A stretch of 35,564 nt of DNA from contig JBAXXI010000005.1 of assembly GCA_037127955.1 (NCBI GenBank), positions 1 through 35,564 of the forward strand, in the 5' to 3' direction. The position numbers and the translations under genes were made by a program. The stretch is from Candidatus Berkelbacteria bacterium. GTDB taxonomy: Bacteria > Patescibacteriota > UBA1384 > UBA12157. Positions 1-35,564 of this stretch are shown here, piece by piece (the stretch's first letter is position 1; the number at the start of each line of letters is the position of its first letter). The notes under the pieces are model-generated. The model had not been told where the DNA came from, ran no database searches, and saw only the letters and a list, made by a program, of their open reading frames with translations.

Positions 1-34
1 TCCCTTTATAACCCTTTATTGACCCGTTTTATTT

Positions 35-1471
35 TTACATAAACAACGAGTAAATGGTTGCCACGCCGGCAATCACCATAATAACGGTGCCAAGCCAGCC
101 AAAAGTTTTTGAAAGCCAACCGCTTTTCCACTCACCCATAACTTTTTTATTACTAGCCAAAAGTACAATCAAAATCATGACAACTGGCGCCACTAAACCA
201 TTGGTCACGGCCGAGTAAATCAAAGCTTTAATCGGGTCGAGTCCAACAAAATTAATCAAAAGCCCTACGCCCATTGAAAGAATAATCACTCCGTAAAAAG
301 CGCCGGCTTGAGCAAAACGACGGTACAAACCCTCTTTCCAGCCAAAAGCTTCGGCAATGGCGTAAGCAGCTGAACCAGCCAAAACTGGAATCCCTAACAA
401 GCCTGTACCAAAAATACCAATCGTGAACAAAAGCGAAGCATATTTACCCGCTAACGGCTCAAGCGCTTTGGCCGCGTCAGCGGCTGAAGTGATATTAGTA
501 ATGCCGCCTTTAAATAAAGTCGCCGCACAAACCGCGATAATAAAGAACGTCACAATGTTAGAAAAAATCATGCCAGACCAGTTATCCAATTGCATTTTTT
601 TCATTTCTTTCTTGGTTGTACCTTGACGCGAAGCAATAGTCGTGTCGCCTTCTAAAATCTGCTCCTCGACTTCCTGAGAAGTCTGCCAGAAGAACAAATA
701 AGGCGAAATGGTCGTACCTAAAATACCACAAATTAAAATGATTTGTTCTTTACTAAAATCTAATTGTGGTGTCACCGCATTCCTTAAAGCTTCAGCCCAC
801 GGGAAACCCTTAATCACAAAGGCTGTAATAATATAAACAACCAAAGTAATGGCCAGGTATTTCAAAACCCCGGCATACTTTTGATAAGAAATAAAAATCT
901 GCATCAGTAAACTTAAAACCGTAAAACCAATCACTAAACTCCAGAATGGCCAGTTTGGCGCCAAAAGTTGAGTGGTTTTAGCTAATGCCCCTAAATCAGC
1001 GCCGATATTAAAGGTATTAGCGACCAAGAGTAAAAAAGCGGTTAAAATTAAAACCCAGCGCGGGAAAAATCTTTTAATGTTTGAGGCCAGTCCCCGACCA
1101 GTCACCAAACCGATTCGAGCACACATTTCTTGAATCGCGCCCATCAAAGGCAAAGTCAGTGGCGCAAACCACAAAAGTTTAAAACCGTACTGAGCACCGG
1201 TTTGTGAATAAGTGGCCACGCCAGACGGATCGTCATCGGCCGCACCAGTCACCAAACCTGGACCTAAAATATGCCAAAATTTACGGGCTTTTTTGACCGT
1301 CTTTACCGTTGCGTCTGACATCAATTTAACGCCTTCGACTTCGGTCATCATAGTCGCATCAACCGCATCGCGGACTACTTCGGCTCCAACTCCAAAAGCA
1401 CGTTTACCTAGATCTAACGGACCCTCAACTGAATCCTGATTATCAATATTTTTTTGTTCTAATTCGCTCAC
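35..1471 (-). CDS. NRAMP-family divalent metal cation transporter
   Basis: LGPGLVTGAADDDPSGVATYSQTGAQYGF, QEMCARIGLVTGRGL and LGTTISPYLFFWQ motifs; about 11 hydrophobic segments; GTG start after GGAGGG. Confidence 0.92.
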   Translation of the reverse strand: MSELEQKNIDNQDSVEGPLDLGKRAFGVGAEVVRDAVDATMMTEVEGVKLMSDATVKTVKKARKFWHILGPGLVTGAADDDPSGVATYSQTGAQYGFKLLWFAPLTLPLMGAIQEMCARIGLVTGRGLASNIKRFFPRWVLILTAFLLLVANTFNIGADLGALAKTTQLLAPNWPFWSLVIGFTVLSLLMQIFISYQKYAGVLKYLAITLVVYIITAFVIKGFPWAEALRNAVTPQLDFSKEQIILICGILGTTISPYLFFWQTSQEVEEQILEGDTTIASRQGTTKKEMKKMQLDNWSGMIFSNIVTFFIIAVCAATLFKGGITNITSAADAAKALEPLAGKYASLLFTIGIFGTGLLGIPVLAGSAAYAIAEAFGWKEGLYRRFAQAGAFYGVIILSMGVGLLINFVGLDPIKALIYSAVTNGLVAPVVMILIVLLASNKKVMGEWKSGWLSKTFGWLGTVIMVIAGVATIYSLFM

Positions 1472-1565
1472 GACAATCCCTCCATTAAAATTGCGTATTC
1501 AAAAATACACATTAATTATTTAAGTACTTTTAGTATATATGAAACCTTCTTGTCACCACAATAGA

Positions 1566-2348
1566 TTAATCAAGAAGTTTTTTGTAATTGAGAGCTAATC
1601 CAATCCACTCGTCAAGCGCCAAATCTTCGGCTCTTCGTTTTGGATCAATTTTACTGTCTGAAAGCAACTTTTGAACCTGATCTTTTTCTAAACGCAAAGT
1701 CCCAGCTAAAGCGTTATGAATCTGTTGACGCTTGGAGCTAAACCCAGCTTTTACAATTTTGAAAAATAATAATGGTTCGATTTTTGATAAAGATTTTTTT
1801 GGAGTAATTTTGATAACCGCGCTATCAACTTTTGGCGCAGGCAAAAATTCTTTCCGATTAACCTCAAATAAAATTTCAGCCTCAGCGTAAAATTCGACGA
1901 TTAAAGTTAGCAAACCACGGCTTGAATCGCCCGGTTTAGCACAAATTCGCTCCGCCACTTCTTTCTGAACCATTAAAACCAAAAGTTCCGGCCGAGGTTC
2001 CTGCTCAATAAATTTACGAATTAAAGGCGAGGTAATATTGTAAGGAATATTGGCGACAACTTTGTATTTATCTAACAAACCTAGATCAAACCAAAGCGCG
2101 TCTTGGTGAATTAATTTTAAATTTTTCTGACCCATACCGCGACGAAGTTTATCGATTAAATCAAAATCTTTTTCAATGGCTAAAACTTCCCCAGCAACTC
2201 TCGATAAACGACTGGTTAAAACACCCAAGCCAGGACCAACTTCAACCACCGTATCTTCTTTACTCAAATTCGCCGCTTCGATAATTCGATCGGCAATTTC
2301 CTCATTGATTAAAAAATTTTGTCCTAATTGTTTTTTTGGTTTTAACAT
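1566..2348 (-). CDS. rsmA: 16S rRNA m6,2A dimethyltransferase RsmA/KsgA
   Basis: KKQLGQNFL, VEVGPGLGVLT (SAM binding), VVANIPYNIT, MVQKEVAERI, PAPKVDSAV. Confidence 0.98.
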   Translation of the reverse strand: MLKPKKQLGQNFLINEEIADRIIEAANLSKEDTVVEVGPGLGVLTSRLSRVAGEVLAIEKDFDLIDKLRRGMGQKNLKLIHQDALWFDLGLLDKYKVVANIPYNITSPLIRKFIEQEPRPELLVLMVQKEVAERICAKPGDSSRGLLTLIVEFYAEAEILFEVNRKEFLPAPKVDSAVIKITPKKSLSKIEPLLFFKIVKAGFSSKRQQIHNALAGTLRLEKDQVQKLLSDSKIDPKRRAEDLALDEWIGLALNYKKLLD

Positions 2349-2356
2349 ATTAATAA

Positions 2357-2480
2357 GTTCTCAGTTCCTAGTTCACAGTTTTCATTTAATTCACAGTTTT
2401 TATAATTTTGTTAAAGATTTCCGCGCAAAGCTATAATTTGACAATTAATTGAAAATTGGAAACTGAAAATTGAGAATTTG
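2357..2480. repeat. Imperfect inverted heptamer-periodic repeat element (intergenic)
   Basis: Left arm ttctcag-ttcctag-ttcacag-ttttcat; right arm aattgaa-aattgga-aactgaa-aattgag-aa; the arms are roughly reverse-complementary. Confidence 0.7.
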
Positions 2481-3479
2481 TCAAAGGTTTGCGCAGTGTG
2501 CAAATGGCGGCCATCGACGACTTTGGCCAATCGAAATCAATCGAGCCGTGGTGAAAATTTGAGCTTTAGCATCTGTCCATAAAGCACCGGCAAACCCGGC
2601 AGCTTCTGAAGCTGGCCCCCAAAAACCTGGATCGTACTGAAATAAACCGATATAACCAGCCGACGCCACCGAATCAACATGGCCATTCGACTCACGCATC
2701 ATCAGACACTGCAAGGCAGTCGCATTAACATCGTATTTCTTGGCCGCGGCATTAAGCAAGTCCATATATATACCGTTATGAACCATTTTCGGCCCTGTTC
2801 CAACAATTAAAAACTCGGTCACCGGGTCTTTTAAAATATTGGTTTCTTTAACGCGCCGCGAAACCTCTTCACCATCGATTCGTTTCACTATATAGACAAC
2901 TTCTTTTTGACCTTTTTCACCTTTTTGTTCAACTTTAGTCTGGCCTCGCTCCATATCGCGAGTTTCTTTTTTCACAGTTTTAAAATCAATATCTTCTTTT
3001 TGTGTCACTTCGACTTCGGCCACACGAGTAATTTTAATTTTCATATTGCTCGTAATTTTCGTTTGCGCAGACGGATCAACGCTATCTTTACCGAGCAAAC
3101 CAATATTTTGTTCAGTCAAAAAATCACCAATATTGTCTTTCCAAGTTCGGTAAGTTTTCACCATTTTTGCATCGGTCACTTGAACCGGTGTCGCCCGAAC
3201 GATAGTTATGCGACTACCTAAACCCATCTCTGGCGGTGGAAAAGTCGTAGTTTTATCTTCCGGGTAAACTTTGACCGACAGATCCTGAAGCATAGTCTCA
3301 AGGGTTTTAAAATCAGCACTACCAAAATAAACTTCGGTCGGGTGATTTGGATCATTTTGGGTATGCGCGCCGGCAACCTGCTTTTCAACAGTTTTCGGCC
3401 AAGCCAAATATACGCCAATTCCAATAATGGCGAATAAAACCGTGACAAAAATTTTAGCTTGTCGCGTCAATCTATGCAT
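2481..3479 (-). CDS. Membrane-anchored DUF348/G5-domain protein with C-terminal lysozyme-like (Rpf/SLT) domain, RpfB/YabE-like
   Basis: N-terminal TM; G5 signature (GQTKVEQKGEKGQKEVVY...DPVTEFLIVGT); catalytic-Glu motif MMRESNG and GLFQY; adjacent to rsmA like rpfB/yabE. Confidence 0.85.
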   Translation of the reverse strand: MHRLTRQAKIFVTVLFAIIGIGVYLAWPKTVEKQVAGAHTQNDPNHPTEVYFGSADFKTLETMLQDLSVKVYPEDKTTTFPPPEMGLGSRITIVRATPVQVTDAKMVKTYRTWKDNIGDFLTEQNIGLLGKDSVDPSAQTKITSNMKIKITRVAEVEVTQKEDIDFKTVKKETRDMERGQTKVEQKGEKGQKEVVYIVKRIDGEEVSRRVKETNILKDPVTEFLIVGTGPKMVHNGIYMDLLNAAAKKYDVNATALQCLMMRESNGHVDSVASAGYIGLFQYDPGFWGPASEAAGFAGALWTDAKAQIFTTARLISIGQSRRWPPFAHCANL

Positions 3480-3518
3480 TGAGTATAGTTTAACCCTTTA
3501 TGACCGAACAATCAAGAC

Positions 3519-5357
3519 TTAAACTCGGTCGATTAGTTCTTCTGGCACCTCTGACAAGAATCGCGATGGCATATTGTACTGCAAACCGCCGTACAACAAT
3601 CGACACTGAGCATAGGTCAAATATAGCCGTTCGCGAGCGCGAGTCATACCAACATAACAAAGTCGGCGTTCCTCCTCGAGCTCACTTGGATCAACCAACG
3701 AATTAGCATGCGGAAACAAACCTTCTTCCAACCCAACCATAAAAACAATTGGGTATTCCAAACCTTTAGCATTATGAAGCGTCATCATAGTCACGGCCTC
3801 GGCATCGCGATCAAGCGCGTCGATATCTGAAGCCAGCGCTACCTGCTCTAAAAACTGCTCTAAATTTTCACTCTTGGCAGCTACCGATTTCAATTCTTCA
3901 ATATTTTCCCACCGACTTTCCCCTTCTTCAGTGCCGTCTAAAATATAATTTTTATAACCAATTTCACGCAAGATTAAATCAATCAATTCACCAACTTTTA
4001 GCTTTTGTGCTTCTTCGCGGAAATAATCCACCATTTCAAAAAACTTTTTAATTTTCGGATTTTCCAAATTCATTTCTTTGGCCGATTTTGCGCCAATCCC
4101 ACGAGTCGGCACGTTGATAATTCGCTTTAAAGAAACTTTATCTTTAGTATTAACGATCAATTTTAAATAGGCCAAAATATCTTTAACTTCGCGACGTTCG
4201 TAGAACCTGAGTGCGCCGATTAATCGATAAGGAATCCGGTGCTGGAGAAAAACTTCTTCTAAAATACGACTTTGGGCGTTAGTTCGGTACAAAACCACAA
4301 AATCATTTAACGAATACGAACGATGCAAAGACTCGATTTCCATTTGAATAAATTCAACTTCCTCAATTTCGTTTTTAGCTTCATAAACCGTGGCCAACAT
4401 GCCAGCCTCATTTTCGGTCCACAAAACTTTGCTGGATCGTAATGTATTTTTTTCAATCACATGTTGAGCCGCGGCCAAAATATTTTGCGTCGAACGATAG
4501 TTTTGCTCCATTTTAATCACTTTCGCCTGCGGATAATCTTTTTCAAAATCCAAAATGTTTTTAAAATTAGCGCCGCGAAACCCGTAAATCGCCTGAAAAT
4601 CATCGCCGACCACACAAATATTTTTATTTTTGCTAGCCAACAAATTTACCAATCTGTACTGAGTATGGTTTGTATCCTGGTACTCATCGATTAAAATATA
4701 TTGAAAAAGATCCTGGTAGCGCGCCAAAGTATTTTTGTCTTTTTCAAAAAGTTCCACGGTTTTCAAAAGCAAATCGTCAAAATCCAGGGCGTTCGCATCT
4801 TTCAACTCTTTTTCATAACGTGTATAAACTTTTTGCACCACTTCACCAAAATAACCGCGGCCGTATTTTAAATAAGCCGTGGCCGAAATCATTTCGTTTT
4901 TAGCGCCCGAAATAAAATTGCGAATACTTTTCGGATTGTACTGTTTTTTATCAATTTCTAGTGCGTCCATGGCATTTTTTACAACCGACAAAGATTCTTC
5001 GCTGTCGTAAATGCTAAAACTGCGCGTATAGCCAAGCTGATCAATTTCTCGACGCAAAATCTTAACACAAACCGAGTGAAAAGTACCCATCCAAGGCAAT
5101 TTAGCGAAAAGCACATGATCGGTCGTCGACAATAATTTGGTAATCCTGGCCACCATTTCTTGCGAAGCTTTGTTGGTAAAAGTCACGGCCAAAATATTTT
5201 CCGGATGAACTTTTTTCTCTTCAATTAAATAAGCGATCCGGTGGGTCAAAGCCTTAGTTTTACCCGAACCGGCGCCGGCTAAAATCAAAACCGGCCCTTC
5301 GGTCGTTACGACAGCCTCGCGCTGGGCACTGTTTAATCCATATAAAATATCTATCAT
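3519..5357 (-). CDS. pcrA: ATP-dependent DNA helicase PcrA/UvrD
   Basis: LAGAGSGKT, AVTFTNKA, IDEYQDTN, VGDDFQAIYGFRGA, EQNYRST, TLHNAKGLEY, EEERRLCYVGMTRA. Confidence 0.97.
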   Translation of the reverse strand: MIDILYGLNSAQREAVVTTEGPVLILAGAGSGKTKALTHRIAYLIEEKKVHPENILAVTFTNKASQEMVARITKLLSTTDHVLFAKLPWMGTFHSVCVKILRREIDQLGYTRSFSIYDSEESLSVVKNAMDALEIDKKQYNPKSIRNFISGAKNEMISATAYLKYGRGYFGEVVQKVYTRYEKELKDANALDFDDLLLKTVELFEKDKNTLARYQDLFQYILIDEYQDTNHTQYRLVNLLASKNKNICVVGDDFQAIYGFRGANFKNILDFEKDYPQAKVIKMEQNYRSTQNILAAAQHVIEKNTLRSSKVLWTENEAGMLATVYEAKNEIEEVEFIQMEIESLHRSYSLNDFVVLYRTNAQSRILEEVFLQHRIPYRLIGALRFYERREVKDILAYLKLIVNTKDKVSLKRIINVPTRGIGAKSAKEMNLENPKIKKFFEMVDYFREEAQKLKVGELIDLILREIGYKNYILDGTEEGESRWENIEELKSVAAKSENLEQFLEQVALASDIDALDRDAEAVTMMTLHNAKGLEYPIVFMVGLEEGLFPHANSLVDPSELEEERRLCYVGMTRARERLYLTYAQCRLLYGGLQYNMPSRFLSEVPEELIDRV

Positions 5358-5509
5358 AGTTAGTCTATTGTATCAGAAAAATATTTGAAGAGCGAACTAG
5401 TCTAAGGCAAAGTCTTGACCCTCACGCTCAATTTTTGGGTTTGGGGGTTGACACATGCGCCAAAACATGATACAGTATATGTCGATGCCTAAAAGGAGGA
5501 TATCGGAAT

Positions 5510-5797
5510 ATGTATCTTGCCAACCATTCAGTCTTGTCGCCAAATGGTGAAACTCTCGACAACGTTTTAGTAGAATCGCCAGACGACAAAAAATGTGAGC
5601 ACGAGCTATATGCTTTGACCATTGCTCATAACAAGGTTTTTTGCCTGAAGTGCCATAGTCGCTTTAAGGCCACTAACCGCACGCAAAACGGAAGAAGGGT
5701 TTTTCTTTACGACAGCCCAATTCCACAACAAATTGAAAACCAGTTACAACATCAAATTGTAACTGCCAAAATAGCCGAATCTCAATTGGTCGGCTAA
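5510..5797 (+). CDS. Small hypothetical protein, possible Zn-ribbon
   Basis: AAGGAGGA SD; TTGACA/TACAGT-like promoter at about 5449-5477; CEH...CLKC motif; followed by terminator. Confidence 0.65.
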   Translation: MYLANHSVLSPNGETLDNVLVESPDDKKCEHELYALTIAHNKVFCLKCHSRFKATNRTQNGRRVFLYDSPIPQQIENQLQHQIVTAKIAESQLVG

Positions 5798-5810
5798 ACC
5801 CTGTCCCCCT

Positions 5811-5835
5811 GACGCGCCCTCACCGGCGCGTTTTT
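5811..5835 (+). terminator. Intrinsic terminator
   Basis: GACGCGCC-ctcacc-GGCGCGTT followed by T run. Confidence 0.8.
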
Positions 5836-5884
5836 AATTATCAAAACTAATTTTGATAATATTAGAAAATATTTTTAAGACAAC

Positions 5885-6022
5885 AAAAAAGGCGCGAATC
5901 TAAACCCGTCCACATATTTCGGAATACTGAAATTCCGCGGACGGGACTATTAAATATAAACTAAAGTTCAATATTACATCCATTTTTCAAATACAAAAAA
6001 AGGCGCGAATCTAAACCCGTCC
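5885..6022. repeat. 27-bp exact direct repeat (5885-5911 and 5996-6022)
   Basis: AAAAAAGGCGCGAATCTAAACCCGTCC occurs twice. Confidence 0.95.
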
Positions 6023-6216
6023 CATAAATATTTTAATATTGGTCGGTGTCCACGCCTCTGTGTTAAGGCCAAAGCATATAACTTTGTCCCTATCACAGTA
6101 AATTTCTTCTTACTACTATTAGTGGTAAGAAGAAAAACCCAGGAGATCTGCCCTCCTTTAGAGCTTATCTTCTTACCTCAATCTTAAATTGTTAATATAC
6201 TCTTTAAATTATCAAT
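5995..6216 (-). ncRNA. Candidate structured non-coding RNA of unknown family
   Basis: Consensus promoter upstream, no ORF in the track, four consecutive hairpins, last hairpin closed by AGGCGUGGA/UUCGCGCCU followed by a U tract. Confidence 0.6.
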
Positions 6217-6222
6217 TATACT

Positions 6223-6251
6223 ATTGTACCACAAAATTAGGCTTTTGTCAA
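6223..6251 (-). promoter_or_regulatory. Sigma70-type promoter
   Basis: TTGACA (6251-6246), 17-bp spacer ending TGG, TACAAT (6228-6223). Confidence 0.8.
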
Positions 6252-6365
6252 GACCCAGACCCTTTCTACTCCTTATATTTAGCCTAGCAAGTACTATATT
6301 TTTTAACCAATTTAATGACAAAAATTACGCTTTAACCTGTTAATTTCGGTTAAATTTACGAAAAA

Positions 6366-7004
6366 CTAGTCCTCTATTTCGAAATCAGCCCGTTGCGCTT
6401 CGAGTGCATCGGAAAAAGTGGCCAAAAAATCTTTGTATTTTTTACCGACAATTTTACCAGCTTCCGACTGAAACTGAAATTCACTCGGTTGTGACATCAA
6501 TTTAATTCGGTCGGCAGCCCAGTAAACCGTTGGTTTGCCGTGGTAGGCCACAGCGATCGGCACGCGCAACACTCCGCTTGCACCGAACATATCCATTTTA
6601 TCAGCATCGGTAAAAATATTGAATTCAACGCTGCTGGCGATTTTTTGGTCTGGACACATATGCGCCACGGTATGGTAACGCACCATGAGCAAAACTTTTT
6701 CTAAATCCAGGTTATTTGAGGCAAATTCTGCCGCGTATGGCTTTAGCAATTCCTGAGAAATTTCATATGAAAACTCGGCATGAGACTGATCGGCTTTACT
6801 GCGACCCGTATCGTGCAACAGCGCGGCCATCAAAACTTCGCCACGATTGGCGGCTTGATCTACTTCAAGCATTCTTAAACATGCGCCGTAAACTCGTCGC
6901 ATATGATTCCAGTCGTGAATATCGTCAAACGGCCGACCATCCGCTTGAATATAATACGGCTTGATATCTTCTTTAACTTTAGCCAATAATTGATCTAAAT
7001 TCAT
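6366..7004 (-). CDS. HD-domain phosphohydrolase
   Basis: HDWNHMRRV, AALLHDTG, HAEFS, RYH, DADKMDMFGASG motifs. Confidence 0.88.
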   Translation of the reverse strand: MNLDQLLAKVKEDIKPYYIQADGRPFDDIHDWNHMRRVYGACLRMLEVDQAANRGEVLMAALLHDTGRSKADQSHAEFSYEISQELLKPYAAEFASNNLDLEKVLLMVRYHTVAHMCPDQKIASSVEFNIFTDADKMDMFGASGVLRVPIAVAYHGKPTVYWAADRIKLMSQPSEFQFQSEAGKIVGKKYKDFLATFSDALEAQRADFEIED

Positions 7005-7095
7005 ATATCACCTTTAATTTTAAATAGATTCGATAATGTTTTAGTGCGCTTCGCGCTTTGTCTCGATGTTACCAAACTGATGACTAATTCGGAAA

Positions 7096-8442
7096 CTAGT
7101 GACTTCCTTCTCTTTTTGTTTCAATATTTCCGAATTTCATATATTCTGGCTTCCAGAATAATTGCAAATCGCCAACCGGACCGTTACGATGTTTTCTAAT
7201 CAAAACCTCGGCGATATTTTTAAGTTCAGTATCTTTTTCATAATAATCGTCACGATAAATAAACATGACGACGTCCGCATCCTGTTCAATAGAACCTGAT
7301 TCACGCAAATCGGAAAGCATCGGGCGCTTGTCTGGTCTGTGCTCAACTGAACGCGACAACTGCGAAAGCGCAATCACTGGAATATTAAGTTCACGGGCCA
7401 AACCTTTGAGACCGCGAGAAATTTCCGAAACTTCCTGAACACGCGAATCCGAACTTTTCGAACCACCTTGAATTAACTGCATGTAATCGATCACCACCAA
7501 ACCCAAACCATGCTCGCTTTGCAATCGGCGACACTTAGTTCTAATTTCCATGACATTGATCATCGGGGTATCATCGATATAAATTGGCGCTTCGCTAAGT
7601 GCACCCATAGCGTAATTTAAACGACCAAAATCCTCGTCTTCCAGGTTGCCTGTTCGAAGTTTCCAAGAATCAACCGTGCCGCGAAGACAAAGCAAACGGT
7701 CAATCACCTGTTCTTTACTCATTTCCAAGCTAAAAACTGCGGCCGGAATTTTGGCTTCGCAAGCCACATGATCAACAAAGTTTAAAGCCAAAGATGATTT
7801 TCCGATTGAAGGACGAGCGGCCAAAATAATCAAATCGGAATTTTGAAACCCAGCCATAATATTATCCAAATCCTTAAAACCACTCGGAACACCGCGCAAA
7901 ACGCCCTTTTCCTTGTGAAGTTTGTCGATACGATCAAAACTGTCCGCTAAAATATCGCGAATCGGCGTAAAATACTGTTTAACATATTTTTGACTAACAC
8001 TAAAAAGCGCAGTTTCAGCTCGATCCAAAATACTTTCTAATTCGGAATTTTCATCGAAACCAAGTTCGGCAATACTGGAAGCAGCTGAAATCAATCGACG
8101 TAAAGTAGCTTTCTGAGTGACAATTTGCGCATGTGTCACAATGTTGGCCGAGGTCGAAACACCGTTAACCAAAGTTGATAAATAAGTGGCACCGCCAATA
8201 TTTTTCAAATTTTTTTCTTTTTCAAGCTCATCGGTCAGGGTAACCACGTCGATTGGCTTGCGTTTTTCATAAAGTTTTAAGATACAACGATAAATCGTAG
8301 TATGATCATCACGATAAAAATCGTCGGGCTTAATCAAATCACCGATTTTCAACATCGCATCTTTATCAATCAAAATCGCGCCGAGCACACTTTGCTCTGC
8401 TTCGACATTTTGGGGCGGTAATTTAGTTAAATCGTTAGCCAT
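7096..8442 (-). CDS. dnaB: Replicative DNA helicase DnaB
   Basis: PPQNVEAEQSVLG, AARPSIGKS, FSLEMS, IDYMQL, ALSQLSR, DLRESGSIEQDAD, KHRNGP. Confidence 0.99.
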   Translation of the reverse strand: MANDLTKLPPQNVEAEQSVLGAILIDKDAMLKIGDLIKPDDFYRDDHTTIYRCILKLYEKRKPIDVVTLTDELEKEKNLKNIGGATYLSTLVNGVSTSANIVTHAQIVTQKATLRRLISAASSIAELGFDENSELESILDRAETALFSVSQKYVKQYFTPIRDILADSFDRIDKLHKEKGVLRGVPSGFKDLDNIMAGFQNSDLIILAARPSIGKSSLALNFVDHVACEAKIPAAVFSLEMSKEQVIDRLLCLRGTVDSWKLRTGNLEDEDFGRLNYAMGALSEAPIYIDDTPMINVMEIRTKCRRLQSEHGLGLVVIDYMQLIQGGSKSSDSRVQEVSEISRGLKGLARELNIPVIALSQLSRSVEHRPDKRPMLSDLRESGSIEQDADVVMFIYRDDYYEKDTELKNIAEVLIRKHRNGPVGDLQLFWKPEYMKFGNIETKREGSH

Positions 8443-8494
8443 TTTTCTCTTTCCTCGTACTTCTAACTTTCAACTTTTTGCTTGATTATGTCAA

Positions 8495-8523
8495 TGTGGA
8501 AACTGTGGACAACCTGTGGATAA
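8495..8523. promoter_or_regulatory. Cluster of three co-oriented DnaA boxes upstream of dnaB
   Basis: TGTGGAAAC (8495-8503), TGTGGACAA (8504-8512), perfect TGTGGATAA (8515-8523). Confidence 0.75.
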
Positions 8524-8596
8524 CTATTCTAACTTTAATTTACCAGACGAAAAAGTTATAATAAAAGTAATAGTAAAAGTCTCGAAAGGATACATA

Positions 8597-9628
8597 ATGA
8601 ATCAATCAAATATGCCGTGGCAAGGAAAAAATAATCAATGGAAAGCCGCTAAACCTTGGGTTTTAATTGGATTAGCCGCAATTATTGCCGTCGGCGGTGG
8701 TTACTTTGGCTGGAATTATTTTGCCAATAAACCAACCGACACCACCACTACCAAAACCGTTTCAGATAGCTCGCTCGATCAACCAATCACACCAGATCCA
8801 ACCACAGAACCCGCTACCACCGAGTCTACCACTGCCGCTGATACAACCAAAACCGATACGACTAAAACAGCTACGCCAACCCCGACCATCACCTCATCAA
8901 CTACTACTCCAACCACCACCCAAACTACGAGTACAACGGCGGTCGCACCAAAAATCACTACCGCCAGTACGTTTGATCTAAATAATAACGGTAAAATTGA
9001 CGGGGTCAAAATCGAATTTTCCAGTCCGATGACCCAAAGCGCTACTGCATCAAACGGTTTTAAGGTTAGTGGGTACACCATAAAATCATGGCAATGGGCC
9101 AATCAAGGTTCTACGCTCAACTTTACTCTAAGAGAAAATGATACTTACGACACTGATGCCACGCCAAAAATTACGTACGATGCCACTGTGGGTAATTTAA
9201 AGGGTACCAATAACGCGGTTTTGACTAGTACCACAATCAAAACAATTGATTTAGCCAACCCAATCGCTATCTCGGCAACAGCCATTGATACCAATGCCAC
9301 CACCGGCATTCAAACTGGTGACAAAGTGATAATCACCTTCTCTGAACCGATCAAAGCCAGCCCAAGCATCACGACTGCGAATATCAACAAAGTTCTACCG
9401 CTCAACAATGATCATAGCTGGAAAGACGGCGCTGAAGCGATCGGATCTGTCGTTGTGTCTCTGGACAATAAAACTATTACCGTAACTTTAAGCGCCACAA
9501 CCAGCGCACCAACCGTAGCGATCGATGATTCGATTCATATTGGCGAAGGTATTGATTCAATCGAAGATCTTTCTGCTAACAGTGCTAATGGTACAAACGA
9601 CCGAATCCAGATTACTGGTAGTTTCTAA
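8597..9628 (+). CDS. Membrane-anchored surface protein: TM, Thr/Pro-rich stalk, two beta-rich Ig-like domains
   Basis: ATG 8597 after AAAGGA; TM WVLIGLAAIIAVGGGYFGW; Thr-rich linker; IEFSSPM and ITFSEPI repeats; DLNNNGKID possible Ca-binding loop. Confidence 0.8.
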   Translation: MNQSNMPWQGKNNQWKAAKPWVLIGLAAIIAVGGGYFGWNYFANKPTDTTTTKTVSDSSLDQPITPDPTTEPATTESTTAADTTKTDTTKTATPTPTITSSTTTPTTTQTTSTTAVAPKITTASTFDLNNNGKIDGVKIEFSSPMTQSATASNGFKVSGYTIKSWQWANQGSTLNFTLRENDTYDTDATPKITYDATVGNLKGTNNAVLTSTTIKTIDLANPIAISATAIDTNATTGIQTGDKVIITFSEPIKASPSITTANINKVLPLNNDHSWKDGAEAIGSVVVSLDNKTITVTLSATTSAPTVAIDDSIHIGEGIDSIEDLSANSANGTNDRIQITGSF

Positions 9629-9642
9629 ATTAATCTCAAAAT

Positions 9643-9675
9643 AAAAAAGACCTTGGATTTTCCAGGGTCTTTTTT
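9643..9675. terminator. Bidirectional intrinsic terminator
   Basis: AAAAAAGACCTTGGA-ttt-TCCAGGGTCTTTTTT between convergent genes. Confidence 0.9.
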
Positions 9676-9695
9676 AAATATAAATTTTATTAAAA

Positions 9696-11336
9696 TTAAA
9701 CTTCGAACACGTTTTTAACGTCATTAAGCAATTCTTCTTCAGGTTCAATCGGCTTGGTAATTTTCATCCCGGTATCAACTTCGCAATCAAGTCGTAAAGT
9801 TTTACCACTAACCTCTTTGATCGCCGCTTCAATCAACGGCCGATTTTTCACATGGCAAAGTTGATCAGCTTGAAACTTAAATTTAACACCTAGCAAAACA
9901 GCTTCGGTGGTTTCATTTTTAATCACCGTATCTTTAAGCATGGCGGCAATGGCATTGTTGTGGGCTTTAATAATCCTAACCACTTGCGGCCAAGCCTTAC
10001 CCAAATCACTATTTAAGACAATTTTTGCTTCTTCAGCCGGGTTTGGCGCGATAGATACTTCTTCAGACTCTTCATTTTCATCAACCTTATCATCTTCTTC
10101 AATTTCTATAGCCACTGATTCTACTACAATTTTTGGCTCGGTTTTAGGCTCATTCTCACTTTTTACTTCAGGTTTTTTCTCTTCAACCGGTTTTGGTTTT
10201 TCAACCACGACTTTCGGTTTTTCTATTTCAACTTTTGTAGCTACTGGATCGCTACCATTTTGCGTTAATTCAAAAACTACCATTTCTAAAGGCAATTGAC
10301 CTAGAACCGAAGACTTAACTTGTCCAATCACAGCTGATAATTTCTGAATTACCAAGACCAATTCTTGACTCGAAAATACATGGGAATATCTATCAATTTT
10401 AATTTTTTCTTCAGCCGAAACTTCAAAATGCTCGTACAAACCGGCTTGCGCCAAAATAATTTTTCTAAACAATTCAATCACTTCACCAATAAAATTAGCT
10501 AAATCTTTACCGTCAGCACAAACATCATTAACTATTTTTAAAGCTTCGTTTCGATCTTTTTTAGCTAACGCTTCCACCAAATCCCAAACTGATTGTTCGG
10601 TCGCTTGACCTAAAACCTGTTGTACTTGAGTAAAAGTAATAGCTTTATCGGTTTGAATCGAAGCCACTTGATCCAAAAGCGTCAAAGCATCGCGGTATGC
10701 GCCATAAGCCAGTCTGGCCACCAATTGCAACGCCTCTTTTTCAATCTTAATATTTTCTTTTTTGGCCACACTTTCGAGCAAACTCATGACTTCATCGATT
10801 TTGGCTTTTTTAAAATCGAAAAGTTGGGCCCGACTTAAAATAGTAGCCGGCACCTTATGAAGTTCGGTTGTAGCCAGTACAAACACAGCGTGCTTCGGCG
10901 GCTCTTCCAGAGTCTTTAATAACGCGTTAAAAGCTTCCTTGGTTAACATGTGACACTCATCGATCACATAAATCTTATATTTACTTGAAGTCGGGGCAAA
11001 TTTAATTTTTTCACGTAAATCACGAATTTCATCGATACCGCGATTACTGGCAGCGTCAATCTCGATCACATCCATAGAATGGCCACCCGTCACCTCAAGA
11101 CAAGAAGAACACTTTTCACATGGCTCAATCGAATCTGCCAAATCTCGACCAGTACAGTTTAAAGCTTTAGCCAATAACCTGGCTGTAGTGGTCTTGCCTG
11201 ACCCTTTAGGACCGGCAAAAATATAGGCATGCGAAAAAGTACCCTGCTTTAAGGCGTTAGCTAACGTGGTTTTGATATGTTCCTGACCAACTACGTCAGC
11301 AAATTGTTGTGGTCTATGTTTTCTGTAGAGCGACAT
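9696..11336 (-). CDS. dnaX: DNA polymerase III subunit gamma/tau
   Basis: SLYRKHRPQQF, GPKGSGKTT, Zn Cys cluster, EIDAASNRGID, IDECHML, NALLKTLEEPP. Confidence 0.98.
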   Translation of the reverse strand: MSLYRKHRPQQFADVVGQEHIKTTLANALKQGTFSHAYIFAGPKGSGKTTTARLLAKALNCTGRDLADSIEPCEKCSSCLEVTGGHSMDVIEIDAASNRGIDEIRDLREKIKFAPTSSKYKIYVIDECHMLTKEAFNALLKTLEEPPKHAVFVLATTELHKVPATILSRAQLFDFKKAKIDEVMSLLESVAKKENIKIEKEALQLVARLAYGAYRDALTLLDQVASIQTDKAITFTQVQQVLGQATEQSVWDLVEALAKKDRNEALKIVNDVCADGKDLANFIGEVIELFRKIILAQAGLYEHFEVSAEEKIKIDRYSHVFSSQELVLVIQKLSAVIGQVKSSVLGQLPLEMVVFELTQNGSDPVATKVEIEKPKVVVEKPKPVEEKKPEVKSENEPKTEPKIVVESVAIEIEEDDKVDENEESEEVSIAPNPAEEAKIVLNSDLGKAWPQVVRIIKAHNNAIAAMLKDTVIKNETTEAVLLGVKFKFQADQLCHVKNRPLIEAAIKEVSGKTLRLDCEVDTGMKITKPIEPEEELLNDVKNVFEV

Positions 11337-11435
11337 ACTTTTCTCCTATTTCTATATTCTCATACTAACCGATTTTTCACCAAAAACGCAAATCGTGTTA
11401 AAATGTATATATAAACAAAAACAAAAAGGAGCGGC

Positions 11436-11912
11436 TTGGAAACCTACGATTTAATCATGAAAATCAGGGCTAAAACCGGATTGTCACAAAACGATATCCG
11501 TAAATCTCTTGAAGCACTTCAGGAAATTATTCATGAAGAAATTTCCGCTGGACGCGATGTTGAAATTCCTAATTTTGGCAAATACACTGTGGTAAGTTAT
11601 GCTCAAACCCAAACAATCGAACCAGTCGCAGTCGACACGATTACCGAATTTAATACCAACATTGTAAATGAAAAACTCAATTTAGTTGATAGTATTATTT
11701 CGAAAAAAACTTTAAATCGAATCCCTAAACATATCGCTCATCATTTTCAAGTCATCCCGGTCGAAGAAAGAGACGATGTCTTGGTAATTGCCATGGCCGA
11801 TCCCGAAGATGCAGAGGCAATTGAATTTCTAAAAAAGAAAATTAATAAAAATTTAGAAATCAGACCATGTACTCAAAAAGAACTAAATTATATCTTGAAA
11901 CAATATGTTTGA
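11436..11912 (+). CDS. Fusion of HU/IHF-like N-terminal body with T2SSE_N (PilB/GspE N-terminal) domain
   Basis: aa 1-53 ...KTGLSQNDIRKSLEALQEIIHEEISAGRDVEIPNFGKYTV resembles HU; aa ~90-158 IPKHIAHHFQVIPV...LVIAMADPEDAEAIEFL resembles T2SSE_N; TTG start after AAGGAG. Confidence 0.75.
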   Translation: METYDLIMKIRAKTGLSQNDIRKSLEALQEIIHEEISAGRDVEIPNFGKYTVVSYAQTQTIEPVAVDTITEFNTNIVNEKLNLVDSIISKKTLNRIPKHIAHHFQVIPVEERDDVLVIAMADPEDAEAIEFLKKKINKNLEIRPCTQKELNYILKQYV

Positions 11913-12819
11913 CACAAAACTTTCTCAACCAATTTTAGGCTTAGATATTGGTCAAAAAACTATGAAAATAGTCCAAATTCAAGGTTCGGGCCGAAATACA
12001 CAAATTGTTGGCGCGGCCGAAATTGAAATACCAATTAACGCTATCACTAAAGACGGCGTCAAAGACAAAGAAAAAATCGCCGAAATCTTAAAACAAACTG
12101 TCAGTAATCCAAAAAATAATTTTACAACTAAATATATTTCATCGGCCCTACCAGAATCACTAGTTTTCACTGAAACTATTTTGGTCAACAAGGTTTCAAA
12201 TAAGGAATTGGCTAAAAACATTTCTTTAGAAGCTAGCAAATTTTGCCCAATTCCGGCCGGCGAAACTTACCTAGATTGGCAAATTACAAATGATGCTCCG
12301 AACAATATGCTAGAAGTTTTAGTAGTTGCTGCGCCAAAAATCCTGGTTGATTCACTAGTCGAAACTATTGAACTAGCCGGACTTGAACCGATCGGCTTGG
12401 AAACCAAACCTTTAGCTTATTGCCGGGCGCTACTTTCAACCAAAGAAAAAGGACCTTTGATCATTGTCGATATTGGCGCTCAAGGCACAAATTTAACCTG
12501 TTTCGACACTGGAGTTATCAAATATACTTCAATTGTGACTATTGGCGGCGACCGAATCACTGAATACATGACCACCGGCTCACAAGCTTTAATCGATGAA
12601 ATCAACCATTTGATGAAATACTACGAAAATAAAACCGGCAAACTCCAGATTTTCAAAAAAATTATTTTAACTGGTGGCGGCGCCAATATTCCCGAACTGC
12701 GCGGCATTATTGAAAACGACACCAGAATCCAAACTGTCACTGGCACACCTCAATTTAAAATTAAGAATTTTGATCCTAAATTCAGTGTTGCCTTAGGCCT
12801 AGCCATGAAAGAAATTTAA
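11905..12819 (+). CDS. pilM: Type IV pilus assembly protein PilM (actin-like)
   Basis: ILGLDIG, YLDWQI, VLVVAAPK, IIVDIGA, IILTGGGANI, FSVALGLAM. Confidence 0.93.
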   Translation: MFDTKLSQPILGLDIGQKTMKIVQIQGSGRNTQIVGAAEIEIPINAITKDGVKDKEKIAEILKQTVSNPKNNFTTKYISSALPESLVFTETILVNKVSNKELAKNISLEASKFCPIPAGETYLDWQITNDAPNNMLEVLVVAAPKILVDSLVETIELAGLEPIGLETKPLAYCRALLSTKEKGPLIIVDIGAQGTNLTCFDTGVIKYTSIVTIGGDRITEYMTTGSQALIDEINHLMKYYENKTGKLQIFKKIILTGGGANIPELRGIIENDTRIQTVTGTPQFKIKNFDPKFSVALGLAMKEI

Positions 12820-12821
12820 AT

Positions 12822-13385
12822 ATGATTAGCGTCAATCTAGTACCACCAAAAATTAAACAGAAAATCCAAAATCTTAAAAACGTCACTCGAGCAAAAAATG
12901 GCGCTATTTTCACGATTATCATATTTTTACTGATTGGTTTTAGCTTAAAAATATTTAATTTGGCTATTGATAAAAACATTGATCAGACGCAAATAAACCA
13001 GAAAAACAATCAAGCTAAAACCAATCAAAAACAAGTTCTGGCAATTAACGATCGGGCCAAACTAGCAATCCAAATTAAACAATCCCAAATCGAATGGTCA
13101 ACTATCATTGAAACTATGAATAATAATTTTAACGCAAACTTGACGGCCGACCAGATCAATTTAAGCTCAACGCAAACACCAAATGCCAGCCTTTTAATCA
13201 GAACGAATTCAGAAAAAAATCTAACCGATTTTAAAAATAAAATCACTGCCAGCAACTTTACCAAAAATGTATTTATCAAAAATTCAGCCATAACTGCCCT
13301 GGCAAATGACAAAAATAAAGTGCTCAAAGTGGTATCAAACCTGGAATTCGATATTAATAACACTGCAAAGGAAACCAATGAATAA
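12822..13385 (+). CDS. pilN: PilN-like protein
   Basis: N-terminal VNLVP (INLLP-like) motif, TM, coiled region; follows pilM. Confidence 0.75.
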   Translation: MISVNLVPPKIKQKIQNLKNVTRAKNGAIFTIIIFLLIGFSLKIFNLAIDKNIDQTQINQKNNQAKTNQKQVLAINDRAKLAIQIKQSQIEWSTIIETMNNNFNANLTADQINLSSTQTPNASLLIRTNSEKNLTDFKNKITASNFTKNVFIKNSAITALANDKNKVLKVVSNLEFDINNTAKETNE

Positions 13386-13971
13386 TAAAATTTTATTAAT
13401 TTGGTTTTCAACTTTATTAATCTGTTTTGGCGTAACATTTTGGCTAATTTTGCCGCAAATCAATCATTTAATCGAAAACTCAAACCTTCAAAAACAAAAT
13501 ACTCTTAACCAAACCGCAAACAACAATCTAGACACCAACATCAATCAGTTAGCTAAAGATTTTGATTTACCGAATTTACTCGAAATCGCCAATACCTATA
13601 TCCCACAAACGGATCAATCGGCTAATCTAAAAACAGTTTTATCCGGAATGGCTAATCAAGCTGGGCTAACTGTCACTAATTTTCAGAATCAGACACAACC
13701 AACAGATCTAAACGTTAATACTAACGGTTTCACCATTAATTTAACCGGAAAAACATTTCAATTAATAAGTTTTTTAAAATTAATCGAATCGTCAACCCAA
13801 TTATTTAGTCTAAAAAATATCGAGATTAAACCAAGCGGACAAACTATGACTACCAAAATTTCTGGTCAAACTTACTGGTCAAATACGAGCAATCAAAATC
13901 TGGAAGAACTAAATAATAACGAAAACTTGATTGAAACGTTTACCAAATTTCAAAGCTTAATCAAAAAATAA
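13378..13971 (+). CDS. pilO: PilO-like protein
   Basis: ATG 13378 overlapping pilN end; N-terminal TM; YIPQ...LSGMANQAGL and INLTGKTFQLISFLKLIE pattern. Confidence 0.75.
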   Translation: MNNKILLIWFSTLLICFGVTFWLILPQINHLIENSNLQKQNTLNQTANNNLDTNINQLAKDFDLPNLLEIANTYIPQTDQSANLKTVLSGMANQAGLTVTNFQNQTQPTDLNVNTNGFTINLTGKTFQLISFLKLIESSTQLFSLKNIEIKPSGQTMTTKISGQTYWSNTSNQNLEELNNNENLIETFTKFQSLIKK

Positions 13972-13998
13972 CCAGGCAAAACGCTTGGTTATTTTTTT
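13964..13998. terminator. Bidirectional terminator
   Basis: AAAAAATAACCAGGC-aaaac-GCTTGGTTATTTTTT between convergent genes. Confidence 0.85.
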
Positions 13999-14020
13999 AT
14001 TTTTATTTTTAATTTTAGAT

Positions 14021-14395
14021 CTATTTCATGACCGCTTTGATCTTGGAGATAACCTCGCCTGGCATAGTTTCCGATTTAACAATATAATCGGCAGCGCCAA
14101 GCTTTTTGCCTTGCAAACGATCCACATCTTGGATCAAAGCTGTCAAAATAATGACCGGGATATCTTTTGTATCTTCATCTTCTTTTAGCTGCTTTAAAAC
14201 ATCAAAACCATTGATTTTTGGCATCATCACATCGAGCAAAATCACGTTTGGCTTAGTGTCGTGAGCGCTAGCTAAAGCTTCTTCGCCATTTGACGCCTGA
14301 ATAATTTCAAAACCTTCAGCCTTTAAACGTTCATCATACATTTCTCTTAAGGTTAAATCGTCATCAACAAGTAAAATTACTTTTCCGCTTTCCAT
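14021..14395 (-). CDS. Single-domain response regulator (receiver only)
   Basis: LLVDDD, LLDVMMPKINGF, IILTA, DYIVK. Confidence 0.95.
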   Translation of the reverse strand: MESGKVILLVDDDLTLREMYDERLKAEGFEIIQASNGEEALASAHDTKPNVILLDVMMPKINGFDVLKQLKEDEDTKDIPVIILTALIQDVDRLQGKKLGAADYIVKSETMPGEVISKIKAVMK

Positions 14396-14588
14396 ATTTT
14401 CCTTTCATTATTTCGAAATCTTTCGAGAAATTACTAATCAAAATCGGATCTATTTAATTTAATATTAAGAACAATTTACTAACTTGTCAATTTTTACCAC
14501 TAAAACTAGAAAATTATATTTCTCGAAACATTACTAAATAAATGCACTATCGCACTAAAATTAGTAATAAATTTATAAATCAATAAAC

Positions 14589-15302
14589 TTATTTTTTAAC
14601 AAACAGAAAATAAGTAGCACCGATAATAATAATCAAAACCAAAACAGATAGCGTCACAACCAAACCAGTACTACCATCTTTTTTAGTCGGTACAATATCG
14701 GTTGCCGGTTCAACCTGAGGCGCTGGCGCAGCTTGAGCTTTCGGCATGGTTACTTCTGGTTGAGTTTCGATCGCAGCTTGAGCTGCAACAGGGGCCGCAC
14801 CCACAGAAGCGCTTGAGGTATCGGCCGCGGCTGGTTCAAAAACCACCTCTGGTTTAGCTGGCTCAGCACTGACCGCTTGGGCGGGAGCAGCTGGCGCACC
14901 CGGAACTGGAGTCGAACCTTTACCATATTTTTGCAAAACTTGTTCAATTTTTGTAATAACATCGGATGGCATGGCTTCTGATTTAATCAAATAATCCTCT
15001 GCCCCGCCTTCAACCGCTTTTTCACGATTAAAATCACGCATTAAGGCCGACAACATCACTACTGGAATATCTTTAGTCGCTGGATCAGATTTAAGTGACG
15101 CCAAAGTTTCGTAACCATTTAATTTTGGCATCATAACATCGAGCATAATAATATCTGGTTGAAAATCACGAACACTAGCTAACGCTTCTTCGCCGTTACC
15201 ATTACTATTAACCACATAACCAGCTAACTCTAAACGCTCCTTGTACATATCAAGCAACATCTTGTCATCGTCAGCCATGAGTACTTTACTACCTTTTGGC
15301 AT
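14589..15302 (-). CDS. Response-regulator receiver with Pro/Ala linker and C-terminal TM anchor
   Basis: LMADDD, MLDVMMPKLNGY, MLSA, DYLIK; PA-rich linker; C-terminal LVVTLSVLVLIIIIGATYFLF-VKK. Confidence 0.9.
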   Translation of the reverse strand: MPKGSKVLMADDDKMLLDMYKERLELAGYVVNSNGNGEEALASVRDFQPDIIMLDVMMPKLNGYETLASLKSDPATKDIPVVMLSALMRDFNREKAVEGGAEDYLIKSEAMPSDVITKIEQVLQKYGKGSTPVPGAPAAPAQAVSAEPAKPEVVFEPAAADTSSASVGAAPVAAQAAIETQPEVTMPKAQAAPAPQVEPATDIVPTKKDGSTGLVVTLSVLVLIIIIGATYFLFVKK

Positions 15303-15391
15303 AATAGTCCTTTCGTCAATAATTAAAACTTCCCAATTTTGTTGGTCATTATAATTGTATCATACATTTCAATGCAAATAAAAAACCCGGT

Positions 15392-16108
15392 CTAAGGAAG
15401 ATCGGGTAGGGTAAGTGGAATGGAATCGATGTCATAATCATCAATCAGATAGGCCAGAGCTAATCGTCGCATATGCTCGACTCGCCGGCTAAAATAGTCA
15501 TGATATTTTCTGGGCAAAATTTCCAAAGCTTTGGTTTGCCCCATCGGCACATAGAAATCGATGGTTTCGCGAGCCACTCGCTGAACCTTCGAAGGATCGG
15601 TGGTGGTCAAAGCATGCAAAGTCGACAGATTATGAATCCTGTCAGCATACTTGATTACGAGAATCATCGGTTCTTTATAAGCCCAGTCAAATAGTCTGTC
15701 GTGATACTCTCTTAGTCTCGATTCTTTGTCAGAAAAAGCCGATCTTGGTTTTTTACTAACTGAATCGACCATCAAGGCAACCCTATTGGTAAAAATCGAA
15801 CCACATTTAGCAAAAGCTCCATAAAGAATATCTGAATCAATCGGCTTGACAGACTTGTAACTATCCTCGATTAGATCATGGCAACCACCAGCTGCCACTA
15901 CCGCCCAATCAATCGTCTTACCATGAGCCAAGTAGAACTCGATGATTTGACGCATTACATCGTAAACGTGATCCATATAACTACTACCATCATCACGTAT
16001 TTGCTGACCATGGTACTGGGCACACAAATGTTCAACCATAAAAAAAGCTTGCTGAGCCCTAAGTGATATGTTATGAAGGTACCGGTTTAAAACTAAAAAA
16101 CTGGTCAT
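15392..16108 (-). CDS. Stand-alone RelA/SpoT-type HD hydrolase (small alarmone hydrolase-like)
   Basis: HGQQIRDDGSSYMDH, HDLIED, VSKK, IKYADRIHNL, ARETIDFYVP; no synthetase domain. Confidence 0.85.
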   Translation of the reverse strand: MTSFLVLNRYLHNISLRAQQAFFMVEHLCAQYHGQQIRDDGSSYMDHVYDVMRQIIEFYLAHGKTIDWAVVAAGGCHDLIEDSYKSVKPIDSDILYGAFAKCGSIFTNRVALMVDSVSKKPRSAFSDKESRLREYHDRLFDWAYKEPMILVIKYADRIHNLSTLHALTTTDPSKVQRVARETIDFYVPMGQTKALEILPRKYHDYFSRRVEHMRRLALAYLIDDYDIDSIPLTLPDLP

Positions 16109-16219
16109 TATCTTTCCCCCTTGTTTTGTTTTTTGTTTGAGCTCACTTTACCAAAAAATACCTCTATTGTCAAGGTATTTTTATTTATTTTGAGAGAAAT
16201 TTTATGAGTGTGATAATTT

Positions 16220-18127
16220 TTACAATTCGTCGTCGTTGCCCATCGGTTTGGCCAACGGTTTCAACTGCTCTTTATCCTGTGGACTTTGAGCCTCTAAATC
16301 AATGATCGCCTGTTTAGCTTCAATGGTTGGCAAGCTAAAGGTGAAGGTCGAACCCTTGCCCATACCCTCTGAATCAGGCCAGATGCGGCCGTGGTGGAGT
16401 TCAACTAGCGCACGAGTAATGTAGAGGCCCAAGCCAGTGCCCTGGCTTTCCTGGGTCGAGTAGTTGCCTACACGGTGAAACTTTTTAAACAGTTTAGTCA
16501 ATTCTTCTTTTGGAATACCCACACCCTGGTCTTTAACCCGAATCAGGTATTGCTGGTCACCCACAATTTGTTTCATATGTTCATCGCCCACGGCGTGAAT
16601 CGATTCCTGATCATCCACCGGACTGGCCAAAATAGCCTGTTCCAACTTGCCCCACTCGCTATTAAGGACGGAAGTCGGCGCCTTTTCGATCGTCACCGTA
16701 ATCGTGCCCGGTTGGAGCGTATATTTAATCGAGTTACCGATAATATTAACCAAAATTTCCTTAACCTTATCTGGATCGGCAAAGGTGAGGAAAGAAGGGT
16801 TTAGGTTTGAGGTTTTAGGGGTTAGAGAGGTTGCGGGGGTTAGGTTAGAATCATCGGTTTTTTCTATACCCTGAACCCTAGAACCTGTACCCTGATCGAA
16901 CACGACCTTCTGCTTGTGTTCATCGGCTTTAAATTTGAGTTCCTCGATCACCTGCTGAATCACTTCAACCATATTGATTTCTTTTTTCTCCACCAAAAGT
17001 CGGCCTTCCTCAATTCGGCTGATGTTAAGCATGTCAGAAATCAACCTGGCTAAACGCTTGGCCGAACGGTAAACCCTGTCCATATACTGCACCGCTTTAG
17101 GGTCCTCCAGCTTCACCAATTTTTCATCCAGCATCATAGACAGATAACCCTCGATGGCCGAAACCGGCGTCAAGAGTTCATGACTAGCCAAACTGACAAA
17201 CTCCGTCTTCATCTTGTCGAGATCCTTGAGATGAACGTTTGCCTCGGCAAGTTGAGTACTAAGAAGTTGCAACTGATCTTTTTTCTTAATCTCATCTTGA
17301 ACTGATTTAATAAGCAGATAACCACCATAAACAACTAATCCCAAGATTACACTACTAATTATTTTCTGTACACTATTATCGGCAACTATTAACTGTACTA
17401 GTAAAGCCAATGAAACGATGACTGTTGCTGTTTCAGTTAAAATAACTTTTATATCAAAAAGATTTTTCTTAATAATTGCGTATGCAGTTATTGATGCCCA
17501 AATAATTATTCCGCTATAACCCAATCTTGAAATTGTCGCGATTTCAGGATAAATCAAAGGTAGCACTAAATTTGCAATAACAGCGACTACGATCAAAATA
17601 AAAAAACCAACTAAAACGAAAATCAACTGAGATTTCTCAAGACCAGACATTTTTTTTAATTTACTCAACGAAGTACCGACTCCAATAATCAACAAGTATA
17701 TTAGTAAAAACGCCTCATATAATGGCTCTAAACTGCCATTAATTAATTCAAAACCATTACCAATCGGATTAACTCCTTGAATAATTAAGCCAGTAAAAAT
17801 TGAAACTACAAAGAATAGACATGGGAAAATTGCCAAGACTAACTTTTTTTTAACAGAAACATCACCCTTAGGAAAGTAAAGTGCAAACAAAACGAAAAGA
17901 TAACTAAAAATAGCGGCAGAAGCGTAGTCCAGCCTTGAAAGATAAAGTGCTAGTGTTGGATTTGATGTATAGTCAACAGAAAAGTTAAATATCATCCAAA
18001 CAGAAAAACCGAGAGAAACAAATAAAAAAAACTTATTATTATTTTCTTTTGGACTAGCAGCATACACAAAAAAACCTAATAACAAAATAATAATCAGACT
18101 CGCCCAAAAAACAAGATTTATATACAT
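16220..18127 (-). CDS. Sensor histidine kinase with multi-TM (HisKA_7TM-like) input domain
   Basis: About 9 TM segments; H-box ASHELLTP; N-box NIIGNSIKY; DQGVGI; FHRV; GTGLGL; GSTFTF. Confidence 0.95.
   Translation of the reverse strand: MYINLVFWASLIIILLLGFFVYAASPKENNNKFFLFVSLGFSVWMIFNFSVDYTSNPTLALYLSRLDYASAAIFSYLFVLFALYFPKGDVSVKKKLVLAIFPCLFFVVSIFTGLIIQGVNPIGNGFELINGSLEPLYEAFLLIYLLIIGVGTSLSKLKKMSGLEKSQLIFVLVGFFILIVVAVIANLVLPLIYPEIATISRLGYSGIIIWASITAYAIIKKNLFDIKVILTETATVIVSLALLVQLIVADNSVQKIISSVILGLVVYGGYLLIKSVQDEIKKKDQLQLLSTQLAEANVHLKDLDKMKTEFVSLASHELLTPVSAIEGYLSMMLDEKLVKLEDPKAVQYMDRVYRSAKRLARLISDMLNISRIEEGRLLVEKKEINMVEVIQQVIEELKFKADEHKQKVVFDQGTGSRVQGIEKTDDSNLTPATSLTPKTSNLNPSFLTFADPDKVKEILVNIIGNSIKYTLQPGTITVTIEKAPTSVLNSEWGKLEQAILASPVDDQESIHAVGDEHMKQIVGDQQYLIRVKDQGVGIPKEELTKLFKKFHRVGNYSTQESQGTGLGLYITRALVELHHGRIWPDSEGMGKGSTFTFSLPTIEAKQAIIDLEAQSPQDKEQLKPLAKPMGNDDEL
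16796..16894. repeat. In-frame heptamer-periodic inverted repeat inside the kinase gene
   Basis: agggttt-aggtttg-aggtttt-aggggtt... opposite ctatacc-ctgaacc-ctagaac-ctgtacc; encodes QGTGSRVQGIE...LTPKTSNLNP. Confidence 0.7.
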
Positions 18128-18153
18128 TTAGCCCTCTTTAGTATTAATATAAC

Positions 18154-18184
18154 AAAAAAAGAGGCCGATGTTAATATCGACCTC
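18154..18184 (-). terminator. Intrinsic terminator after GNAT gene
   Basis: GAGG-CCGAT...ATCG-ACCTC hairpin preceded by A tract on the + strand. Confidence 0.7.
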
Positions 18185-18198
18185 ATGACAAGCTAAAT

Positions 18199-18837
18199 TT
18201 ATTTTGGATTTTTCCAGAACATAAGCACTCCATAATCAAGACTTTCTGGATCTTCAAAGTAACCAGGTAAAGGCATTATTACATCGAATCCATTTTGTGA
18301 ATAAAATTCAAGTTCTGGATCAATTTTTCTATTACCTCGCTTGGCGCTAATGTACTGTTCGATAGTCATTTGAGTAGAAAATTTAGAGAACCGCGGTACC
18401 CTTGACCCAATAACAAAGCCATCTAAACGTCTTTGTATTATCGAATTTTTACAATATTCAAGCATTTTTGATCCTAACTTTAACGAAGAAAAGCGAGGTG
18501 AAACACTCAAAGAAACGCCATATAAGTATTTGCCATTTGGATTATGAGTTCCCGCGATAAAGCCTTCATCGGAAACTTCGTACCATGTTGGTATCGGATG
18601 AGCTAAATCGTAATCAAGAAGTTCACTTACGCCAACACCAGCAATCTCACCGTCAACTTCAGCGATGAAAATACCTTCCGGAAAGACCTTGAGGTGACTT
18701 TCGAAATGTTCACGAGTAAAAGCCTGATCTTCGGACCAAGTTTCTTTTTCAACTCTCAACATTCCTTCGATATCGTCAATGGTTGCACCTCTGCGAATTA
18801 CAACTTCATTTTTGCACTTTTCTGTTACTGTGTTCAT
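18199..18837 (-). CDS. GNAT-family N-acyltransferase (YkwB-like)
   Basis: SHLKVFPEG, LYGVSLSVSPRFSSLKLGSKM, GSRVP, DPELEFY, LPGYFEDPES; ATG 18837 after GGGGAA. Confidence 0.85.
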   Translation of the reverse strand: MNTVTEKCKNEVVIRRGATIDDIEGMLRVEKETWSEDQAFTREHFESHLKVFPEGIFIAEVDGEIAGVGVSELLDYDLAHPIPTWYEVSDEGFIAGTHNPNGKYLYGVSLSVSPRFSSLKLGSKMLEYCKNSIIQRRLDGFVIGSRVPRFSKFSTQMTIEQYISAKRGNRKIDPELEFYSQNGFDVIMPLPGYFEDPESLDYGVLMFWKNPK

Positions 18838-18838
18838 C

Positions 18839-19327
18839 TTAATTTCCCCCAATTAGATGTTTGAAAAAGTCATATCCAAGTTTTACCAAATTGATGCCTA
18901 ATCCGTAGATTATACACCAGATAAAACCCGATATGCCTGAGTAGACTATATCTACCATGTAAGCACTATTCTTCTTTACTCCTGCCTGATTCAGCATGAG
19001 TGCAGAAGTACTTGGACTAACAACGACTGCCACAATTAACGTTGAAGCGTAAATCAACCCTTTAGCAATCTTTTTAGCCCACATTACAACCTGGCTCTGT
19101 TCTTTCTCTTTTTCTTTTTCCAGCCATATCTTTAGCGTCGGTGATAATTCCGATTTTTCGCAAAGGTAGGTACAGGTAATTGAGAAAAGTGAAAGTAAAA
19201 GTATGGTCGCAAGACATGCCGCCCAAAAGGGCAACAAGGCGACCATAGCGATAATCCAGCCCTCTTCAATGAAGAAAACTGCGATATTTAGAGTGGCAAG
19301 GCCAACTCTGGCTAACCATGCGATCAT
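18839..19327 (-). CDS. Hypothetical integral membrane protein
   Basis: About 4 hydrophobic helices; closely packed with both neighbours; ATG 19327 after AAGGGAG. Confidence 0.75.
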   Translation of the reverse strand: MIAWLARVGLATLNIAVFFIEEGWIIAMVALLPFWAACLATILLLSLFSITCTYLCEKSELSPTLKIWLEKEKEKEQSQVVMWAKKIAKGLIYASTLIVAVVVSPSTSALMLNQAGVKKNSAYMVDIVYSGISGFIWCIIYGLGINLVKLGYDFFKHLIGGN

Positions 19328-19329
19328 GA

Positions 19330-19809
19330 TTATTCTCCCTTTTCCCAGGACTCGCTCTGATAAACTGCGGCAATAAATGCACAAACAGGTTTATCTTCGC
19401 ACTTTGTACCAACGATTGCGTATTGGATTAATCCAAACGAATCGGAACGATACTTGACCATATCGGTTAGGCTATTCTGAATCAGATCGTGAACTTCGCT
19501 TTCGCTCGAACCTTCGTGCTCAACGAATAGTCCCCGACCATCTTCAGCTTGTACCCAACCAATACCGGCCCAGGCTTCTTTGCCTGGAACAGATTCGCGT
19601 TGTTGGGCGTACACCACATAGAGTTTGTAGCCAAATTCGTCTTTACCGTTTCCAGTAAGCTGACAAAAATCGACTTCACTCCCTACGGGTATAACGCTCG
19701 ATAAGCGTATCAGGTTATAATTTGCGATTCCGGCTTTATGAAGTGCTTCATCAAAGGCGGATAATTCAGTGTTGCCAGTACCCTGGCCTTTAGTGATGCA
19801 TATTTTCAT
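19330..19809 (-). CDS. pdaD: Pyruvoyl-dependent arginine decarboxylase
   Basis: GTGNTELSAFDEALHKAGIANYNLIRLSSVIP with the Ser-Ser self-cleavage site; GLFVEHEG; ATG 19809 after AAGGGG. Confidence 0.92.
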   Translation of the reverse strand: MKICITKGQGTGNTELSAFDEALHKAGIANYNLIRLSSVIPVGSEVDFCQLTGNGKDEFGYKLYVVYAQQRESVPGKEAWAGIGWVQAEDGRGLFVEHEGSSESEVHDLIQNSLTDMVKYRSDSFGLIQYAIVGTKCEDKPVCAFIAAVYQSESWEKGE

Positions 19810-20042
19810 AATGCTTTCCCCTTTTTTATTTTTAAGTTCCATTGGTTAGCATGCAAAATTTACCAACCAAATAATTGCCCTTATCTTACACCAAAAAAGA
19901 CCAAAAGTCAAGGGGTTTTGATCTTATTTTGAAAAACACTTGTCTTATTGTTATACTATTTTTTAGTCTTTAGATAATAATTATAGTAAAGATATTTACC
20001 TTCCACTTGCACCTCCAAGGTGCAAGTGCGGTTTTTAGACAT

Positions 20043-20070
20043 AAAAAAGCCTCGAGTTTTCACCCGAGGC
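20043..20070 (-). terminator. Intrinsic terminator
   Basis: AAAAAA-GCCTCGAG...CCCGAGGC hairpin. Confidence 0.75.
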
Positions 20071-20088
20071 CGCAAGCCATAACCTAAA

Positions 20089-20508
20089 TTATTGAATTTT
20101 AACCTTCCAATATTTTTCGTACTGGTAATTCCCGTTCCAATGCCAACTCATCTCGATATAGTCTTTAAACTTTTTACAAGTAGCTACCCCATTATCGACC
20201 CTTGGCGAATTGAAATTCGTCAATTCGATTGTCTCACCTTTATCCACCCAGTTGAAATTATAGCCCGAGCCATAAATTCCACCGGAAGCACTACCTTCGC
20301 CTTTTGTCTTAAAAACTATGGTTGCACCTATGAATTTATACATGGCGATGATCGTCACTGGCACATCTTGAGCCTGGCCGTAATTTGCGCTGCCACTAAC
20401 TTCAGACGTAACCGGCGGTGCAGAAATTTTTTCCTGGCGCGAACTATAAAGCGCCCACGCAATAACCACCACTGACAAAAAGATCCATATACCTGAATTA
20501 TTTTTCAT
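20089..20508 (-). CDS. Hypothetical exported/membrane-anchored beta-rich protein
   Basis: N-terminal hydrophobic segment, AGGGGG SD, own terminator. Confidence 0.7.
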   Translation of the reverse strand: MKNNSGIWIFLSVVVIAWALYSSRQEKISAPPVTSEVSGSANYGQAQDVPVTIIAMYKFIGATIVFKTKGEGSASGGIYGSGYNFNWVDKGETIELTNFNSPRVDNGVATCKKFKDYIEMSWHWNGNYQYEKYWKVKIQ

Positions 20509-20637
20509 AATTCACCACCCCCTATTTTTTCCAATCTAAATTGGTTGAATCGATTATACTACTAAAATTTAAACCTGTCAATAAGCAAATTTAATTTAAA
20601 AACCCCGATGTAATATCGGGGTCAAGTTCGAACGGAT

Positions 20638-20829
20638 TTAGCCGCCGCCAATTTGTTTTTTCAGCTCATCAATTAGTATATTTATAGCCATTAAAGCTAA
20701 TTGGCAGCAAATCTGTCCGGTTTTGTTATTGCTGGCCAAACAATCGTTAGCGAGTCGATCCAATTCATGAGCGATATAAATCGCCTGATCCAGCTGAGCC
20801 GCCTTGGTATTTCGAGTATCGGTTACCAT
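20638..20829 (-). CDS. Small hypothetical helical protein
   Basis: ATG 20829 after AAGGGGG; TTGACA upstream; terminator CCCCGAT...ATCGGGG at about 20603-20621. Confidence 0.6.
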   Translation of the reverse strand: MVTDTRNTKAAQLDQAIYIAHELDRLANDCLASNNKTGQICCQLALMAINILIDELKKQIGGG

Positions 20830-20962
20830 ATTTGTCACCCCCTTCTCGATTAGCCACAGCGTAACGCAATAAACCTGTAATGTCAAGTTTCGACTGATTC
20901 AAATTAAACAAAAAAACCGCCAGACTTGCTGACGATTTTTTTATCACTAATTTTGATTAATT

Positions 20963-22165
20963 TTACTTCGAAACTTCAAACCAAGTAGTTTTACCCGCCT
21001 TAACAGTCACTGGAGAACCCGACAAATCAATTTCTTGGTTTTGATCGGCAATTGTCTTATCGCCAATAGAAATTGCATTCTGCTCTAGTAAGCGGCGAAT
21101 ATCACCATTACTGCGCTCACCGGCAAAACAAACCTTCAATATTTCCATGATTGTGTCTTTGTCTTTGCCAATTTGAACTTTTGGAATATCAGTTGGAGTT
21201 TGTTTTTGACTAAAAGTTTTAATAAACCAATCTTTTTCGGCTTCGGCTTCGTCTTTTGAATAAAACATTTCGACAATAGTTTCGGCTAAAATCATTTTGA
21301 TATCGCGGGGATTAGCGCCACTTTTAAGTTGTTTTTCGTATTCGGCAATTTTATCCATTTCAACTCGAGTCACATGAATAAAATAGTCCATGATCAAATT
21401 GTCAGGAATACTCATAAGTTTCCCAAACATATCACGAGCTGAATCTGTTAAATTGATAGTATTACCCCAACTTGAACTCATTTTACGACCATCTGTACCT
21501 GGCAAAATACTCGTCATGACGAAATCTTGTGGCTCTTGACCATAATGAGCCTGTAAAGCTCTACCCGACAAAAGATTAAATCTCTGATCAGTTCCACCAA
21601 GCTCAACATCAGCTTTAACCGCCACCGAATCATAACCCTGCATTAACGGGTACAAAACTTCGCGAAGCGAAATATGTTTGCCGGCATCCAAGCGCTTTTT
21701 GATATTTTCACGTGCAATAAAATCAGAAATTGAAAAAATATTGGCCTGTTCGGTAATCTCTTTATACCCAAGTTTAGAAAGCCATTCTGAATTATTACGA
21801 ACTTCAACCTGGTCAAGATCCAAAATTTTACCAGCTTGAGCCACATAACTCTTCATATTTTCCTGAACGATTTCTTCTGAAAGCATCGGTCTTTCGCTAT
21901 CTTTATCAGAAGTATCACCAATAATCCCAGTAAAATCACCGATTAAAAAAACCACTTTATGGCCCAATTTCTGAAAATCGCGAAGCTTAAAAAGACAAAC
22001 GGCACGACCAAGATGAATATTCGGGCTGGTTGGATCAATACCTAATTTAATCCGAAGCTGTTTACCAGAACCCAAGGCCTTTTCTAAATGCTCACGATTT
22101 ATCACCTCGGTAACACCACGGGTTAAAAGTTCTTCGATTGCTTTTTTATCAGTATTAATCAACAT
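20963..22165 (-). CDS. tyrS: Tyrosine--tRNA ligase (housekeeping copy)
   Basis: IKLGIDPT, HLGR, GDFT, YPLMQGYD, GGTDQRFN, KMSSS, C-terminal S4-like domain. Confidence 0.97.
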   Translation of the reverse strand: MLINTDKKAIEELLTRGVTEVINREHLEKALGSGKQLRIKLGIDPTSPNIHLGRAVCLFKLRDFQKLGHKVVFLIGDFTGIIGDTSDKDSERPMLSEEIVQENMKSYVAQAGKILDLDQVEVRNNSEWLSKLGYKEITEQANIFSISDFIARENIKKRLDAGKHISLREVLYPLMQGYDSVAVKADVELGGTDQRFNLLSGRALQAHYGQEPQDFVMTSILPGTDGRKMSSSWGNTINLTDSARDMFGKLMSIPDNLIMDYFIHVTRVEMDKIAEYEKQLKSGANPRDIKMILAETIVEMFYSKDEAEAEKDWFIKTFSQKQTPTDIPKVQIGKDKDTIMEILKVCFAGERSNGDIRRLLEQNAISIGDKTIADQNQEIDLSGSPVTVKAGKTTWFEVSK

Positions 22166-22333
22166 TTTATTTCCTTTTAATTATTAGAATAATTTTTCTT
22201 TATTGTACACTTTTTTTCAGGTTAAATCAAAATTTTCGATTTTTCAAGCCTGAGACCTTGACAAAAACAGTTTTATGGTATAAAATATTGACAATCGTAC
22301 ATTAAAACGATTCATATTTCAAAGGGGGAAATT

Positions 22334-22762
22334 ATGATTCAAAGAATCGACAGAACACTACGCAATGTGAATCCTGGTTTAACCGGAACTCACAGCAACA
22401 TCCATGGCGACGCTTCAAACATCTGGGGAGACGCTACCAATATTATTGGTGATGTTACCAATATTTGCGGCGATGTCACCAATATTCGTGGCGTTGTGAC
22501 AGAAATCAAAGGTGATGTCACTAATTTAACTGGAGACACTTCAAGTATCCGTGGCCTGGTCACAAATATTTACGGTAACCCAGGAAAATTACGCGGCAAT
22601 GTCACCGAACTTATTGGCAATGTCACAAATATATCTGGAACCATTACAAAAATATTTGGTGATGTGTCAGATATCGAAGGGTGTATCACTTTTATTGAAG
22701 GCGATGCTACCGGGGTATTTGGTAAAGTTGATGATTTGGTCGGCCAGGAAATCAAAGTCTGA
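22334..22762 (+). CDS. Heptapeptide-repeat (IxGDVTN) protein, probable beta-solenoid
   Basis: About 17 tandem [IL]xG[DN][VAT][TS]x units; TTGACA...TATAAA promoter, AAGGGGG SD and own terminator. Confidence 0.8.
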   Translation: MIQRIDRTLRNVNPGLTGTHSNIHGDASNIWGDATNIIGDVTNICGDVTNIRGVVTEIKGDVTNLTGDTSSIRGLVTNIYGNPGKLRGNVTELIGNVTNISGTITKIFGDVSDIEGCITFIEGDATGVFGKVDDLVGQEIKV

Positions 22763-22769
22763 TCCAGAC

Positions 22770-22797
22770 AAGCTACTTATTCGTAAGTAGCTTTTTT
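22770..22797 (+). terminator. Intrinsic terminator
   Basis: AAGCTACTTA-ttcg-TAAGTAGCTT followed by T run. Confidence 0.9.
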
Positions 22798-22878
22798 ATT
22801 TCAAATCATATTGACTAAATTCATTTTTCGTGCTAATCTTGACTGTACCCAGAACTTTAACAAAAAAGGAGAAAAAAC

Positions 22879-23718
22879 ATGAAAATCGGTTGTCTCGGAC
22901 CTGCCGGAACTTTTTCCGAAGAAGCGGCTATAAAATATTACAAAACTGAGAAAAATTTAATTTTTTTCTCAAGTAATGAATCTGTCATTGAAGCACTTCA
23001 TCTTCAAGATGTTGATCAAGCGTTTGTTGCGATTGAAAATTCGATTGAAGGCCCGGTCAATGTAGTGGTCGACACAATCCAAAAATATCCTGAACTCCAC
23101 ATTACTGGCGAATACGTTTTGCCAATCTGTCAGGAAATTATGGCTTTTCAATACATTGTTTTAAAAAACATTAAAACCATTGTTTCGCACCCTCAGGCGT
23201 TAGCTCAATGTAGAAATTTTATCAAAAATGAGCTACCAAACGCTGTTATCGAAGAAGCAACCAGTACAACCAAAGCGATTGAAATGATCAAAAATCAAAA
23301 ATTTGACGTTTTAACTACAGCTGCGATTGGATCACCTCGAGCCAAAACCGTATATGGATTAAAAACTCTTTGGCCATGCGCTAATGACTCGAAAGATAAT
23401 TCGACTCGCTTTATTGCCGTTAATCGAACAGCCAAATTAAGACGAACGGGCGATGATCGAACATCTATCAGTTTTACTTGCGACAAAGACGAACCAGGAT
23501 CGCTTTCGAGAGTCCTGGAAGTCTTTAGCGTCTTGGATATCAATATGCTAAAAATCGAATCCAGACCGATTAAAAAAAATCTCGGCGACTACCTCTTCCT
23601 AATAGACCTTAATGGTCACTGTAATAACGCCAAAATCAAATTAGCCTTAGAAACCATTAAAAAAAGAACTGTTGATTTAAGAATTTTAGGTTCTTATCCT
23701 AAATTCAAACCCAAATAA
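22879..23718 (+). CDS. pheA: Prephenate dehydratase with ACT domain
   Basis: LGPAGTFSEEA, IENSIEG, SHPQALAQC, NSTRF, PGSL, INMLKIESRP, LGSYP. Confidence 0.95.
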   Translation: MKIGCLGPAGTFSEEAAIKYYKTEKNLIFFSSNESVIEALHLQDVDQAFVAIENSIEGPVNVVVDTIQKYPELHITGEYVLPICQEIMAFQYIVLKNIKTIVSHPQALAQCRNFIKNELPNAVIEEATSTTKAIEMIKNQKFDVLTTAAIGSPRAKTVYGLKTLWPCANDSKDNSTRFIAVNRTAKLRRTGDDRTSISFTCDKDEPGSLSRVLEVFSVLDINMLKIESRPIKKNLGDYLFLIDLNGHCNNAKIKLALETIKKRTVDLRILGSYPKFKPK

Positions 23719-23724
23719 TACAAC

Positions 23725-23751
23725 AAAGACCAGATAACTCTGGTCTTTTTT
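23725..23751. terminator. Terminator between pheA and tRNA-Tyr
   Basis: AAAGACCAGA-taac-TCTGGTCTTT followed by T run. Confidence 0.85.
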
Positions 23752-23753
23752 AT

Positions 23754-23840
23754 TGGTGCTGAGAGAGAGATTCGAACTTTCGTAGGCACAAGGCCGCCTG
23801 ATTTACAGTCAGGTGCGTTTGACCGCTCCGCCATCTCAGC
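23754..23840 (-). tRNA. tRNA-Tyr (GTA)
   Basis: Acceptor GCTGAGA/TCTCAGC-A-CCA; D arm GCG..GG..CGC; anticodon arm CCTGA-CTGTAAA-TCAGG; long variable arm; T loop TTCGAAT. Confidence 0.95.
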
Positions 23841-23883
23841 GCCTTTTTATATTTTAACTGAAAAATCAGAAAAATCAAGTAAT

Positions 23884-23910
23884 AAAAAGCCTCAGGTAAA
23901 ACCTGAGGCT
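23884..23910 (-). terminator. Intrinsic terminator ending the tyrS2 cluster
   Basis: AAAA-AGCCTCAGGT-aaa-ACCTGAGGCT. Confidence 0.85.
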
Positions 23911-23921
23911 AAACAAAAGCA

Positions 23922-24614
23922 CTAAATCAAATTAACAAAATTCTGGAAAATCGTCCGACTACACTCTTCGCGATAAGATTCAAAACCACGACCTATCTCC
24001 TGATCAAAAGATAATCCTTCCTCTTTAAGTTTTTCTTTCATAAGTTCAAAGATTTTTTGCGCCTTAAGAGGATGAATTTCAATATGAGATTGAACAGCCC
24101 AAACTGGCTTATCTTTCATTTTAAAGATTTCGGCCATATTGTTAGACGTACTGGCTAATAAAATGGCCCCTGGCGGCAAAGCTGCAACCTTATCTTGATG
24201 ATACTCGAAAAACGTCATCGCGTCGGGGCAGTTAGCCAATAGAGGATCGTTTTTGCCAGCCAAACTTAATTCAATCTGGTACCATCCTCTTTGCCAAGCT
24301 TGATTAAAAGCTAAGCATCCACCAAAGAGATGTCCGAGTATCTGACAACCAAGACAAACACCAAGAGTTGGTCTATCGTCAGACAACCAACTGTAAATGA
24401 AATCCATCTCCTGACGAAACCCTGATTCGCGCGAATGAATAATTTCTATCGCATTCATCGGTCCACCAGCTATAACTAAACCATCAAAATCACCTTTCGG
24501 CCGATCTTCGAGGTAAGCAGGCCAAACAATCGGTCGCACCCCAATATCACCAATGAATCTATCGATATTTTCAGCACGGCCTGGAGCATGTTCGATAATT
24601 AATATTTTTTTCAT
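23922..24614 (-). CDS. Stand-alone class I glutamine amidotransferase / gamma-glutamyl hydrolase-like protein
   Basis: IAGGP, nucleophile elbow LGVCLGCQ, HQD, QSHIE (Cys-His-Glu triad). Confidence 0.9.
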   Translation of the reverse strand: MKKILIIEHAPGRAENIDRFIGDIGVRPIVWPAYLEDRPKGDFDGLVIAGGPMNAIEIIHSRESGFRQEMDFIYSWLSDDRPTLGVCLGCQILGHLFGGCLAFNQAWQRGWYQIELSLAGKNDPLLANCPDAMTFFEYHQDKVAALPPGAILLASTSNNMAEIFKMKDKPVWAVQSHIEIHPLKAQKIFELMKEKLKEEGLSFDQEIGRGFESYREECSRTIFQNFVNLI

Positions 24615-24615
24615 A

Positions 24616-25905
24616 TTAACCCCCTAAATTCCAATCTGGAGCTTTGCCGCTCTTTTTTTTGTAAATACGAGCGTAAGAAGCATTATTCTTTAGTTGAATC
24701 TGAATACGATTTCCAGACTCATCAGAACGAATTTTTCTATATTCAGCCTGAGGATTGATAATTCTAAAAGAATTAATTTTACCCCAAATAATATTCACAC
24801 CAAGCCCACTGCCTGTCATCGGCAAAGATTGACCATTTTCAGCATTAAACTGAAAACGTTCGGTGATAAAATGTTTTTCACCATCAAACCAATTGGTAGA
24901 TGGCTCCCACCCATCAGATGCCAAATTAGCAGTATGCAAAACTGAGGCAGCTTGTTGATCATAAACTCGACCAATCGCAGACGGGAAAGTCCCACCAACC
25001 ATCGATTCAGTCTTAATAATCTGATCCCAATTTGCAGACTCAATCAATTTGGCTTTAGCAATTCCGCCAATCTTTTGAATCTTAAAATTTAACCAAATAT
25101 TTTTTCCCAAACAAAGCTTTGCATCGGCTTCAGTCACAAATGATTCATCAGCAATGACTGGAATATTTCCAAACATTTTCAAATTAACCGCAGCTAAACC
25201 CAATGCATCAATACCTTCATTCGCAGAAATTGGCTGTTCGGCCCAACACAAACCAGAAAGAGTAGATCGAGAATTACACAGTTTGTTCAAAAACTGAATA
25301 AACTCATCAAAACTGTAACTACCATTAAAATCTACCGCGTAACGCGATCTGGTTTCGGCGACTAAAGACTCCATGGTATTAATCATGGCCACATCTGAAT
25401 CGATATCGACACCAGTTTTAATCTTTGGCACAGCCATCTTGCTAATCACCTCTTTAGCTTTTGCAATCGTTTGATCTATAGGCAAGAAAGGTATGCTGGA
25501 CAGTACCACTCCAGAAGAGCGTACCTGGCCATAAATATCAATTATAGACAATTGATGAACTTTACCATAAAGATCGTCAATAGCCATATTGAAAGCCGCC
25601 AAAGCCGCTGGAAACTCACCGATCTTTTCTTCGACACAGGCCAACATTTTGACTCGATCATCAACTAACCAGCCCTCAAAATTAAACTGACAAAGCGACC
25701 AATAAATATCCCAAGCATCGTAAGACGAAAATGGAAAATCTATACTGGCTTCACCCACACCTTCAAAAATTTTACCACCATCATCAGCAATCAATTTCAG
25801 GAACACTCTGGGCAAAGTTGTTAAAGTGCCGAAACCCAAATTAAACGGGTTTGACAAGTTAATTGCCACCATGATGATTTTTACATCAATGATTTTTGCT
25901 GCCAT
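24616..25905 (-). CDS. Enolase-superfamily (muconate cycloisomerase / dipeptide epimerase-like) enzyme
   Basis: GVGEA, AAFNMAIDDL, KIK, VDFN, EQP, ADES, NFKIQKIGG; ATG 25905 after AGGGGG. Confidence 0.88.
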   Translation of the reverse strand: MAAKIIDVKIIMVAINLSNPFNLGFGTLTTLPRVFLKLIADDGGKIFEGVGEASIDFPFSSYDAWDIYWSLCQFNFEGWLVDDRVKMLACVEEKIGEFPAALAAFNMAIDDLYGKVHQLSIIDIYGQVRSSGVVLSSIPFLPIDQTIAKAKEVISKMAVPKIKTGVDIDSDVAMINTMESLVAETRSRYAVDFNGSYSFDEFIQFLNKLCNSRSTLSGLCWAEQPISANEGIDALGLAAVNLKMFGNIPVIADESFVTEADAKLCLGKNIWLNFKIQKIGGIAKAKLIESANWDQIIKTESMVGGTFPSAIGRVYDQQAASVLHTANLASDGWEPSTNWFDGEKHFITERFQFNAENGQSLPMTGSGLGVNIIWGKINSFRIINPQAEYRKIRSDESGNRIQIQLKNNASYARIYKKKSGKAPDWNLGG

Positions 25906-25927
25906 TTTTATACCCCCTATTTTGTAT

Positions 25928-25978
25928 AAAAAAACTGCAATAGTTAACAGGTAGTCTCCCACCCTTAGCTATTGCAGT
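25928..25978 (-). terminator. Long intra-operon hairpin with GAGA tetraloop and U tract
   Basis: ACUGCAAUAGCUAA..GGUGG-GAGA-CUACC..UUAACUAUUGCAGU-UUUUUU on the minus strand. Confidence 0.65.
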
Positions 25979-25995
25979 AACAGATCGTGATCGAT

Positions 25996-26892
25996 TTATG
26001 GTTGACAAACAAGATTGATAATTCGAGAGATTTTATCCTCAAGCGAATTAGTATCCTCAATGCGACCATAAGTTGTCTCGTAGAGACGAACAATACTGGC
26101 CAAATATTTCTTGGCACCACCCAAGGTTTTATCCTGCAAATCCACTTCGGCCTTCAACATCTTTTCCTTAACTGGTTCATCATACTTTAAAAGTAGACGA
26201 TTTTCCCCAGGGATGGAAATATATGGTGAAGCTTTCGGACGATTTTTATCAAATGTCCGACCAGCCTTTAAGTAGAAAAATGAAACTGGCACATCAGAGA
26301 GTCGACGTAATTCTTGATCGAAAAGTCGTTCATCATTCCCAACCGGAGTTTCTCCAGATTGAGTAATCCAACCAATCTTTAAAACCATATTACGCATCTC
26401 ATTGAAATAAAGAATATCAGCCAATTCTCTCTTCACATATTCATGAAGAGTAGTTCTTTCGCTGGTCCATGATAAATGTTTTTGATACTCTGGTGTCTGA
26501 TCATATTCTGAAGACAAAATAACATGAAATTTCTCTAACTTTAATTTCTTTGCTACATGCTCCAGAACACTTTTAGTCTCGCGTGCGAGATGATCAACGT
26601 CCTCTGGTGTACAAAAATCATTACTCTTGGCATGAGTGTCGGCAATCACATGATAAATAGCATCTAAATTTAATAATTTTCTAAACTTTTCTGCTACTAA
26701 AATCATACCCAAAACATCGAATGGCAAACCAACTGACAAATATTTTGGCGTACAAAGACCAGTACCATAATAAATACTGCCTTTTTGTGCATCCACAATA
26801 CCTGGCAAAAGTTGAGCTACCGAAGGGTTCGGTTCGAGCAACGGCTCATTCATAACCGAATTTCTAACTGTCTCAATTTGTACTTTATCCAT
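25996..26892 (-). CDS. Hypothetical protein resembling a degenerate class Ic (TyrRS/TrpRS) catalytic domain
   Basis: Ordered motifs IYYGTG, IADTHA, LSSEY, YVKRELAD, GNDER, KASPY; no HIGH; ATG 26892 after AAGGGG. Confidence 0.55.
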   Translation of the reverse strand: MDKVQIETVRNSVMNEPLLEPNPSVAQLLPGIVDAQKGSIYYGTGLCTPKYLSVGLPFDVLGMILVAEKFRKLLNLDAIYHVIADTHAKSNDFCTPEDVDHLARETKSVLEHVAKKLKLEKFHVILSSEYDQTPEYQKHLSWTSERTTLHEYVKRELADILYFNEMRNMVLKIGWITQSGETPVGNDERLFDQELRRLSDVPVSFFYLKAGRTFDKNRPKASPYISIPGENRLLLKYDEPVKEKMLKAEVDLQDKTLGGAKKYLASIVRLYETTYGRIEDTNSLEDKISRIINLVCQP

Positions 26893-26905
26893 AAATACCC
26901 CTTTC

Positions 26906-28312
26906 TTATATACAAGCATTTTTAAATATTTGAATCAGCACATCTTTTCGTGAGCCAATACTATTATCGACTGAAATAGTTTTTAGAAACAGTTCAATTG
27001 CATTTGATCGACATTGATTATATATTTTTCTGGATATAAACCCCGGGAAATCAAATTCCTTTGGATCTAACCCAAACTTCAATAAACCGATAGACGCTCT
27101 TTCAATTTCTAAATCTAAAAGTTTATGCGCTACTTCAGTCTTCAAATTACCATTTTTATCACGACAATGCAACCGAGCAAAAAGGCCATAATTCATAGCC
27201 TGTATCTTGTCATCAACAACAATATCGAAAGGTAAAAGCTCTTCATGATTTTGTTGCGACCACAATAATCTACCAAGGTAGAACATTAACATGGCCGCGT
27301 CATCCTCAAGTGTTGGTTGCATTGGCAGTGCCCGAAACTCAACAATCAAGATATTTTTGCCATCTCGAAGAAATTTTAACCTTGCATCTCGCCAATTTAA
27401 ACCTATAGCAACATCAAAGGCATGCTCTCTGACAACAGGATCCTGACCGATAATAAAAGGATGCGCCAATAATTGGTCAAAATAATCATATACATCTTTA
27501 TAATAAGCCTTTGGCATTCCGATTCTTGTTAATAAGCCATCTCCAACTTCCCGTGTTGTTCTAACATCATGACTAATTTGCCAGGCTGGCAAACGGATAT
27601 CTGCTATCCCGGTCATTTTATAGTCAAGGAACATCGCATTCGTACCGAAAGCAGTCAATAGTGGCGAAAGCATCAAGGAGCGGTTAAGCTTATCTATCGC
27701 GTCTTTAATGTGCAAACAATCAATATTGAAATGTACAGCATTAAAAAGACTGATACAAGATGGATCGGCCACGTCGACTATTTCTTCTAAACCAAATGTA
27801 GTGTCTAACGGATGTCGTCGATTTCTTCTATGGAAATCCATACTTAACTCGTATTTAAAACACCCTTTAGTCACGGCCACTTCAGAAAGAGGTACAAACG
27901 GGTTGCTACCAGATCTCAAGACGCGGGAACCAGACTGATCTGCCAAACGGCCCAACAAGCTCTCTTTAAGACGATAATCGTCAATTAAGAGATTTAACTC
28001 TTTCCCTAAAAGATTAACTGGCCCTGTCCATAATTCAATTTGCGCGGCGCCCAACTCTTTATCAAAAATCGATGGGTCCTGGGCAATAATAGAATCTCTG
28101 ACAGATTGATCGGCCTGCGAATAAGAAGAAGTTAGTAAAGAATACTCGCTCTCCATACCCACTTTGTAAACACCTGGTTTGGCCACAAAATCGTCTAAAC
28201 TCAAACTGATACGCTTAGCTTCAGCAATAAAAGTTTGTTGCATTTCTAATTCAAAAGGAGAATTAAATCTACTCTGAACCATGTTCATGTTTGGTTTATA
28301 ACCCTTTTTCAT
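26906..28312 (-). CDS. Glutamate--cysteine ligase (GCS2)-family carboxylate-amine ligase
   Basis: KVGMESEY, ELGAAQIEL, AVHFNI, NWRDARLK, VEFRALPMQPT; ATG 28312 after AGGGGG. Confidence 0.82.
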   Translation of the reverse strand: MKKGYKPNMNMVQSRFNSPFELEMQQTFIAEAKRISLSLDDFVAKPGVYKVGMESEYSLLTSSYSQADQSVRDSIIAQDPSIFDKELGAAQIELWTGPVNLLGKELNLLIDDYRLKESLLGRLADQSGSRVLRSGSNPFVPLSEVAVTKGCFKYELSMDFHRRNRRHPLDTTFGLEEIVDVADPSCISLFNAVHFNIDCLHIKDAIDKLNRSLMLSPLLTAFGTNAMFLDYKMTGIADIRLPAWQISHDVRTTREVGDGLLTRIGMPKAYYKDVYDYFDQLLAHPFIIGQDPVVREHAFDVAIGLNWRDARLKFLRDGKNILIVEFRALPMQPTLEDDAAMLMFYLGRLLWSQQNHEELLPFDIVVDDKIQAMNYGLFARLHCRDKNGNLKTEVAHKLLDLEIERASIGLLKFGLDPKEFDFPGFISRKIYNQCRSNAIELFLKTISVDNSIGSRKDVLIQIFKNACI

Positions 28313-28322
28313 AATGTTCCCC

Positions 28323-29627
28323 CTACGAACACATTGTGATTTGAACAAATTGCCGCTTACCTACACGTAAAACAAAAGTTTTACTTTGCGGAAATAATGA
28401 AGAAACTTCGGTAATCTTTGAAGTTTCCTTTTCAACGACCACCTTAACAGAACCGGATTCAATTTGTCTTTTGGCCTCACTTCTTGTCTTGGCGCAACCA
28501 GATAAAGTCAGAATGTCCACCCAGTCCTTCACATTATTCATGTCAATTTCTAAGACGGCCATATCTTCTGGTAAATGTTTTTTTGAAAATAATTCAATAA
28601 AACTATTTTCAGCCTCGACAGCAATCTCATGAGATCCGGCAATCATAGTCACGATCACTCTCGCGAGCAAACGTTTCACTAACATTGGGTTAACCGATCC
28701 GGAATTCATAAAATCAGAAATTTTAAGCCATTCCTCATTTGTGATATCAGTCAATAATTTAAAGTATTCCTCCATAATCGCGTCCGGTATAGACATAATC
28801 TTACCGAAAATTTCAGATGGAGAGTCAGTCAAAGCAATAAAATTGCCTGCACTTTTACTCATTTTTTGACCATTACCATTTGTACCTTGTAAGATTGGTG
28901 TTGTAATACCAATCTGCGGTTCCTTGCCAGCGCTATGCGTAATCCTTTTAACATCCATAAAATTTAATAATTGATCGTTTCCGCCAAGTTCAATTTCTGA
29001 TTCAAGTACACACGAATCAATACCCATAAGAGTAGAATATAATAACTCTGCTCGAGTCACAGATTCACGGTTACGAAAATCATCACGTTGCATAGCCGAA
29101 CTAACAGTTTGTTTACTAAGTATTTGTAAAAAATCAAATAACTTATAATTTTCTAACCACTCACTATTATAACGGATCTCAGCTTTATTCAAATCAATTA
29201 AAAATTTTATCTGGTCGCAATAGCTTTCCATGTTAGACATGATTTCATCCTGTGTTAACACTGGTCTATTCATAATCCGACCGGTTGGATCGCCAATAGA
29301 AGCGGTAAAATCACCGATTAGAAAAATTATATGATGACCCATCTGCTGAAAACGTCTTAATAGAATCACCGGAACAATATGCCCCAGATGAATCGCGCTA
29401 CCAGTTGGATCTATACCATATTTTACTCTGATCGGTCTACCTGTTTCCTTAGAACGCAAAAGTTTGTGCGCCAATCTCTCTTCGTCAGTAATATTTGCGA
29501 TTTTTGGCCGCAAAAGTTCAAACTGCTGTTGAGCGTCAAAACCACTCAAGTCTACAAGAGTCTGAGCCAACCTTGTCTCTAATTTGTTCAAAAAATCTTG
29601 AACCGTTGAAAGAATATTTGTATTCAT
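28323..29627 (-). CDS. tyrS: Second tyrosine--tRNA ligase-like protein (TyrRS2)
   Basis: VKYGIDPT, HLGH, GDFTASIGDPTGR, YSTLMGID, GGNDQ, KMSKS, S4-like C-terminus ending VGKRQF. Confidence 0.9.
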   Translation of the reverse strand: MNTNILSTVQDFLNKLETRLAQTLVDLSGFDAQQQFELLRPKIANITDEERLAHKLLRSKETGRPIRVKYGIDPTGSAIHLGHIVPVILLRRFQQMGHHIIFLIGDFTASIGDPTGRIMNRPVLTQDEIMSNMESYCDQIKFLIDLNKAEIRYNSEWLENYKLFDFLQILSKQTVSSAMQRDDFRNRESVTRAELLYSTLMGIDSCVLESEIELGGNDQLLNFMDVKRITHSAGKEPQIGITTPILQGTNGNGQKMSKSAGNFIALTDSPSEIFGKIMSIPDAIMEEYFKLLTDITNEEWLKISDFMNSGSVNPMLVKRLLARVIVTMIAGSHEIAVEAENSFIELFSKKHLPEDMAVLEIDMNNVKDWVDILTLSGCAKTRSEAKRQIESGSVKVVVEKETSKITEVSSLFPQSKTFVLRVGKRQFVQITMCS

Positions 29628-29742
29628 GGAATACCCCCTTAATAAATTTTTAAGTTACACTTAAATGGTTAATAACCTTTTAAGTAGTACATTATTAAAT
29701 AACATTTTTTTTAATAAATGTCAAGAGAAAAAACGTATTTGA

Positions 29743-29771
29743 TTGACAAAATCTATAAAAAGGTTTTTAAT
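29743..29771 (+). promoter_or_regulatory. Sigma70-type promoter for the His-leader operon
   Basis: TTGACA (29743-29748), 17 bp, TTTAAT (29766-29771); a divergent TTGACA lies at 29724-29719 on the minus strand. Confidence 0.6.
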
Positions 29772-29804
29772 TATAAATAGATATTAAATATTATTAATAA
29801 AATT

Positions 29805-29870
29805 ATGATAAATAAAATTATTTCAAATTTACATCATCATGTAACACCACGCTGCTGGGTTACTTTTTGA
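29805..29870 (+). CDS. Putative histidine leader peptide MINKIISNLHHHVTPRCWVTF
   Basis: 21-codon ORF read by hand; CAT-CAT-CAT at 29832-29840; lies upstream of an operon ending in hisS; no clear SD. Confidence 0.7.
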   Translation: MINKIISNLHHHVTPRCWVTF

Positions 29871-29925
29871 TGTTTTAAAATAATTTTATAAAACACTAGT
29901 AAGTAGCCTGCCAGGGCTATTTTTT
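29841..29925 (+). promoter_or_regulatory. Transcription attenuator (1:2 protector, 2:3 antiterminator, 3:4 terminator)
   Basis: 1:2 GTAAC(A)CCA/TGGGTTAC; 2:3 GC(T)GGGTTACTT (29854-29865)/AAGTAGCCTGC (29901-29911); 3:4 AGTAGCCT-gcca-GGGCTATT plus T tract. Confidence 0.75.
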
Positions 29926-29982
29926 GTTTACAAAAATCAGCGATCAACGATCAATTTTTTGTTTACAAAAATCCGCGATCAA
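29919..29982. repeat. 29-bp direct repeat (28/29 identical) with near-palindromic core
   Basis: ATTTTTTGTTTACAAAAATC[A/C]GCGATCAA at 29919-29947 and 29954-29982. Confidence 0.9.
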
Positions 29983-30049
29983 AAAAATACTTTAGTTTAG
30001 AAAATCTTTTAATCTAAACTAAAACACGCACCTTAAAAAGGAGAAATCG

Positions 30050-30742
30050 ATGAAACAAGACCTATTCTCGCGTATCAAAGAACTGAGTTGTGTAACAAAA
30101 ATCAGTAATTTTTTCCCTCAAGAAAATCAAATTTTTGATTTTATCTTTTTTGTCTGTCCCAGATTCACTGGTAATGGCCTAAAAATAAATAAGCATAAAA
30201 CCGGATTTACCGCTAATTACAGGGAAGGAATTAGTGAATATTCAAAGGTAAGATTCCAAATGGTTAAAAATTTTATGGACCAGATTAACACAATTGGCAT
30301 TAACTACACCGTCAATACTATTTTTGCCGCTGCCGATTCTATATTACTATTCCCTATTCCAGCCGAACCTCCTTCTACACCCTCGGAAAACGATATTCCA
30401 GGTGATTTTAAACTGATTTCAAACCTTAATATTTATAGAAATCATTTTCAAACATTTGGCCAAATCTACAGACAAGAGCCTTGGAAAAATACACCAAACT
30501 GGGCATTAAAAATTGAATACGATAGACTTACCGAAATTATACCCAGTCACACTCTAGAAGAAATCAAGGAAGATTTTATTGCCAGATGTTTTGCCGGCTT
30601 TGCCCTTGACGGAATTATTTTAAAAAAAGGTCTATTTGGCACCAACCCAATTATTTTAGGAGTTGAAAGTAAAGGTGTCAGTGTACTTCAAAACTCTGCC
30701 CTTGAGCGAAAAGATTGGATTCCGGTCATCGATCTCTGCTAA
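30050..30742 (+). CDS. Hypothetical protein, alpha/beta Rossmann-like pattern
   Basis: AAGGAG SD; motifs FIFFVCPRF, TIFAAAD, GFALDG, IPVIDL. Confidence 0.75.
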   Translation: MKQDLFSRIKELSCVTKISNFFPQENQIFDFIFFVCPRFTGNGLKINKHKTGFTANYREGISEYSKVRFQMVKNFMDQINTIGINYTVNTIFAAADSILLFPIPAEPPSTPSENDIPGDFKLISNLNIYRNHFQTFGQIYRQEPWKNTPNWALKIEYDRLTEIIPSHTLEEIKEDFIARCFAGFALDGIILKKGLFGTNPIILGVESKGVSVLQNSALERKDWIPVIDLC

Positions 30743-30795
30743 TTTATGGGGAGGTTCGCCTCCCCATATTCTTCAAATTATTTAAAAGGAAAATT

Positions 30796-31542
30796 ATGAC
30801 TAAAAAATTAATTAAACAACTTAATGAAATCAATGATCAACAAAATGGACAAATAAATATTTTGTTTGATTGGGAGTGTCCACCAAGATTTATAGATTAT
30901 AAAAATAAACGAGAATTTGTTAATTTTGATGTGGACTTAAATAAAATATTTGCTCAACGAAAAATTGATAATTTTACAGAAATTCCGCGAACCATAATCA
31001 ATAAAAAAACCGATCTAGAAGTACTTAGGTTGATCAAAGATAATCGAATAAAATTTCAATATTATAAATTCATTGCGGATACAAATCTTGAATTAGTTCA
31101 AACAAAAAATAAGACACAAGCTAAACAAAAATTTTATGAATTTAAAAAAGTCCTAGAACAGAAAACTCTAAAATATCCTGTCAAAATTTCATTTTGGCTT
31201 TTTTCAGACTTTTTAAAAACAAAAAAATTATTTAAAAAATATAAAGAAATCTATAAAGTGTGGGTAGATAAAATTGAAAATGAAACAAGATACCAAAAAA
31301 TCTGGCAAAAACAGATTGAAAAAACCAAAAATCACATGGGGCTAAAAGATTCGTTAAAAATAAAAGAAATTGCCAAACGCACGATTGCTTCATATGCTGC
31401 CGAAGGTGCTATTTTTGAAATTTTAGAAACAAAAAATGAAAACTATATTTGGCTAAATTCTGCCGAAACAGACCAACAATCCATTAATACAACAAACTTA
31501 GCCCGCAAAGAAAAAATGATAATAATTTTTCCAAAAAATTAA
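30796..31542 (+). CDS. Hypothetical protein, possible distant paralogue of the upstream gene
   Basis: ATG 30796 after AAAGGA; motifs ILFDWECPPRF, KFIADTN, SYAAEG, MIIIFP. Confidence 0.75.
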   Translation: MTKKLIKQLNEINDQQNGQINILFDWECPPRFIDYKNKREFVNFDVDLNKIFAQRKIDNFTEIPRTIINKKTDLEVLRLIKDNRIKFQYYKFIADTNLELVQTKNKTQAKQKFYEFKKVLEQKTLKYPVKISFWLFSDFLKTKKLFKKYKEIYKVWVDKIENETRYQKIWQKQIEKTKNHMGLKDSLKIKEIAKRTIASYAAEGAIFEILETKNENYIWLNSAETDQQSINTTNLARKEKMIIIFPKN

Positions 31543-31591
31543 TTTGCCAGTGAGCTTGCGCTTGCGGTACAATACCTATATAGGAGAAAAA

Positions 31592-32947
31592 ATGCAAGAA
31601 AATAATACAACCAAAATTAATCCTCGTTTATTATCTGGTTTCAAAGATTTTTTACCAAAACAGAAAAATCAACGTGATTGGTTAATCAATCAGATCAAAA
31701 CTGTTTATGAATCCTTTGGTTTTCAACCACTTGAAACGCCAGTTTTAGAGTACGCCGATATTTTAACCGGTAAGTATGGCGAAGAAGCCAATATGATGAT
31801 GTATCGTTTTACCGATCAAGGTAAACGCGATGTAGCCATGCGTTACGATTTGACTATTCCGTTTGCTCGCATCATTGCCCAATATCCTGAACTACCCAAA
31901 CCTTTTAAACGCTATCAAATCGCTCCGGTCTGGCGGTCCGACAGCCCGCAAGCCGGCCGATACCGAGAGTTTTACCAGTTTGACGCCGATATCGCCGGTT
32001 CAGCTAGCATGTTGGCCGACAGCGAAATTATCGAAATTATTTATCGCTCGATGATTAAAATCGGGGTCAAGAATTTTAATATTCGCCTAAATAATCGAAA
32101 AATTCTCAATGGACTATTAGCTTACGCCGACATTAATCAAACCAAAGCCAATCAAGTTTTTCAAATGATCGACAAAATCGAAAAAATTTCTAAAGAAAAT
32201 TTTAGAAAAATTTTAACCGAAATTGTGGGTACTGATTCATATAAAAAAATCCTGGATTTTATTCAAATTAAAGGTTCAAATACTGAAATTATCGCACAAC
32301 TCAAACACCTGTTTTTAGCCAATGAAATTGGCTTAGCAGGCATCAAAGAAATTGAAGAAATTCTCGCTAATTTAGAGTTAAATAAAATCGAATTAAATAA
32401 AATTAAAATTGATCTTTCGATCGCCCGCGGCCTCGACTACTACACTGGCACGGTTTTCGAAACCGTACTTTTGGACGCGCCGGAATTTGGCAGTATATTT
32501 TCCGGCGGCCGCTATAATGAATTGATCGGGCTTTTTACCAACACCGATATACCCGCCATTGGCACCTCAGTTGGTATCGACCGACTTTTTACGGCCATGG
32601 AAAAACTCGATTTGTTGCCAAACAATAATAATTCGGCTAGTGCCCTGGTAACCGTTTTTCCGGAAAATCCGCAAGATTCACTCAAGGTTGCTCAAAAATT
32701 ACGTGAATCAGGCCTTAAAATCGAAACTTATTTGGGCGATAAAACTAATCTTAAAAATCAATTGAGTTATGCTGATAAACTCTCTATTCCGGTCGTAATC
32801 ATTACTTTTCCGGATCAAATTGAAAAAGATAATTATATTGTCAAAAAAATGGGCCAAAACTTTGGCGAAACCGAACAAATCGAAACAAATTTTGCTAAAT
32901 TAGCTGAAACGATTAAAAAAATTACCACAAAAAAAGACGAAAGTTAA
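31592..32947 (+). CDS. hisS: Histidine--tRNA ligase
   Basis: GFKDFLP, MRYDLTIPFAR, WRSDSPQAGRYREFYQFDAD, RGLDYYTG, GGRY, GIDRL, anticodon-binding domain; ATG 31592 after AGGAG. Confidence 0.98.
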   Translation: MQENNTTKINPRLLSGFKDFLPKQKNQRDWLINQIKTVYESFGFQPLETPVLEYADILTGKYGEEANMMMYRFTDQGKRDVAMRYDLTIPFARIIAQYPELPKPFKRYQIAPVWRSDSPQAGRYREFYQFDADIAGSASMLADSEIIEIIYRSMIKIGVKNFNIRLNNRKILNGLLAYADINQTKANQVFQMIDKIEKISKENFRKILTEIVGTDSYKKILDFIQIKGSNTEIIAQLKHLFLANEIGLAGIKEIEEILANLELNKIELNKIKIDLSIARGLDYYTGTVFETVLLDAPEFGSIFSGGRYNELIGLFTNTDIPAIGTSVGIDRLFTAMEKLDLLPNNNNSASALVTVFPENPQDSLKVAQKLRESGLKIETYLGDKTNLKNQLSYADKLSIPVVIITFPDQIEKDNYIVKKMGQNFGETEQIETNFAKLAETIKKITTKKDES

Positions 32948-32966
32948 ACTCTCGTCTTAAACAGAT

Positions 32967-34004
32967 CTAATCTTGAACCTCAGGCTGAACTTCGCCTTCG
33001 GGCTTATCAAACCAATGATCATCGATCATCCATTTGTCGATGGTTGAAAAAACCCGAGGGTGCGATTTAATTGCGTCATGATTTAAACTCAATGACGCTA
33101 ATTTAAATTGATGACAAAAAGGTTTTAAATCAAAACCAGCCGATTCAGAACTAACCAAACCATCGTGTACTGGAAAATTTGCATCTTGAATGGCTTTAAA
33201 AATTTTGTAACCCAGCCCTACTTTATTTTTTAAAAAATCATCTGGCTTGTAGCTACAAAGTCCTACGATCGAATAGTAATCACAAGGAACAATTTTATCC
33301 TCATCCGGACTATTTAGAAAAAATAAAATCATGGATTCAAAATACATATCATTAACTTCGACAGGCAAATTATTGTAATTTTCTCGGAGAATTTTTAACT
33401 CTTCCTCGTCAAAACCATTTTGAGGCGTTCCCATAAAAACTACTCGAGCAATTTTTGTTTGAAAGCAACCACATACTTTTCCTTCATTATGAGTTATACC
33501 GATCACAGTTTCTCCATAGCCCATCATCCAAATCGCCGAACGAACGATCAAACCACCCATACTATGAGCGAAAATATCAACTTTATCATTTGGCGTAAAC
33601 TGGTTGGTTTTATCAATAAACAAGTCTACAAATGAACGAGTTGTCTGGAAAATACCAGAACCAGTTGGATAAGAAATTGCATAAATAAGATCGTAAGCCG
33701 GAATAACCTTATCGTTAATTTTACGACCATTACTTAGATATGCGGCCAAAGGAGTCATATCCTTATAGCTACCCCAAAAAGCTGGACAACCATGCACCAT
33801 AATGGCAATTCGTTTTCCAGCCGGCCAAGGATTATCGTCTTTTACCCATGAATCCAGCACCATATTAGCATTTAAAACCATATCGGCTGGTAAATTTTTA
33901 AACTCTCTCGGCTGATACCGATAAACCTGGAGTTTTGGCAAAGCCAAACCTACCGCCGATGCCATGATCAGTAAAACTACAACCAAGAAAAATCGATCTT
34001 TCAT
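32967..34004 (-). CDS. Exported alpha/beta hydrolase (lipase/esterase-like)
   Basis: Signal/TM N-terminus; MVHG, AHSMGG nucleophile, MGTP, HDGLV, NH triad pattern. Confidence 0.85.
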   Translation of the reverse strand: MKDRFFLVVVLLIMASAVGLALPKLQVYRYQPREFKNLPADMVLNANMVLDSWVKDDNPWPAGKRIAIMVHGCPAFWGSYKDMTPLAAYLSNGRKINDKVIPAYDLIYAISYPTGSGIFQTTRSFVDLFIDKTNQFTPNDKVDIFAHSMGGLIVRSAIWMMGYGETVIGITHNEGKVCGCFQTKIARVVFMGTPQNGFDEEELKILRENYNNLPVEVNDMYFESMILFFLNSPDEDKIVPCDYYSIVGLCSYKPDDFLKNKVGLGYKIFKAIQDANFPVHDGLVSSESAGFDLKPFCHQFKLASLSLNHDAIKSHPRVFSTIDKWMIDDHWFDKPEGEVQPEVQD

Positions 34005-34140
34005 TTTGAATTCCCCCTTTAAAATAGATTTTTAAGATTCAATTTAAAACTGAACATATTCTAACACAATTAACAACCTATTTCAATCTGTTAAGCTTTA
34101 GTGTAAACTAAAACTACAAATTAATTTGGAGATTAATCAA

Positions 34141-35424
34141 ATGGAAAGAACTATAATCAAAGATTTAAAAGATAAAATCGGCAAAGAAGTTTCACTTTTT
34201 GGTCGGATTTTAAATATTCGTAAACTCGGCCAAATCACTTTTATTGTACTTCAAGATTACTCTGGCACAGTTCAAACTGTCTGGGAAACCGAAGTTAAAG
34301 CCAGTGTGGGCGAAGCAGTTAAAATTCAAGGAACAGTTAAGGCTGACACCAGAAGCAAAAGCGGTGTCGAGCTCGGCGGATCACACCTTGAAATTATCTC
34401 AACCAATATCGAAGAACTTCCTTACGATTTTGCTGGTAAAGACCTAAATCTTCAATTGAATACATTGTTAGATTTGCGCACCACTAGCCTTCGTCACCCA
34501 AAAGCCCAAGCAGTTTTCAAACTTTACGATTTGCTCTTGGAAGGTTATGAAAAAACCATGCGAGCCGAAGGTTTTACCGAAATCAAAACGCCAAAAATTA
34601 TCGAAACAGCCTCAGAAGGCGGCGCTAACTTTTTCAAAATTAAATATTTTGATCAAGATGCTTATTTAGCTCAAAGTCCACAACTTTATAAACAAATTAT
34701 GGTTGGGGTTTTTGAACGAGTTTTTGAAATTGGTTCAGTTTTCCGCGCCGAACCTCATTTTACCACTCGCCATATTAATGAATTCACCGGCCTAGACGCA
34801 GAAATGGGTTTTATTGAAAATTTTAAAGACGTTTCCAGTATGCTAAATAAAGTCATAAAAAACGTTTTTGACCACATAAGAGCCAATGGAAGTGAATATT
34901 TGGCAGCCTATAACGCAGAGATTCCGGAAGTACCAGAAAATATTCCATCAATCAAACTAGCTGATTTAAGAAAATTGGTCAAAGAAAAATACGATTATAC
35001 AATTCCTGAAACTACCGATATTGACCCTGAGGGCGAACGTTTAGCTTGCCGTTGGGCCAAAGAAGAGCACAACTCAGATTTTGTTTTTATCACTAATTAT
35101 TTTTGGAAAGACAAACCTTTTTACACTATGCCATCTGACGAAACTCAAAACGAGACCGAAGGCTTTGATCTTCTTTTCCGTGGCGTCGAGATCGCGACTG
35201 GTTCACAAAGAATTCATGACTACAAAATGTTAATTAAAAATATGGAAGCCAAAGGTGTTAAAGCAGCCGGACTCGAATCATATTTAGACACATTTAAATT
35301 CGCTATGCCACCTCACGGCGGCTGGGGCCTTGGTTCAGAACGCATTATTCAATTGATTTTAGGCCTAGGCAGTATCAAAGAAGCTGTTCTCTTTCCGCGC
35401 GATGTCAAACGACTAAACCCATAA
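34141..35424 (+). CDS. aspS: Aspartate--tRNA ligase, short archaeal/eukaryal type, probably non-discriminating
   Basis: OB-fold N-terminus; EGGANFF, LAQSPQLYKQ, FRAEP..TTRH, GSQRIH, PPHGGWGLGSER, FPRD; no GAD insert. Confidence 0.95.
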   Translation: MERTIIKDLKDKIGKEVSLFGRILNIRKLGQITFIVLQDYSGTVQTVWETEVKASVGEAVKIQGTVKADTRSKSGVELGGSHLEIISTNIEELPYDFAGKDLNLQLNTLLDLRTTSLRHPKAQAVFKLYDLLLEGYEKTMRAEGFTEIKTPKIIETASEGGANFFKIKYFDQDAYLAQSPQLYKQIMVGVFERVFEIGSVFRAEPHFTTRHINEFTGLDAEMGFIENFKDVSSMLNKVIKNVFDHIRANGSEYLAAYNAEIPEVPENIPSIKLADLRKLVKEKYDYTIPETTDIDPEGERLACRWAKEEHNSDFVFITNYFWKDKPFYTMPSDETQNETEGFDLLFRGVEIATGSQRIHDYKMLIKNMEAKGVKAAGLESYLDTFKFAMPPHGGWGLGSERIIQLILGLGSIKEAVLFPRDVKRLNP

Positions 35425-35564
35425 TTTTCAAAACTTTGGAAATTTCCGCGCACGAAGTGCCATAATTTTCGTGAAAATTTCCGCGCACAAAGTGCCATAA
35501 TTTTCGTGAAAATTTCCGCGCACGAAGTGCCATAATTTTCGTGAAAATTTCCGCGCACGAAGTG
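35420..35564. repeat. 35-bp tandem repeat running off the window end
   Basis: CATAATTTTCGTGAAAATTTCCGCGCACGAAGTGC: degenerate copy 35420-35460, copies at 35461, 35496 and 35531; no spacers. Confidence 0.95.

Follow-up and report, generated by a model that had tools for sequence, protein, structure and literature searches.

A conserved, undescribed operon of Candidatus Berkelbacteria joins an extra tyrosyl-tRNA synthetase and its own tRNA to a TyrRS-fold protein and three enzymes

Murein-peptide recycling uses the L-Ala-D/L-Glu epimerase YkfB/YcjG together with an MpaA-type amidase, and a transient gamma-glutamyl handle is used in the PuuA/PuuD putrescine route and by gamma-glutamyl peptidase 1 (GGP1). 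The aminoacyl-tRNA synthetase (aaRS) fold is reused by the non-charging paralogues HisZ, GluQRS/YadB and the cyclodipeptide synthases (CDPS) in sensing, tRNA modification and aminoacyl-tRNA-dependent chemistry. As summarised in PMC12006748, citing Sakai et al. 2006, genes for N-succinylamino-acid racemases (NSAR) belong to operons for converting D-amino acids, the enzymes act preferentially on hydrophobic N-succinyl amino acids, and their pathway turns D- into L-amino acids irreversibly. The enterococcal tyramine (tdc) cluster, as outlined in PMC3656215, carries a second tyrS at its head.

We analysed a 35,564-nucleotide stretch of contig JBAXXI010000005.1 (the window) and established what the cluster genes encode, how their products fold, which catalytic residues they keep, how the operon is built and conserved, that its enzymes are displaced by non-orthologous ones elsewhere, and that TyrRS and tRNA-Tyr are duplicated. 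Five co-directional minus-strand ORFs at 23922-29627 form one operon, encoding from first to last TyrRS2, a GCS2-like ligase, a TyrRS-fold protein (YRS-like), an MLE-type enzyme and a class-I GATase (Table 1). An earlier note, made from the sequence alone, had described these genes as tightly packed with uniform G-rich Shine-Dalgarno (SD) sites, and indeed all ORFs were confirmed and GGGGG or AGGGG was located 5-9 nt upstream of each ATG. Its five gene identities were also right, but three start codons (GCS2, TyrRS-like and MLE) shift inward because of the SD sites. The gene junctions are overlaps of 12 nt and 15 nt, then a 90-nt gap, then a 1-nt gap. The normal tyrS that the note had placed about 6 kb away was recovered as TyrRS1, at 6.2 kb from the cluster, and the tRNA-Tyr said to follow the cluster was found, but a strong terminator-like hairpin intervenes between the GATase stop and the tRNA gene. 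No T-box or other Rfam element was found by a search of 19000-31000. HisRS and Asn/Asp-RS genes were also observed near the cluster. The literature that was searched gave no account of such an operon, and it matched none that has been characterised, in agreement with the note, which had not recognised the combination as a described pathway. The operon is conserved and undescribed, and joins an extra TyrRS and its own tRNA to a TyrRS-fold protein and three enzymes.

Table 1 Positions of the operon genes and neighbouring features in the window
Feature	Positions	Strand	Evidence
TyrRS1, housekeeping-like, Gln in binding motif	20963..22165	-	TIGR00234, 308.7 bits
PheA, prephenate dehydratase with ACT domain	22879..23718	+	NF008865 279.7 bits, above cut-off
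tRNA-Tyr(GTA), second divergent isoacceptor gene	23754..23840	-	ARAGORN; Rfam 58.2 bits
Intrinsic-terminator-like hairpin, closes operon	23888..23910	-	10-bp stem, 6 GC pairs, T-run
Stand-alone class-I GATase-fold protein, last operon gene	23922..24614	-	PF00117 63.8 bits, Peptidase_C26 29.8 bits
MLE-subgroup enolase-superfamily enzyme	24616..25905 (longest ORF to 25962)	-	PF13378+PF02746
TyrRS-fold protein YRS-like, about 298 aa	25996..26892 (longest ORF to 26919)	-	Fold, profile, family conservation
GCS2-like carboxylate-amine ligase, glutamate-cysteine-ligase fold	26906..28312 (longest ORF to 28348; SD-supported ATG 28312)	-	PF04107, fold, profile
TyrRS2, complete bacterial tyrosyl-tRNA synthetase, first operon gene	28323..29627	-	TIGR00234, 298.7 bits
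Best sigma-70-like promoter match upstream of TyrRS2	29770..29797	-	10/12 consensus matches; consensus match only

The GCS2-like protein matched PF04107 at 17.4 bits, below the cut-off, and 68/68 of its homologues carry precomputed PF04107. The best PDB folds for its AF2 model (pLDDT 87.6) were plant GCL 2gwc and YbdK 1r8g, and its profile matched GCL/YbdK with E-values of 2e-7 to 3e-6. An ATP-dependent N-acylating, possibly gamma-glutamylating enzyme is proposed. The MLE-type enzyme retains both lysines and three metal ligands, with K180, K182, D211, E242, D272 and K294 invariant in 15/15 cluster homologues, and has a conserved C-terminal extension ending DWNL. Closest to it among solved structures are dipeptide epimerases (3r0k, 3rit, 3jva and 1jpm) and the N-succinyl-amino-acid racemase 2p88, and we propose that it is an N-acyl-amino-acid/dipeptide epimerase. 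Three residues past the second catalytic Lys it has Lys, not Arg, and it scored 50.9 bits on TIGR01928 (cut-off 200.65). These relatives and the pairing of an epimerase with an amidase are shared with the murein dipeptide epimerases, but murein-recycling genes are absent, the enzyme is linked to TyrRS and tRNA-Tyr, and its scores on the NCBIfam epimerase equivalogs (58.3 against a cut-off of 500, and 18.3 against 343) fall far short. The GATase sequence shows a GVCLGCQ nucleophile elbow and H-x-E, its PDB relatives include GuaA-type GATases and GGP1, and an amide (gamma-glutamyl) hydrolase is proposed. A ligase of glutamine-synthetase/GCL fold together with a class-I GATase-fold gamma-glutamyl hydrolase resembles PuuA/PuuD and GGP1, whereas PuuA belongs to the GS family rather than GCS2, no epimerase is involved, and the substrates there are polyamines or glutathione conjugates.

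With the TyrRS-fold protein as seed, 46 metagenome loci were examined for co-conservation, which proved strong. TyrRS was present in 31, MLE in 19, GATase in 17, GCS2 in 15, and GCS2, MLE and GATase together in 13, counts that overstate independence as many of these loci are kin or near-copies (L058-L061, L038/L042, L027/L028 and L025/L064). In the 16 loci flanked by 3.5 kb or more on each side, TyrRS was found in 15, the GCS2/MLE/GATase triad in six, the alternative triad of a second operon (below) in six, and neither triad in three. The five-gene set, whose co-conservation the earlier note had asked about, is conserved in two gene orders (TyrRS-GCS2-YRSlike-MLE-GATase and GCS2-MLE-GATase-YRSlike-TyrRS), and the recurrence of the cluster on many unrelated contigs indicates clustering far beyond chance. 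In ten GCS2-seeded loci, the ligase was partnered by a GATase (four), an M20 peptidase (three) or an AstE/AspA-family amidase (two, L004 and L005), and a class-Ic aaRS ORF was nearby in 8/10; in other loci the GATase slot is filled by M20, AstE/AspA or, in the second operon, M15 peptidases.

In the second operon, YRS-like and TyrRS are kept, and the other three genes are replaced by those for a GNAT-like protein, an NSAR/OSBS-family racemase and an M15 (VanX-like) peptidase. It is co-directional (GNAT-like/NSAR-OSBS-like/M15/YRS-like/TyrRS) in L047, L049 and L051 and convergent in L033, L035, L038, L039, L042 and L069; L053, L046 and L062 have the operon with no GNAT-like gene detected, and in L046 the TyrRS-family match lies between racemase and peptidase. 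Against TIGR01928 the racemase scored 166 bits, its K-x-K, D, E, D and K-P-G-R are conserved in 7/7 sequences, the peptidase matched PF01427 at 7e-11, and the 410-aa protein resembles GNAT clusters in 10/10 structural rows, which is a lead only. In either operon type, the racemase gene is invariably a direct neighbour of the hydrolase gene. The three enzyme genes are displaced by non-homologous analogues while the architecture is preserved, which argues for a module that would acylate, racemise and deacylate. The same sequence of N-acylation, racemisation by an MLE-subgroup enolase-superfamily enzyme and stereospecific deacylation, with hydrophobic or aromatic side chains preferred, is outlined for the NSAR pathway in the source cited above, and the racemase of the second operon is a genuine member of the NSAR/OSBS subfamily, bearing the K-P-G-R signature. 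Unlike in that pathway, the acylating enzyme of the window is an ATP-dependent GCS2-type ligase rather than a GNAT succinyltransferase, its racemase is a separate MLE family, and its hydrolase has a class-I GATase fold, not M20. We know of no NSAR operon that includes aaRS or tRNA genes or a paralogue of an aaRS.

TyrRS2 keeps HIGH (as HLGH) and KMSKS, and carries Met201 at the position of the conserved Gln in the Tyr-binding motif Y-x-x-x-Q-x-x-D, opposite the Gln of the solved TyrRS 6bqy, 6byq and 1h3e in the alignment. It was placed in a clade of cluster-linked TyrRS in which Met occupies this position in 9/9 members (the other 17 aligned: 16 Gln, 1 Val); Met is also found in 27/150 of its nearest representatives. 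In the tree, which the earlier note had asked for, TyrRS1 groups with the L026 TyrRS that is not linked to a cluster; the TyrRS of G001, a genome of the same genus, belongs to this same poorly resolved region. The window genome, G352, G432 and G428 each have a second gene of TyrRS size, and G317 has three TyrRS family members of unclear assignment. The operon resembles the tdc cluster of PMC3656215 in that an extra TyrRS-like gene heads a tyrosine-metabolising operon; as outlined there, that cluster has a decarboxylase and an antiporter, but no ligase, racemase, hydrolase, TyrRS-fold pseudo-enzyme or tRNA gene.

The window genome has two tRNA-Tyr among 45 tRNAs, identical to each other at 61/88 aligned positions, and the operon-side copy agrees at 72/87 positions with the tRNA-Tyr linked to the L026 cluster. 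Two copies are likewise present in G352 and G317. A cluster-adjacent tRNA-Tyr was found in 8/33 other loci in addition to the window; in L025/L064 and L066 it immediately precedes the YRS-like gene. The divergent copy travels with the cluster, which the earlier note had overlooked.

No gene accompanies TyrRS more constantly than that for YRS-like, which is often also next to tRNA-Tyr, a point that the earlier note had likewise missed. The window protein has no Pfam or NCBIfam match above cut-off (PF00579, 17.3 bits against 21.1), and the family is highly conserved, with a Pfam domain in none of 156 homologues. The best PDB matches of its AF2 model (pLDDT 92.4) were full-length M. jannaschii TyrRS variants (TM 0.62-0.64), its profile matched only archaeal/eukaryotic TyrRS in a search of the PDB, and its size and fold are those of a minimal archaeal-type TyrRS. 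His at the HIGH site and a KMSKS-like motif were each found in 0/26 members, and many charged residues are invariant despite this loss. On these sequence and fold comparisons, YRS-like was rated a new, aaRS-derived protein family outside all Pfam/NCBIfam models. The loss of both ATP signature motifs is shared with CDPS; unlike HisZ, GluQRS and CDPS, YRS-like is derived from TyrRS, has the whole size of a minimal archaeal TyrRS, and is encoded beside TyrRS and tRNA-Tyr. Judged by fold ranking and Pfam it is not a CDPS, with none among the listed PDB fold matches (ranks 1-50) and no CDPS Pfam match.

We propose, with a probability of roughly 0.4, that the operon is a tyrosine-handling unit in which a stereo-inversion module is coupled to a tRNA-loading module. 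In the first module (ligase, MLE-type enzyme and hydrolase), which would act through an N-acyl intermediate, the ligase would spend ATP on linking tyrosine, through its amino group, to a carboxylate, for which the gamma-carboxyl of glutamate is the most likely candidate; the enolase-superfamily enzyme, with two catalytic lysines and a Mg site, would epimerise the alpha-carbon adjoining the free carboxylate; and the hydrolase would strip the acyl group from one enantiomer only. ATP would make the conversion irreversible, and the direction favoured is D-Tyr to L-Tyr, as detoxification or salvage. The second module would place the product onto tRNA by means of a specialised TyrRS, in which Met replaces the alpha-amino-binding Gln, its own tRNA-Tyr isoacceptor, and the TyrRS-fold protein without ATP motifs, which may bind tyrosine or Tyr-tRNA(Tyr) and serve either chiral quality control or a regulatory purpose. 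We infer the substrates, the acyl group, the direction and what the TyrRS-fold protein does. The link to tyrosine comes from the adjacent TyrRS, the cluster-side tRNA-Tyr and the extra copies of both. Stereo-inversion is supported by the co-conservation, the two gene orders, the parallel operon, the MLE residues and relatives and the ligase-hydrolase pairing, and further by the Met for the motif Gln and by DTD being not found in carriers and rare in the phylum. The proposed module resembles the NSAR D-to-L pathway; it would serve tyrosine specifically and be tied to a specialised pair of TyrRS and tRNA-Tyr. The ligate/epimerise/deglutamylate logic of the earlier note is the best-supported reading, given the two gene orders and the analogous non-homologous operon, although the note's gamma-glutamyl group and its role for TyrRS2 as aminoacyl donor or resistance gene are putative.

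Several observations stand against this proposal. On long contigs (L064, which is G317, and L066), YRS-like, TyrRS and tRNA-Tyr are found as a trio without the other cluster genes, recurrent PheA and DAHP synthase (L002 and L026) have no role, and the window GCS2 and YRS-like proteins are below Pfam cut-offs. In G034 the cluster Met-variant is the sole TyrRS found, so it must manage ordinary charging there and the variant is not confined to a special task. M15/VanX-type peptidases are specific for a C-terminal D-residue, which would favour release of D-Tyr, opposite to the preferred direction.

The tight trio, with the tRNA gene directly upstream of YRS-like in some loci, also fits a reading close to the 'peptide tailoring' of the earlier note, in which the TyrRS-fold protein, its ATP motifs lost as in CDPS, would use Tyr-tRNA(Tyr) supplied by the neighbouring TyrRS and tRNA to form a tyrosyl dipeptide or conjugate that is tailored by ligase, epimerase and hydrolase. 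The loss of HIGH and KMSKS in 26/26 members with many charged residues invariant, the dipeptide epimerases nearest to the MLE, and the 410-aa GNAT-like protein, which is big enough for a tandem GNAT (Fem-like) fold though a lead only, are consistent with it. We consider it unlikely, however, since CDPS was not among the fold matches at ranks 1-50 or in Pfam, no transporter or other tailoring gene is conserved, and a constant hydrolase fits protection and deprotection better than product assembly.

PheA, which the earlier note had not recognised, is part of the neighbourhood and adjoins the cluster in L002, L003, L019, L026, L030, L037, L039 and L040; DAHP synthase lies beside it in L002 and L026. 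Chorismate synthase, DAHP synthase, DHQ synthase, CM_2, TyrA and class I/II aminotransferase were searched for and not found in the window genome, and PheA is an orphan there because the shikimate pathway, TyrA and DTD were not found. DHQ synthase, CM_2 and chorismate synthase were not found in seven tested carriers (the window genome, G034, G317, G352 and the genomes of L001-L003), nor TyrA in five of the seven tested carriers searched for it, and all carriers have small genomes. These data, together with an EamA transporter and an AlaDH-family dehydrogenase in L018, would fit salvage or buffering of aromatic amino acids without stereo-inversion, in which the ligase would make a soluble conjugate such as gamma-Glu-Tyr, the hydrolase would free tyrosine on demand or from imported conjugates, PheA would supply Phe from scavenged arogenate or prephenate, and the racemase would be optional, for D-containing substrates. 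It is further favoured by five genomes (those of L001, L003, L004, L005 and L006), DPANN-labelled archaea included, with GCS2, a hydrolase and a nearby TyrRS-family gene but no YRS-like, where a search for MLE-type genes gave only weak partial matches in about 430-aa frames; the ligase-hydrolase pair thus also functions where there is no racemase, a fact for which stereo-inversion does not account. We hold this reading, too, to be improbable, as it leaves unexplained the constant racemase-hydrolase adjacency in both operon types, the extra TyrRS/tRNA pair and the YRS-like protein, and a ligase and a hydrolase acting on the same bond would run a futile cycle unless regulated.

DTD, of a fold unrelated to YRS-like, deals with D-Tyr mischarged by TyrRS, as is proposed here for the operon. 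DTD (PF02580) was not found in the window genome, G001, G034, G317 or G352, and was detected in just 20 of 201 genomes sampled from the phylum. The YRS-like family is far less common still (3/401), so it is not a general replacement for DTD. In such a DTD-less lineage the same chemistry might run in reverse, from L-Tyr to D-tyrosine or N-acyl/gamma-glutamyl-D-tyrosine, with TyrRS2, the tRNA and the TyrRS-fold protein shielding translation from D-Tyr. The M15/VanX-like hydrolase of the parallel operon, from a family that cleaves before a C-terminal D-residue, the extra TyrRS and tRNA-Tyr in several carriers, as for self-resistance copies, and the changed residue within the alpha-amino-binding motif at the chiral centre point this way. 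This direction nevertheless appears distinctly doubtful: the operon encodes nothing for export or incorporation, the stereospecificities assigned to these enzymes are putative throughout, a pure resistance copy need not be the sole TyrRS, as the Met variant is in G034, and the characterised NSAR pathway, as outlined in PMC12006748, goes from D to L.

An extra aaRS with a changed pocket residue inside a small enzyme cluster could also be an immunity gene, with the cluster producing a TyrRS inhibitor; this is very improbable, because cluster-linked TyrRS come from several lineages and mostly have the normal Gln, G034 has the cluster copy only, no export gene is conserved, and a tRNA-Tyr gene and a YRS-like protein are not expected there. 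Packing of unrelated neighbours by genome compaction, suggested by the dense, mixed operons of small genomes and the nearby HisRS and Asn/Asp-RS genes, can be dismissed almost entirely, being contradicted by the two gene orders, the distant lineages and the non-orthologous displacement that preserves the architecture.

The open reading frames, domain matches and a tRNA scan bore out what the earlier note had claimed, a minus-strand cluster of five genes with a second tyrosyl-tRNA synthetase (TyrRS) and a tRNA-Tyr nearby. In order, the genes encode TyrRS2 (the TyrRS of the cluster), a GCS2-like ligase, a TyrRS-fold protein without HIGH and KMSKS (YRS-like), an enolase-superfamily enzyme (MLE) and a protein with the class I glutamine-amidotransferase fold (GATase). 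The uniform G-rich Shine-Dalgarno sequences reported there were also recovered: GGGGG or AGGGG precedes the ATG of every one of the five genes, and the positions put the true starts of the GCS2-like, YRS-like and MLE genes at 28312, 26892 and 25905. Gene junctions within the operon included overlaps of 12 and 15 nt and one 1-nt gap, and the best promoter-like match was located 5' of TyrRS2. Control by a T-box or another riboswitch was rejected, since an Rfam scan of 19000-31000 at E<=1 gave the tRNA as its only element.

Features of the window in and around the five-gene operon
Feature	Position	Strand	Remark
7TM-type histidine kinase	16220-18127		upstream of the tyrosine region
Pyruvoyl-dependent arginine decarboxylase (PF01862)	19330-19842	minus	upstream of the tyrosine region
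TyrRS1	20963-22165		second TyrRS
142-aa ORF	22334-22762	plus	no family match; adjoins PheA
PheA (PDT+ACT)	22879-23718	opposite to operon	above NCBIfam cut-off
tRNA-Tyr(GTA)	23754-23840		after the operon
Terminator-like hairpin	23910-23888		after the last stop (GATase); 10-bp GC-rich stem and T-run
Five-gene operon	23922-29627	minus	TyrRS2 to GATase
Two tandem ~27-nt copies, GATCGC-N-GATTTTTGTAAACAAAAAAT	29925-29985	minus	5' of TyrRS2
HisRS and Asn/Asp-type class II aaRS	31544-32947 and 34126-35424		just past the cluster

The tandem ~27-nt element lies within the 420 bp that separate TyrRS2 from the divergent orf230, and could be an operator or a repeat. The 142-aa ORF is kept at 61% identity beside the PheA of the nearest relative (locus L026, 9495-9929). 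The synthetases of the window (two TyrRS, HisRS and the Asn/Asp type) cover three of the four GUN-anticodon (queuosine-family) tRNAs, which may be coincidence. Placing the island borders by synteny with a contig of the same-genus genome G001 was given up, the shared sequence being TyrRS (48% identity) and one short unrelated match.

Strong matches to the GCS2-like gene were sporadic, found in 4 of the 401 sampled genomes of the phylum (8 at E<=0.001), and the YRS-like gene was found in 3 of the 401. The GCS2-seeded set comprised ten gene-neighbourhood loci (the window, L001-L006 and L018-L020), with a class-Ic aaRS ORF nearby in eight, PheA and GATase in four each, MLE and an M20 peptidase in three each, and an AstE/AspA amidase and the YRS-like gene in two each. 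The full set, together with a divergent PheA, was also found in genome G034, which is of the same class but another family. With YRS-like as the seed, a scan of metagenomes yielded 46 loci, which contained TyrRS (31), MLE (19), GATase (17) and GCS2 (15), with GCS2, MLE and GATase all present in 13; these counts are not independent, because near-copies occur among the loci (L058-L061, L038/L042, L027/L028 and L025/L064). Many of the contigs are too short to show neighbours, and among the 16 loci flanked on both sides by 3.5 kb or more, 15 contained TyrRS. Two gene orders were observed, TyrRS-GCS2-YRSlike-MLE-GATase as in the window and GCS2-MLE-GATase-YRSlike-TyrRS, at times followed by PheA. 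YRS-like is the most constant neighbour of TyrRS, and on two long contigs (L064, which is genome G317, and L066) the unit consists of tRNA-Tyr, the YRS-like gene and TyrRS alone.

TyrRS2 is a complete bacterial TyrRS (TIGR00234, 298.7 bits against a cut-off of 113.8), and translation and alignment showed both signatures, HLGH (HIGH) and KMSKS. It lacks the conserved Gln of the tyrosine-binding motif Y-x-x-x-Q-x-x-D and has Met201 there, aligned with the Gln of the solved TyrRS 6bqy, 6byq and 1h3e. In TyrRS, this Gln binds the alpha-amino group of the substrate, at the chiral centre. All nine members of the TyrRS2 clade carry Met at this position; of the other 17 aligned TyrRS, 16 carry Gln and one carries Val. 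The 150 nearest representatives at 50% identity comprised 27 with Met, 117 with Gln, 4 with Val and 2 with Thr, and those with Met were clustered among the best matches. In a maximum-likelihood tree, TyrRS2 was grouped with TyrRS from loci of the same gene order and from convergent loci with racemases of N-succinylamino-acid racemase (NSAR) type, with support of 93/99, under the starring threshold of the tree. TyrRS1 was grouped with the unlinked TyrRS from L026; this part of the tree, which also holds the G001 enzyme, is unresolved. A second TyrRS-sized gene was indicated by PF00579 counts in the genome of the window, G352, G432 and G428, and three family members of unclear assignment were counted in G317. 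The Met-variant TyrRS can serve as the sole TyrRS, because G034 and G427 have no second TyrRS-sized gene.

The tRNA-Tyr gene is duplicated as well. The genome from which the window comes (as contig C5) measures 0.82 Mb at 95% completeness and has two tRNA-Tyr(GTA) genes among 45 tRNAs. The two copies agree at only 61 of 88 aligned positions, whereas the island copy and its cluster-linked counterpart in L026 agree at 72 of 87. Of 33 further loci, eight have a tRNA-Tyr adjoining the cluster, and a covariance model found two copies each in the genome of the window, G352 and G317, and one each in G034, G001 and G432. Nearly every tRNA of the window's genome is single-copy, the duplicated ones being Tyr(GTA), Ala(GGC) and Met(CAT) only, and the set includes tRNA-Ile(TAT).

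The YRS-like protein of the window (298-307 aa) shows sub-threshold TyrRS signal only, with 17.3 bits against 21.1 for PF00579 and 27.1 against 220 for PRK08560. The family comprises 156 clusters at E<=0.001, none with a Pfam domain, and its mean column identity is 54% with 41 invariant residues. The AF2 model (pLDDT 92.4) has a predicted class-Ic Rossmann fold with a C-terminal helical domain and was superposed by Foldseek on the full-length M. jannaschii TyrRS with TM 0.62-0.64; the structure rows of ESM Atlas were TyrRS/TrpRS. A profile search of the PDB at E<=10 returned five sequences only, all archaeal or eukaryotic TyrRS, and in these alignments the first-strand tyrosine and an A-D-x-H-A motif were paired. 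Profile-profile alignment by hhalign with archaeal-type TyrRS gave a probability of 0.5%, with the A-D-x-H-A motif alone aligned. As a candidate lead, the invariant Y161, E165 and D168 may match the Tyr-binding triad of archaeal TyrRS. None of 26 members has a His within 25 residues after the first strand, where HIGH would lie, and none has a KMSKS-like pentapeptide, so YRS-like is not a conventional enzyme that forms aminoacyl adenylates. A predicted complex of TyrRS2 and YRS-like scored 0.00 in a run made without controls.

The GCS2-like protein (468-480 aa) scored 17.4 bits on PF04107, short of the gathering score of 21, and all 68 of its detected homologues carry precomputed PF04107; those with names are from Patescibacteria (Levybacteria, Saccharibacteria) and Woesearchaeota. 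Its family profile matches plant glutamate-cysteine ligase (1.8e-7) and YbdK (2.7e-6). The same two were the best matches of the AlphaFold model (pLDDT 87.6), which has a predicted GCL/GS-type fold by Foldseek (2gwc, E 2.5e-12; 1r8g, 4e-12; TM normalised to the target 0.67-0.74). By analogy only, the invariant E66, E68, E98 and E105 may fit the metal and ATP sites.

The MLE of the window belongs to the enolase superfamily (PF13378 and PF02746). Alignment to 3r0k and 3rit placed the K-x-K of strand 2, the D/E/D metal ligands and the Lys of strand 6, and these residues (K180-x-K182, D211, E242, D272 and K294) were invariant in all 15 cluster homologues. Among solved structures, dipeptide epimerases and an N-succinyl-amino-acid racemase are closest to it. 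It scored below the L-Ala-D/L-Glu epimerase equivalogs (58.3 against 500 for NF041118; 18.3 against 343 for NF011708) and outside the NSAR/OSBS subfamily (TIGR01928, 50.9 bits against 200.65), and so represents a new MLE-subgroup family. It has motifs specific to that family and, at the C-terminus, a conserved extension. At the second catalytic Lys the sequence is K-I-Q-K, lacking the Arg that K-x-x-R has three residues on. In the GATase (PF00117, 63.8 bits against 22.8, plus Peptidase_C26), the sequence has the nucleophile elbow G-x-C-x-G and H-x-E, giving the Cys-His-Glu triad of the class I fold; no NCBIfam equivalog was reached at its cut-off, and PDB relatives include gamma-glutamyl peptidase 1. 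A role as hydrolase is favoured over ammonia supply, because peptidases fill the position of GATase elsewhere.

We regard a parallel operon as the strongest evidence for function. In 13 of the 46 YRS-like-seeded loci, the YRS-like gene adjoins an enolase-superfamily gene of a different family. On TIGR01928, the NSAR/OSBS model for low-GC bacteria and archaea, it scored 166 bits, under the cut-off of 200.65; K-I-K, the three metal ligands and K-P-G-R were kept in 7 of 7 sequences. A Peptidase_M15 (VanX/VanY-like) gene (PF01427, 7e-11) joins this racemase in 11 of the 46 loci, and a gene for a 410-aa protein is present in eight of the NSAR-like loci. The 410-aa protein has no Pfam or NCBIfam match and no relation to the GCS2 profile by hhalign; it was placed by ESM Atlas among GNAT acyltransferase clusters (10 of 10 structural rows, TM 0.62-0.66), a lead by which it may be GNAT-like. 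In L047, L049 and L051, the GNAT-like, NSAR-like, M15, YRS-like and TyrRS genes are all co-directional, an order that mirrors GCS2, MLE, GATase, YRS-like and TyrRS. The arrangement recurs in L053, L046 and L062, where the GNAT-like gene was not detected, and in L046 a TyrRS-family match lies between racemase and peptidase. Three enzymes were swapped for non-homologues of the same general chemistry and the two tyrosine-specific genes stayed. The chemistry common to both triads would, in general terms, be amide formation, alpha-proton exchange beside a carboxylate, and amide hydrolysis.

Both triads match the logic of the NSAR pathway for D-amino-acid conversion. According to passages of PMC12006748, many NSAR/OSBS genes sit in operons of this pathway (citing Sakai 2006), and the enzymes act mainly on hydrophobic N-succinyl amino acids. 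In the window and in 13 of the 46 loci, an acylating enzyme, an MLE-subgroup racemase and an amidohydrolase are likewise joined in one operon. The window's three enzymes (GCS2, a separate MLE family and a GATase-fold protein) are not orthologues of the characterised GNAT, NSAR and M20. The window operon works like the NSAR pathway but is not a member of it.

We propose, at a probability of roughly 0.4, that the operon couples a module for tyrosine stereo-inversion to a unit dedicated to charging and quality control. Tyrosine would be acylated, epimerised and deacylated, with ATP driving the inversion. The D to L direction is favoured because the known NSAR pathway runs that way, because the adjacent TyrRS would be supplied with the product, and because D-aminoacyl-tRNA deacylase (DTD, PF02580) was not found in the carriers. 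None of five genomes, cluster-bearing or not, had a DTD match, and in the phylum DTD was found in just 20 of the 201 genomes sampled, so that a comparison of the distributions of DTD and YRS-like for complementarity was uninformative. The M15 peptidase of the parallel operon hints at D-specific release, which would argue against D to L, and production of D-Tyr with self-protection is the first rival to the stereo-inversion reading. A second is a Tyr-tRNA-dependent product; YRS-like had no cyclodipeptide synthase Pfam match at E<=1, and no such synthase was among its PDB fold matches listed at ranks 1-50. Plain salvage of conjugates is a third, and the GCS2-hydrolase-TyrRS units that lack any racemase or YRS-like gene, found in five genomes, speak against stereo-inversion or are unexplained by it. 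The last rival is an inhibitor-plus-immunity cluster.

A hidden Tyr/Phe pathway, or new tyrosine biosynthesis, was dropped because neither the window's genome nor the other tested carriers yielded its enzymes. Searches of the former gave no chorismate synthase, DAHP synthase, DHQ synthase, AroQ (CM_2) chorismate mutase, TyrA or class I/II aminotransferase, so PheA is an orphan there. Chorismate synthase, DHQ synthase and CM_2 were likewise not found in G034, G317, G352 or the genomes of L001-L003, nor was TyrA in the five genomes checked for it. Among five genomes tested, PheA was present only in that of the window and G034, both times adjoining the cluster. The orphan PheA and the DAHP synthase of L002 and L026 have no explained role in the stereo-inversion model. 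These DAHP synthase genes lie beside the cluster (L002, 4854-5996; L026, 7508-8527), one with a ferredoxin-like regulatory domain; the pathway is represented by its first and last enzymes, without those in between.

A broader reading, which we consider unlikely, is that the ~300-residue YRS-like family is a new aaRS-derived enzyme class acting on tRNA-Tyr, for example a chiral proofreading deacylase or tyrosyl transferase. Its partners would be the Met-variant TyrRS and a private isoacceptor of tRNA-Tyr, and the three would make up a second, specialised system for charging tyrosine in ultra-small bacteria, fed or protected by an ATP-driven stereo-inversion module invented twice from unrelated enzymes. 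No description of the cluster or of the TyrRS-fold paralogue family was found in the searched full-text literature (main texts), and an earlier prediction in comparative genomics of GCS2/amidoligase neighbourhoods is possible. The acylate-racemise-deacylate logic is known; the enzyme set, its fusion with a TyrRS/tRNA-Tyr pair and the YRS-like family are not described in that literature. If the proposed reading were true, episymbionts with 0.7-1.1 Mb genomes, most without DTD, would devote at least six genes to the chirality or supply of one amino acid, which would suggest that D-tyrosine, or tyrosine scarcity, exerts genuine selection on their way of life. The acylate-racemise-deacylate theme would have a new enzymatic solution in the GCS2 ligase, the new MLE family and the GATase-fold hydrolase, and a conserved unannotated TyrRS-derived family of at least 156 sequence clusters would gain a function. 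For genetic-code engineering, the pair of TyrRS and tRNA-Tyr, duplicated and diverged and with a changed amino-acid pocket, would be a natural example of interest.

Other arrangements were also observed. In L018 (contig C1 of G352), a variant operon at 4839-11669 contains an M20 peptidase, tRNA-Tyr, an AlaDH/PNT-family dehydrogenase, a GCS2-like ligase, a divergent TyrRS and an EamA transporter. In L035 (5381-7870), two TyrRS genes are located in tandem, divergent from the YRS-like gene, and one of them belongs to a very long-branched TyrRS clade that also holds those of L018 and L002.

Follow-up and report, generated by a model that had tools for sequence, protein, structure and literature searches.

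The window analysed in this study is a stretch of 35,564 nucleotides (positions 1 to 35,564) of contig JBAXXI010000005.1 of a Candidatus Berkelbacteria bacterium (assembly GCA_037127955.1), and the features relevant here are collected in Table 1. A complete tyrosyl-tRNA synthetase (TyrRS), here called TyrRS2, is followed on the same strand by a distant GCS2/YbdK-like ligase, the protein under study (pseudo-TyrRS), an enolase-superfamily racemase and a GATase/C26-like protein, with a tRNA-Tyr gene further downstream. The promoter-like sites should be read with the reservation that such sites are fewer in the window overall than in shuffled sequences.

Table 1. Genes and sites around pseudo-TyrRS in the window.
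Feature	Position	Strand	Evidence and remarks
tyrS	20963-22165		Comparison synthetase of the window
Prephenate dehydratase with ACT domain	22879..23718	+	PDT 3.4e-51; NF008865 2.2e-83
tRNA-Tyr (GTA)	23754..23840	-	ARAGORN; Rfam 58.2 bits; bacterial type, long variable arm, encoded CCA
Promoter-like site near tRNA-Tyr	23878-23851	-	Promoter-like match
Terminator-like hairpin	23888..23910	-	10 pairs plus T run, directly 3' of the GATase gene; consensus match only
Class-I glutamine amidotransferase/peptidase C26-like protein	23922..24614	-	GATase 2.2e-17; Peptidase_C26 6.2e-7; candidate gamma-glutamyl hydrolase
Enolase-superfamily racemase/epimerase (N-acylamino-acid racemase/OSBS/dipeptide-epimerase group)	24616..25962	-	MR_MLE_C 8e-15
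Pseudo-TyrRS	25996..26892	-	298 aa; start ATG at 26892
GCS2/YbdK-like carboxylate-amine ligase (distant)	26906..28348	-	Pfam GCS2 E 0.003; TIGR02050 E 0.0016
TyrRS2	28323..29627	-	Complete bacterial-type TyrRS: HLGH, KMSKS, S4-like C-terminus; first gene of the operon; Pfam 2.1e-61; TIGR00234 7e-89
Promoter-like site	29770..29797	-	10/12, upstream of TyrRS2; consensus match only

The protein-database form of pseudo-TyrRS (P0001) begins at an internal ATG; the open reading frame list also offers an upstream ATG at 26919, which would give a 307-aa protein and a 14-nt overlap with the preceding gene. All six motifs that the preliminary description had read in class Ic order (IYYGTG, IADTHA, LSSEY, YVKRELAD, GNDER and KASPY) were recovered in that order on the frame 25996..26919 of the minus strand, and the motifs with which it had compared them (YPLMQGYD, GTDQR and NSEW) were located in the window's tyrS. 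HIGH is absent, as had been stated. Its place is taken by D59-V-L-G62-M63, of which G62-M63 stands opposite the G-H of H-x-G-H of 2cyb in an HMM alignment. At about the KMSKS position the protein reads R-P-K-A-S-P-Y, without the second Lys; by extension of the HMM alignment this stretch lies within 2-3 residues of K222-MSSS of the human enzyme.

The pseudo-TyrRS family comprises 530 representatives, every one annotated as "hypothetical", and has no match above cut-off in Pfam or NCBIfam. Pfam tRNA-synt_1b (PF00579) reached E 0.003 with 17.3 bits, under its 21.1 cut-off, and NCBIfam NF006330 (archaeal tyrosine-tRNA ligase) matched residues 70-161 with E 2e-6, at a score of 27.1 against a threshold of 220. 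A single-sequence search of the PDB gave chance matches only (CENP-S, E 0.33). With a profile of 42 family sequences, just five PDB sequences appeared at E<=10, all of them archaeal or eukaryal TyrRSs, the best at an E of 0.12 that by itself is not significant. Aligned with 25 bacterial-type TyrRSs by hhalign, the family matched over residues 35-156 only (probability 5%, E 0.007).

The AlphaFold2 model (pLDDT 95.0, pTM 0.93) shows a Rossmann/HUP fold that includes CP1 and has the topology of class Ic, in agreement with the HUP fold on which the preliminary description's reading depended. The best 50 Foldseek matches are all TyrRSs (top E 9e-9), and VIA-align matched the model to the Aeropyrum pernix TyrRS 2cya with a Z of 20.8 and an rmsd of 3.4 over 261 residues. 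Across the chains compared, Z was 19-21 for TyrRSs, over their full length, 13-18 for TrpRSs and 9-13 for cyclodipeptide synthases (CDPSs). The resemblance to TyrRS exceeds chance and the homology is real. Model residues 4-298 align with 2cya 4-344, and a C-terminal helical domain (residues 241-296) aligns with that of TyrRS, so the earlier view that there is little room for an anticodon domain was not confirmed. A degenerate class Ic protein of TyrRS type without HIGH was thus rightly recognised, and what has to be given up is its restriction to a catalytic domain, given the full archaeal/eukaryal TyrRS architecture of the model.

The archaeal and eukaryal TyrRSs (2cya, mimivirus 2j5b, human mini-TyrRS 1n3l and the Methanocaldococcus jannaschii enzyme) share with the model the whole fold, namely the N-terminal helices, Rossmann core, short CP1, KMSKS-loop region and C-terminal helical domain. 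The motifs also follow one another in the same order. In the HMM comparison the two sides pair up at Y-x-G-T, where beta1 begins, and along the A-D-x-H-A strand, and E-x-R-I-L-L after the KMSKS position pairs with EESKIDLL of human TyrRS. Unlike these enzymes, pseudo-TyrRS has D-V-L-G-M for HIGH and P-K-A-S-P-Y for KMSKS, and it carries new invariant residues (K172, W175, D192 and R232) at an overall identity of 12-18%.

Residue counts over 242 family members revealed that conservation is concentrated in the pocket, with every position of the C-terminal domain conserved to at most about 80%. G43, G45, Y152, K172, W175, P223, Y224 and R232 are invariant (242/242), followed by P57 and E188 (241 each), D59 and D85 (239 each), H87 (237) and the pocket positions D187 (235) and D159 (230). 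The site of the second HIGH His, position 63, is Met in 179, Leu in 29 and Phe in 14 members; position 41 is Tyr in 173 and Phe in 52, and position 156 is Glu in 190 and Gln in 52. The window protein has Glu at 156, as does each of the 49 locus proteins that were read. An insert of about ten residues precedes G-x-D-E-R. With TyrRS equivalences for residues 150-235 based on secondary-structure order and motif spacing, the conserved core very probably keeps the layout of the tyrosine pocket: Y41, Y152-x3-E156-x2-D159 and G-x-D187-E188-R. By motif spacing, the Gln pair that binds the alpha-amino group in M. jannaschii TyrRS corresponds to Glu in pseudo-TyrRS. The occurrence of Gln at 156 and Phe at 41, each in 52 of 242 members, suggests that Y41 and E156 bind and are not catalytically essential.

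These counts bear on whether the protein is a true cyclodipeptide synthase, which would convert two Tyr-tRNAs into cyclo(Tyr-Tyr) or a similar product by a covalent ping-pong reaction. Such an enzyme would share the class Ic ancestry, the Yxxx[E] motif and the lack of HIGH, and the CDPSs AlbC, Rv2275 and YvmC resemble pseudo-TyrRS in being class Ic-derived, in lacking ATP motifs, in having Glu at the place of the TyrRS Gln (the catalytic Glu of AlbC is Glu182) and, as proposed here, in using aminoacyl-tRNA. The CDPS matches, however, reach Z 9.1-13.2 over at most about 190 residues, nearly all confined to residues ~13-214, far below the full-length TyrRS matches, and pseudo-TyrRS has a C-terminal domain. 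The Glu held to be CDPS-like is not universal, being replaced by Gln, as in TyrRS, in the 52 members just mentioned. CDPSs are single-domain enzymes with a catalytic Ser (Ser37 in AlbC, Ser88 in Rv2275), as described in the review PMC12945691. In the pseudo-TyrRS family the beta1-helix loop offers no evident conserved candidate for such a nucleophile: between residues 38 and 63 no Ser, Thr or Cys is invariant (T44 160/242, T48 175/242, S53 182/242). In its model the protein is far closer to TyrRS than to CDPSs; beyond a common ancestry, the likeness to CDPSs suggested in the preliminary description is not supported, and cyclodipeptide synthesis is extremely improbable.

The conserved positions also bear on ATP use. 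A ligase that still activates tyrosine, D-tyrosine or a derivative with ATP, and then charges tRNA-Tyr or forms an amide in line with the "amide ligase" of the preliminary description, would have to do so through non-canonical motifs (the G-T-G loop, K172, R212, R218, K220 and R232). A loop does persist at the KMSKS position: 158 of the 242 members have Lys at residue 220 and 55 have Arg, and the invariant P223-Y224 follows. In addition, the housekeeping TyrRS of a Saccharimonadales-like order lacks both HIGH histidines, reading x-[IVA]-G-N at this site in 12/12 genomes read, and is the only TyrRS in most sampled genomes, so that loss of HIGH alone does not prove loss of activation. Retained ligase activity is nevertheless very unlikely, with the conserved Asp D59 heading the helix where HIGH binds the ATP phosphates, the second His replaced by Met or Leu, and two Gln-to-Glu changes in the pocket; it would also be redundant, given the intact TyrRS that accompanies the protein in nearly every case.

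Pseudo-TyrRS is a new family derived from aminoacyl-tRNA synthetases, with a putative function, and no description of it or its cluster was found in the literature searched. Carriers amount to three of 401 Patescibacteria genomes (G000, G232 and G293), and the family was not found in the one genome sampled from the same genus or in the one from the same taxonomic family. TyrRS-length matches number one in the non-carriers checked (G395, G276 and G034) and two in each of G000-G004. A scan of the viral_contigs set for relatives gave 42 pattern matches and zero confirmed ones, and hence no sign of phage origin. Its occurrence in ultra-small Patescibacteria genomes is of note in that these seldom retain spare genes.

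The association with TyrRS proved very strong, in line with the earlier suggestion of a protein fed by TyrRS2. Among 25 non-redundant loci with at least 5 kb of flank on each side (the well-flanked loci), 22 have a bacterial-type TyrRS within 7 kb of pseudo-TyrRS; with flanks of at least 1.5 kb the figure is 31 of 34. Four of the five long family representatives are fusions with TyrRS. The order TyrRS-N/pseudo-TyrRS-C is found in P0121 and in the uninterrupted fused reading frames of L005 and L006, and the reverse in P0122, P0156 and P0235. Fourteen TyrRSs adjacent to pseudo-TyrRS group as a clade (support 91/92), and nine cluster-linked ones including TyrRS2 form a starred clade (support 100/99) whose members come nearly all from the ligase/GATase cluster variant. 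TyrRS2 has Met at the Gln position of the YPxxQxxD of housekeeping TyrRSs, a change shared by 9/9 of the starred clade. The Gln so replaced is the alpha-amine-binding one, an observation that touches on the D-aminoacyl-tRNA reading given below.

Pseudo-TyrRS is therefore very probably an archaeal/eukaryal-type TyrRS paralogue that has kept the whole fold and the tyrosine-pocket layout, has lost HIGH, and works with an intact bacterial-type TyrRS beside or fused to it, often with an extra tRNA-Tyr. Its part in such a partnership might be non-catalytic, as a tyrosine- or tRNA-binding subunit pairing with TyrRS, or as a HisZ-like sensor through which tyrosine or uncharged tRNA-Tyr controls TyrRS or a different enzyme of the island. 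In kinetoplastid pseudo-dimeric TyrRS and in HisZ, a degenerate synthetase copy is joined to or works with a functional enzyme. The retention of the full TyrRS architecture, the fusions and the very tight spacing of the two genes (gaps of 4 nt to 18 nt in L008 and L004) would suit this role, and the Leishmania major TyrRS 3p0h, itself a kinetoplastid pseudo-dimer, ranks with the closest structures at Z 18.6. Yet pseudo-dimers do not as a rule preserve the conserved active-site residues in their degenerate half, whereas the best-conserved residues here are polar or charged and lie in the TyrRS active-site pocket region. The island also differs from kinetoplastid pseudo-dimers and HisZ in that its two halves are of different TyrRS types, one bacterial and one archaeal/eukaryal-like, and the C-terminal domain and dimer of a bacterial-type TyrRS should suffice on their own. 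A non-catalytic role is accordingly regarded as unlikely.

Other neighbours recur as well. An N-acylamino-acid-racemase-like gene was found in 19/25 well-flanked loci, accompanied either by the GCS2-like ligase and the GATase/C26 protein or by a GNAT-fold protein (protein X) and a VanX-like M15 peptidase. The racemase profile gave its best PDB matches with 1wue (8e-47) and the N-acylamino acid racemase 1sja (1.5e-38), with L-Ala-D/L-Glu epimerase behind (3e-34); the K-x-K of the MLE subgroup, the three D/E/D metal ligands and the second catalytic Lys are all present, K180, K182, D211, E242, D272 and K294 being invariant (n=13). The GCS2-like ligase, present in 8/25 well-flanked loci, matched plant glutamate-cysteine ligase (2gwc/6gmo) at E 1.5e-5 with an 8-sequence profile, and the GATase/C26 protein matched NF045546 (gamma-glutamyl-CDP-amidate hydrolase) at 1.4e-5. 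The model of protein X (pLDDT 90.8) has a GNAT fold, with top matches tied at a Z of about 10, FemX (9.6) being one of them. The GNAT domain of the fusion P0123 was considered as a further protein X and ruled out (hhalign probability 0.1%). The M15/VanX-like peptidase is supported by Pfam (1e-8 to 1e-9) and by its SHK..AID..EDWH motifs, and has no hydrophobic segment. Prephenate dehydratase recurs near pseudo-TyrRS in 7/25 well-flanked loci.

These co-inherited neighbours are read as a trio, in which either the GCS2-like ligase or the GNAT-fold protein is the acylating enzyme, the N-acylamino-acid-racemase-like enzyme acts next, and either GATase/C26 or the VanX-like M15 peptidase is the hydrolase. 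By acylation, racemisation and deacylation the trio could make or process a D-amino-acid partner, for which D-tyrosine and a dipeptide with a D-residue are plausible candidates. The Geobacillus N-succinylamino-acid racemase (NSAR) pathway comprises a GNAT acyltransferase, NSAR and a deacylase. The trio shares this logic of an acylating enzyme, a NAAAR/NSAR-like racemase and a hydrolase, but its acyl donors and hydrolases differ and it is tied to TyrRS, pseudo-TyrRS and tRNA-Tyr. The racemase is missing from 6/25 well-flanked loci, and the G293 locus has tRNA-Tyr, pseudo-TyrRS and TyrRS only, with X and racemase-type matches absent there and elsewhere in that genome. The core function can accordingly do without the trio.

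The tRNA-Tyr gene of the window is the second copy of the genome and clearly differs in sequence from the other, on C11; an A51:C63 mismatch in the T-stem occurs in the window's copy only. An Rfam scan of the window found the tRNA alone and no T-box. A tRNA-Tyr gene lies near pseudo-TyrRS in 9/25 well-flanked loci, and each of G000-G004 has two tRNA-Tyr genes. An orthogonal tRNA-Tyr was considered and rejected: the cluster copies resemble ordinary bacterial tRNA-Tyr, and in G002 and G004 a comparison of 38-39 nt showed no difference between the cluster copy and the second one, which indicates that the cluster tRNA-Tyr is a duplicate.

A small set of loci (L069/L015, L071 and the 1.5-kb contig L070) carries tRNA-Tyr, pseudo-TyrRS and TyrRS only and needs no acceptor, which would suit a proofreading deacylase. 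Pseudo-TyrRS would then use the product site of TyrRS to bind and hydrolyse wrongly formed tyrosyl-tRNA-Tyr, D-Tyr-tRNA-Tyr in particular, and would thereby edit in cis (when fused) or in trans for a synthetase lacking an editing domain of its own. The trio would make or remove D-tyrosine while the extra TyrRS and tRNA-Tyr protect translation, the island being a production-and-immunity or an immunity-only cassette. TyrRS discriminates poorly against D-Tyr, a synthetase fused to an editing domain is the usual architecture, and fusions with TyrRS exist here in both orders; VanX is D-specific, and a racemase trio with a VanX-like hydrolase suggests D-residues. G293 also has, next to a gene of a sister family, a TrpRS that carries two fused editing domains of YbaK type. 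The D-Tyr-tRNA deacylase DTD (PF02580) was not found in the carriers G000, G232 and G293; this does not discriminate, however, since 366 of the 401 phylum genomes (~91%) have no match and just 35 have one, which likewise makes a complementary distribution of DTD and pseudo-TyrRS uninformative. Against deacylation, a hydrolase has no obvious need of so many invariant charged residues where ATP was formerly bound, a trans-editing factor does not need its own TyrRS, and we know of no class I catalytic core turned deacylase. Proofreading is thus a possible role, although somewhat unlikely. If true, it would be a novel way of achieving chiral proofreading, within a phylum sample in which DTD is so sparse.

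The degenerate motifs, together with the company of a working TyrRS, tRNA-Tyr and the racemase set, suggest that pseudo-TyrRS probably acts on charged tRNA-Tyr and does no charging. The reading tentatively preferred here, although with rather less than an even chance of being right, is a non-activating paralogue that uses Tyr-tRNA-Tyr from its partner, most likely as a putative tyrosyl transferase; the "aminoacyl-transferase or amide ligase" first put forward was a reasonable guess, made before the racemase trio and the tRNA-Tyr gene had been taken into account. Pseudo-TyrRS would not activate tyrosine. Tyr-tRNA-Tyr made by the partner TyrRS would be bound in the old product site, and the tyrosyl group would be passed on, in one direct step, to an amine acceptor occupying the remodelled ATP site (near-invariant residues D59, D85, H87, K172, W175, D187, E188, D192, P223-Y224 and R232), giving a tyrosyl amide or dipeptide, presumably with no covalent serine intermediate of CDPS type. 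The whole island might then amount to a small pathway for tRNA-dependent synthesis of D/L-tyrosine peptides.

There are parallels for such a change of role. Synthetase-derived enzymes with aminoacyl-tRNA as acyl donor include CDPSs, the IleRS-like SbzA and the AlaRS-like AcmF, of which the latter two transfer the aminoacyl group to an acceptor bound where the adenylate used to sit; SbzA still has HYGH, a KMSKS-like motif and weak charging activity (review PMC12945691). As proposed for pseudo-TyrRS, SbzA and AcmF re-use the full synthetase architecture and are extra synthetase-like copies in a cluster. Unlike SbzA, pseudo-TyrRS lacks HIGH and is accompanied by a separate intact TyrRS. Time and again, new uses of aminoacyl-tRNA have come to light through paralogues of synthetases, among them CDPS, HisZ, SbzA and AcmF, and pseudo-TyrRS is an unannotated family of this kind. 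Transfer activity, if true, would make it a new class of tRNA-dependent peptide-bond enzyme. The natural TyrRS fusions offer a directly testable system under either the transferase or the deacylase reading.

The second TyrRS, the duplicated tRNA-Tyr and the racemase set point to D/L-tyrosine chemistry on tRNA. A natural D-aminoacyl-tRNA system, in which the trio makes D-tyrosine, TyrRS loads it on the spare tRNA-Tyr and pseudo-TyrRS either acts chirality-selectively on D-Tyr-tRNA or hands D-Tyr to a cellular acceptor, is quite unlikely. Were it true, pseudo-TyrRS would be the first synthetase core turned chirality-selective, or a D-Tyr-transferring enzyme, and a sister family with tRNA-Trp and TrpRS would extend the principle to tryptophan. 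As a separate observation, the sister family was found beside tRNA-Trp and TrpRS in one genome.

The six synthetase-like motifs listed in the preliminary description were all found in the target ORF, in the order claimed. Residues are numbered here after P0001, the 298-aa form of the protein collection. No Pfam or NCBIfam family matched the target above cut-off, and the sequence signals that suggest kinship to TyrRS are weak yet specific (Pfam tRNA-synt_1b, E 0.003, under threshold; NCBIfam model of TyrRS of the archaeal type, E 2e-6). The PDB yielded just five hits (E<=10) to a 42-sequence target profile, each of them an archaeal or eukaryal TyrRS (best E 0.12), and PF00579 was present in 29 of the 30 protein-atlas clusters nearest to the target. 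With the AlphaFold2 model (pLDDT 95.0, pTM 0.93), all of the best 50 Foldseek matches listed were TyrRS (best E 9e-9, TM 0.63-0.65). An exhaustive structure search with the same model (VIA-align) ranked the TyrRS of A. pernix highest (Z 20.8; 261 residues, model 4-298), with mimivirus TyrRS at 20.7, human TyrRS at 19.1, TrpRS at 13-18, bacterial TyrRS at about 15 and cyclodipeptide synthases (CDPS) at 9.1-13.2, the last mostly over residues ~13-214. On these Z values and alignment spans, the model indicates a full-length archaeal/eukaryal-type TyrRS fold, C-terminal helical domain included, rather than the bare catalytic domain or the CDPS affinity first proposed. Profile searches, model and both structure searches thus bear out the TyrRS likeness and, at the level of a predicted structure, show common ancestry and a complete TyrRS fold.

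The HIGH motif is absent, as originally described, its site reading D59-V-L-G-M with G62-M63 facing the G-H of A. fulgidus TyrRS in an HMM alignment. Following P-K-A-S-P-Y, the target E-x-R-I-L-L aligns with EESKIDLL of human TyrRS, itself located after KMSSS; KASPY therefore lies within 2-3 residues of the KMSKS position, in agreement with the earlier placement. By secondary-structure order and spacing, Y152/E156/D159 would take the place of the Y-x3-Q-x2-D helix of TyrRS, and D187-E188-R189 that of G-x-D-Q-R. Among 242 family members of 255-370 aa, G43, G45, Y152, K172, W175, P223, Y224 and R232 are invariant, followed by P57 and E188 (241), D59 and D85 (239), H87 (237), D187 (235), D192 (234) and D159 (230). 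At position 41, 173 members have Tyr and 52 have Phe, and every position of the C-terminal domain is at most about 80% conserved. Conservation thus gathers in a polar pocket, at the place of the tyrosyl-adenylate site of TyrRS, and this pocket is conserved across the family. The Glu of the supposedly CDPS-like YxxxE (position 156) is Glu in 190 members and Gln in 52. The hallmarks of CDPS, a catalytic Ser and an obligatory Glu, thus do not appear to be family features, T44, T48 and S53 being conserved in just 66-75% of members.

Relatives of the target numbered 156 at 90% clustering and 530 representatives at 50% clustering, 421 of the latter at E<=1e-10. All were named 'hypothetical protein' at source, none carried a precomputed Pfam domain, and no description of the family or its cluster was found in the literature searched. 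The target joins the synthetase-derived paralogues that put the aaRS scaffold to another use. Named sources were Patescibacteria (Saccharimonadales, Uhr-, Kerfeld- and Kaiserbacteria). The family is rare, with an accessory and patchy distribution: it occurred in three of 401 phylum genomes, the window's own included, and no relative came up in G395 (same genus), in G276 (same family) or in the viral contigs searched.

Features of the window and of the Trp-linked locus of genome G293
Feature	Position	Strand	Remark
TyrRS2	28323-29627	-	operon member (Pfam/NCBIfam searches)
GCS2-like ligase	26906-28348	-	operon member (Pfam/NCBIfam searches)
Target, pseudo-TyrRS	25996..26892 (ATG) / 26919	-	third gene; 298 / 307 aa
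Enolase-superfamily protein	24616-25962	-	operon member
GATase/C26-like protein	23922-24614	-	operon member
Terminator-like hairpin	23910-23888	-	after GATase/C26-like gene
tRNA-Tyr(GTA)	23754-23840	-	next after hairpin
Prephenate dehydratase	22879-23718	+	beyond tRNA-Tyr; ACT domain
Heptad-repeat ORF	22334-22762	+	142 aa; between tyrS and pheA
TyrRS1	20963-22165	-	beyond tRNA-Tyr; nearest in the tree to the sole TyrRS of related genomes
Two overlapping ORFs	30050-31542	+	230 and 275 aa
Second locus of G293	L025:1977-6883 (G293:C3)	-	tRNA-Trp, 284-308-aa ORF, TrpRS-like (393 aa), 160-aa ORF, 780-aa TrpRS

In the window the target sits in a run of five genes on one strand, which overlap slightly or are spaced by no more than 35 nt. 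Including the window, 66 loci were collected (17 from genomes, one from G232, a further target-bearing genome, and 47 from metagenomes); grouping them by target nucleotide identity at 97% left 53. Neighbours within 7 kb were counted in the 25 non-redundant loci whose flanks reached at least 5 kb in each direction: TyrRS was found in 22, an enolase-superfamily racemase-like gene in 19, a GATase, protein X and an M15 peptidase in 10 each, tRNA-Tyr in nine, a GCS2-like ligase in eight, and prephenate dehydratase and YchF in seven each. Two of these loci (L014, L067) had none of the listed partners, one (L048) had the racemase as sole partner, and four (L012, L039, L069, L071) had TyrRS and no racemase. 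Of the 34 loci with flanks of at least 1.5 kb, 31 had TyrRS and 28 the racemase-like gene.

Two arrangements were distinguished: variant A, as in the window (TyrRS, GCS2-like ligase, target, racemase-like, GATase/C26), and the Saccharimonadia-like variant B (X, racemase-like, M15, target, TyrRS, tRNA-Tyr). The racemase-like family keeps all of K-x-K, D, E, D and K. Among solved structures it matches OSBS/NSAR-type proteins and N-acylamino-acid racemases best (8e-47 to 1e-36), L-Ala-D/L-Glu epimerase ranking lower (3e-34). Protein X forms a family of 78 hypothetical proteins, 400 aa in length; for many of them the length of the longest contig agrees with one listed for a target homologue. The X model (pLDDT 90.8) has a GNAT fold at residues ~45-230, with Z of about 10 to many acetyltransferases; ties include FemX (9.6) and an aa-tRNA-dependent peptide synthase (8.8). 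The M15 protein of variant B has VanX-like motifs and is without a hydrophobic segment. The loci show that tRNA-Tyr and an enzyme set predicted to acylate, racemise and deacylate are frequent company of the target.

Four of the five target representatives longer than 550 aa are fused, in both orders, to a complete TyrRS domain, and the fifth carries a GNAT (PF13480) domain. Two loci (L005, L006) have unbroken TyrRS-target ORFs of 756-761 aa with tRNA-Tyr directly after. In a tree of 25 rows, from which no TyrRS row was omitted (L014 and L017 are without TyrRS), 14 target-adjacent TyrRS formed one clade (91/92). Nine of them, namely those of the window, of L001 (a variant B locus) and of seven loci of variant A, formed an inner starred clade (100/99), separate from the single TyrRS that target-free relatives possess; the TyrRS of L003, L015 and L012 fell outside the 14-row clade. 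H-x-G-H and KMSKS-type motifs are kept in all target-adjacent TyrRS. The Gln of Y-P-x-x-Q-x-Y-D, which in B. stearothermophilus TyrRS binds the alpha-amino group, is Met in all nine starred-clade TyrRS and Val in L015, the others keeping Gln. TyrRS2 accordingly has HLGH, KMSKS and this Met, and TyrRS1 has HLGR and KMSSS. Gene order and fused ORFs show the target to be tightly coupled genetically, and in places physically, to a TyrRS that appears intact. Three target-bearing MAGs (L001, L003, L015) bore the label Gammaproteobacteria or Pseudomonadales, which may be a binning or naming error. In the tree, the L001 TyrRS sits in the starred clade together with Patescibacteria TyrRS linked to the target, and those of the other two branch basally.

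Two TyrRS and two tRNA-Tyr were counted in each genome from G000 (the window's) to G004, the second TyrRS of G001 being cut by a contig end and a shorter third PF00579 match per genome being assumed to be TrpRS. G232 has only the cluster TyrRS and one tRNA-Tyr, and G293 has the cluster TyrRS and one tRNA-Tyr; G395, G276 and G034, all without the target, have one TyrRS and 0-1 tRNA-Tyr by the pattern used. The cluster tRNAs are ordinary bacterial tRNA-Tyr. An orthogonal tRNA-Tyr was considered and rejected, since the two copies of G002, and likewise those of G004, do not differ over the stretch compared, which points to extra dosage.

The target has probably lost tyrosine activation and would handle Tyr-tRNA-Tyr, the product of its partner TyrRS. 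The favoured reading, by analogy, is a tyrosyl transferase whose remodelled ATP site would bind an amine acceptor and which would move the tyrosyl group directly to it, because the characterised aaRS-derived enzymes of this kind, CDPS, SbzA and AcmF, are all transferases (PMC12945691). That so many invariant charged or aromatic residues occupy the former nucleotide site suggests a specific second ligand, and the trio of acylating enzyme, racemase-like protein and hydrolase may make a D-residue partner available or process one. The main rival, a Tyr-tRNA deacylase acting for example on D-Tyr-tRNA, would account for minimal loci made up of tRNA, target and TyrRS and for fusions that resemble those of editing domains, and it fits a phylum sample in which DTD was found in just 35 of 401 genomes, but it has no known precedent. 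The target might also be a non-catalytic partner. A residual ligase is likewise conceivable, given that the sole TyrRS of the Saccharimonadales-like order has x-[IVA]-G-N for HIGH in all 12 genomes read. At these 12 housekeeping loci (L077-L088, order of G002) the site reads T/Q/A-I/V/A-G-N and KFGKS/T is kept; of 40 genomes sampled in that order, 33, G438 among them, have one strong TyrRS match only.

Genome G293, which carries tRNA-Tyr, target and TyrRS, has a second locus that mirrors this arrangement beside tRNA-Trp. Its 284-308-aa ORF belongs to a separate hypothetical family of 305 proteins that is homologous to the target's family by hhalign (267 columns, probability 87%, E 3.7e-6) and has its motifs in the same order. 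The 780-aa TrpRS of the locus bears a C-terminal tRNA_bind domain besides two tRNA_edit domains of the YbaK type. This sister family occurs in one of 401 genomes, so the Trp link rests on a single locus.

The two overlapping ORFs directly upstream of the operon promoter region lie in a low-G+C stretch (0.32-0.33) and are without Pfam or NCBIfam match. The ORF between tyrS and pheA consists almost entirely of G-D-x-T-N-I-x-type heptad repeats, its Pfam matches being weak and under cut-off. Prephenate dehydratase with an ACT domain lies beside the island in the window and in L008, L009, L026, L030, L034, L039, L043 and L044. A YchF-type GTPase gene lies next to the island in variant A and variant B loci alike, across different lineages (L004, L008, L009, L016, L010, L013, L053-L055, L058, L060-L062).

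Follow-up and report, generated by a model that had tools for sequence, protein, structure and literature searches.

Does the loss of one substrate-contacting glutamine from a second tyrosyl-tRNA synthetase (TyrRS) mean that the enzyme has acquired a new substrate? The question is raised by the 35,564-nucleotide stretch of DNA analyzed here in full (the window; contig C5 of a 0.82 Mb genome that is 95% complete), whose genes have their named relatives in Patescibacteria and which encodes two TyrRSs:

20963..22165, minus strand: housekeeping TyrRS, the comparison copy with the canonical Gln (308.7 bits on TIGR00234)
28323..29627, minus strand: TyrRS2, a second bacterial-type TyrRS of 434 aa with a Thermus-type Lys69 and an S4-like C-terminus (assigned from TIGR00234, motifs and clade alignment)

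Methionine at the glutamine position of TyrRS2

The two synthetases are 36% identical, and TyrRS2 groups apart from the housekeeping copy in a tree. TyrRS2 is full length and scores 298.7 bits on the TIGR00234 family model (cut-off 113.8), and profile searches returned weak S4/SYY_C matches for its C-terminal S4-like region. A sequence-only reading of the window had reported Met in place of a conserved Gln in TyrRS2, and we confirmed this: the motif YSTLMGID begins at residue 197, with Met201 encoded by ATG at 29025-29027, whereas the housekeeping copy has YPLMQGYD at 172, with Gln176 encoded by CAG. A contig from a separate run that covers 24944-30100, and that may stem from the same campaign, has no listed difference within TyrRS2. 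In alignments to solved structures Met201 falls on the Gln that binds the amino group of the substrate (Q173 of the B. stearothermophilus enzyme). The role assigned to this Gln in the same reading is in print: the accessible part of one report describes substrate contacts by Tyr169, Gln173 and Asp78 of BstTyrRS, with the Gln binding the amino group (PMC1934993), and that of another gives Gln155, Gln173 and Tyr151 as the amine contacts of MjTyrRS (PMC10322718).

The remainder of the active site is retained, as had also been claimed for HLGH, GGNDQ, KMSKS (at residues 80, 215 and 255) and the phenol-binding Asp. The phenol contacts (Lys/Tyr34 and Asp176) and the amino contacts Asp78, Tyr169 and Gln195 are all kept, and Gln173 is the only one of the pocket and ATP-site residues to have changed. 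Among the best 120 homologues of TyrRS2, the 60 members of its clade carry Met (55), Gln (3) or Thr (2) at the Gln173 position and the remaining 60 all carry Gln, which argues that the change is a clade trait and not chance. Lys69, Asp113, Tyr197, Asp204 and Gln219 are invariant in all 60 clade members, as are both HIGH histidines and both KMSKS lysines. With its ATP-site and remaining pocket residues kept, TyrRS2 is very likely an active synthetase, as had been proposed. The housekeeping TyrRS itself has variant motifs, with HLGR for HIGH, KMSSS, and GDTS for GDPT.

TyrRSs without the glutamine in other genomes

A 401-genome sample of the phylum was searched with exact patterns, none of which matched in about 150 of the genomes. 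The Gln pattern occurred in 241 genomes, of which one (G177) carries an unpublished flag, and the Met pattern in two; when the pattern required a codon whose first base is other than C, 13 genomes matched, with Val in eight, Thr in three and Met in two. Both Met genomes also carry the gene for a TyrRS-fold protein encoded close to TyrRS2 in the window (the partner, described below), and the suspected association of Met with the gene cluster is supported by this pairing together with the rarity of Met. None of the 11 Val or Thr genomes had a Gln-pattern match, and in all eight of them that were scanned with the Pfam family the Val or Thr enzyme was the only TyrRS. Six of these genomes are 99-100% complete (G025, G079, G267, G310, G389 and G311) and two are less so (G101, 93%; G125, 91%, with TrpRS missing there as well). 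The enzymes with Thr are members of the TyrRS2 clade, at 42-43% identity, and the partner is absent from their genomes (G101 and G125). Val at the Gln173 position (YPLMVGYD) stands in the housekeeping TyrRSs of L166-L171, L175 and L176, which span at least four families of the phylum.

In Pfam PF00579 scans the Met copy was the only TyrRS found in four genomes (G011, G012, G013 and G250), whose matches were TrpRS and the Met TyrRS and nothing else; G011-G013 are three of the five genomes of one such scan, and completeness is given for G250 only (97%). The same five-genome scan returned a single Gln copy from G002 and just a Met fusion from G007, a genome of only 0.4 Mb. One tRNA-Tyr, within the housekeeping tRNA cluster, was counted in each of G012, G013 and G250, two in G311 and none in G011, with five of 25 pattern matches, which came without a locus, lying outside this count. 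Every genome in which Met is the sole TyrRS also has the partner. Elsewhere among partner-bearing genomes the cluster TyrRS is a second copy; two TyrRS-pattern matches were found in 8 of 23 such genomes, one match, in G017, being a TrpRS.

The position varies near the partner gene as well. Of 46 non-identical bacterial-type TyrRSs taken from the window and the partner loci, a set that takes in housekeeping copies lying close by, 27 carry Gln, 18 Met and one Val, so the swap is not fixed in cluster-associated copies. At the same helix position of bacterial TrpRS, Met is found in many enzymes and Gln in others, and BsTrpRS is described in the available text of a preprint as carrying Met129 there (bioRxiv 2026.03.23.713518). 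A convergent origin of Met was considered and set aside: a quick tree (87 rows, motif columns dropped) gave four Gln/non-Gln changes, yet the AU test, run without two long rows, did not reject a single Met clade (p-AU 0.27). The Met clade reaches several Streptomyces species and Candidatus Nanosynbacter as enzymes of about 470 aa (P0107, P0389-P0393 and P0395), and culturable hosts are among them.

Gln173 is not strictly family-defining, since Val, Thr and Met all occur there in housekeeping enzymes that are the only copy. The earlier proposal that loss of the Gln points to a substrate other than L-Tyr is not supported, being weakened by the non-Gln sole TyrRSs, by Met in TrpRS and by the 27 of 46 module-side copies with Gln. 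By its own terms that proposal would fail if Met were common in sole housekeeping enzymes, and the genomes largely go against it: sole enzymes do depart from Gln, with Met alone in four genomes and Val or Thr in all eight scanned. Met itself is rare (2 of 401 genomes). Met201 likely does not change the substrate of TyrRS2 and, judging from the sole-copy genomes, the enzyme likely still makes ordinary L-Tyr-tRNA; the second option of the earlier reading, a variant tolerant of an analogue or inhibitor, is possible and fits the neighboring genes. Taken alone, the replacement of this residue is of minor weight, a clade trait that is tolerated. Natural housekeeping enzymes can dispense with the amino-binding Gln that textbooks assign to TyrRS, a point of relevance to synthetase engineering, and one residue is insufficient for calling a new substrate.

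The partner protein and the window operon

Downstream of TyrRS2, five genes follow in order on the same strand, with a sixth gene convergent on them:

26906..28348, minus strand: GCS2/YbdK-like carboxylate-amine ligase (PF04107, E 0.003)
25996..26919, minus strand: partner protein, 307 aa as called and probably 298, of class-Ic/archaeal TyrRS fold (AlphaFold, Foldseek, VIA, hhalign and conservation)
24616..25962, minus strand: enolase-superfamily enzyme, two-lysine (MLE) subgroup (PF13378/PF02746)
23922..24614, minus strand: class-I glutamine-amidotransferase (GATase)-like protein (PF00117, PF07722), Cys-His-Glu triad intact
23754..23840, minus strand: second tRNA-Tyr(GUA) (ARAGORN, Rfam RF00005), with G1:C72, A73 and a long variable arm
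22879..23718, plus strand: prephenate dehydratase with ACT domain (NF008865, above cut-off), convergent with the operon

The partner has a confident AlphaFold model (pLDDT 94), and this predicted structure aligns with A. pernix TyrRS over 261 residues (VIA, Z 20.7, rmsd 3.4). It also matched the TyrRS fold in Foldseek (TM 0.63) and an archaeal TyrRS profile in hhalign (E 1e-5), and the match to archaeal/eukaryotic TyrRS takes in its whole length, the alignment running to residue 307. The ATP motifs are missing, with SxGLP standing for HIGH and KASPY for KMSKS, and the CP1 dimer region is shorter by about 20 residues (a segment of 25 residues vs 43-47 in TyrRS). By profile alignment, Tyr161, Glu or Gln165 and Asp168 fall on the Tyr/Gln/Asp pocket helix of TyrRS. 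Across 116 diverse members G52, G54, P66, Y161, K181, W184, P232, Y233 and R241 are invariant and position 165 is Glu in 67 and Gln in 49; Asp196/Glu197 are reported invariant alongside Lys181, Trp184 and Arg241, and these residues look catalytic. No Pfam DTD match was found in the partner, and its predicted fold is class Ic; it may work like a D-aminoacyl-tRNA deacylase while not being a member of the DTD1/DTD2 family. As a replacement for DTD1 it was considered and rejected, there being no exclusion between the two (DTD1 in 4 of 24 partner-bearing vs 15 of 151 background genomes).

The family comprises at least 422 sequence clusters at E <= 1e-10. Among those looked up, named partner-only members are all called hypothetical, and their sources include Alphaproteobacteria, Deltaproteobacteria and Haliangiales. 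In the phylum sample the gene is rare (3 of 401 genomes) and absent from the genomes of the same genus and family, and a sequence search for it on plasmids or viruses gave no match. Horizontal spread of the module fits these data, since close relatives lack the partner and TyrRS2 stands apart from the housekeeping copy. A distant family match (E 2e-12) was noted at G389:C1:43153-43770, the Val-type housekeeping TyrRS of that genome lying on another contig.

The other operon genes are those of an amino acid conversion route, if their families are a guide. An orthologue of the ligase in L012 matches PF04107 above cut-off (E 8e-11), a GCS2-like ligase is present in 27 of the 88 partner loci considered below, and the window ligase is predicted to perform a gamma-glutamylating step. 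The enolase-superfamily enzyme conserves the KxK, D, E, D and K motifs, that is, two catalytic Lys and three metal ligands. It falls below cut-off for all NCBIfam equivalogs and has PDB matches to 3r0k, 3rit and 2p88, its nearest solved relatives including dipeptide epimerases; we predict an N-acyl-amino-acid or dipeptide epimerase. The GATase-like protein, whose top NCBIfam matches (below cut-off) are stand-alone GATases, is a putative gamma-glutamyl hydrolase.

The other tRNA-Tyr of the source genome is on contig C11. T-stems of the operon tRNAs are mostly normal, with no common EF-Tu-evading pattern, and the tRNAs therefore suit ribosomal use; an A51-C63 mismatch in the window tRNA had made EF-Tu evasion a candidate, which was dropped on finding the closest relative (L024) and other operon tRNAs without it. 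Prephenate dehydratase recurs as an accessory gene, in 8 of the 88 loci. De novo Phe/Tyr synthesis was considered and rejected, with chorismate synthase found in none of five genomes and chorismate mutase in two, neither being found in the source genome. No riboswitch or T-box scored above the Rfam cut-off in 19000-35564, and promoter-like sites were at chance level.

The partner also resembles the cyclodipeptide synthases (CDPSs). AlbC and Rv2275, in the accessible text of PMC3105412, likewise have a class-Ic fold, no ATP motifs, a missing CP1 dimer region and a Gly/Tyr/Glu pocket. The main rival to the D-tyrosine reading given below, conceivable if on balance rather unlikely, is a biosynthetic cluster in which a CDPS-like, ATP-independent partner joins Tyr from Tyr-tRNA to a D-amino acid. 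Flow would be L-to-D, with the D-amino acid made by the racemisation genes; substrate, and possibly self-resistance to a tyrosyl-dipeptide inhibitor, would come from TyrRS2 and the extra tRNA. G52/Y161/E165 of the partner match G35/Y178/E182 of AlbC, HIGH and KMSKS are absent and CP1 is shortened, and CDPS structures match the partner at Z 11-13; M15 D,D-peptidase, EamA exporter and aromatic-pathway genes lie nearby, and one partner (P0243) carries an Acetyltransf_6-family GNAT as a fusion. However, the partner matches TyrRS (Z 20.7) far better than the best CDPS (Z 13.2), and it keeps both the phenol-binding Asp and a C-terminal tRNA-binding-type domain. The CDPS nucleophile Ser is absent, with Gly54 in all 116 members, and 49 of the 116 have Gln where AlbC needs Glu, AlbC E182Q being reported inactive (PMC3105412). 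Gly54, two residues after the pocket Gly, stands in the place of AlbC S37 in a mapping that rests on the hhalign register; position 56 is Cys, Ser, Thr or Val and not invariant. Several loci, moreover, consist of tRNA, partner and TyrRS only, with no tailoring gene within 6 kb, and an analogous Trp system was judged translation-related by its describers in the part of their report available (PMC5370408).

A recurrent module and its possible role in D-tyrosine handling

We collected 88 partner loci (23 genomes and 65 metagenome contigs, duplicates included) and counted neighbors within 6 kb of the partner at the 36 loci (duplicates again included) that are flanked by 4 kb or more in both directions. 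A TyrRS was found at 28 of the 36, tRNA-Tyr at 13 and a racemase or epimerase at 28; 35 had at least one of the three, the exception being L020. Three conversion sets recur, with no shared locus among the 36:

Set 1 (window): GCS2 ligase, enolase-superfamily enzyme and GATase
Set 2: GNAT (the acylating gene, a GNAT by fold), second enolase subfamily and M15 peptidase
Set 3: single Asp/Glu-type racemase with both catalytic Cys kept, beside an Lrp regulator in archaea

The partner, with its TyrRS fold and no ATP motifs, co-occurs with a TyrRS, an extra tRNA-Tyr and one racemisation set across Patescibacteria-type and archaeal genomes. Going by family membership, the three unrelated sets would converge on inverting the alpha-carbon of an amino acid. 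Minimal loci, with tRNA, partner and TyrRS alone or with partner and racemase alone, behave as independent tolerance genes would. Archaeal-type TyrRS loci carry C1:G72 short-arm tRNA-Tyr together with YbaK, and this match indicates that synthetase and tRNA travel as a pair. TyrRS-partner fusions occur in both orders (L005, L007, P0241, P0242, P0277 and P0351), and further neighbors include a YbaK editing domain, EamA exporters and aminotransferases. In L024, a locus syntenic with the window, a DAHP synthase is present in addition; a low-complexity repeat protein (GD/GN-x-T-N-I repeats; window 22334-22762, plus strand) adjoins the module there too. We conclude that the recurrent module, not the Met residue, is the real feature of this locus. 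It is also a source of natural matched TyrRS/tRNA pairs of bacterial and archaeal identity.

What might such a module do? We favor, tentatively and as a possibility short of a probability, the reading that this patchily spread module shields translation from D-tyrosine, or from some similar analogue of Tyr, and allows it to be salvaged, because three inverting sets adjoin TyrRS, tRNA-Tyr and a protein with a tyrosyl pocket, and because mischarging with D-Tyr is known. In the available text of earlier work, TyrRSs mischarge D-Tyr, which sequesters tRNA, and D-Tyr-tRNA accumulation is toxic (PMC1807948), and B. subtilis is protected by a selective second TyrRS, TyrZ (PMC9437257). TyrRS2 and the extra tRNA would uphold the L-Tyr-tRNA pool, possibly with an enzyme that tells L from D better, as TyrZ does, and Met201 would be a tolerated, TrpRS-like residue of its clade. 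The Tyr/Glu(Gln)/Asp pocket retained by the partner would hold the tyrosyl moiety of a charged tRNA-Tyr, and the partner, being ATP-free, would most likely strip off the wrong (D) isomer. In the salvage route, for which the activities of ligase, epimerase and hydrolase are predicted from their families, the ligase would gamma-glutamylate the amino acid, the enolase-family enzyme would invert the alpha-carbon and the hydrolase would release the product, for a net D-to-L conversion; other genomes could reach the same conversion with GNAT, epimerase and M15 peptidase, or with the single Asp/Glu-type racemase.

Several observations stand against a D-Tyr role. There is no exclusion with DTD1 (4 of 24 vs 15 of 151 genomes), nothing connects Met with improved L/D selectivity and Gln is retained in many copies from the clusters. 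Pfam describes M15 peptidases as D,D-specific, and the M15 variant therefore points to L-to-D flow and against D-to-L salvage. The lack of ATP motifs, the lost dimer region and the Glu at the amino site are features of tRNA-consuming CDPS transferases. Neighboring genes for prephenate dehydratase, prephenate dehydrogenase and DAHP synthase are left unexplained, with chorismate synthase found in none of five such genomes. A wider reading takes in these alternatives and is nearer to an even chance, although still below it: the partner would be a new enzyme, derived from TyrRS and working without ATP, whose action on tyrosyl-tRNA depends on chirality (deacylating D-Tyr-tRNA, inverting it on the tRNA or transferring Tyr to a D-amino acid). 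A dedicated pair of synthetase and tRNA would serve it, together with a racemisation route of a new kind that goes through a gamma-glutamyl derivative. If true, this would establish either a new class of chiral proofreader or a new tRNA-dependent chemistry. A large uncharacterized family of synthetase-shaped proteins is in any case defined here, and its neighbors point to D/L handling, which makes a direct test possible.

Extended to the partner, the earlier altered-substrate proposal would have TyrRS2 charge its dedicated tRNA with a tyrosine of non-standard form (D-, N-acyl or deaminated), which the partner would convert to L-Tyr-tRNA there or use. The two proteins show complementary degeneration, TyrRS2 having kept the ATP site and lost the Gln and the partner having lost the ATP site and kept Gln or Glu; they are fused in both orders, Met appears only alongside the partner in the phylum sample (2 of 2), and archaeal-type TyrRSs come with matching C1:G72 short-arm tRNAs. 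Such indirect tyrosylation is nonetheless very doubtful: in the partner-free G101 and G125 no TyrRS was found besides a Thr enzyme of the same clade, the Val enzymes are ordinary housekeeping copies, 27 of 46 nearby TyrRSs keep Gln and at least six partner loci with a racemase have no TyrRS within 6 kb. Fusion of an active TyrRS to an inactive TyrRS-fold half is also described, in the available text, for the double-length, pseudo-dimeric TyrRS of trypanosomatids (PMC9437257). The partner, in contrast, is not a recent duplicate (a bacterial-type enzyme beside an archaeal-like fold) and has no dimer helix, which makes a TyrRS2-partner pseudo-dimer doubtful.

The module also has a counterpart for tryptophan. 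The TrpRS-A/ORF1/tRNA-Trp operon (Mukai et al. 2017, PMC5370408), as far as the accessible text goes, likewise joins an extra class-Ic synthetase to its own tRNA and a degenerate class-I-like partner in the same organism groups, and its authors read it as a response to amino acid limitation. In a further account, Met may have drifted neutrally in a transferred TyrRS clade while the module boosts Tyr-tRNA supply under tyrosine scarcity, with the partner as a non-catalytic tRNA- or tyrosine-binding helper. The relaxed Gln173 position in many housekeeping enzymes and the single Met origin, not rejected by the AU test (p 0.27), are in keeping with drift, but the repeated link to three unrelated racemisation sets would go unexplained and the partner invariants Lys181, Trp184, Asp196/Glu197 and Arg241 look catalytic; we regard this account as improbable. 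The Trp operon differs from the Tyr module in its amino acid, the Tyr partner having TyrRS and tRNA-Tyr as neighbors, and in that ORF1 keeps a CP1 segment of 48 residues where the Tyr partner is reduced to 25; neither racemisation sets nor the Gln-to-Met change are described in the accessible text of the 2017 report. A broad partner profile scored 11.2 bits on the ORF1 of L152 vs 3.8 for the best of 500 shuffles, over one 65-residue stretch of one ORF1 sequence, and hhalign gave the two families a probability of 1% (E 0.055). The architecture of the Tyr module parallels a known but unexplained operon, any homology between the two partners being weak, and if the chirality-dependent reading of the Tyr partner is true it offers a candidate function for ORF1-type proteins. 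G311 carries both systems. At L152 (G311:C3:6394-10236) and L149, a tRNA-Trp(A73) - ORF1 - TrpRS-A operon with Trp-free proteins is followed by a TrpRS fused to YbaK-like domains.

Other parts of the favored D-Tyr reading have precedents of their own. B. subtilis TyrZ is likewise a second TyrRS that charges L-Tyr and is linked to D-Tyr tolerance, but the available text mentions no partner protein, extra tRNA or racemase module (PMC9437257). For the conversion sets the likeness is to Geobacillus. Sakai et al. reportedly described there, in 2006, a route of acylation, N-acylamino-acid racemase and deacylation for D-to-L conversion. The three-step logic round an enolase-superfamily racemase is the same, and the GNAT variant of the module has the same part types; the window set differs in its GCS2-like ligase and GATase-type hydrolase (a putative gamma-glutamyl handle) and in its tie to a TyrRS/tRNA module. 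Our literature search, which lay largely outside supplements and subscription journals, found no description of the Tyr module, the partner family or the racemisation link.

Divergent from TyrRS2, three further genes lie on the plus strand:

30050-30742, plus strand: low-GC ORF
30715-31542, plus strand: low-GC ORF of 275 aa
31544-32947, plus strand: second HisRS, 25% identical to the other HisRS on contig C12

For the 275-aa ORF a class-Ic-like fold is predicted, with an atlas match to a Tyr/TrpRS-domain cluster at TM 0.54, and its conserved IADTN and YAAE motifs and lack of a C-terminal domain are CDPS-like; eight other homologues were found. The genes at 30050-32947 may form a further module, one for tRNA-dependent peptide synthesis that is separate from the Tyr module and includes a synthetase. 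At 18199-19842 on the minus strand, genes for a GNAT, a membrane protein and a pyruvoyl-dependent arginine decarboxylase stand in a row, an unusual amino acid metabolism for a reduced genome.

Follow-up and report, generated by a model that had tools for sequence, protein, structure and literature searches.

The window, a stretch of 35,564 nucleotides from Candidatus Berkelbacteria bacterium (contig JBAXXI010000005.1), carries two adjacent genes, ORF1 and ORF2, followed by a histidyl-tRNA synthetase (HisRS) gene, hisS2, and preceded by a short leader with consecutive His codons (Table 1). ORF1 starts behind a strong Shine-Dalgarno sequence. The ORF2 frame is open from 30715, and its plausible start is the ATG at 30796, which follows the sequence 'aaaagga'. 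hisS2 lies on the same strand as the pair, with its real start at ATG 31592. The hairpin between ORF1 and ORF2 was not among the terminators reported by terminator prediction and is possibly a processing or stability element.

Table 1. Positions of the genes and leader elements in the window (numbered from its first letter).
Feature	Position	Strand	Description
Leader ORF MINKIISNLHHHVTPRCWVTF	29805-29870	+	21 codons; His codons at 29832-29840
Leader segment 1 GTAACACCA	29841-29849	+	Inside the leader ORF
Leader segment 2 CTGCTGGGTTACT	29852-29864	+	Inside the leader ORF
Attenuator terminator	29901-29930	+	Hairpin AAGTAGCCTGCCAGGGCTATTT, then T-run; 5' arm 29902-29914
ORF1	30050-30742	+	230 aa; 'A-type' subunit; predicted class Ic aaRS/CDPS-like fold
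GC-rich hairpin GGGGAGG-TTCG-CCTCCCC	30748-30765	+	Between ORF1 and ORF2, without T-run
ORF2	30796-31542	+	248 aa; 'B-type' subunit, strongly basic; predicted CDPS/TyrRS-like fold
Candidate hisS2 promoter	31544-31573	+	Possible own promoter
hisS2	31592-32947	+	Module-linked histidyl-tRNA synthetase; 451 aa

The initial annotation placed ORF1 and ORF2 under His attenuation, and the leader bears this out. Three CAT codons stand in a row in the leader ORF, and a hairpin with a T-run follows at 29901-29922. The 5' arm of the terminator can pair alternatively with leader segment 2 to form an antiterminator. This duplex reaches -11.5 kcal/mol, a value equalled by 1.3% of shuffles, and the whole leader folds with a z of -5.2. 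Rfam yielded no His_leader or T-box match, either at the gathering threshold across the whole window or at E <= 10 in 29600-30100. With this geometry, the genes would be ON when charged tRNA-His is scarce. Control of this kind is a poor match for an enzyme that exists to consume His-tRNA, and the predicted induction at low His-tRNA is awkward for the pair in that role.

Leaders of the same design, with compensatory base changes, stand ahead of the pair in other lineages too. The neighbourhood survey comprised 39 non-redundant clusters, all Patescibacteria-like; loci with at least 90% B-protein identity were merged before counting, and L023 was not counted because it is the window's own sequence. 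An automatic detector found a His-codon run and a terminator upstream in 17 of 26 clusters, as against 18 of 173 control upstream regions (Fisher p 3e-9). It detected no leader in the other 9 of the 26, and reading L028, L029 and L034 by eye revealed no His run there. All 13 leaders read by hand have both His runs and terminators. When delimited by hand, 12 of these 13 have a distance of 61-88 nt between His run and terminator, and in 11 the antiterminator beats all but at most 3% of shuffles. In this set, the automatic terminator pick took the wrong hairpin for L016, the exception to that distance, and an over-extended one for L009. The antiterminator of L001 is weak (17% of shuffles are as good). 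When six leaders are compared, 12 antiterminator pairs have 95.8% of their cells paired, with changes on both sides in 6 of the pairs. None of 500 shuffles reached these values, and controls in which the pairing was slid gave 36-62%. The coupling of expression to tRNA-His charging that had been suggested for the window is thus supported, as a prediction, by a conserved and covarying His-codon attenuator upstream of the pair.

The genes around the pair tell of the same amino acid. Of 29 assessable clusters, 28 have a partner paralogue immediately upstream of the ORF2-type gene; it is of the ORF1 type in 16 and of a divergent ORF2-like type in 12. hisS directly follows the pair in 14 of 36 clusters and is absent from that place in 22. 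The linkage to hisS expected in the initial annotation is therefore a repeated one, and the survey added tRNA-His and HisR-like genes to it. Across 41 loci, 16 tRNA genes were identified, 9 of them for tRNA-His; these 9 adjoin the module on its strand and come from 8 clusters. By comparison, one of 45 tRNA genes in the window's own genome is a tRNA-His gene, and the enrichment at the module has a binomial p of 3e-10. Among 16 genome loci, 8 have a gene of the TrpR family (PF01371) immediately upstream, and so do 10 of 26 clusters. The histidine repressor HisR/YerC belongs to this family, according to passages of PMC9413887. The window's own genome contains no PF01371 gene, and its leader peptide is similar to the C-terminal ends of the HisR-like genes that precede the pair elsewhere.

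ORF1 and ORF2, distant paralogues that are conserved as a pair and co-transcribed, form the core of a tRNA-His module in Patescibacteria. In order, the module has a His-codon attenuator, sometimes along with a HisR-like repressor gene, then an optional tRNA-His, the pair, and an optional hisS. Its distribution is patchy: a search of 40 relatives, one of them a genome of the same genus, found the ORF1 family in none.

hisS2 is a second, module-linked HisRS copy in the window's genome. It matches TIGR00442 with 392 bits and shares 25-26% identity with the housekeeping HisRS encoded on another contig (C12) of the same genome, and 31-48% with the pair-linked HisRS of other lineages. The L010 genome likewise has a second HisRS linked to the module. 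WWE3- and Woesebacteria-like genomes have a single HisRS gene, which lies downstream of the pair. There, the leader could serve hisS alone, and the pair could be unrelated to histidine, merely sitting between hisS and its leader. We regard this reading as highly improbable, since a leader and/or a HisR-like gene precedes the pair in many clusters that have no downstream hisS (for example L001, L002, L004-L007, L009, L012, L014, L024 and L030), and adjacency to tRNA-His recurs across several lineages.

Turning to the proteins, the motif order that the initial annotation had seen in both ORFs (FFVCPRF/DWECPPRF, IFAAAD/FIADTN and GFALDG/SYAAEG) is present in full. In ORF1-type proteins, the invariant or near-invariant columns in sets of 12 and 21 sequences are C36 P37, A95 D96 and F184..D187 G188. 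In ORF2-type proteins, those in sets of 19 and 35 sequences are C28 P29 P30 R31, A94 D95 N97 and Y200 E203 G204. Invariant residues are C36, D96, W145, E156, R159, R179, D187, E206, Q214 and N215 in ORF1, and C28, A94, N97, H180, Y200, E203, G204 and R237 in ORF2. Pairwise BLASTP of ORF1 against ORF2 gives no similarity, and the relationship is visible to profiles only. Profile-profile alignment of the two families with hhalign covers 198 columns with an E of 2.3e-4 and a probability of 44%, and the HMM of each family weakly finds the other. Because of the conserved columns, the alignment and the HMM cross-matches, the shared motifs go beyond chance, and the pair, proposed earlier to be paralogous, consists of distant paralogues.

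Neither ORF1 nor ORF2 matches any Pfam or NCBIfam family, as befits the new family that had been postulated. A Pfam scan of 31 distant representatives returned no family at E <= 0.01, and a PDB sequence search with both family profiles and one long-form member returned nothing relevant. The family has 87 representatives among 1.8 billion proteins and is confined so far to Patescibacteria-like sequences. The ORF2 protein has a pI of 9.7 and a net charge of +18; family medians are pI 9.6 and +16 for the ORF2 type versus pI 7.6 and +1 for the ORF1 type. N-terminal 'long forms' of about 400-490 aa carry an extension without a Pfam domain. At least in L013, the apparent extension is an artefact of ORF calling, since it overlaps a tRNA-His gene. 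A search for fused forms of 605-2000 aa found none, which is weak evidence. The literature searched, which stopped short of the supplementary tables of PMC9413887 (these could list candidate-phyla HisR homologues), held no description of the protein family or the attenuator.

The class I aaRS-like Rossmann fold, assigned by eye at first, recurs in the predicted structures. Both models are closest to cyclodipeptide synthases (CDPSs), TyrRS and PvcA, and HIGH and KMSKS are absent from both translations, as had been stated. The model-based likeness is moderate, with TM values of 0.45-0.54 and sequence identities of 5-14%. CDPSs are the closest structures to the ORF2 model, and PDB 7qau, a Parcubacteria CDPS, is among the structure-search matches. 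Feature matches of ORF1 to FERM domains in the ESM Atlas were discarded because the Atlas model is poor (pTM 0.18). Prediction of a complex of ORF1 and ORF2 scored 0.00, which is uninformative either way on binding.

The two models share one order of secondary structure elements and putative active-site residues. A Cys comes directly after strand 1, and an Asp opens the helix that follows the next core strand. The long helix preceding the last core strand contains an aromatic-x-x-acid motif, and this last strand is in turn followed by an acid or amide. In AlbC numbering, S37 of CDPSs accepts the aminoacyl group, Y178/E182 hold the aminoacyl moiety, and Y202 is needed for cyclisation. The catalytic set in CDPS papers consists of Ser, Asp58, Tyr/Glu and Tyr (parts of PMC5935735 and PMC7613923). 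At the position of the acyl-accepting Ser, both families have an invariant Cys (C36 in 21 ORF1-type and C28 in 35 ORF2-type sequences), a putative equivalence drawn from the order of secondary structure elements. At the Tyr/Glu helix site, ORF2-type proteins have the invariant Y200/E203 with a spacing of i,i+3, Gln replaces E203 in remote superfamily members, and ORF1-type proteins have F184/D187. By the same order of elements, no invariant Tyr follows the last core strand, where ORF2-type proteins have N221/E224 and ORF1-type proteins E206. With the acyl-accepting Ser replaced by Cys and no counterpart of the cyclisation Tyr, ORF1 and ORF2 appear from the models not to be members of the CDPS family.

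Nevertheless, the pair may be a genuine CDPS, possibly split into two subunits, that joins His-tRNA-His and a second aminoacyl-tRNA into cyclo(His-X), with hisS and tRNA-His as a dedicated supply. The structures closest to ORF2 speak for such an enzyme, as does the known Parcubacteria CDPS that makes cyclo(His-Pro) and cyclo(His-Glu) (passages of PMC7613923). So does the second module-linked HisRS in the window's and L010 genomes, an addition that tRNA-dependent biosynthetic clusters sometimes have. We nonetheless judge it unlikely. The Pfam CDPS model matches 0 of 35 members even at E <= 10, the acyl-accepting Ser is apparently a Cys, and the strictly conserved cyclisation Tyr lacks an invariant counterpart. 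CDPSs are reported to be active as monomers (parts of PMC5935735), whereas two paralogues always stand together here. Moreover, induction by the attenuator and a HisR-type repressor at scarce charged tRNA-His would drain the limiting substrate.

The fold by itself is no proof of tRNA use, because PvcA/IsnA has the same fold and its ligand is a free amino acid. A salvage or conversion enzyme with a PvcA/IsnA-like amino-acid pocket, acting on free histidine or a derivative without tRNA, could raise the histidine pool of an auxotroph. This is an unlikely alternative: it leaves unexplained the repeated adjacency of tRNA-His genes and the high positive charge of the ORF2 family, neither protein matches Pfam DIT1_PvcA, and the context names no candidate substrate. 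As for the supply of histidine by synthesis, a missing canonical step of the biosynthetic pathway is an unlikely function of the pair, since the 94.9%-complete genome yielded no HisG (by tblastn), PF00977 or PF00815.

HisZ is a dead HisRS paralogue turned regulatory subunit. By analogy, the pair could serve HisRS or tRNA-His as an accessory or sensor, without catalytic activity of its own. The lost ATP motifs, the operon shared with hisS and tRNA-His and the basic nature of one subunit would all suit such a role, which we nevertheless consider improbable. Both families have kept an invariant Cys, Asp and acidic residues at the apparent active-site positions, and 22 of 36 clusters have no adjacent hisS.

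We favor a heteromeric, thiol-based acyl-transfer enzyme that acts on (aminoacyl-)tRNA-His and is ON when charged tRNA-His is scarce, with a probability of about 0.5. The ORF1 and ORF2 proteins would act together as a heteromer, and the basic ORF2-type subunit would dock tRNA-His by its acceptor end. The tRNA-bound aminoacyl group, either histidyl or a wrongly attached residue, may then form a thioester with the invariant Cys that follows strand 1. Help would come from the neighbouring invariant Asp and the aromatic-x-x-acid motif in the helix, as it does from their apparent CDPS counterparts. Finally, the acyl group would be handed on to water or to a second substrate. A more specific version, in which a heteromeric, CDPS-derived thiol enzyme induced by uncharged tRNA-His guards the quality or supply of tRNA-His and is no natural-product synthase, is less likely. 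It could work by trans-editing of mischarged tRNA-His, or by ATP-free loading of histidine from an activated or peptide-bound donor in a reversal of CDPS chemistry. In the trans-editing case, the synthetase concerned has no editing domain. A new G-1-adding enzyme for tRNA-His was also considered and was rejected, since G-1 and C73 are encoded both in the genome's own tRNA-His gene and in each of the 8 module-linked ones that were read.

Class Ic synthetase-like proteins without ATP binding have brought unexpected chemistry twice, in CDPSs and in isonitrile synthases. The pair looks like a third such branch. Four independent genomic signals, namely the His attenuator, the HisR-like repressor gene, hisS and tRNA-His, point to tRNA-His or histidine as its substrate, so that the function of the protein pair is directly testable. 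Across many tiny 'candidate phyla' bacteria, this context suggests a candidate additional step in histidine-tRNA handling. The locus also documents a leader-peptide attenuator, as predicted from sequence, in ultra-small bacteria, and identifies a second, module-linked HisRS in the window's genome. The use of the 3' tail of a repressor gene as leader peptide, seen in many lineages, is an arrangement that our literature search did not find.

Among known systems, CDPSs (AlbC, YvmC, Rv2275, Nbra-CDPS and ParcuCDPS) have a fold without HIGH and KMSKS that the pair is predicted to share. The pair differs from them in lacking a match to the Pfam CDPS model and any counterpart of the cyclisation Tyr, in the Cys that apparently stands where CDPSs have Ser, and in the spacing of Tyr/Glu (i,i+3 instead of i,i+4), with Phe/Asp in ORF1. 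Its genes are always two paralogues in a tRNA-His/hisS/His-regulon context, with predicted induction when His-tRNA is scarce. Unlike the class Ic aaRSs (TyrRS, TrpRS), the pair has neither HIGH, KMSKS nor an anticodon-binding domain, and it has no match to PF00579 (tRNA-synt_1b), for which a real TyrRS in the neighbourhood gave 208 bits in the same scan. The pair therefore does not activate amino acids with ATP in the known way. PvcA/IsnA/Dit1 probably have the fold in common with the pair, but their conserved residues differ, no partner gene of the isonitrile pathway lies near the pair, and isonitrile chemistry would leave the tRNA-His linkage unexplained.

On the regulatory side, the enterobacterial his leader likewise has a short ORF with consecutive His codons, directly followed by a segment that can pair with the 5' arm of an intrinsic terminator. 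The spacing here fits ribosome stalling and would give read-through at low His-tRNA. The leaders of the pair differ in having no Rfam match and just two or three His codons, and the genes under their control are not biosynthetic. They also depart from leader-peptide attenuators in that the 'leader peptide' of many lineages belongs to a full-length HisR-like repressor gene, whose C-terminal tail it forms. hisR is often the first gene directly upstream of the regulated his or His-transporter operons (passages of PMC9413887). The PF01371 genes of the module, HisR-like by family, are placed in the same way, first and directly upstream of the regulated genes. In the HisR (YerC) regulon these are his or transporter genes, whereas here they are the CDPS-like pair.

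The two uncharacterised genes, ORF1 and ORF2, are followed by a hisS gene and preceded by a putative leader. The left flank carries a divergently transcribed TyrRS gene, and the right flank genes for an esterase and for AspRS. The host genome is of the Patescibacteria type, with a size of 820 kb and a completeness of 94.9%.

Features of the ORF1/ORF2 region of the window
Feature	Position	Strand
Short ORF, 21 codons, three consecutive His codons	29805-29870	+
Hairpin and T-run	29901-29922	+
ORF1, 230 aa	30050-30742	+
GC hairpin without T-run	30748-30765	+
ORF2, 248 aa, ATG at 30796 preceded by a Shine-Dalgarno sequence	30796-31542	+
hisS, ATG at 31592	31592-32947	+

The window contains two TyrRS gene copies, 20963-22165 and 28323-29627, both on the minus strand, with a mutual identity of 36%; the interval between them includes a tRNA-Tyr gene (23754-23840). 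A minus-strand ORF of 480 aa (26906-28348) shares 26 nt with the end of the TyrRS gene, which makes a common operon probable. This ORF bears a weak likeness to glutamate-cysteine ligase family 2/YbdK carboxylate-amine ligases (E 0.002-0.003, under the cut-offs). The His module has as its neighbour an aaRS copy coupled to an odd ligase-like ORF. At 35349-35564, overlapping minus-strand ORFs repeat one peptide (...RGNFHENYGTSCAEIF...), which indicates a tandem DNA repeat that continues past the end of the contig.

The module is real and well conserved. Loci were gathered from species genomes (16) and metagenomes (37); one locus, the window itself, was dropped, and merging of loci at least 90% identical gave 39 clusters. 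In 29 clusters the upstream DNA is long enough to judge, and in 28 of these the gene immediately preceding the ORF2-type gene encodes a partner paralogue, ORF1-type in 16 cases and ORF2-like in 12. The two genes form a unit. The linkage to hisS noticed in the initial annotation extends to other lineages, with a co-oriented hisS as the next gene downstream in 14 of 36 clusters, and is joined by tRNA-His and TrpR-family genes. Among 41 loci, 16 tRNA genes were found, nine of them tRNA-His (expected about 1 in 45, p 3e-10). These are located on the module's strand in eight clusters, either immediately before the pair or immediately behind hisS. G-1 and C73 are encoded in every linked tRNA-His gene, and a G-1-adding activity of the pair was rejected for this reason. 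A TrpR-family gene is directly upstream of the pair in 8/16 genome loci and 10/26 clusters; none is present in the window's own genome. The histidine repressor HisR (YerC) is described as a TrpR-family member that is often first in his or histidine-transporter operons (PMC9413887).

The pair-linked hisS is the sole HisRS gene in four of the genomes checked and a second copy in the window's genome and in that of locus L010, which has two HisRS genes. The L010 gene order (644-3295) is pair, hisS, tRNA-His and long-form hisG (ATP phosphoribosyltransferase). The window HisRS shares 25-26% identity with the genome's other HisRS (contig C12:15161-16432), the orthologue of the enzyme in relatives (54-66%), and 31-48% with HisRSs linked to the pair in other lineages. 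One genome of the same genus retains the second HisRS beside the same esterase gene, but has neither pair nor leader, which suggests that the module is gained or lost as one unit.

A leader-peptide attenuator is predicted to govern the pair. In loci without a repressor gene (the window, L002, L003, L005, L009 and L016), a short ORF contains two or three consecutive His codons; in loci with one, the same codons fall within the repressor ORF, in its C-terminal tail ('...RLNSHHH...'). This tail belongs to a full-length TrpR/HisR-like gene in L001, L004, L006, L007, L012, L014 and L015, where the repressor ORF would double as the leader peptide. The stand-alone leader peptides of the window and L005 look like repressor C-terminal tails. 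About 14 nt past the His codons is a segment whose sequence complements the 5' arm of the GC-rich terminator. The distance from His run to terminator is 61-88 nt in 12 of 13 leaders read by hand, the exception being L016, where the script chose the wrong hairpin. Antiterminator pairing outdoes all but at most 3% of shuffles in 11/13 leaders. Across an alignment of six leaders, the pairing holds in 95.8% of cells and 6 of 12 pairs have changed on both sides; this level is reached by 0/500 shuffles, and slid controls give 36-62%. An automatic detector found a His run together with a terminator ahead of the pair in 17/26 clusters versus 18/173 upstream regions of a control set in which the pair's own genes are still included (p 3e-9). 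It detected no leader in the other 9/26; L028, L029 and L034 also lack one on reading by eye, and L029 has tRNA-His at the leader position instead.

In attenuators of the classical type, the antiterminator segment is free while a ribosome stalls on the regulatory codons and is covered once a ribosome reaches the stop codon. The geometry here is of this kind, and scarcity of charged tRNA-His is predicted to switch the genes ON. The coupling of expression to tRNA-His charging proposed from the window alone is thereby upheld as a prediction from geometry, with a covarying antiterminator. Literature searches turned up no published account of this attenuator.

Between the terminator and ORF1, the window has two direct copies of TTTTTTGTTTACAAAAATC(A/C)GCGATCA (29926-29990), each including the near-palindrome TTTTTGT-TT-ACAAAAA; they may serve as a binding site for a protein. 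Immediately before the ribosome-binding site of ORF1, an 11-bp inverted repeat, TTTAGTTTAGA...TCTAAACTAAA (about 29993-30030), forms a hairpin in the predicted leader fold. The Saccharibacteria-type loci L012 (about 4685-4930) and L014 (about 4660-4900) have an extra ORF of ~60-80 codons and a second hairpin between attenuator and pair.

Neither protein matches any Pfam or NCBIfam family. A collection of 5.8 billion metagenomic proteins yielded 13 homologues of ORF1 and 19 of ORF2, and the motifs picked out by the initial annotation are exactly the invariant columns of both alignments. Pairwise BLASTP finds no similarity between ORF1 and ORF2. Their family profiles align end to end over 198 columns (hhalign E 2.3e-4) with all motifs in register, and the HMM of each family also matches members of the other. 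These results make ORF1 and ORF2 distant paralogues, as had been proposed. A third subtype, a divergent ORF2-like protein, replaces ORF1 upstream in some lineages. The superfamily is small (87 representatives among 1.8 billion proteins) and patchy; a search of 40 relatives, among them one from the same genus, found no member of the ORF1 family. The most distant members, P0094 and P0106, have G-C-F-A-C where others have W-E-C-P-P-R, and Y-A-A-Q-G for Y-A-A-E-G; only the Cys and the aromatic residue are universal. ORF2-family proteins are strongly basic, with a median pI of 9.6 and a net charge of +16, and ORF1-family proteins are near neutral.

AlphaFold2 models built from the family alignments are confident, with pLDDT 94.3 and pTM 0.91 for ORF1, and 93.0 and 0.90 for ORF2. 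The fold assigned earlier by eye was right, since both models adopt the class Ic synthetase catalytic fold. HIGH and KMSKS are absent from both proteins. In each model, a conserved Cys lies directly behind strand 1, a conserved Asp opens the helix that follows the next core strand, an aromatic-x-x-acid set is on a long helix, and an acid or amide is behind the last core strand. These residues occupy matching positions in secondary-structure order. The pair is a new family of the class Ic aaRS/CDPS/PvcA fold group.

Fold, conserved Cys/Asp/acid residues, the basicity of one subunit and a genomic context of tRNA-His, hisS and His regulation lead us to a reading held at roughly even odds (about 0.5), namely that the pair is most likely an enzyme that works on the aminoacylated end of tRNA-His via a covalent Cys thioester, with the ORF1-type and ORF2-type proteins probably acting as a heteromer. 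A serious rival is a free-histidine salvage enzyme, PvcA-like in substrate type. HisG, HisA/F and HisD were not found in the window's genome (94.9% complete), but the salvage reading leaves the tRNA-His adjacency and the basic subunit unexplained. The pair's link to tRNA-His is clear and testable.

The lead of the initial annotation, a true cyclodipeptide synthase (CDPS), is possible, and histidine-using CDPSs have been described in a Parcubacteria bacterium (PMC7613923). However, the pairing is obligate, signature residues are missing and, most weightily, induction is predicted for conditions in which His-tRNA is scarce. A role in supplying or protecting His-tRNA-His agrees better with this regulation; trans-editing of mischarged tRNA-His and ATP-independent loading are examples, and such roles are speculative. 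The CDPS catalytic set is described as an acyl-accepting Ser, a polarising Asp, a Tyr/Glu pair and a cyclisation Tyr (PMC5935735, PMC7613923). No family member matches the Pfam CDPS model. When the set is mapped by order along the chain only, not by residue superposition, ORF1 and ORF2 have Cys in place of the acyl-accepting Ser and lack the cyclisation Tyr, and on this mapping they appear CDPS-like yet outside CDPS membership.
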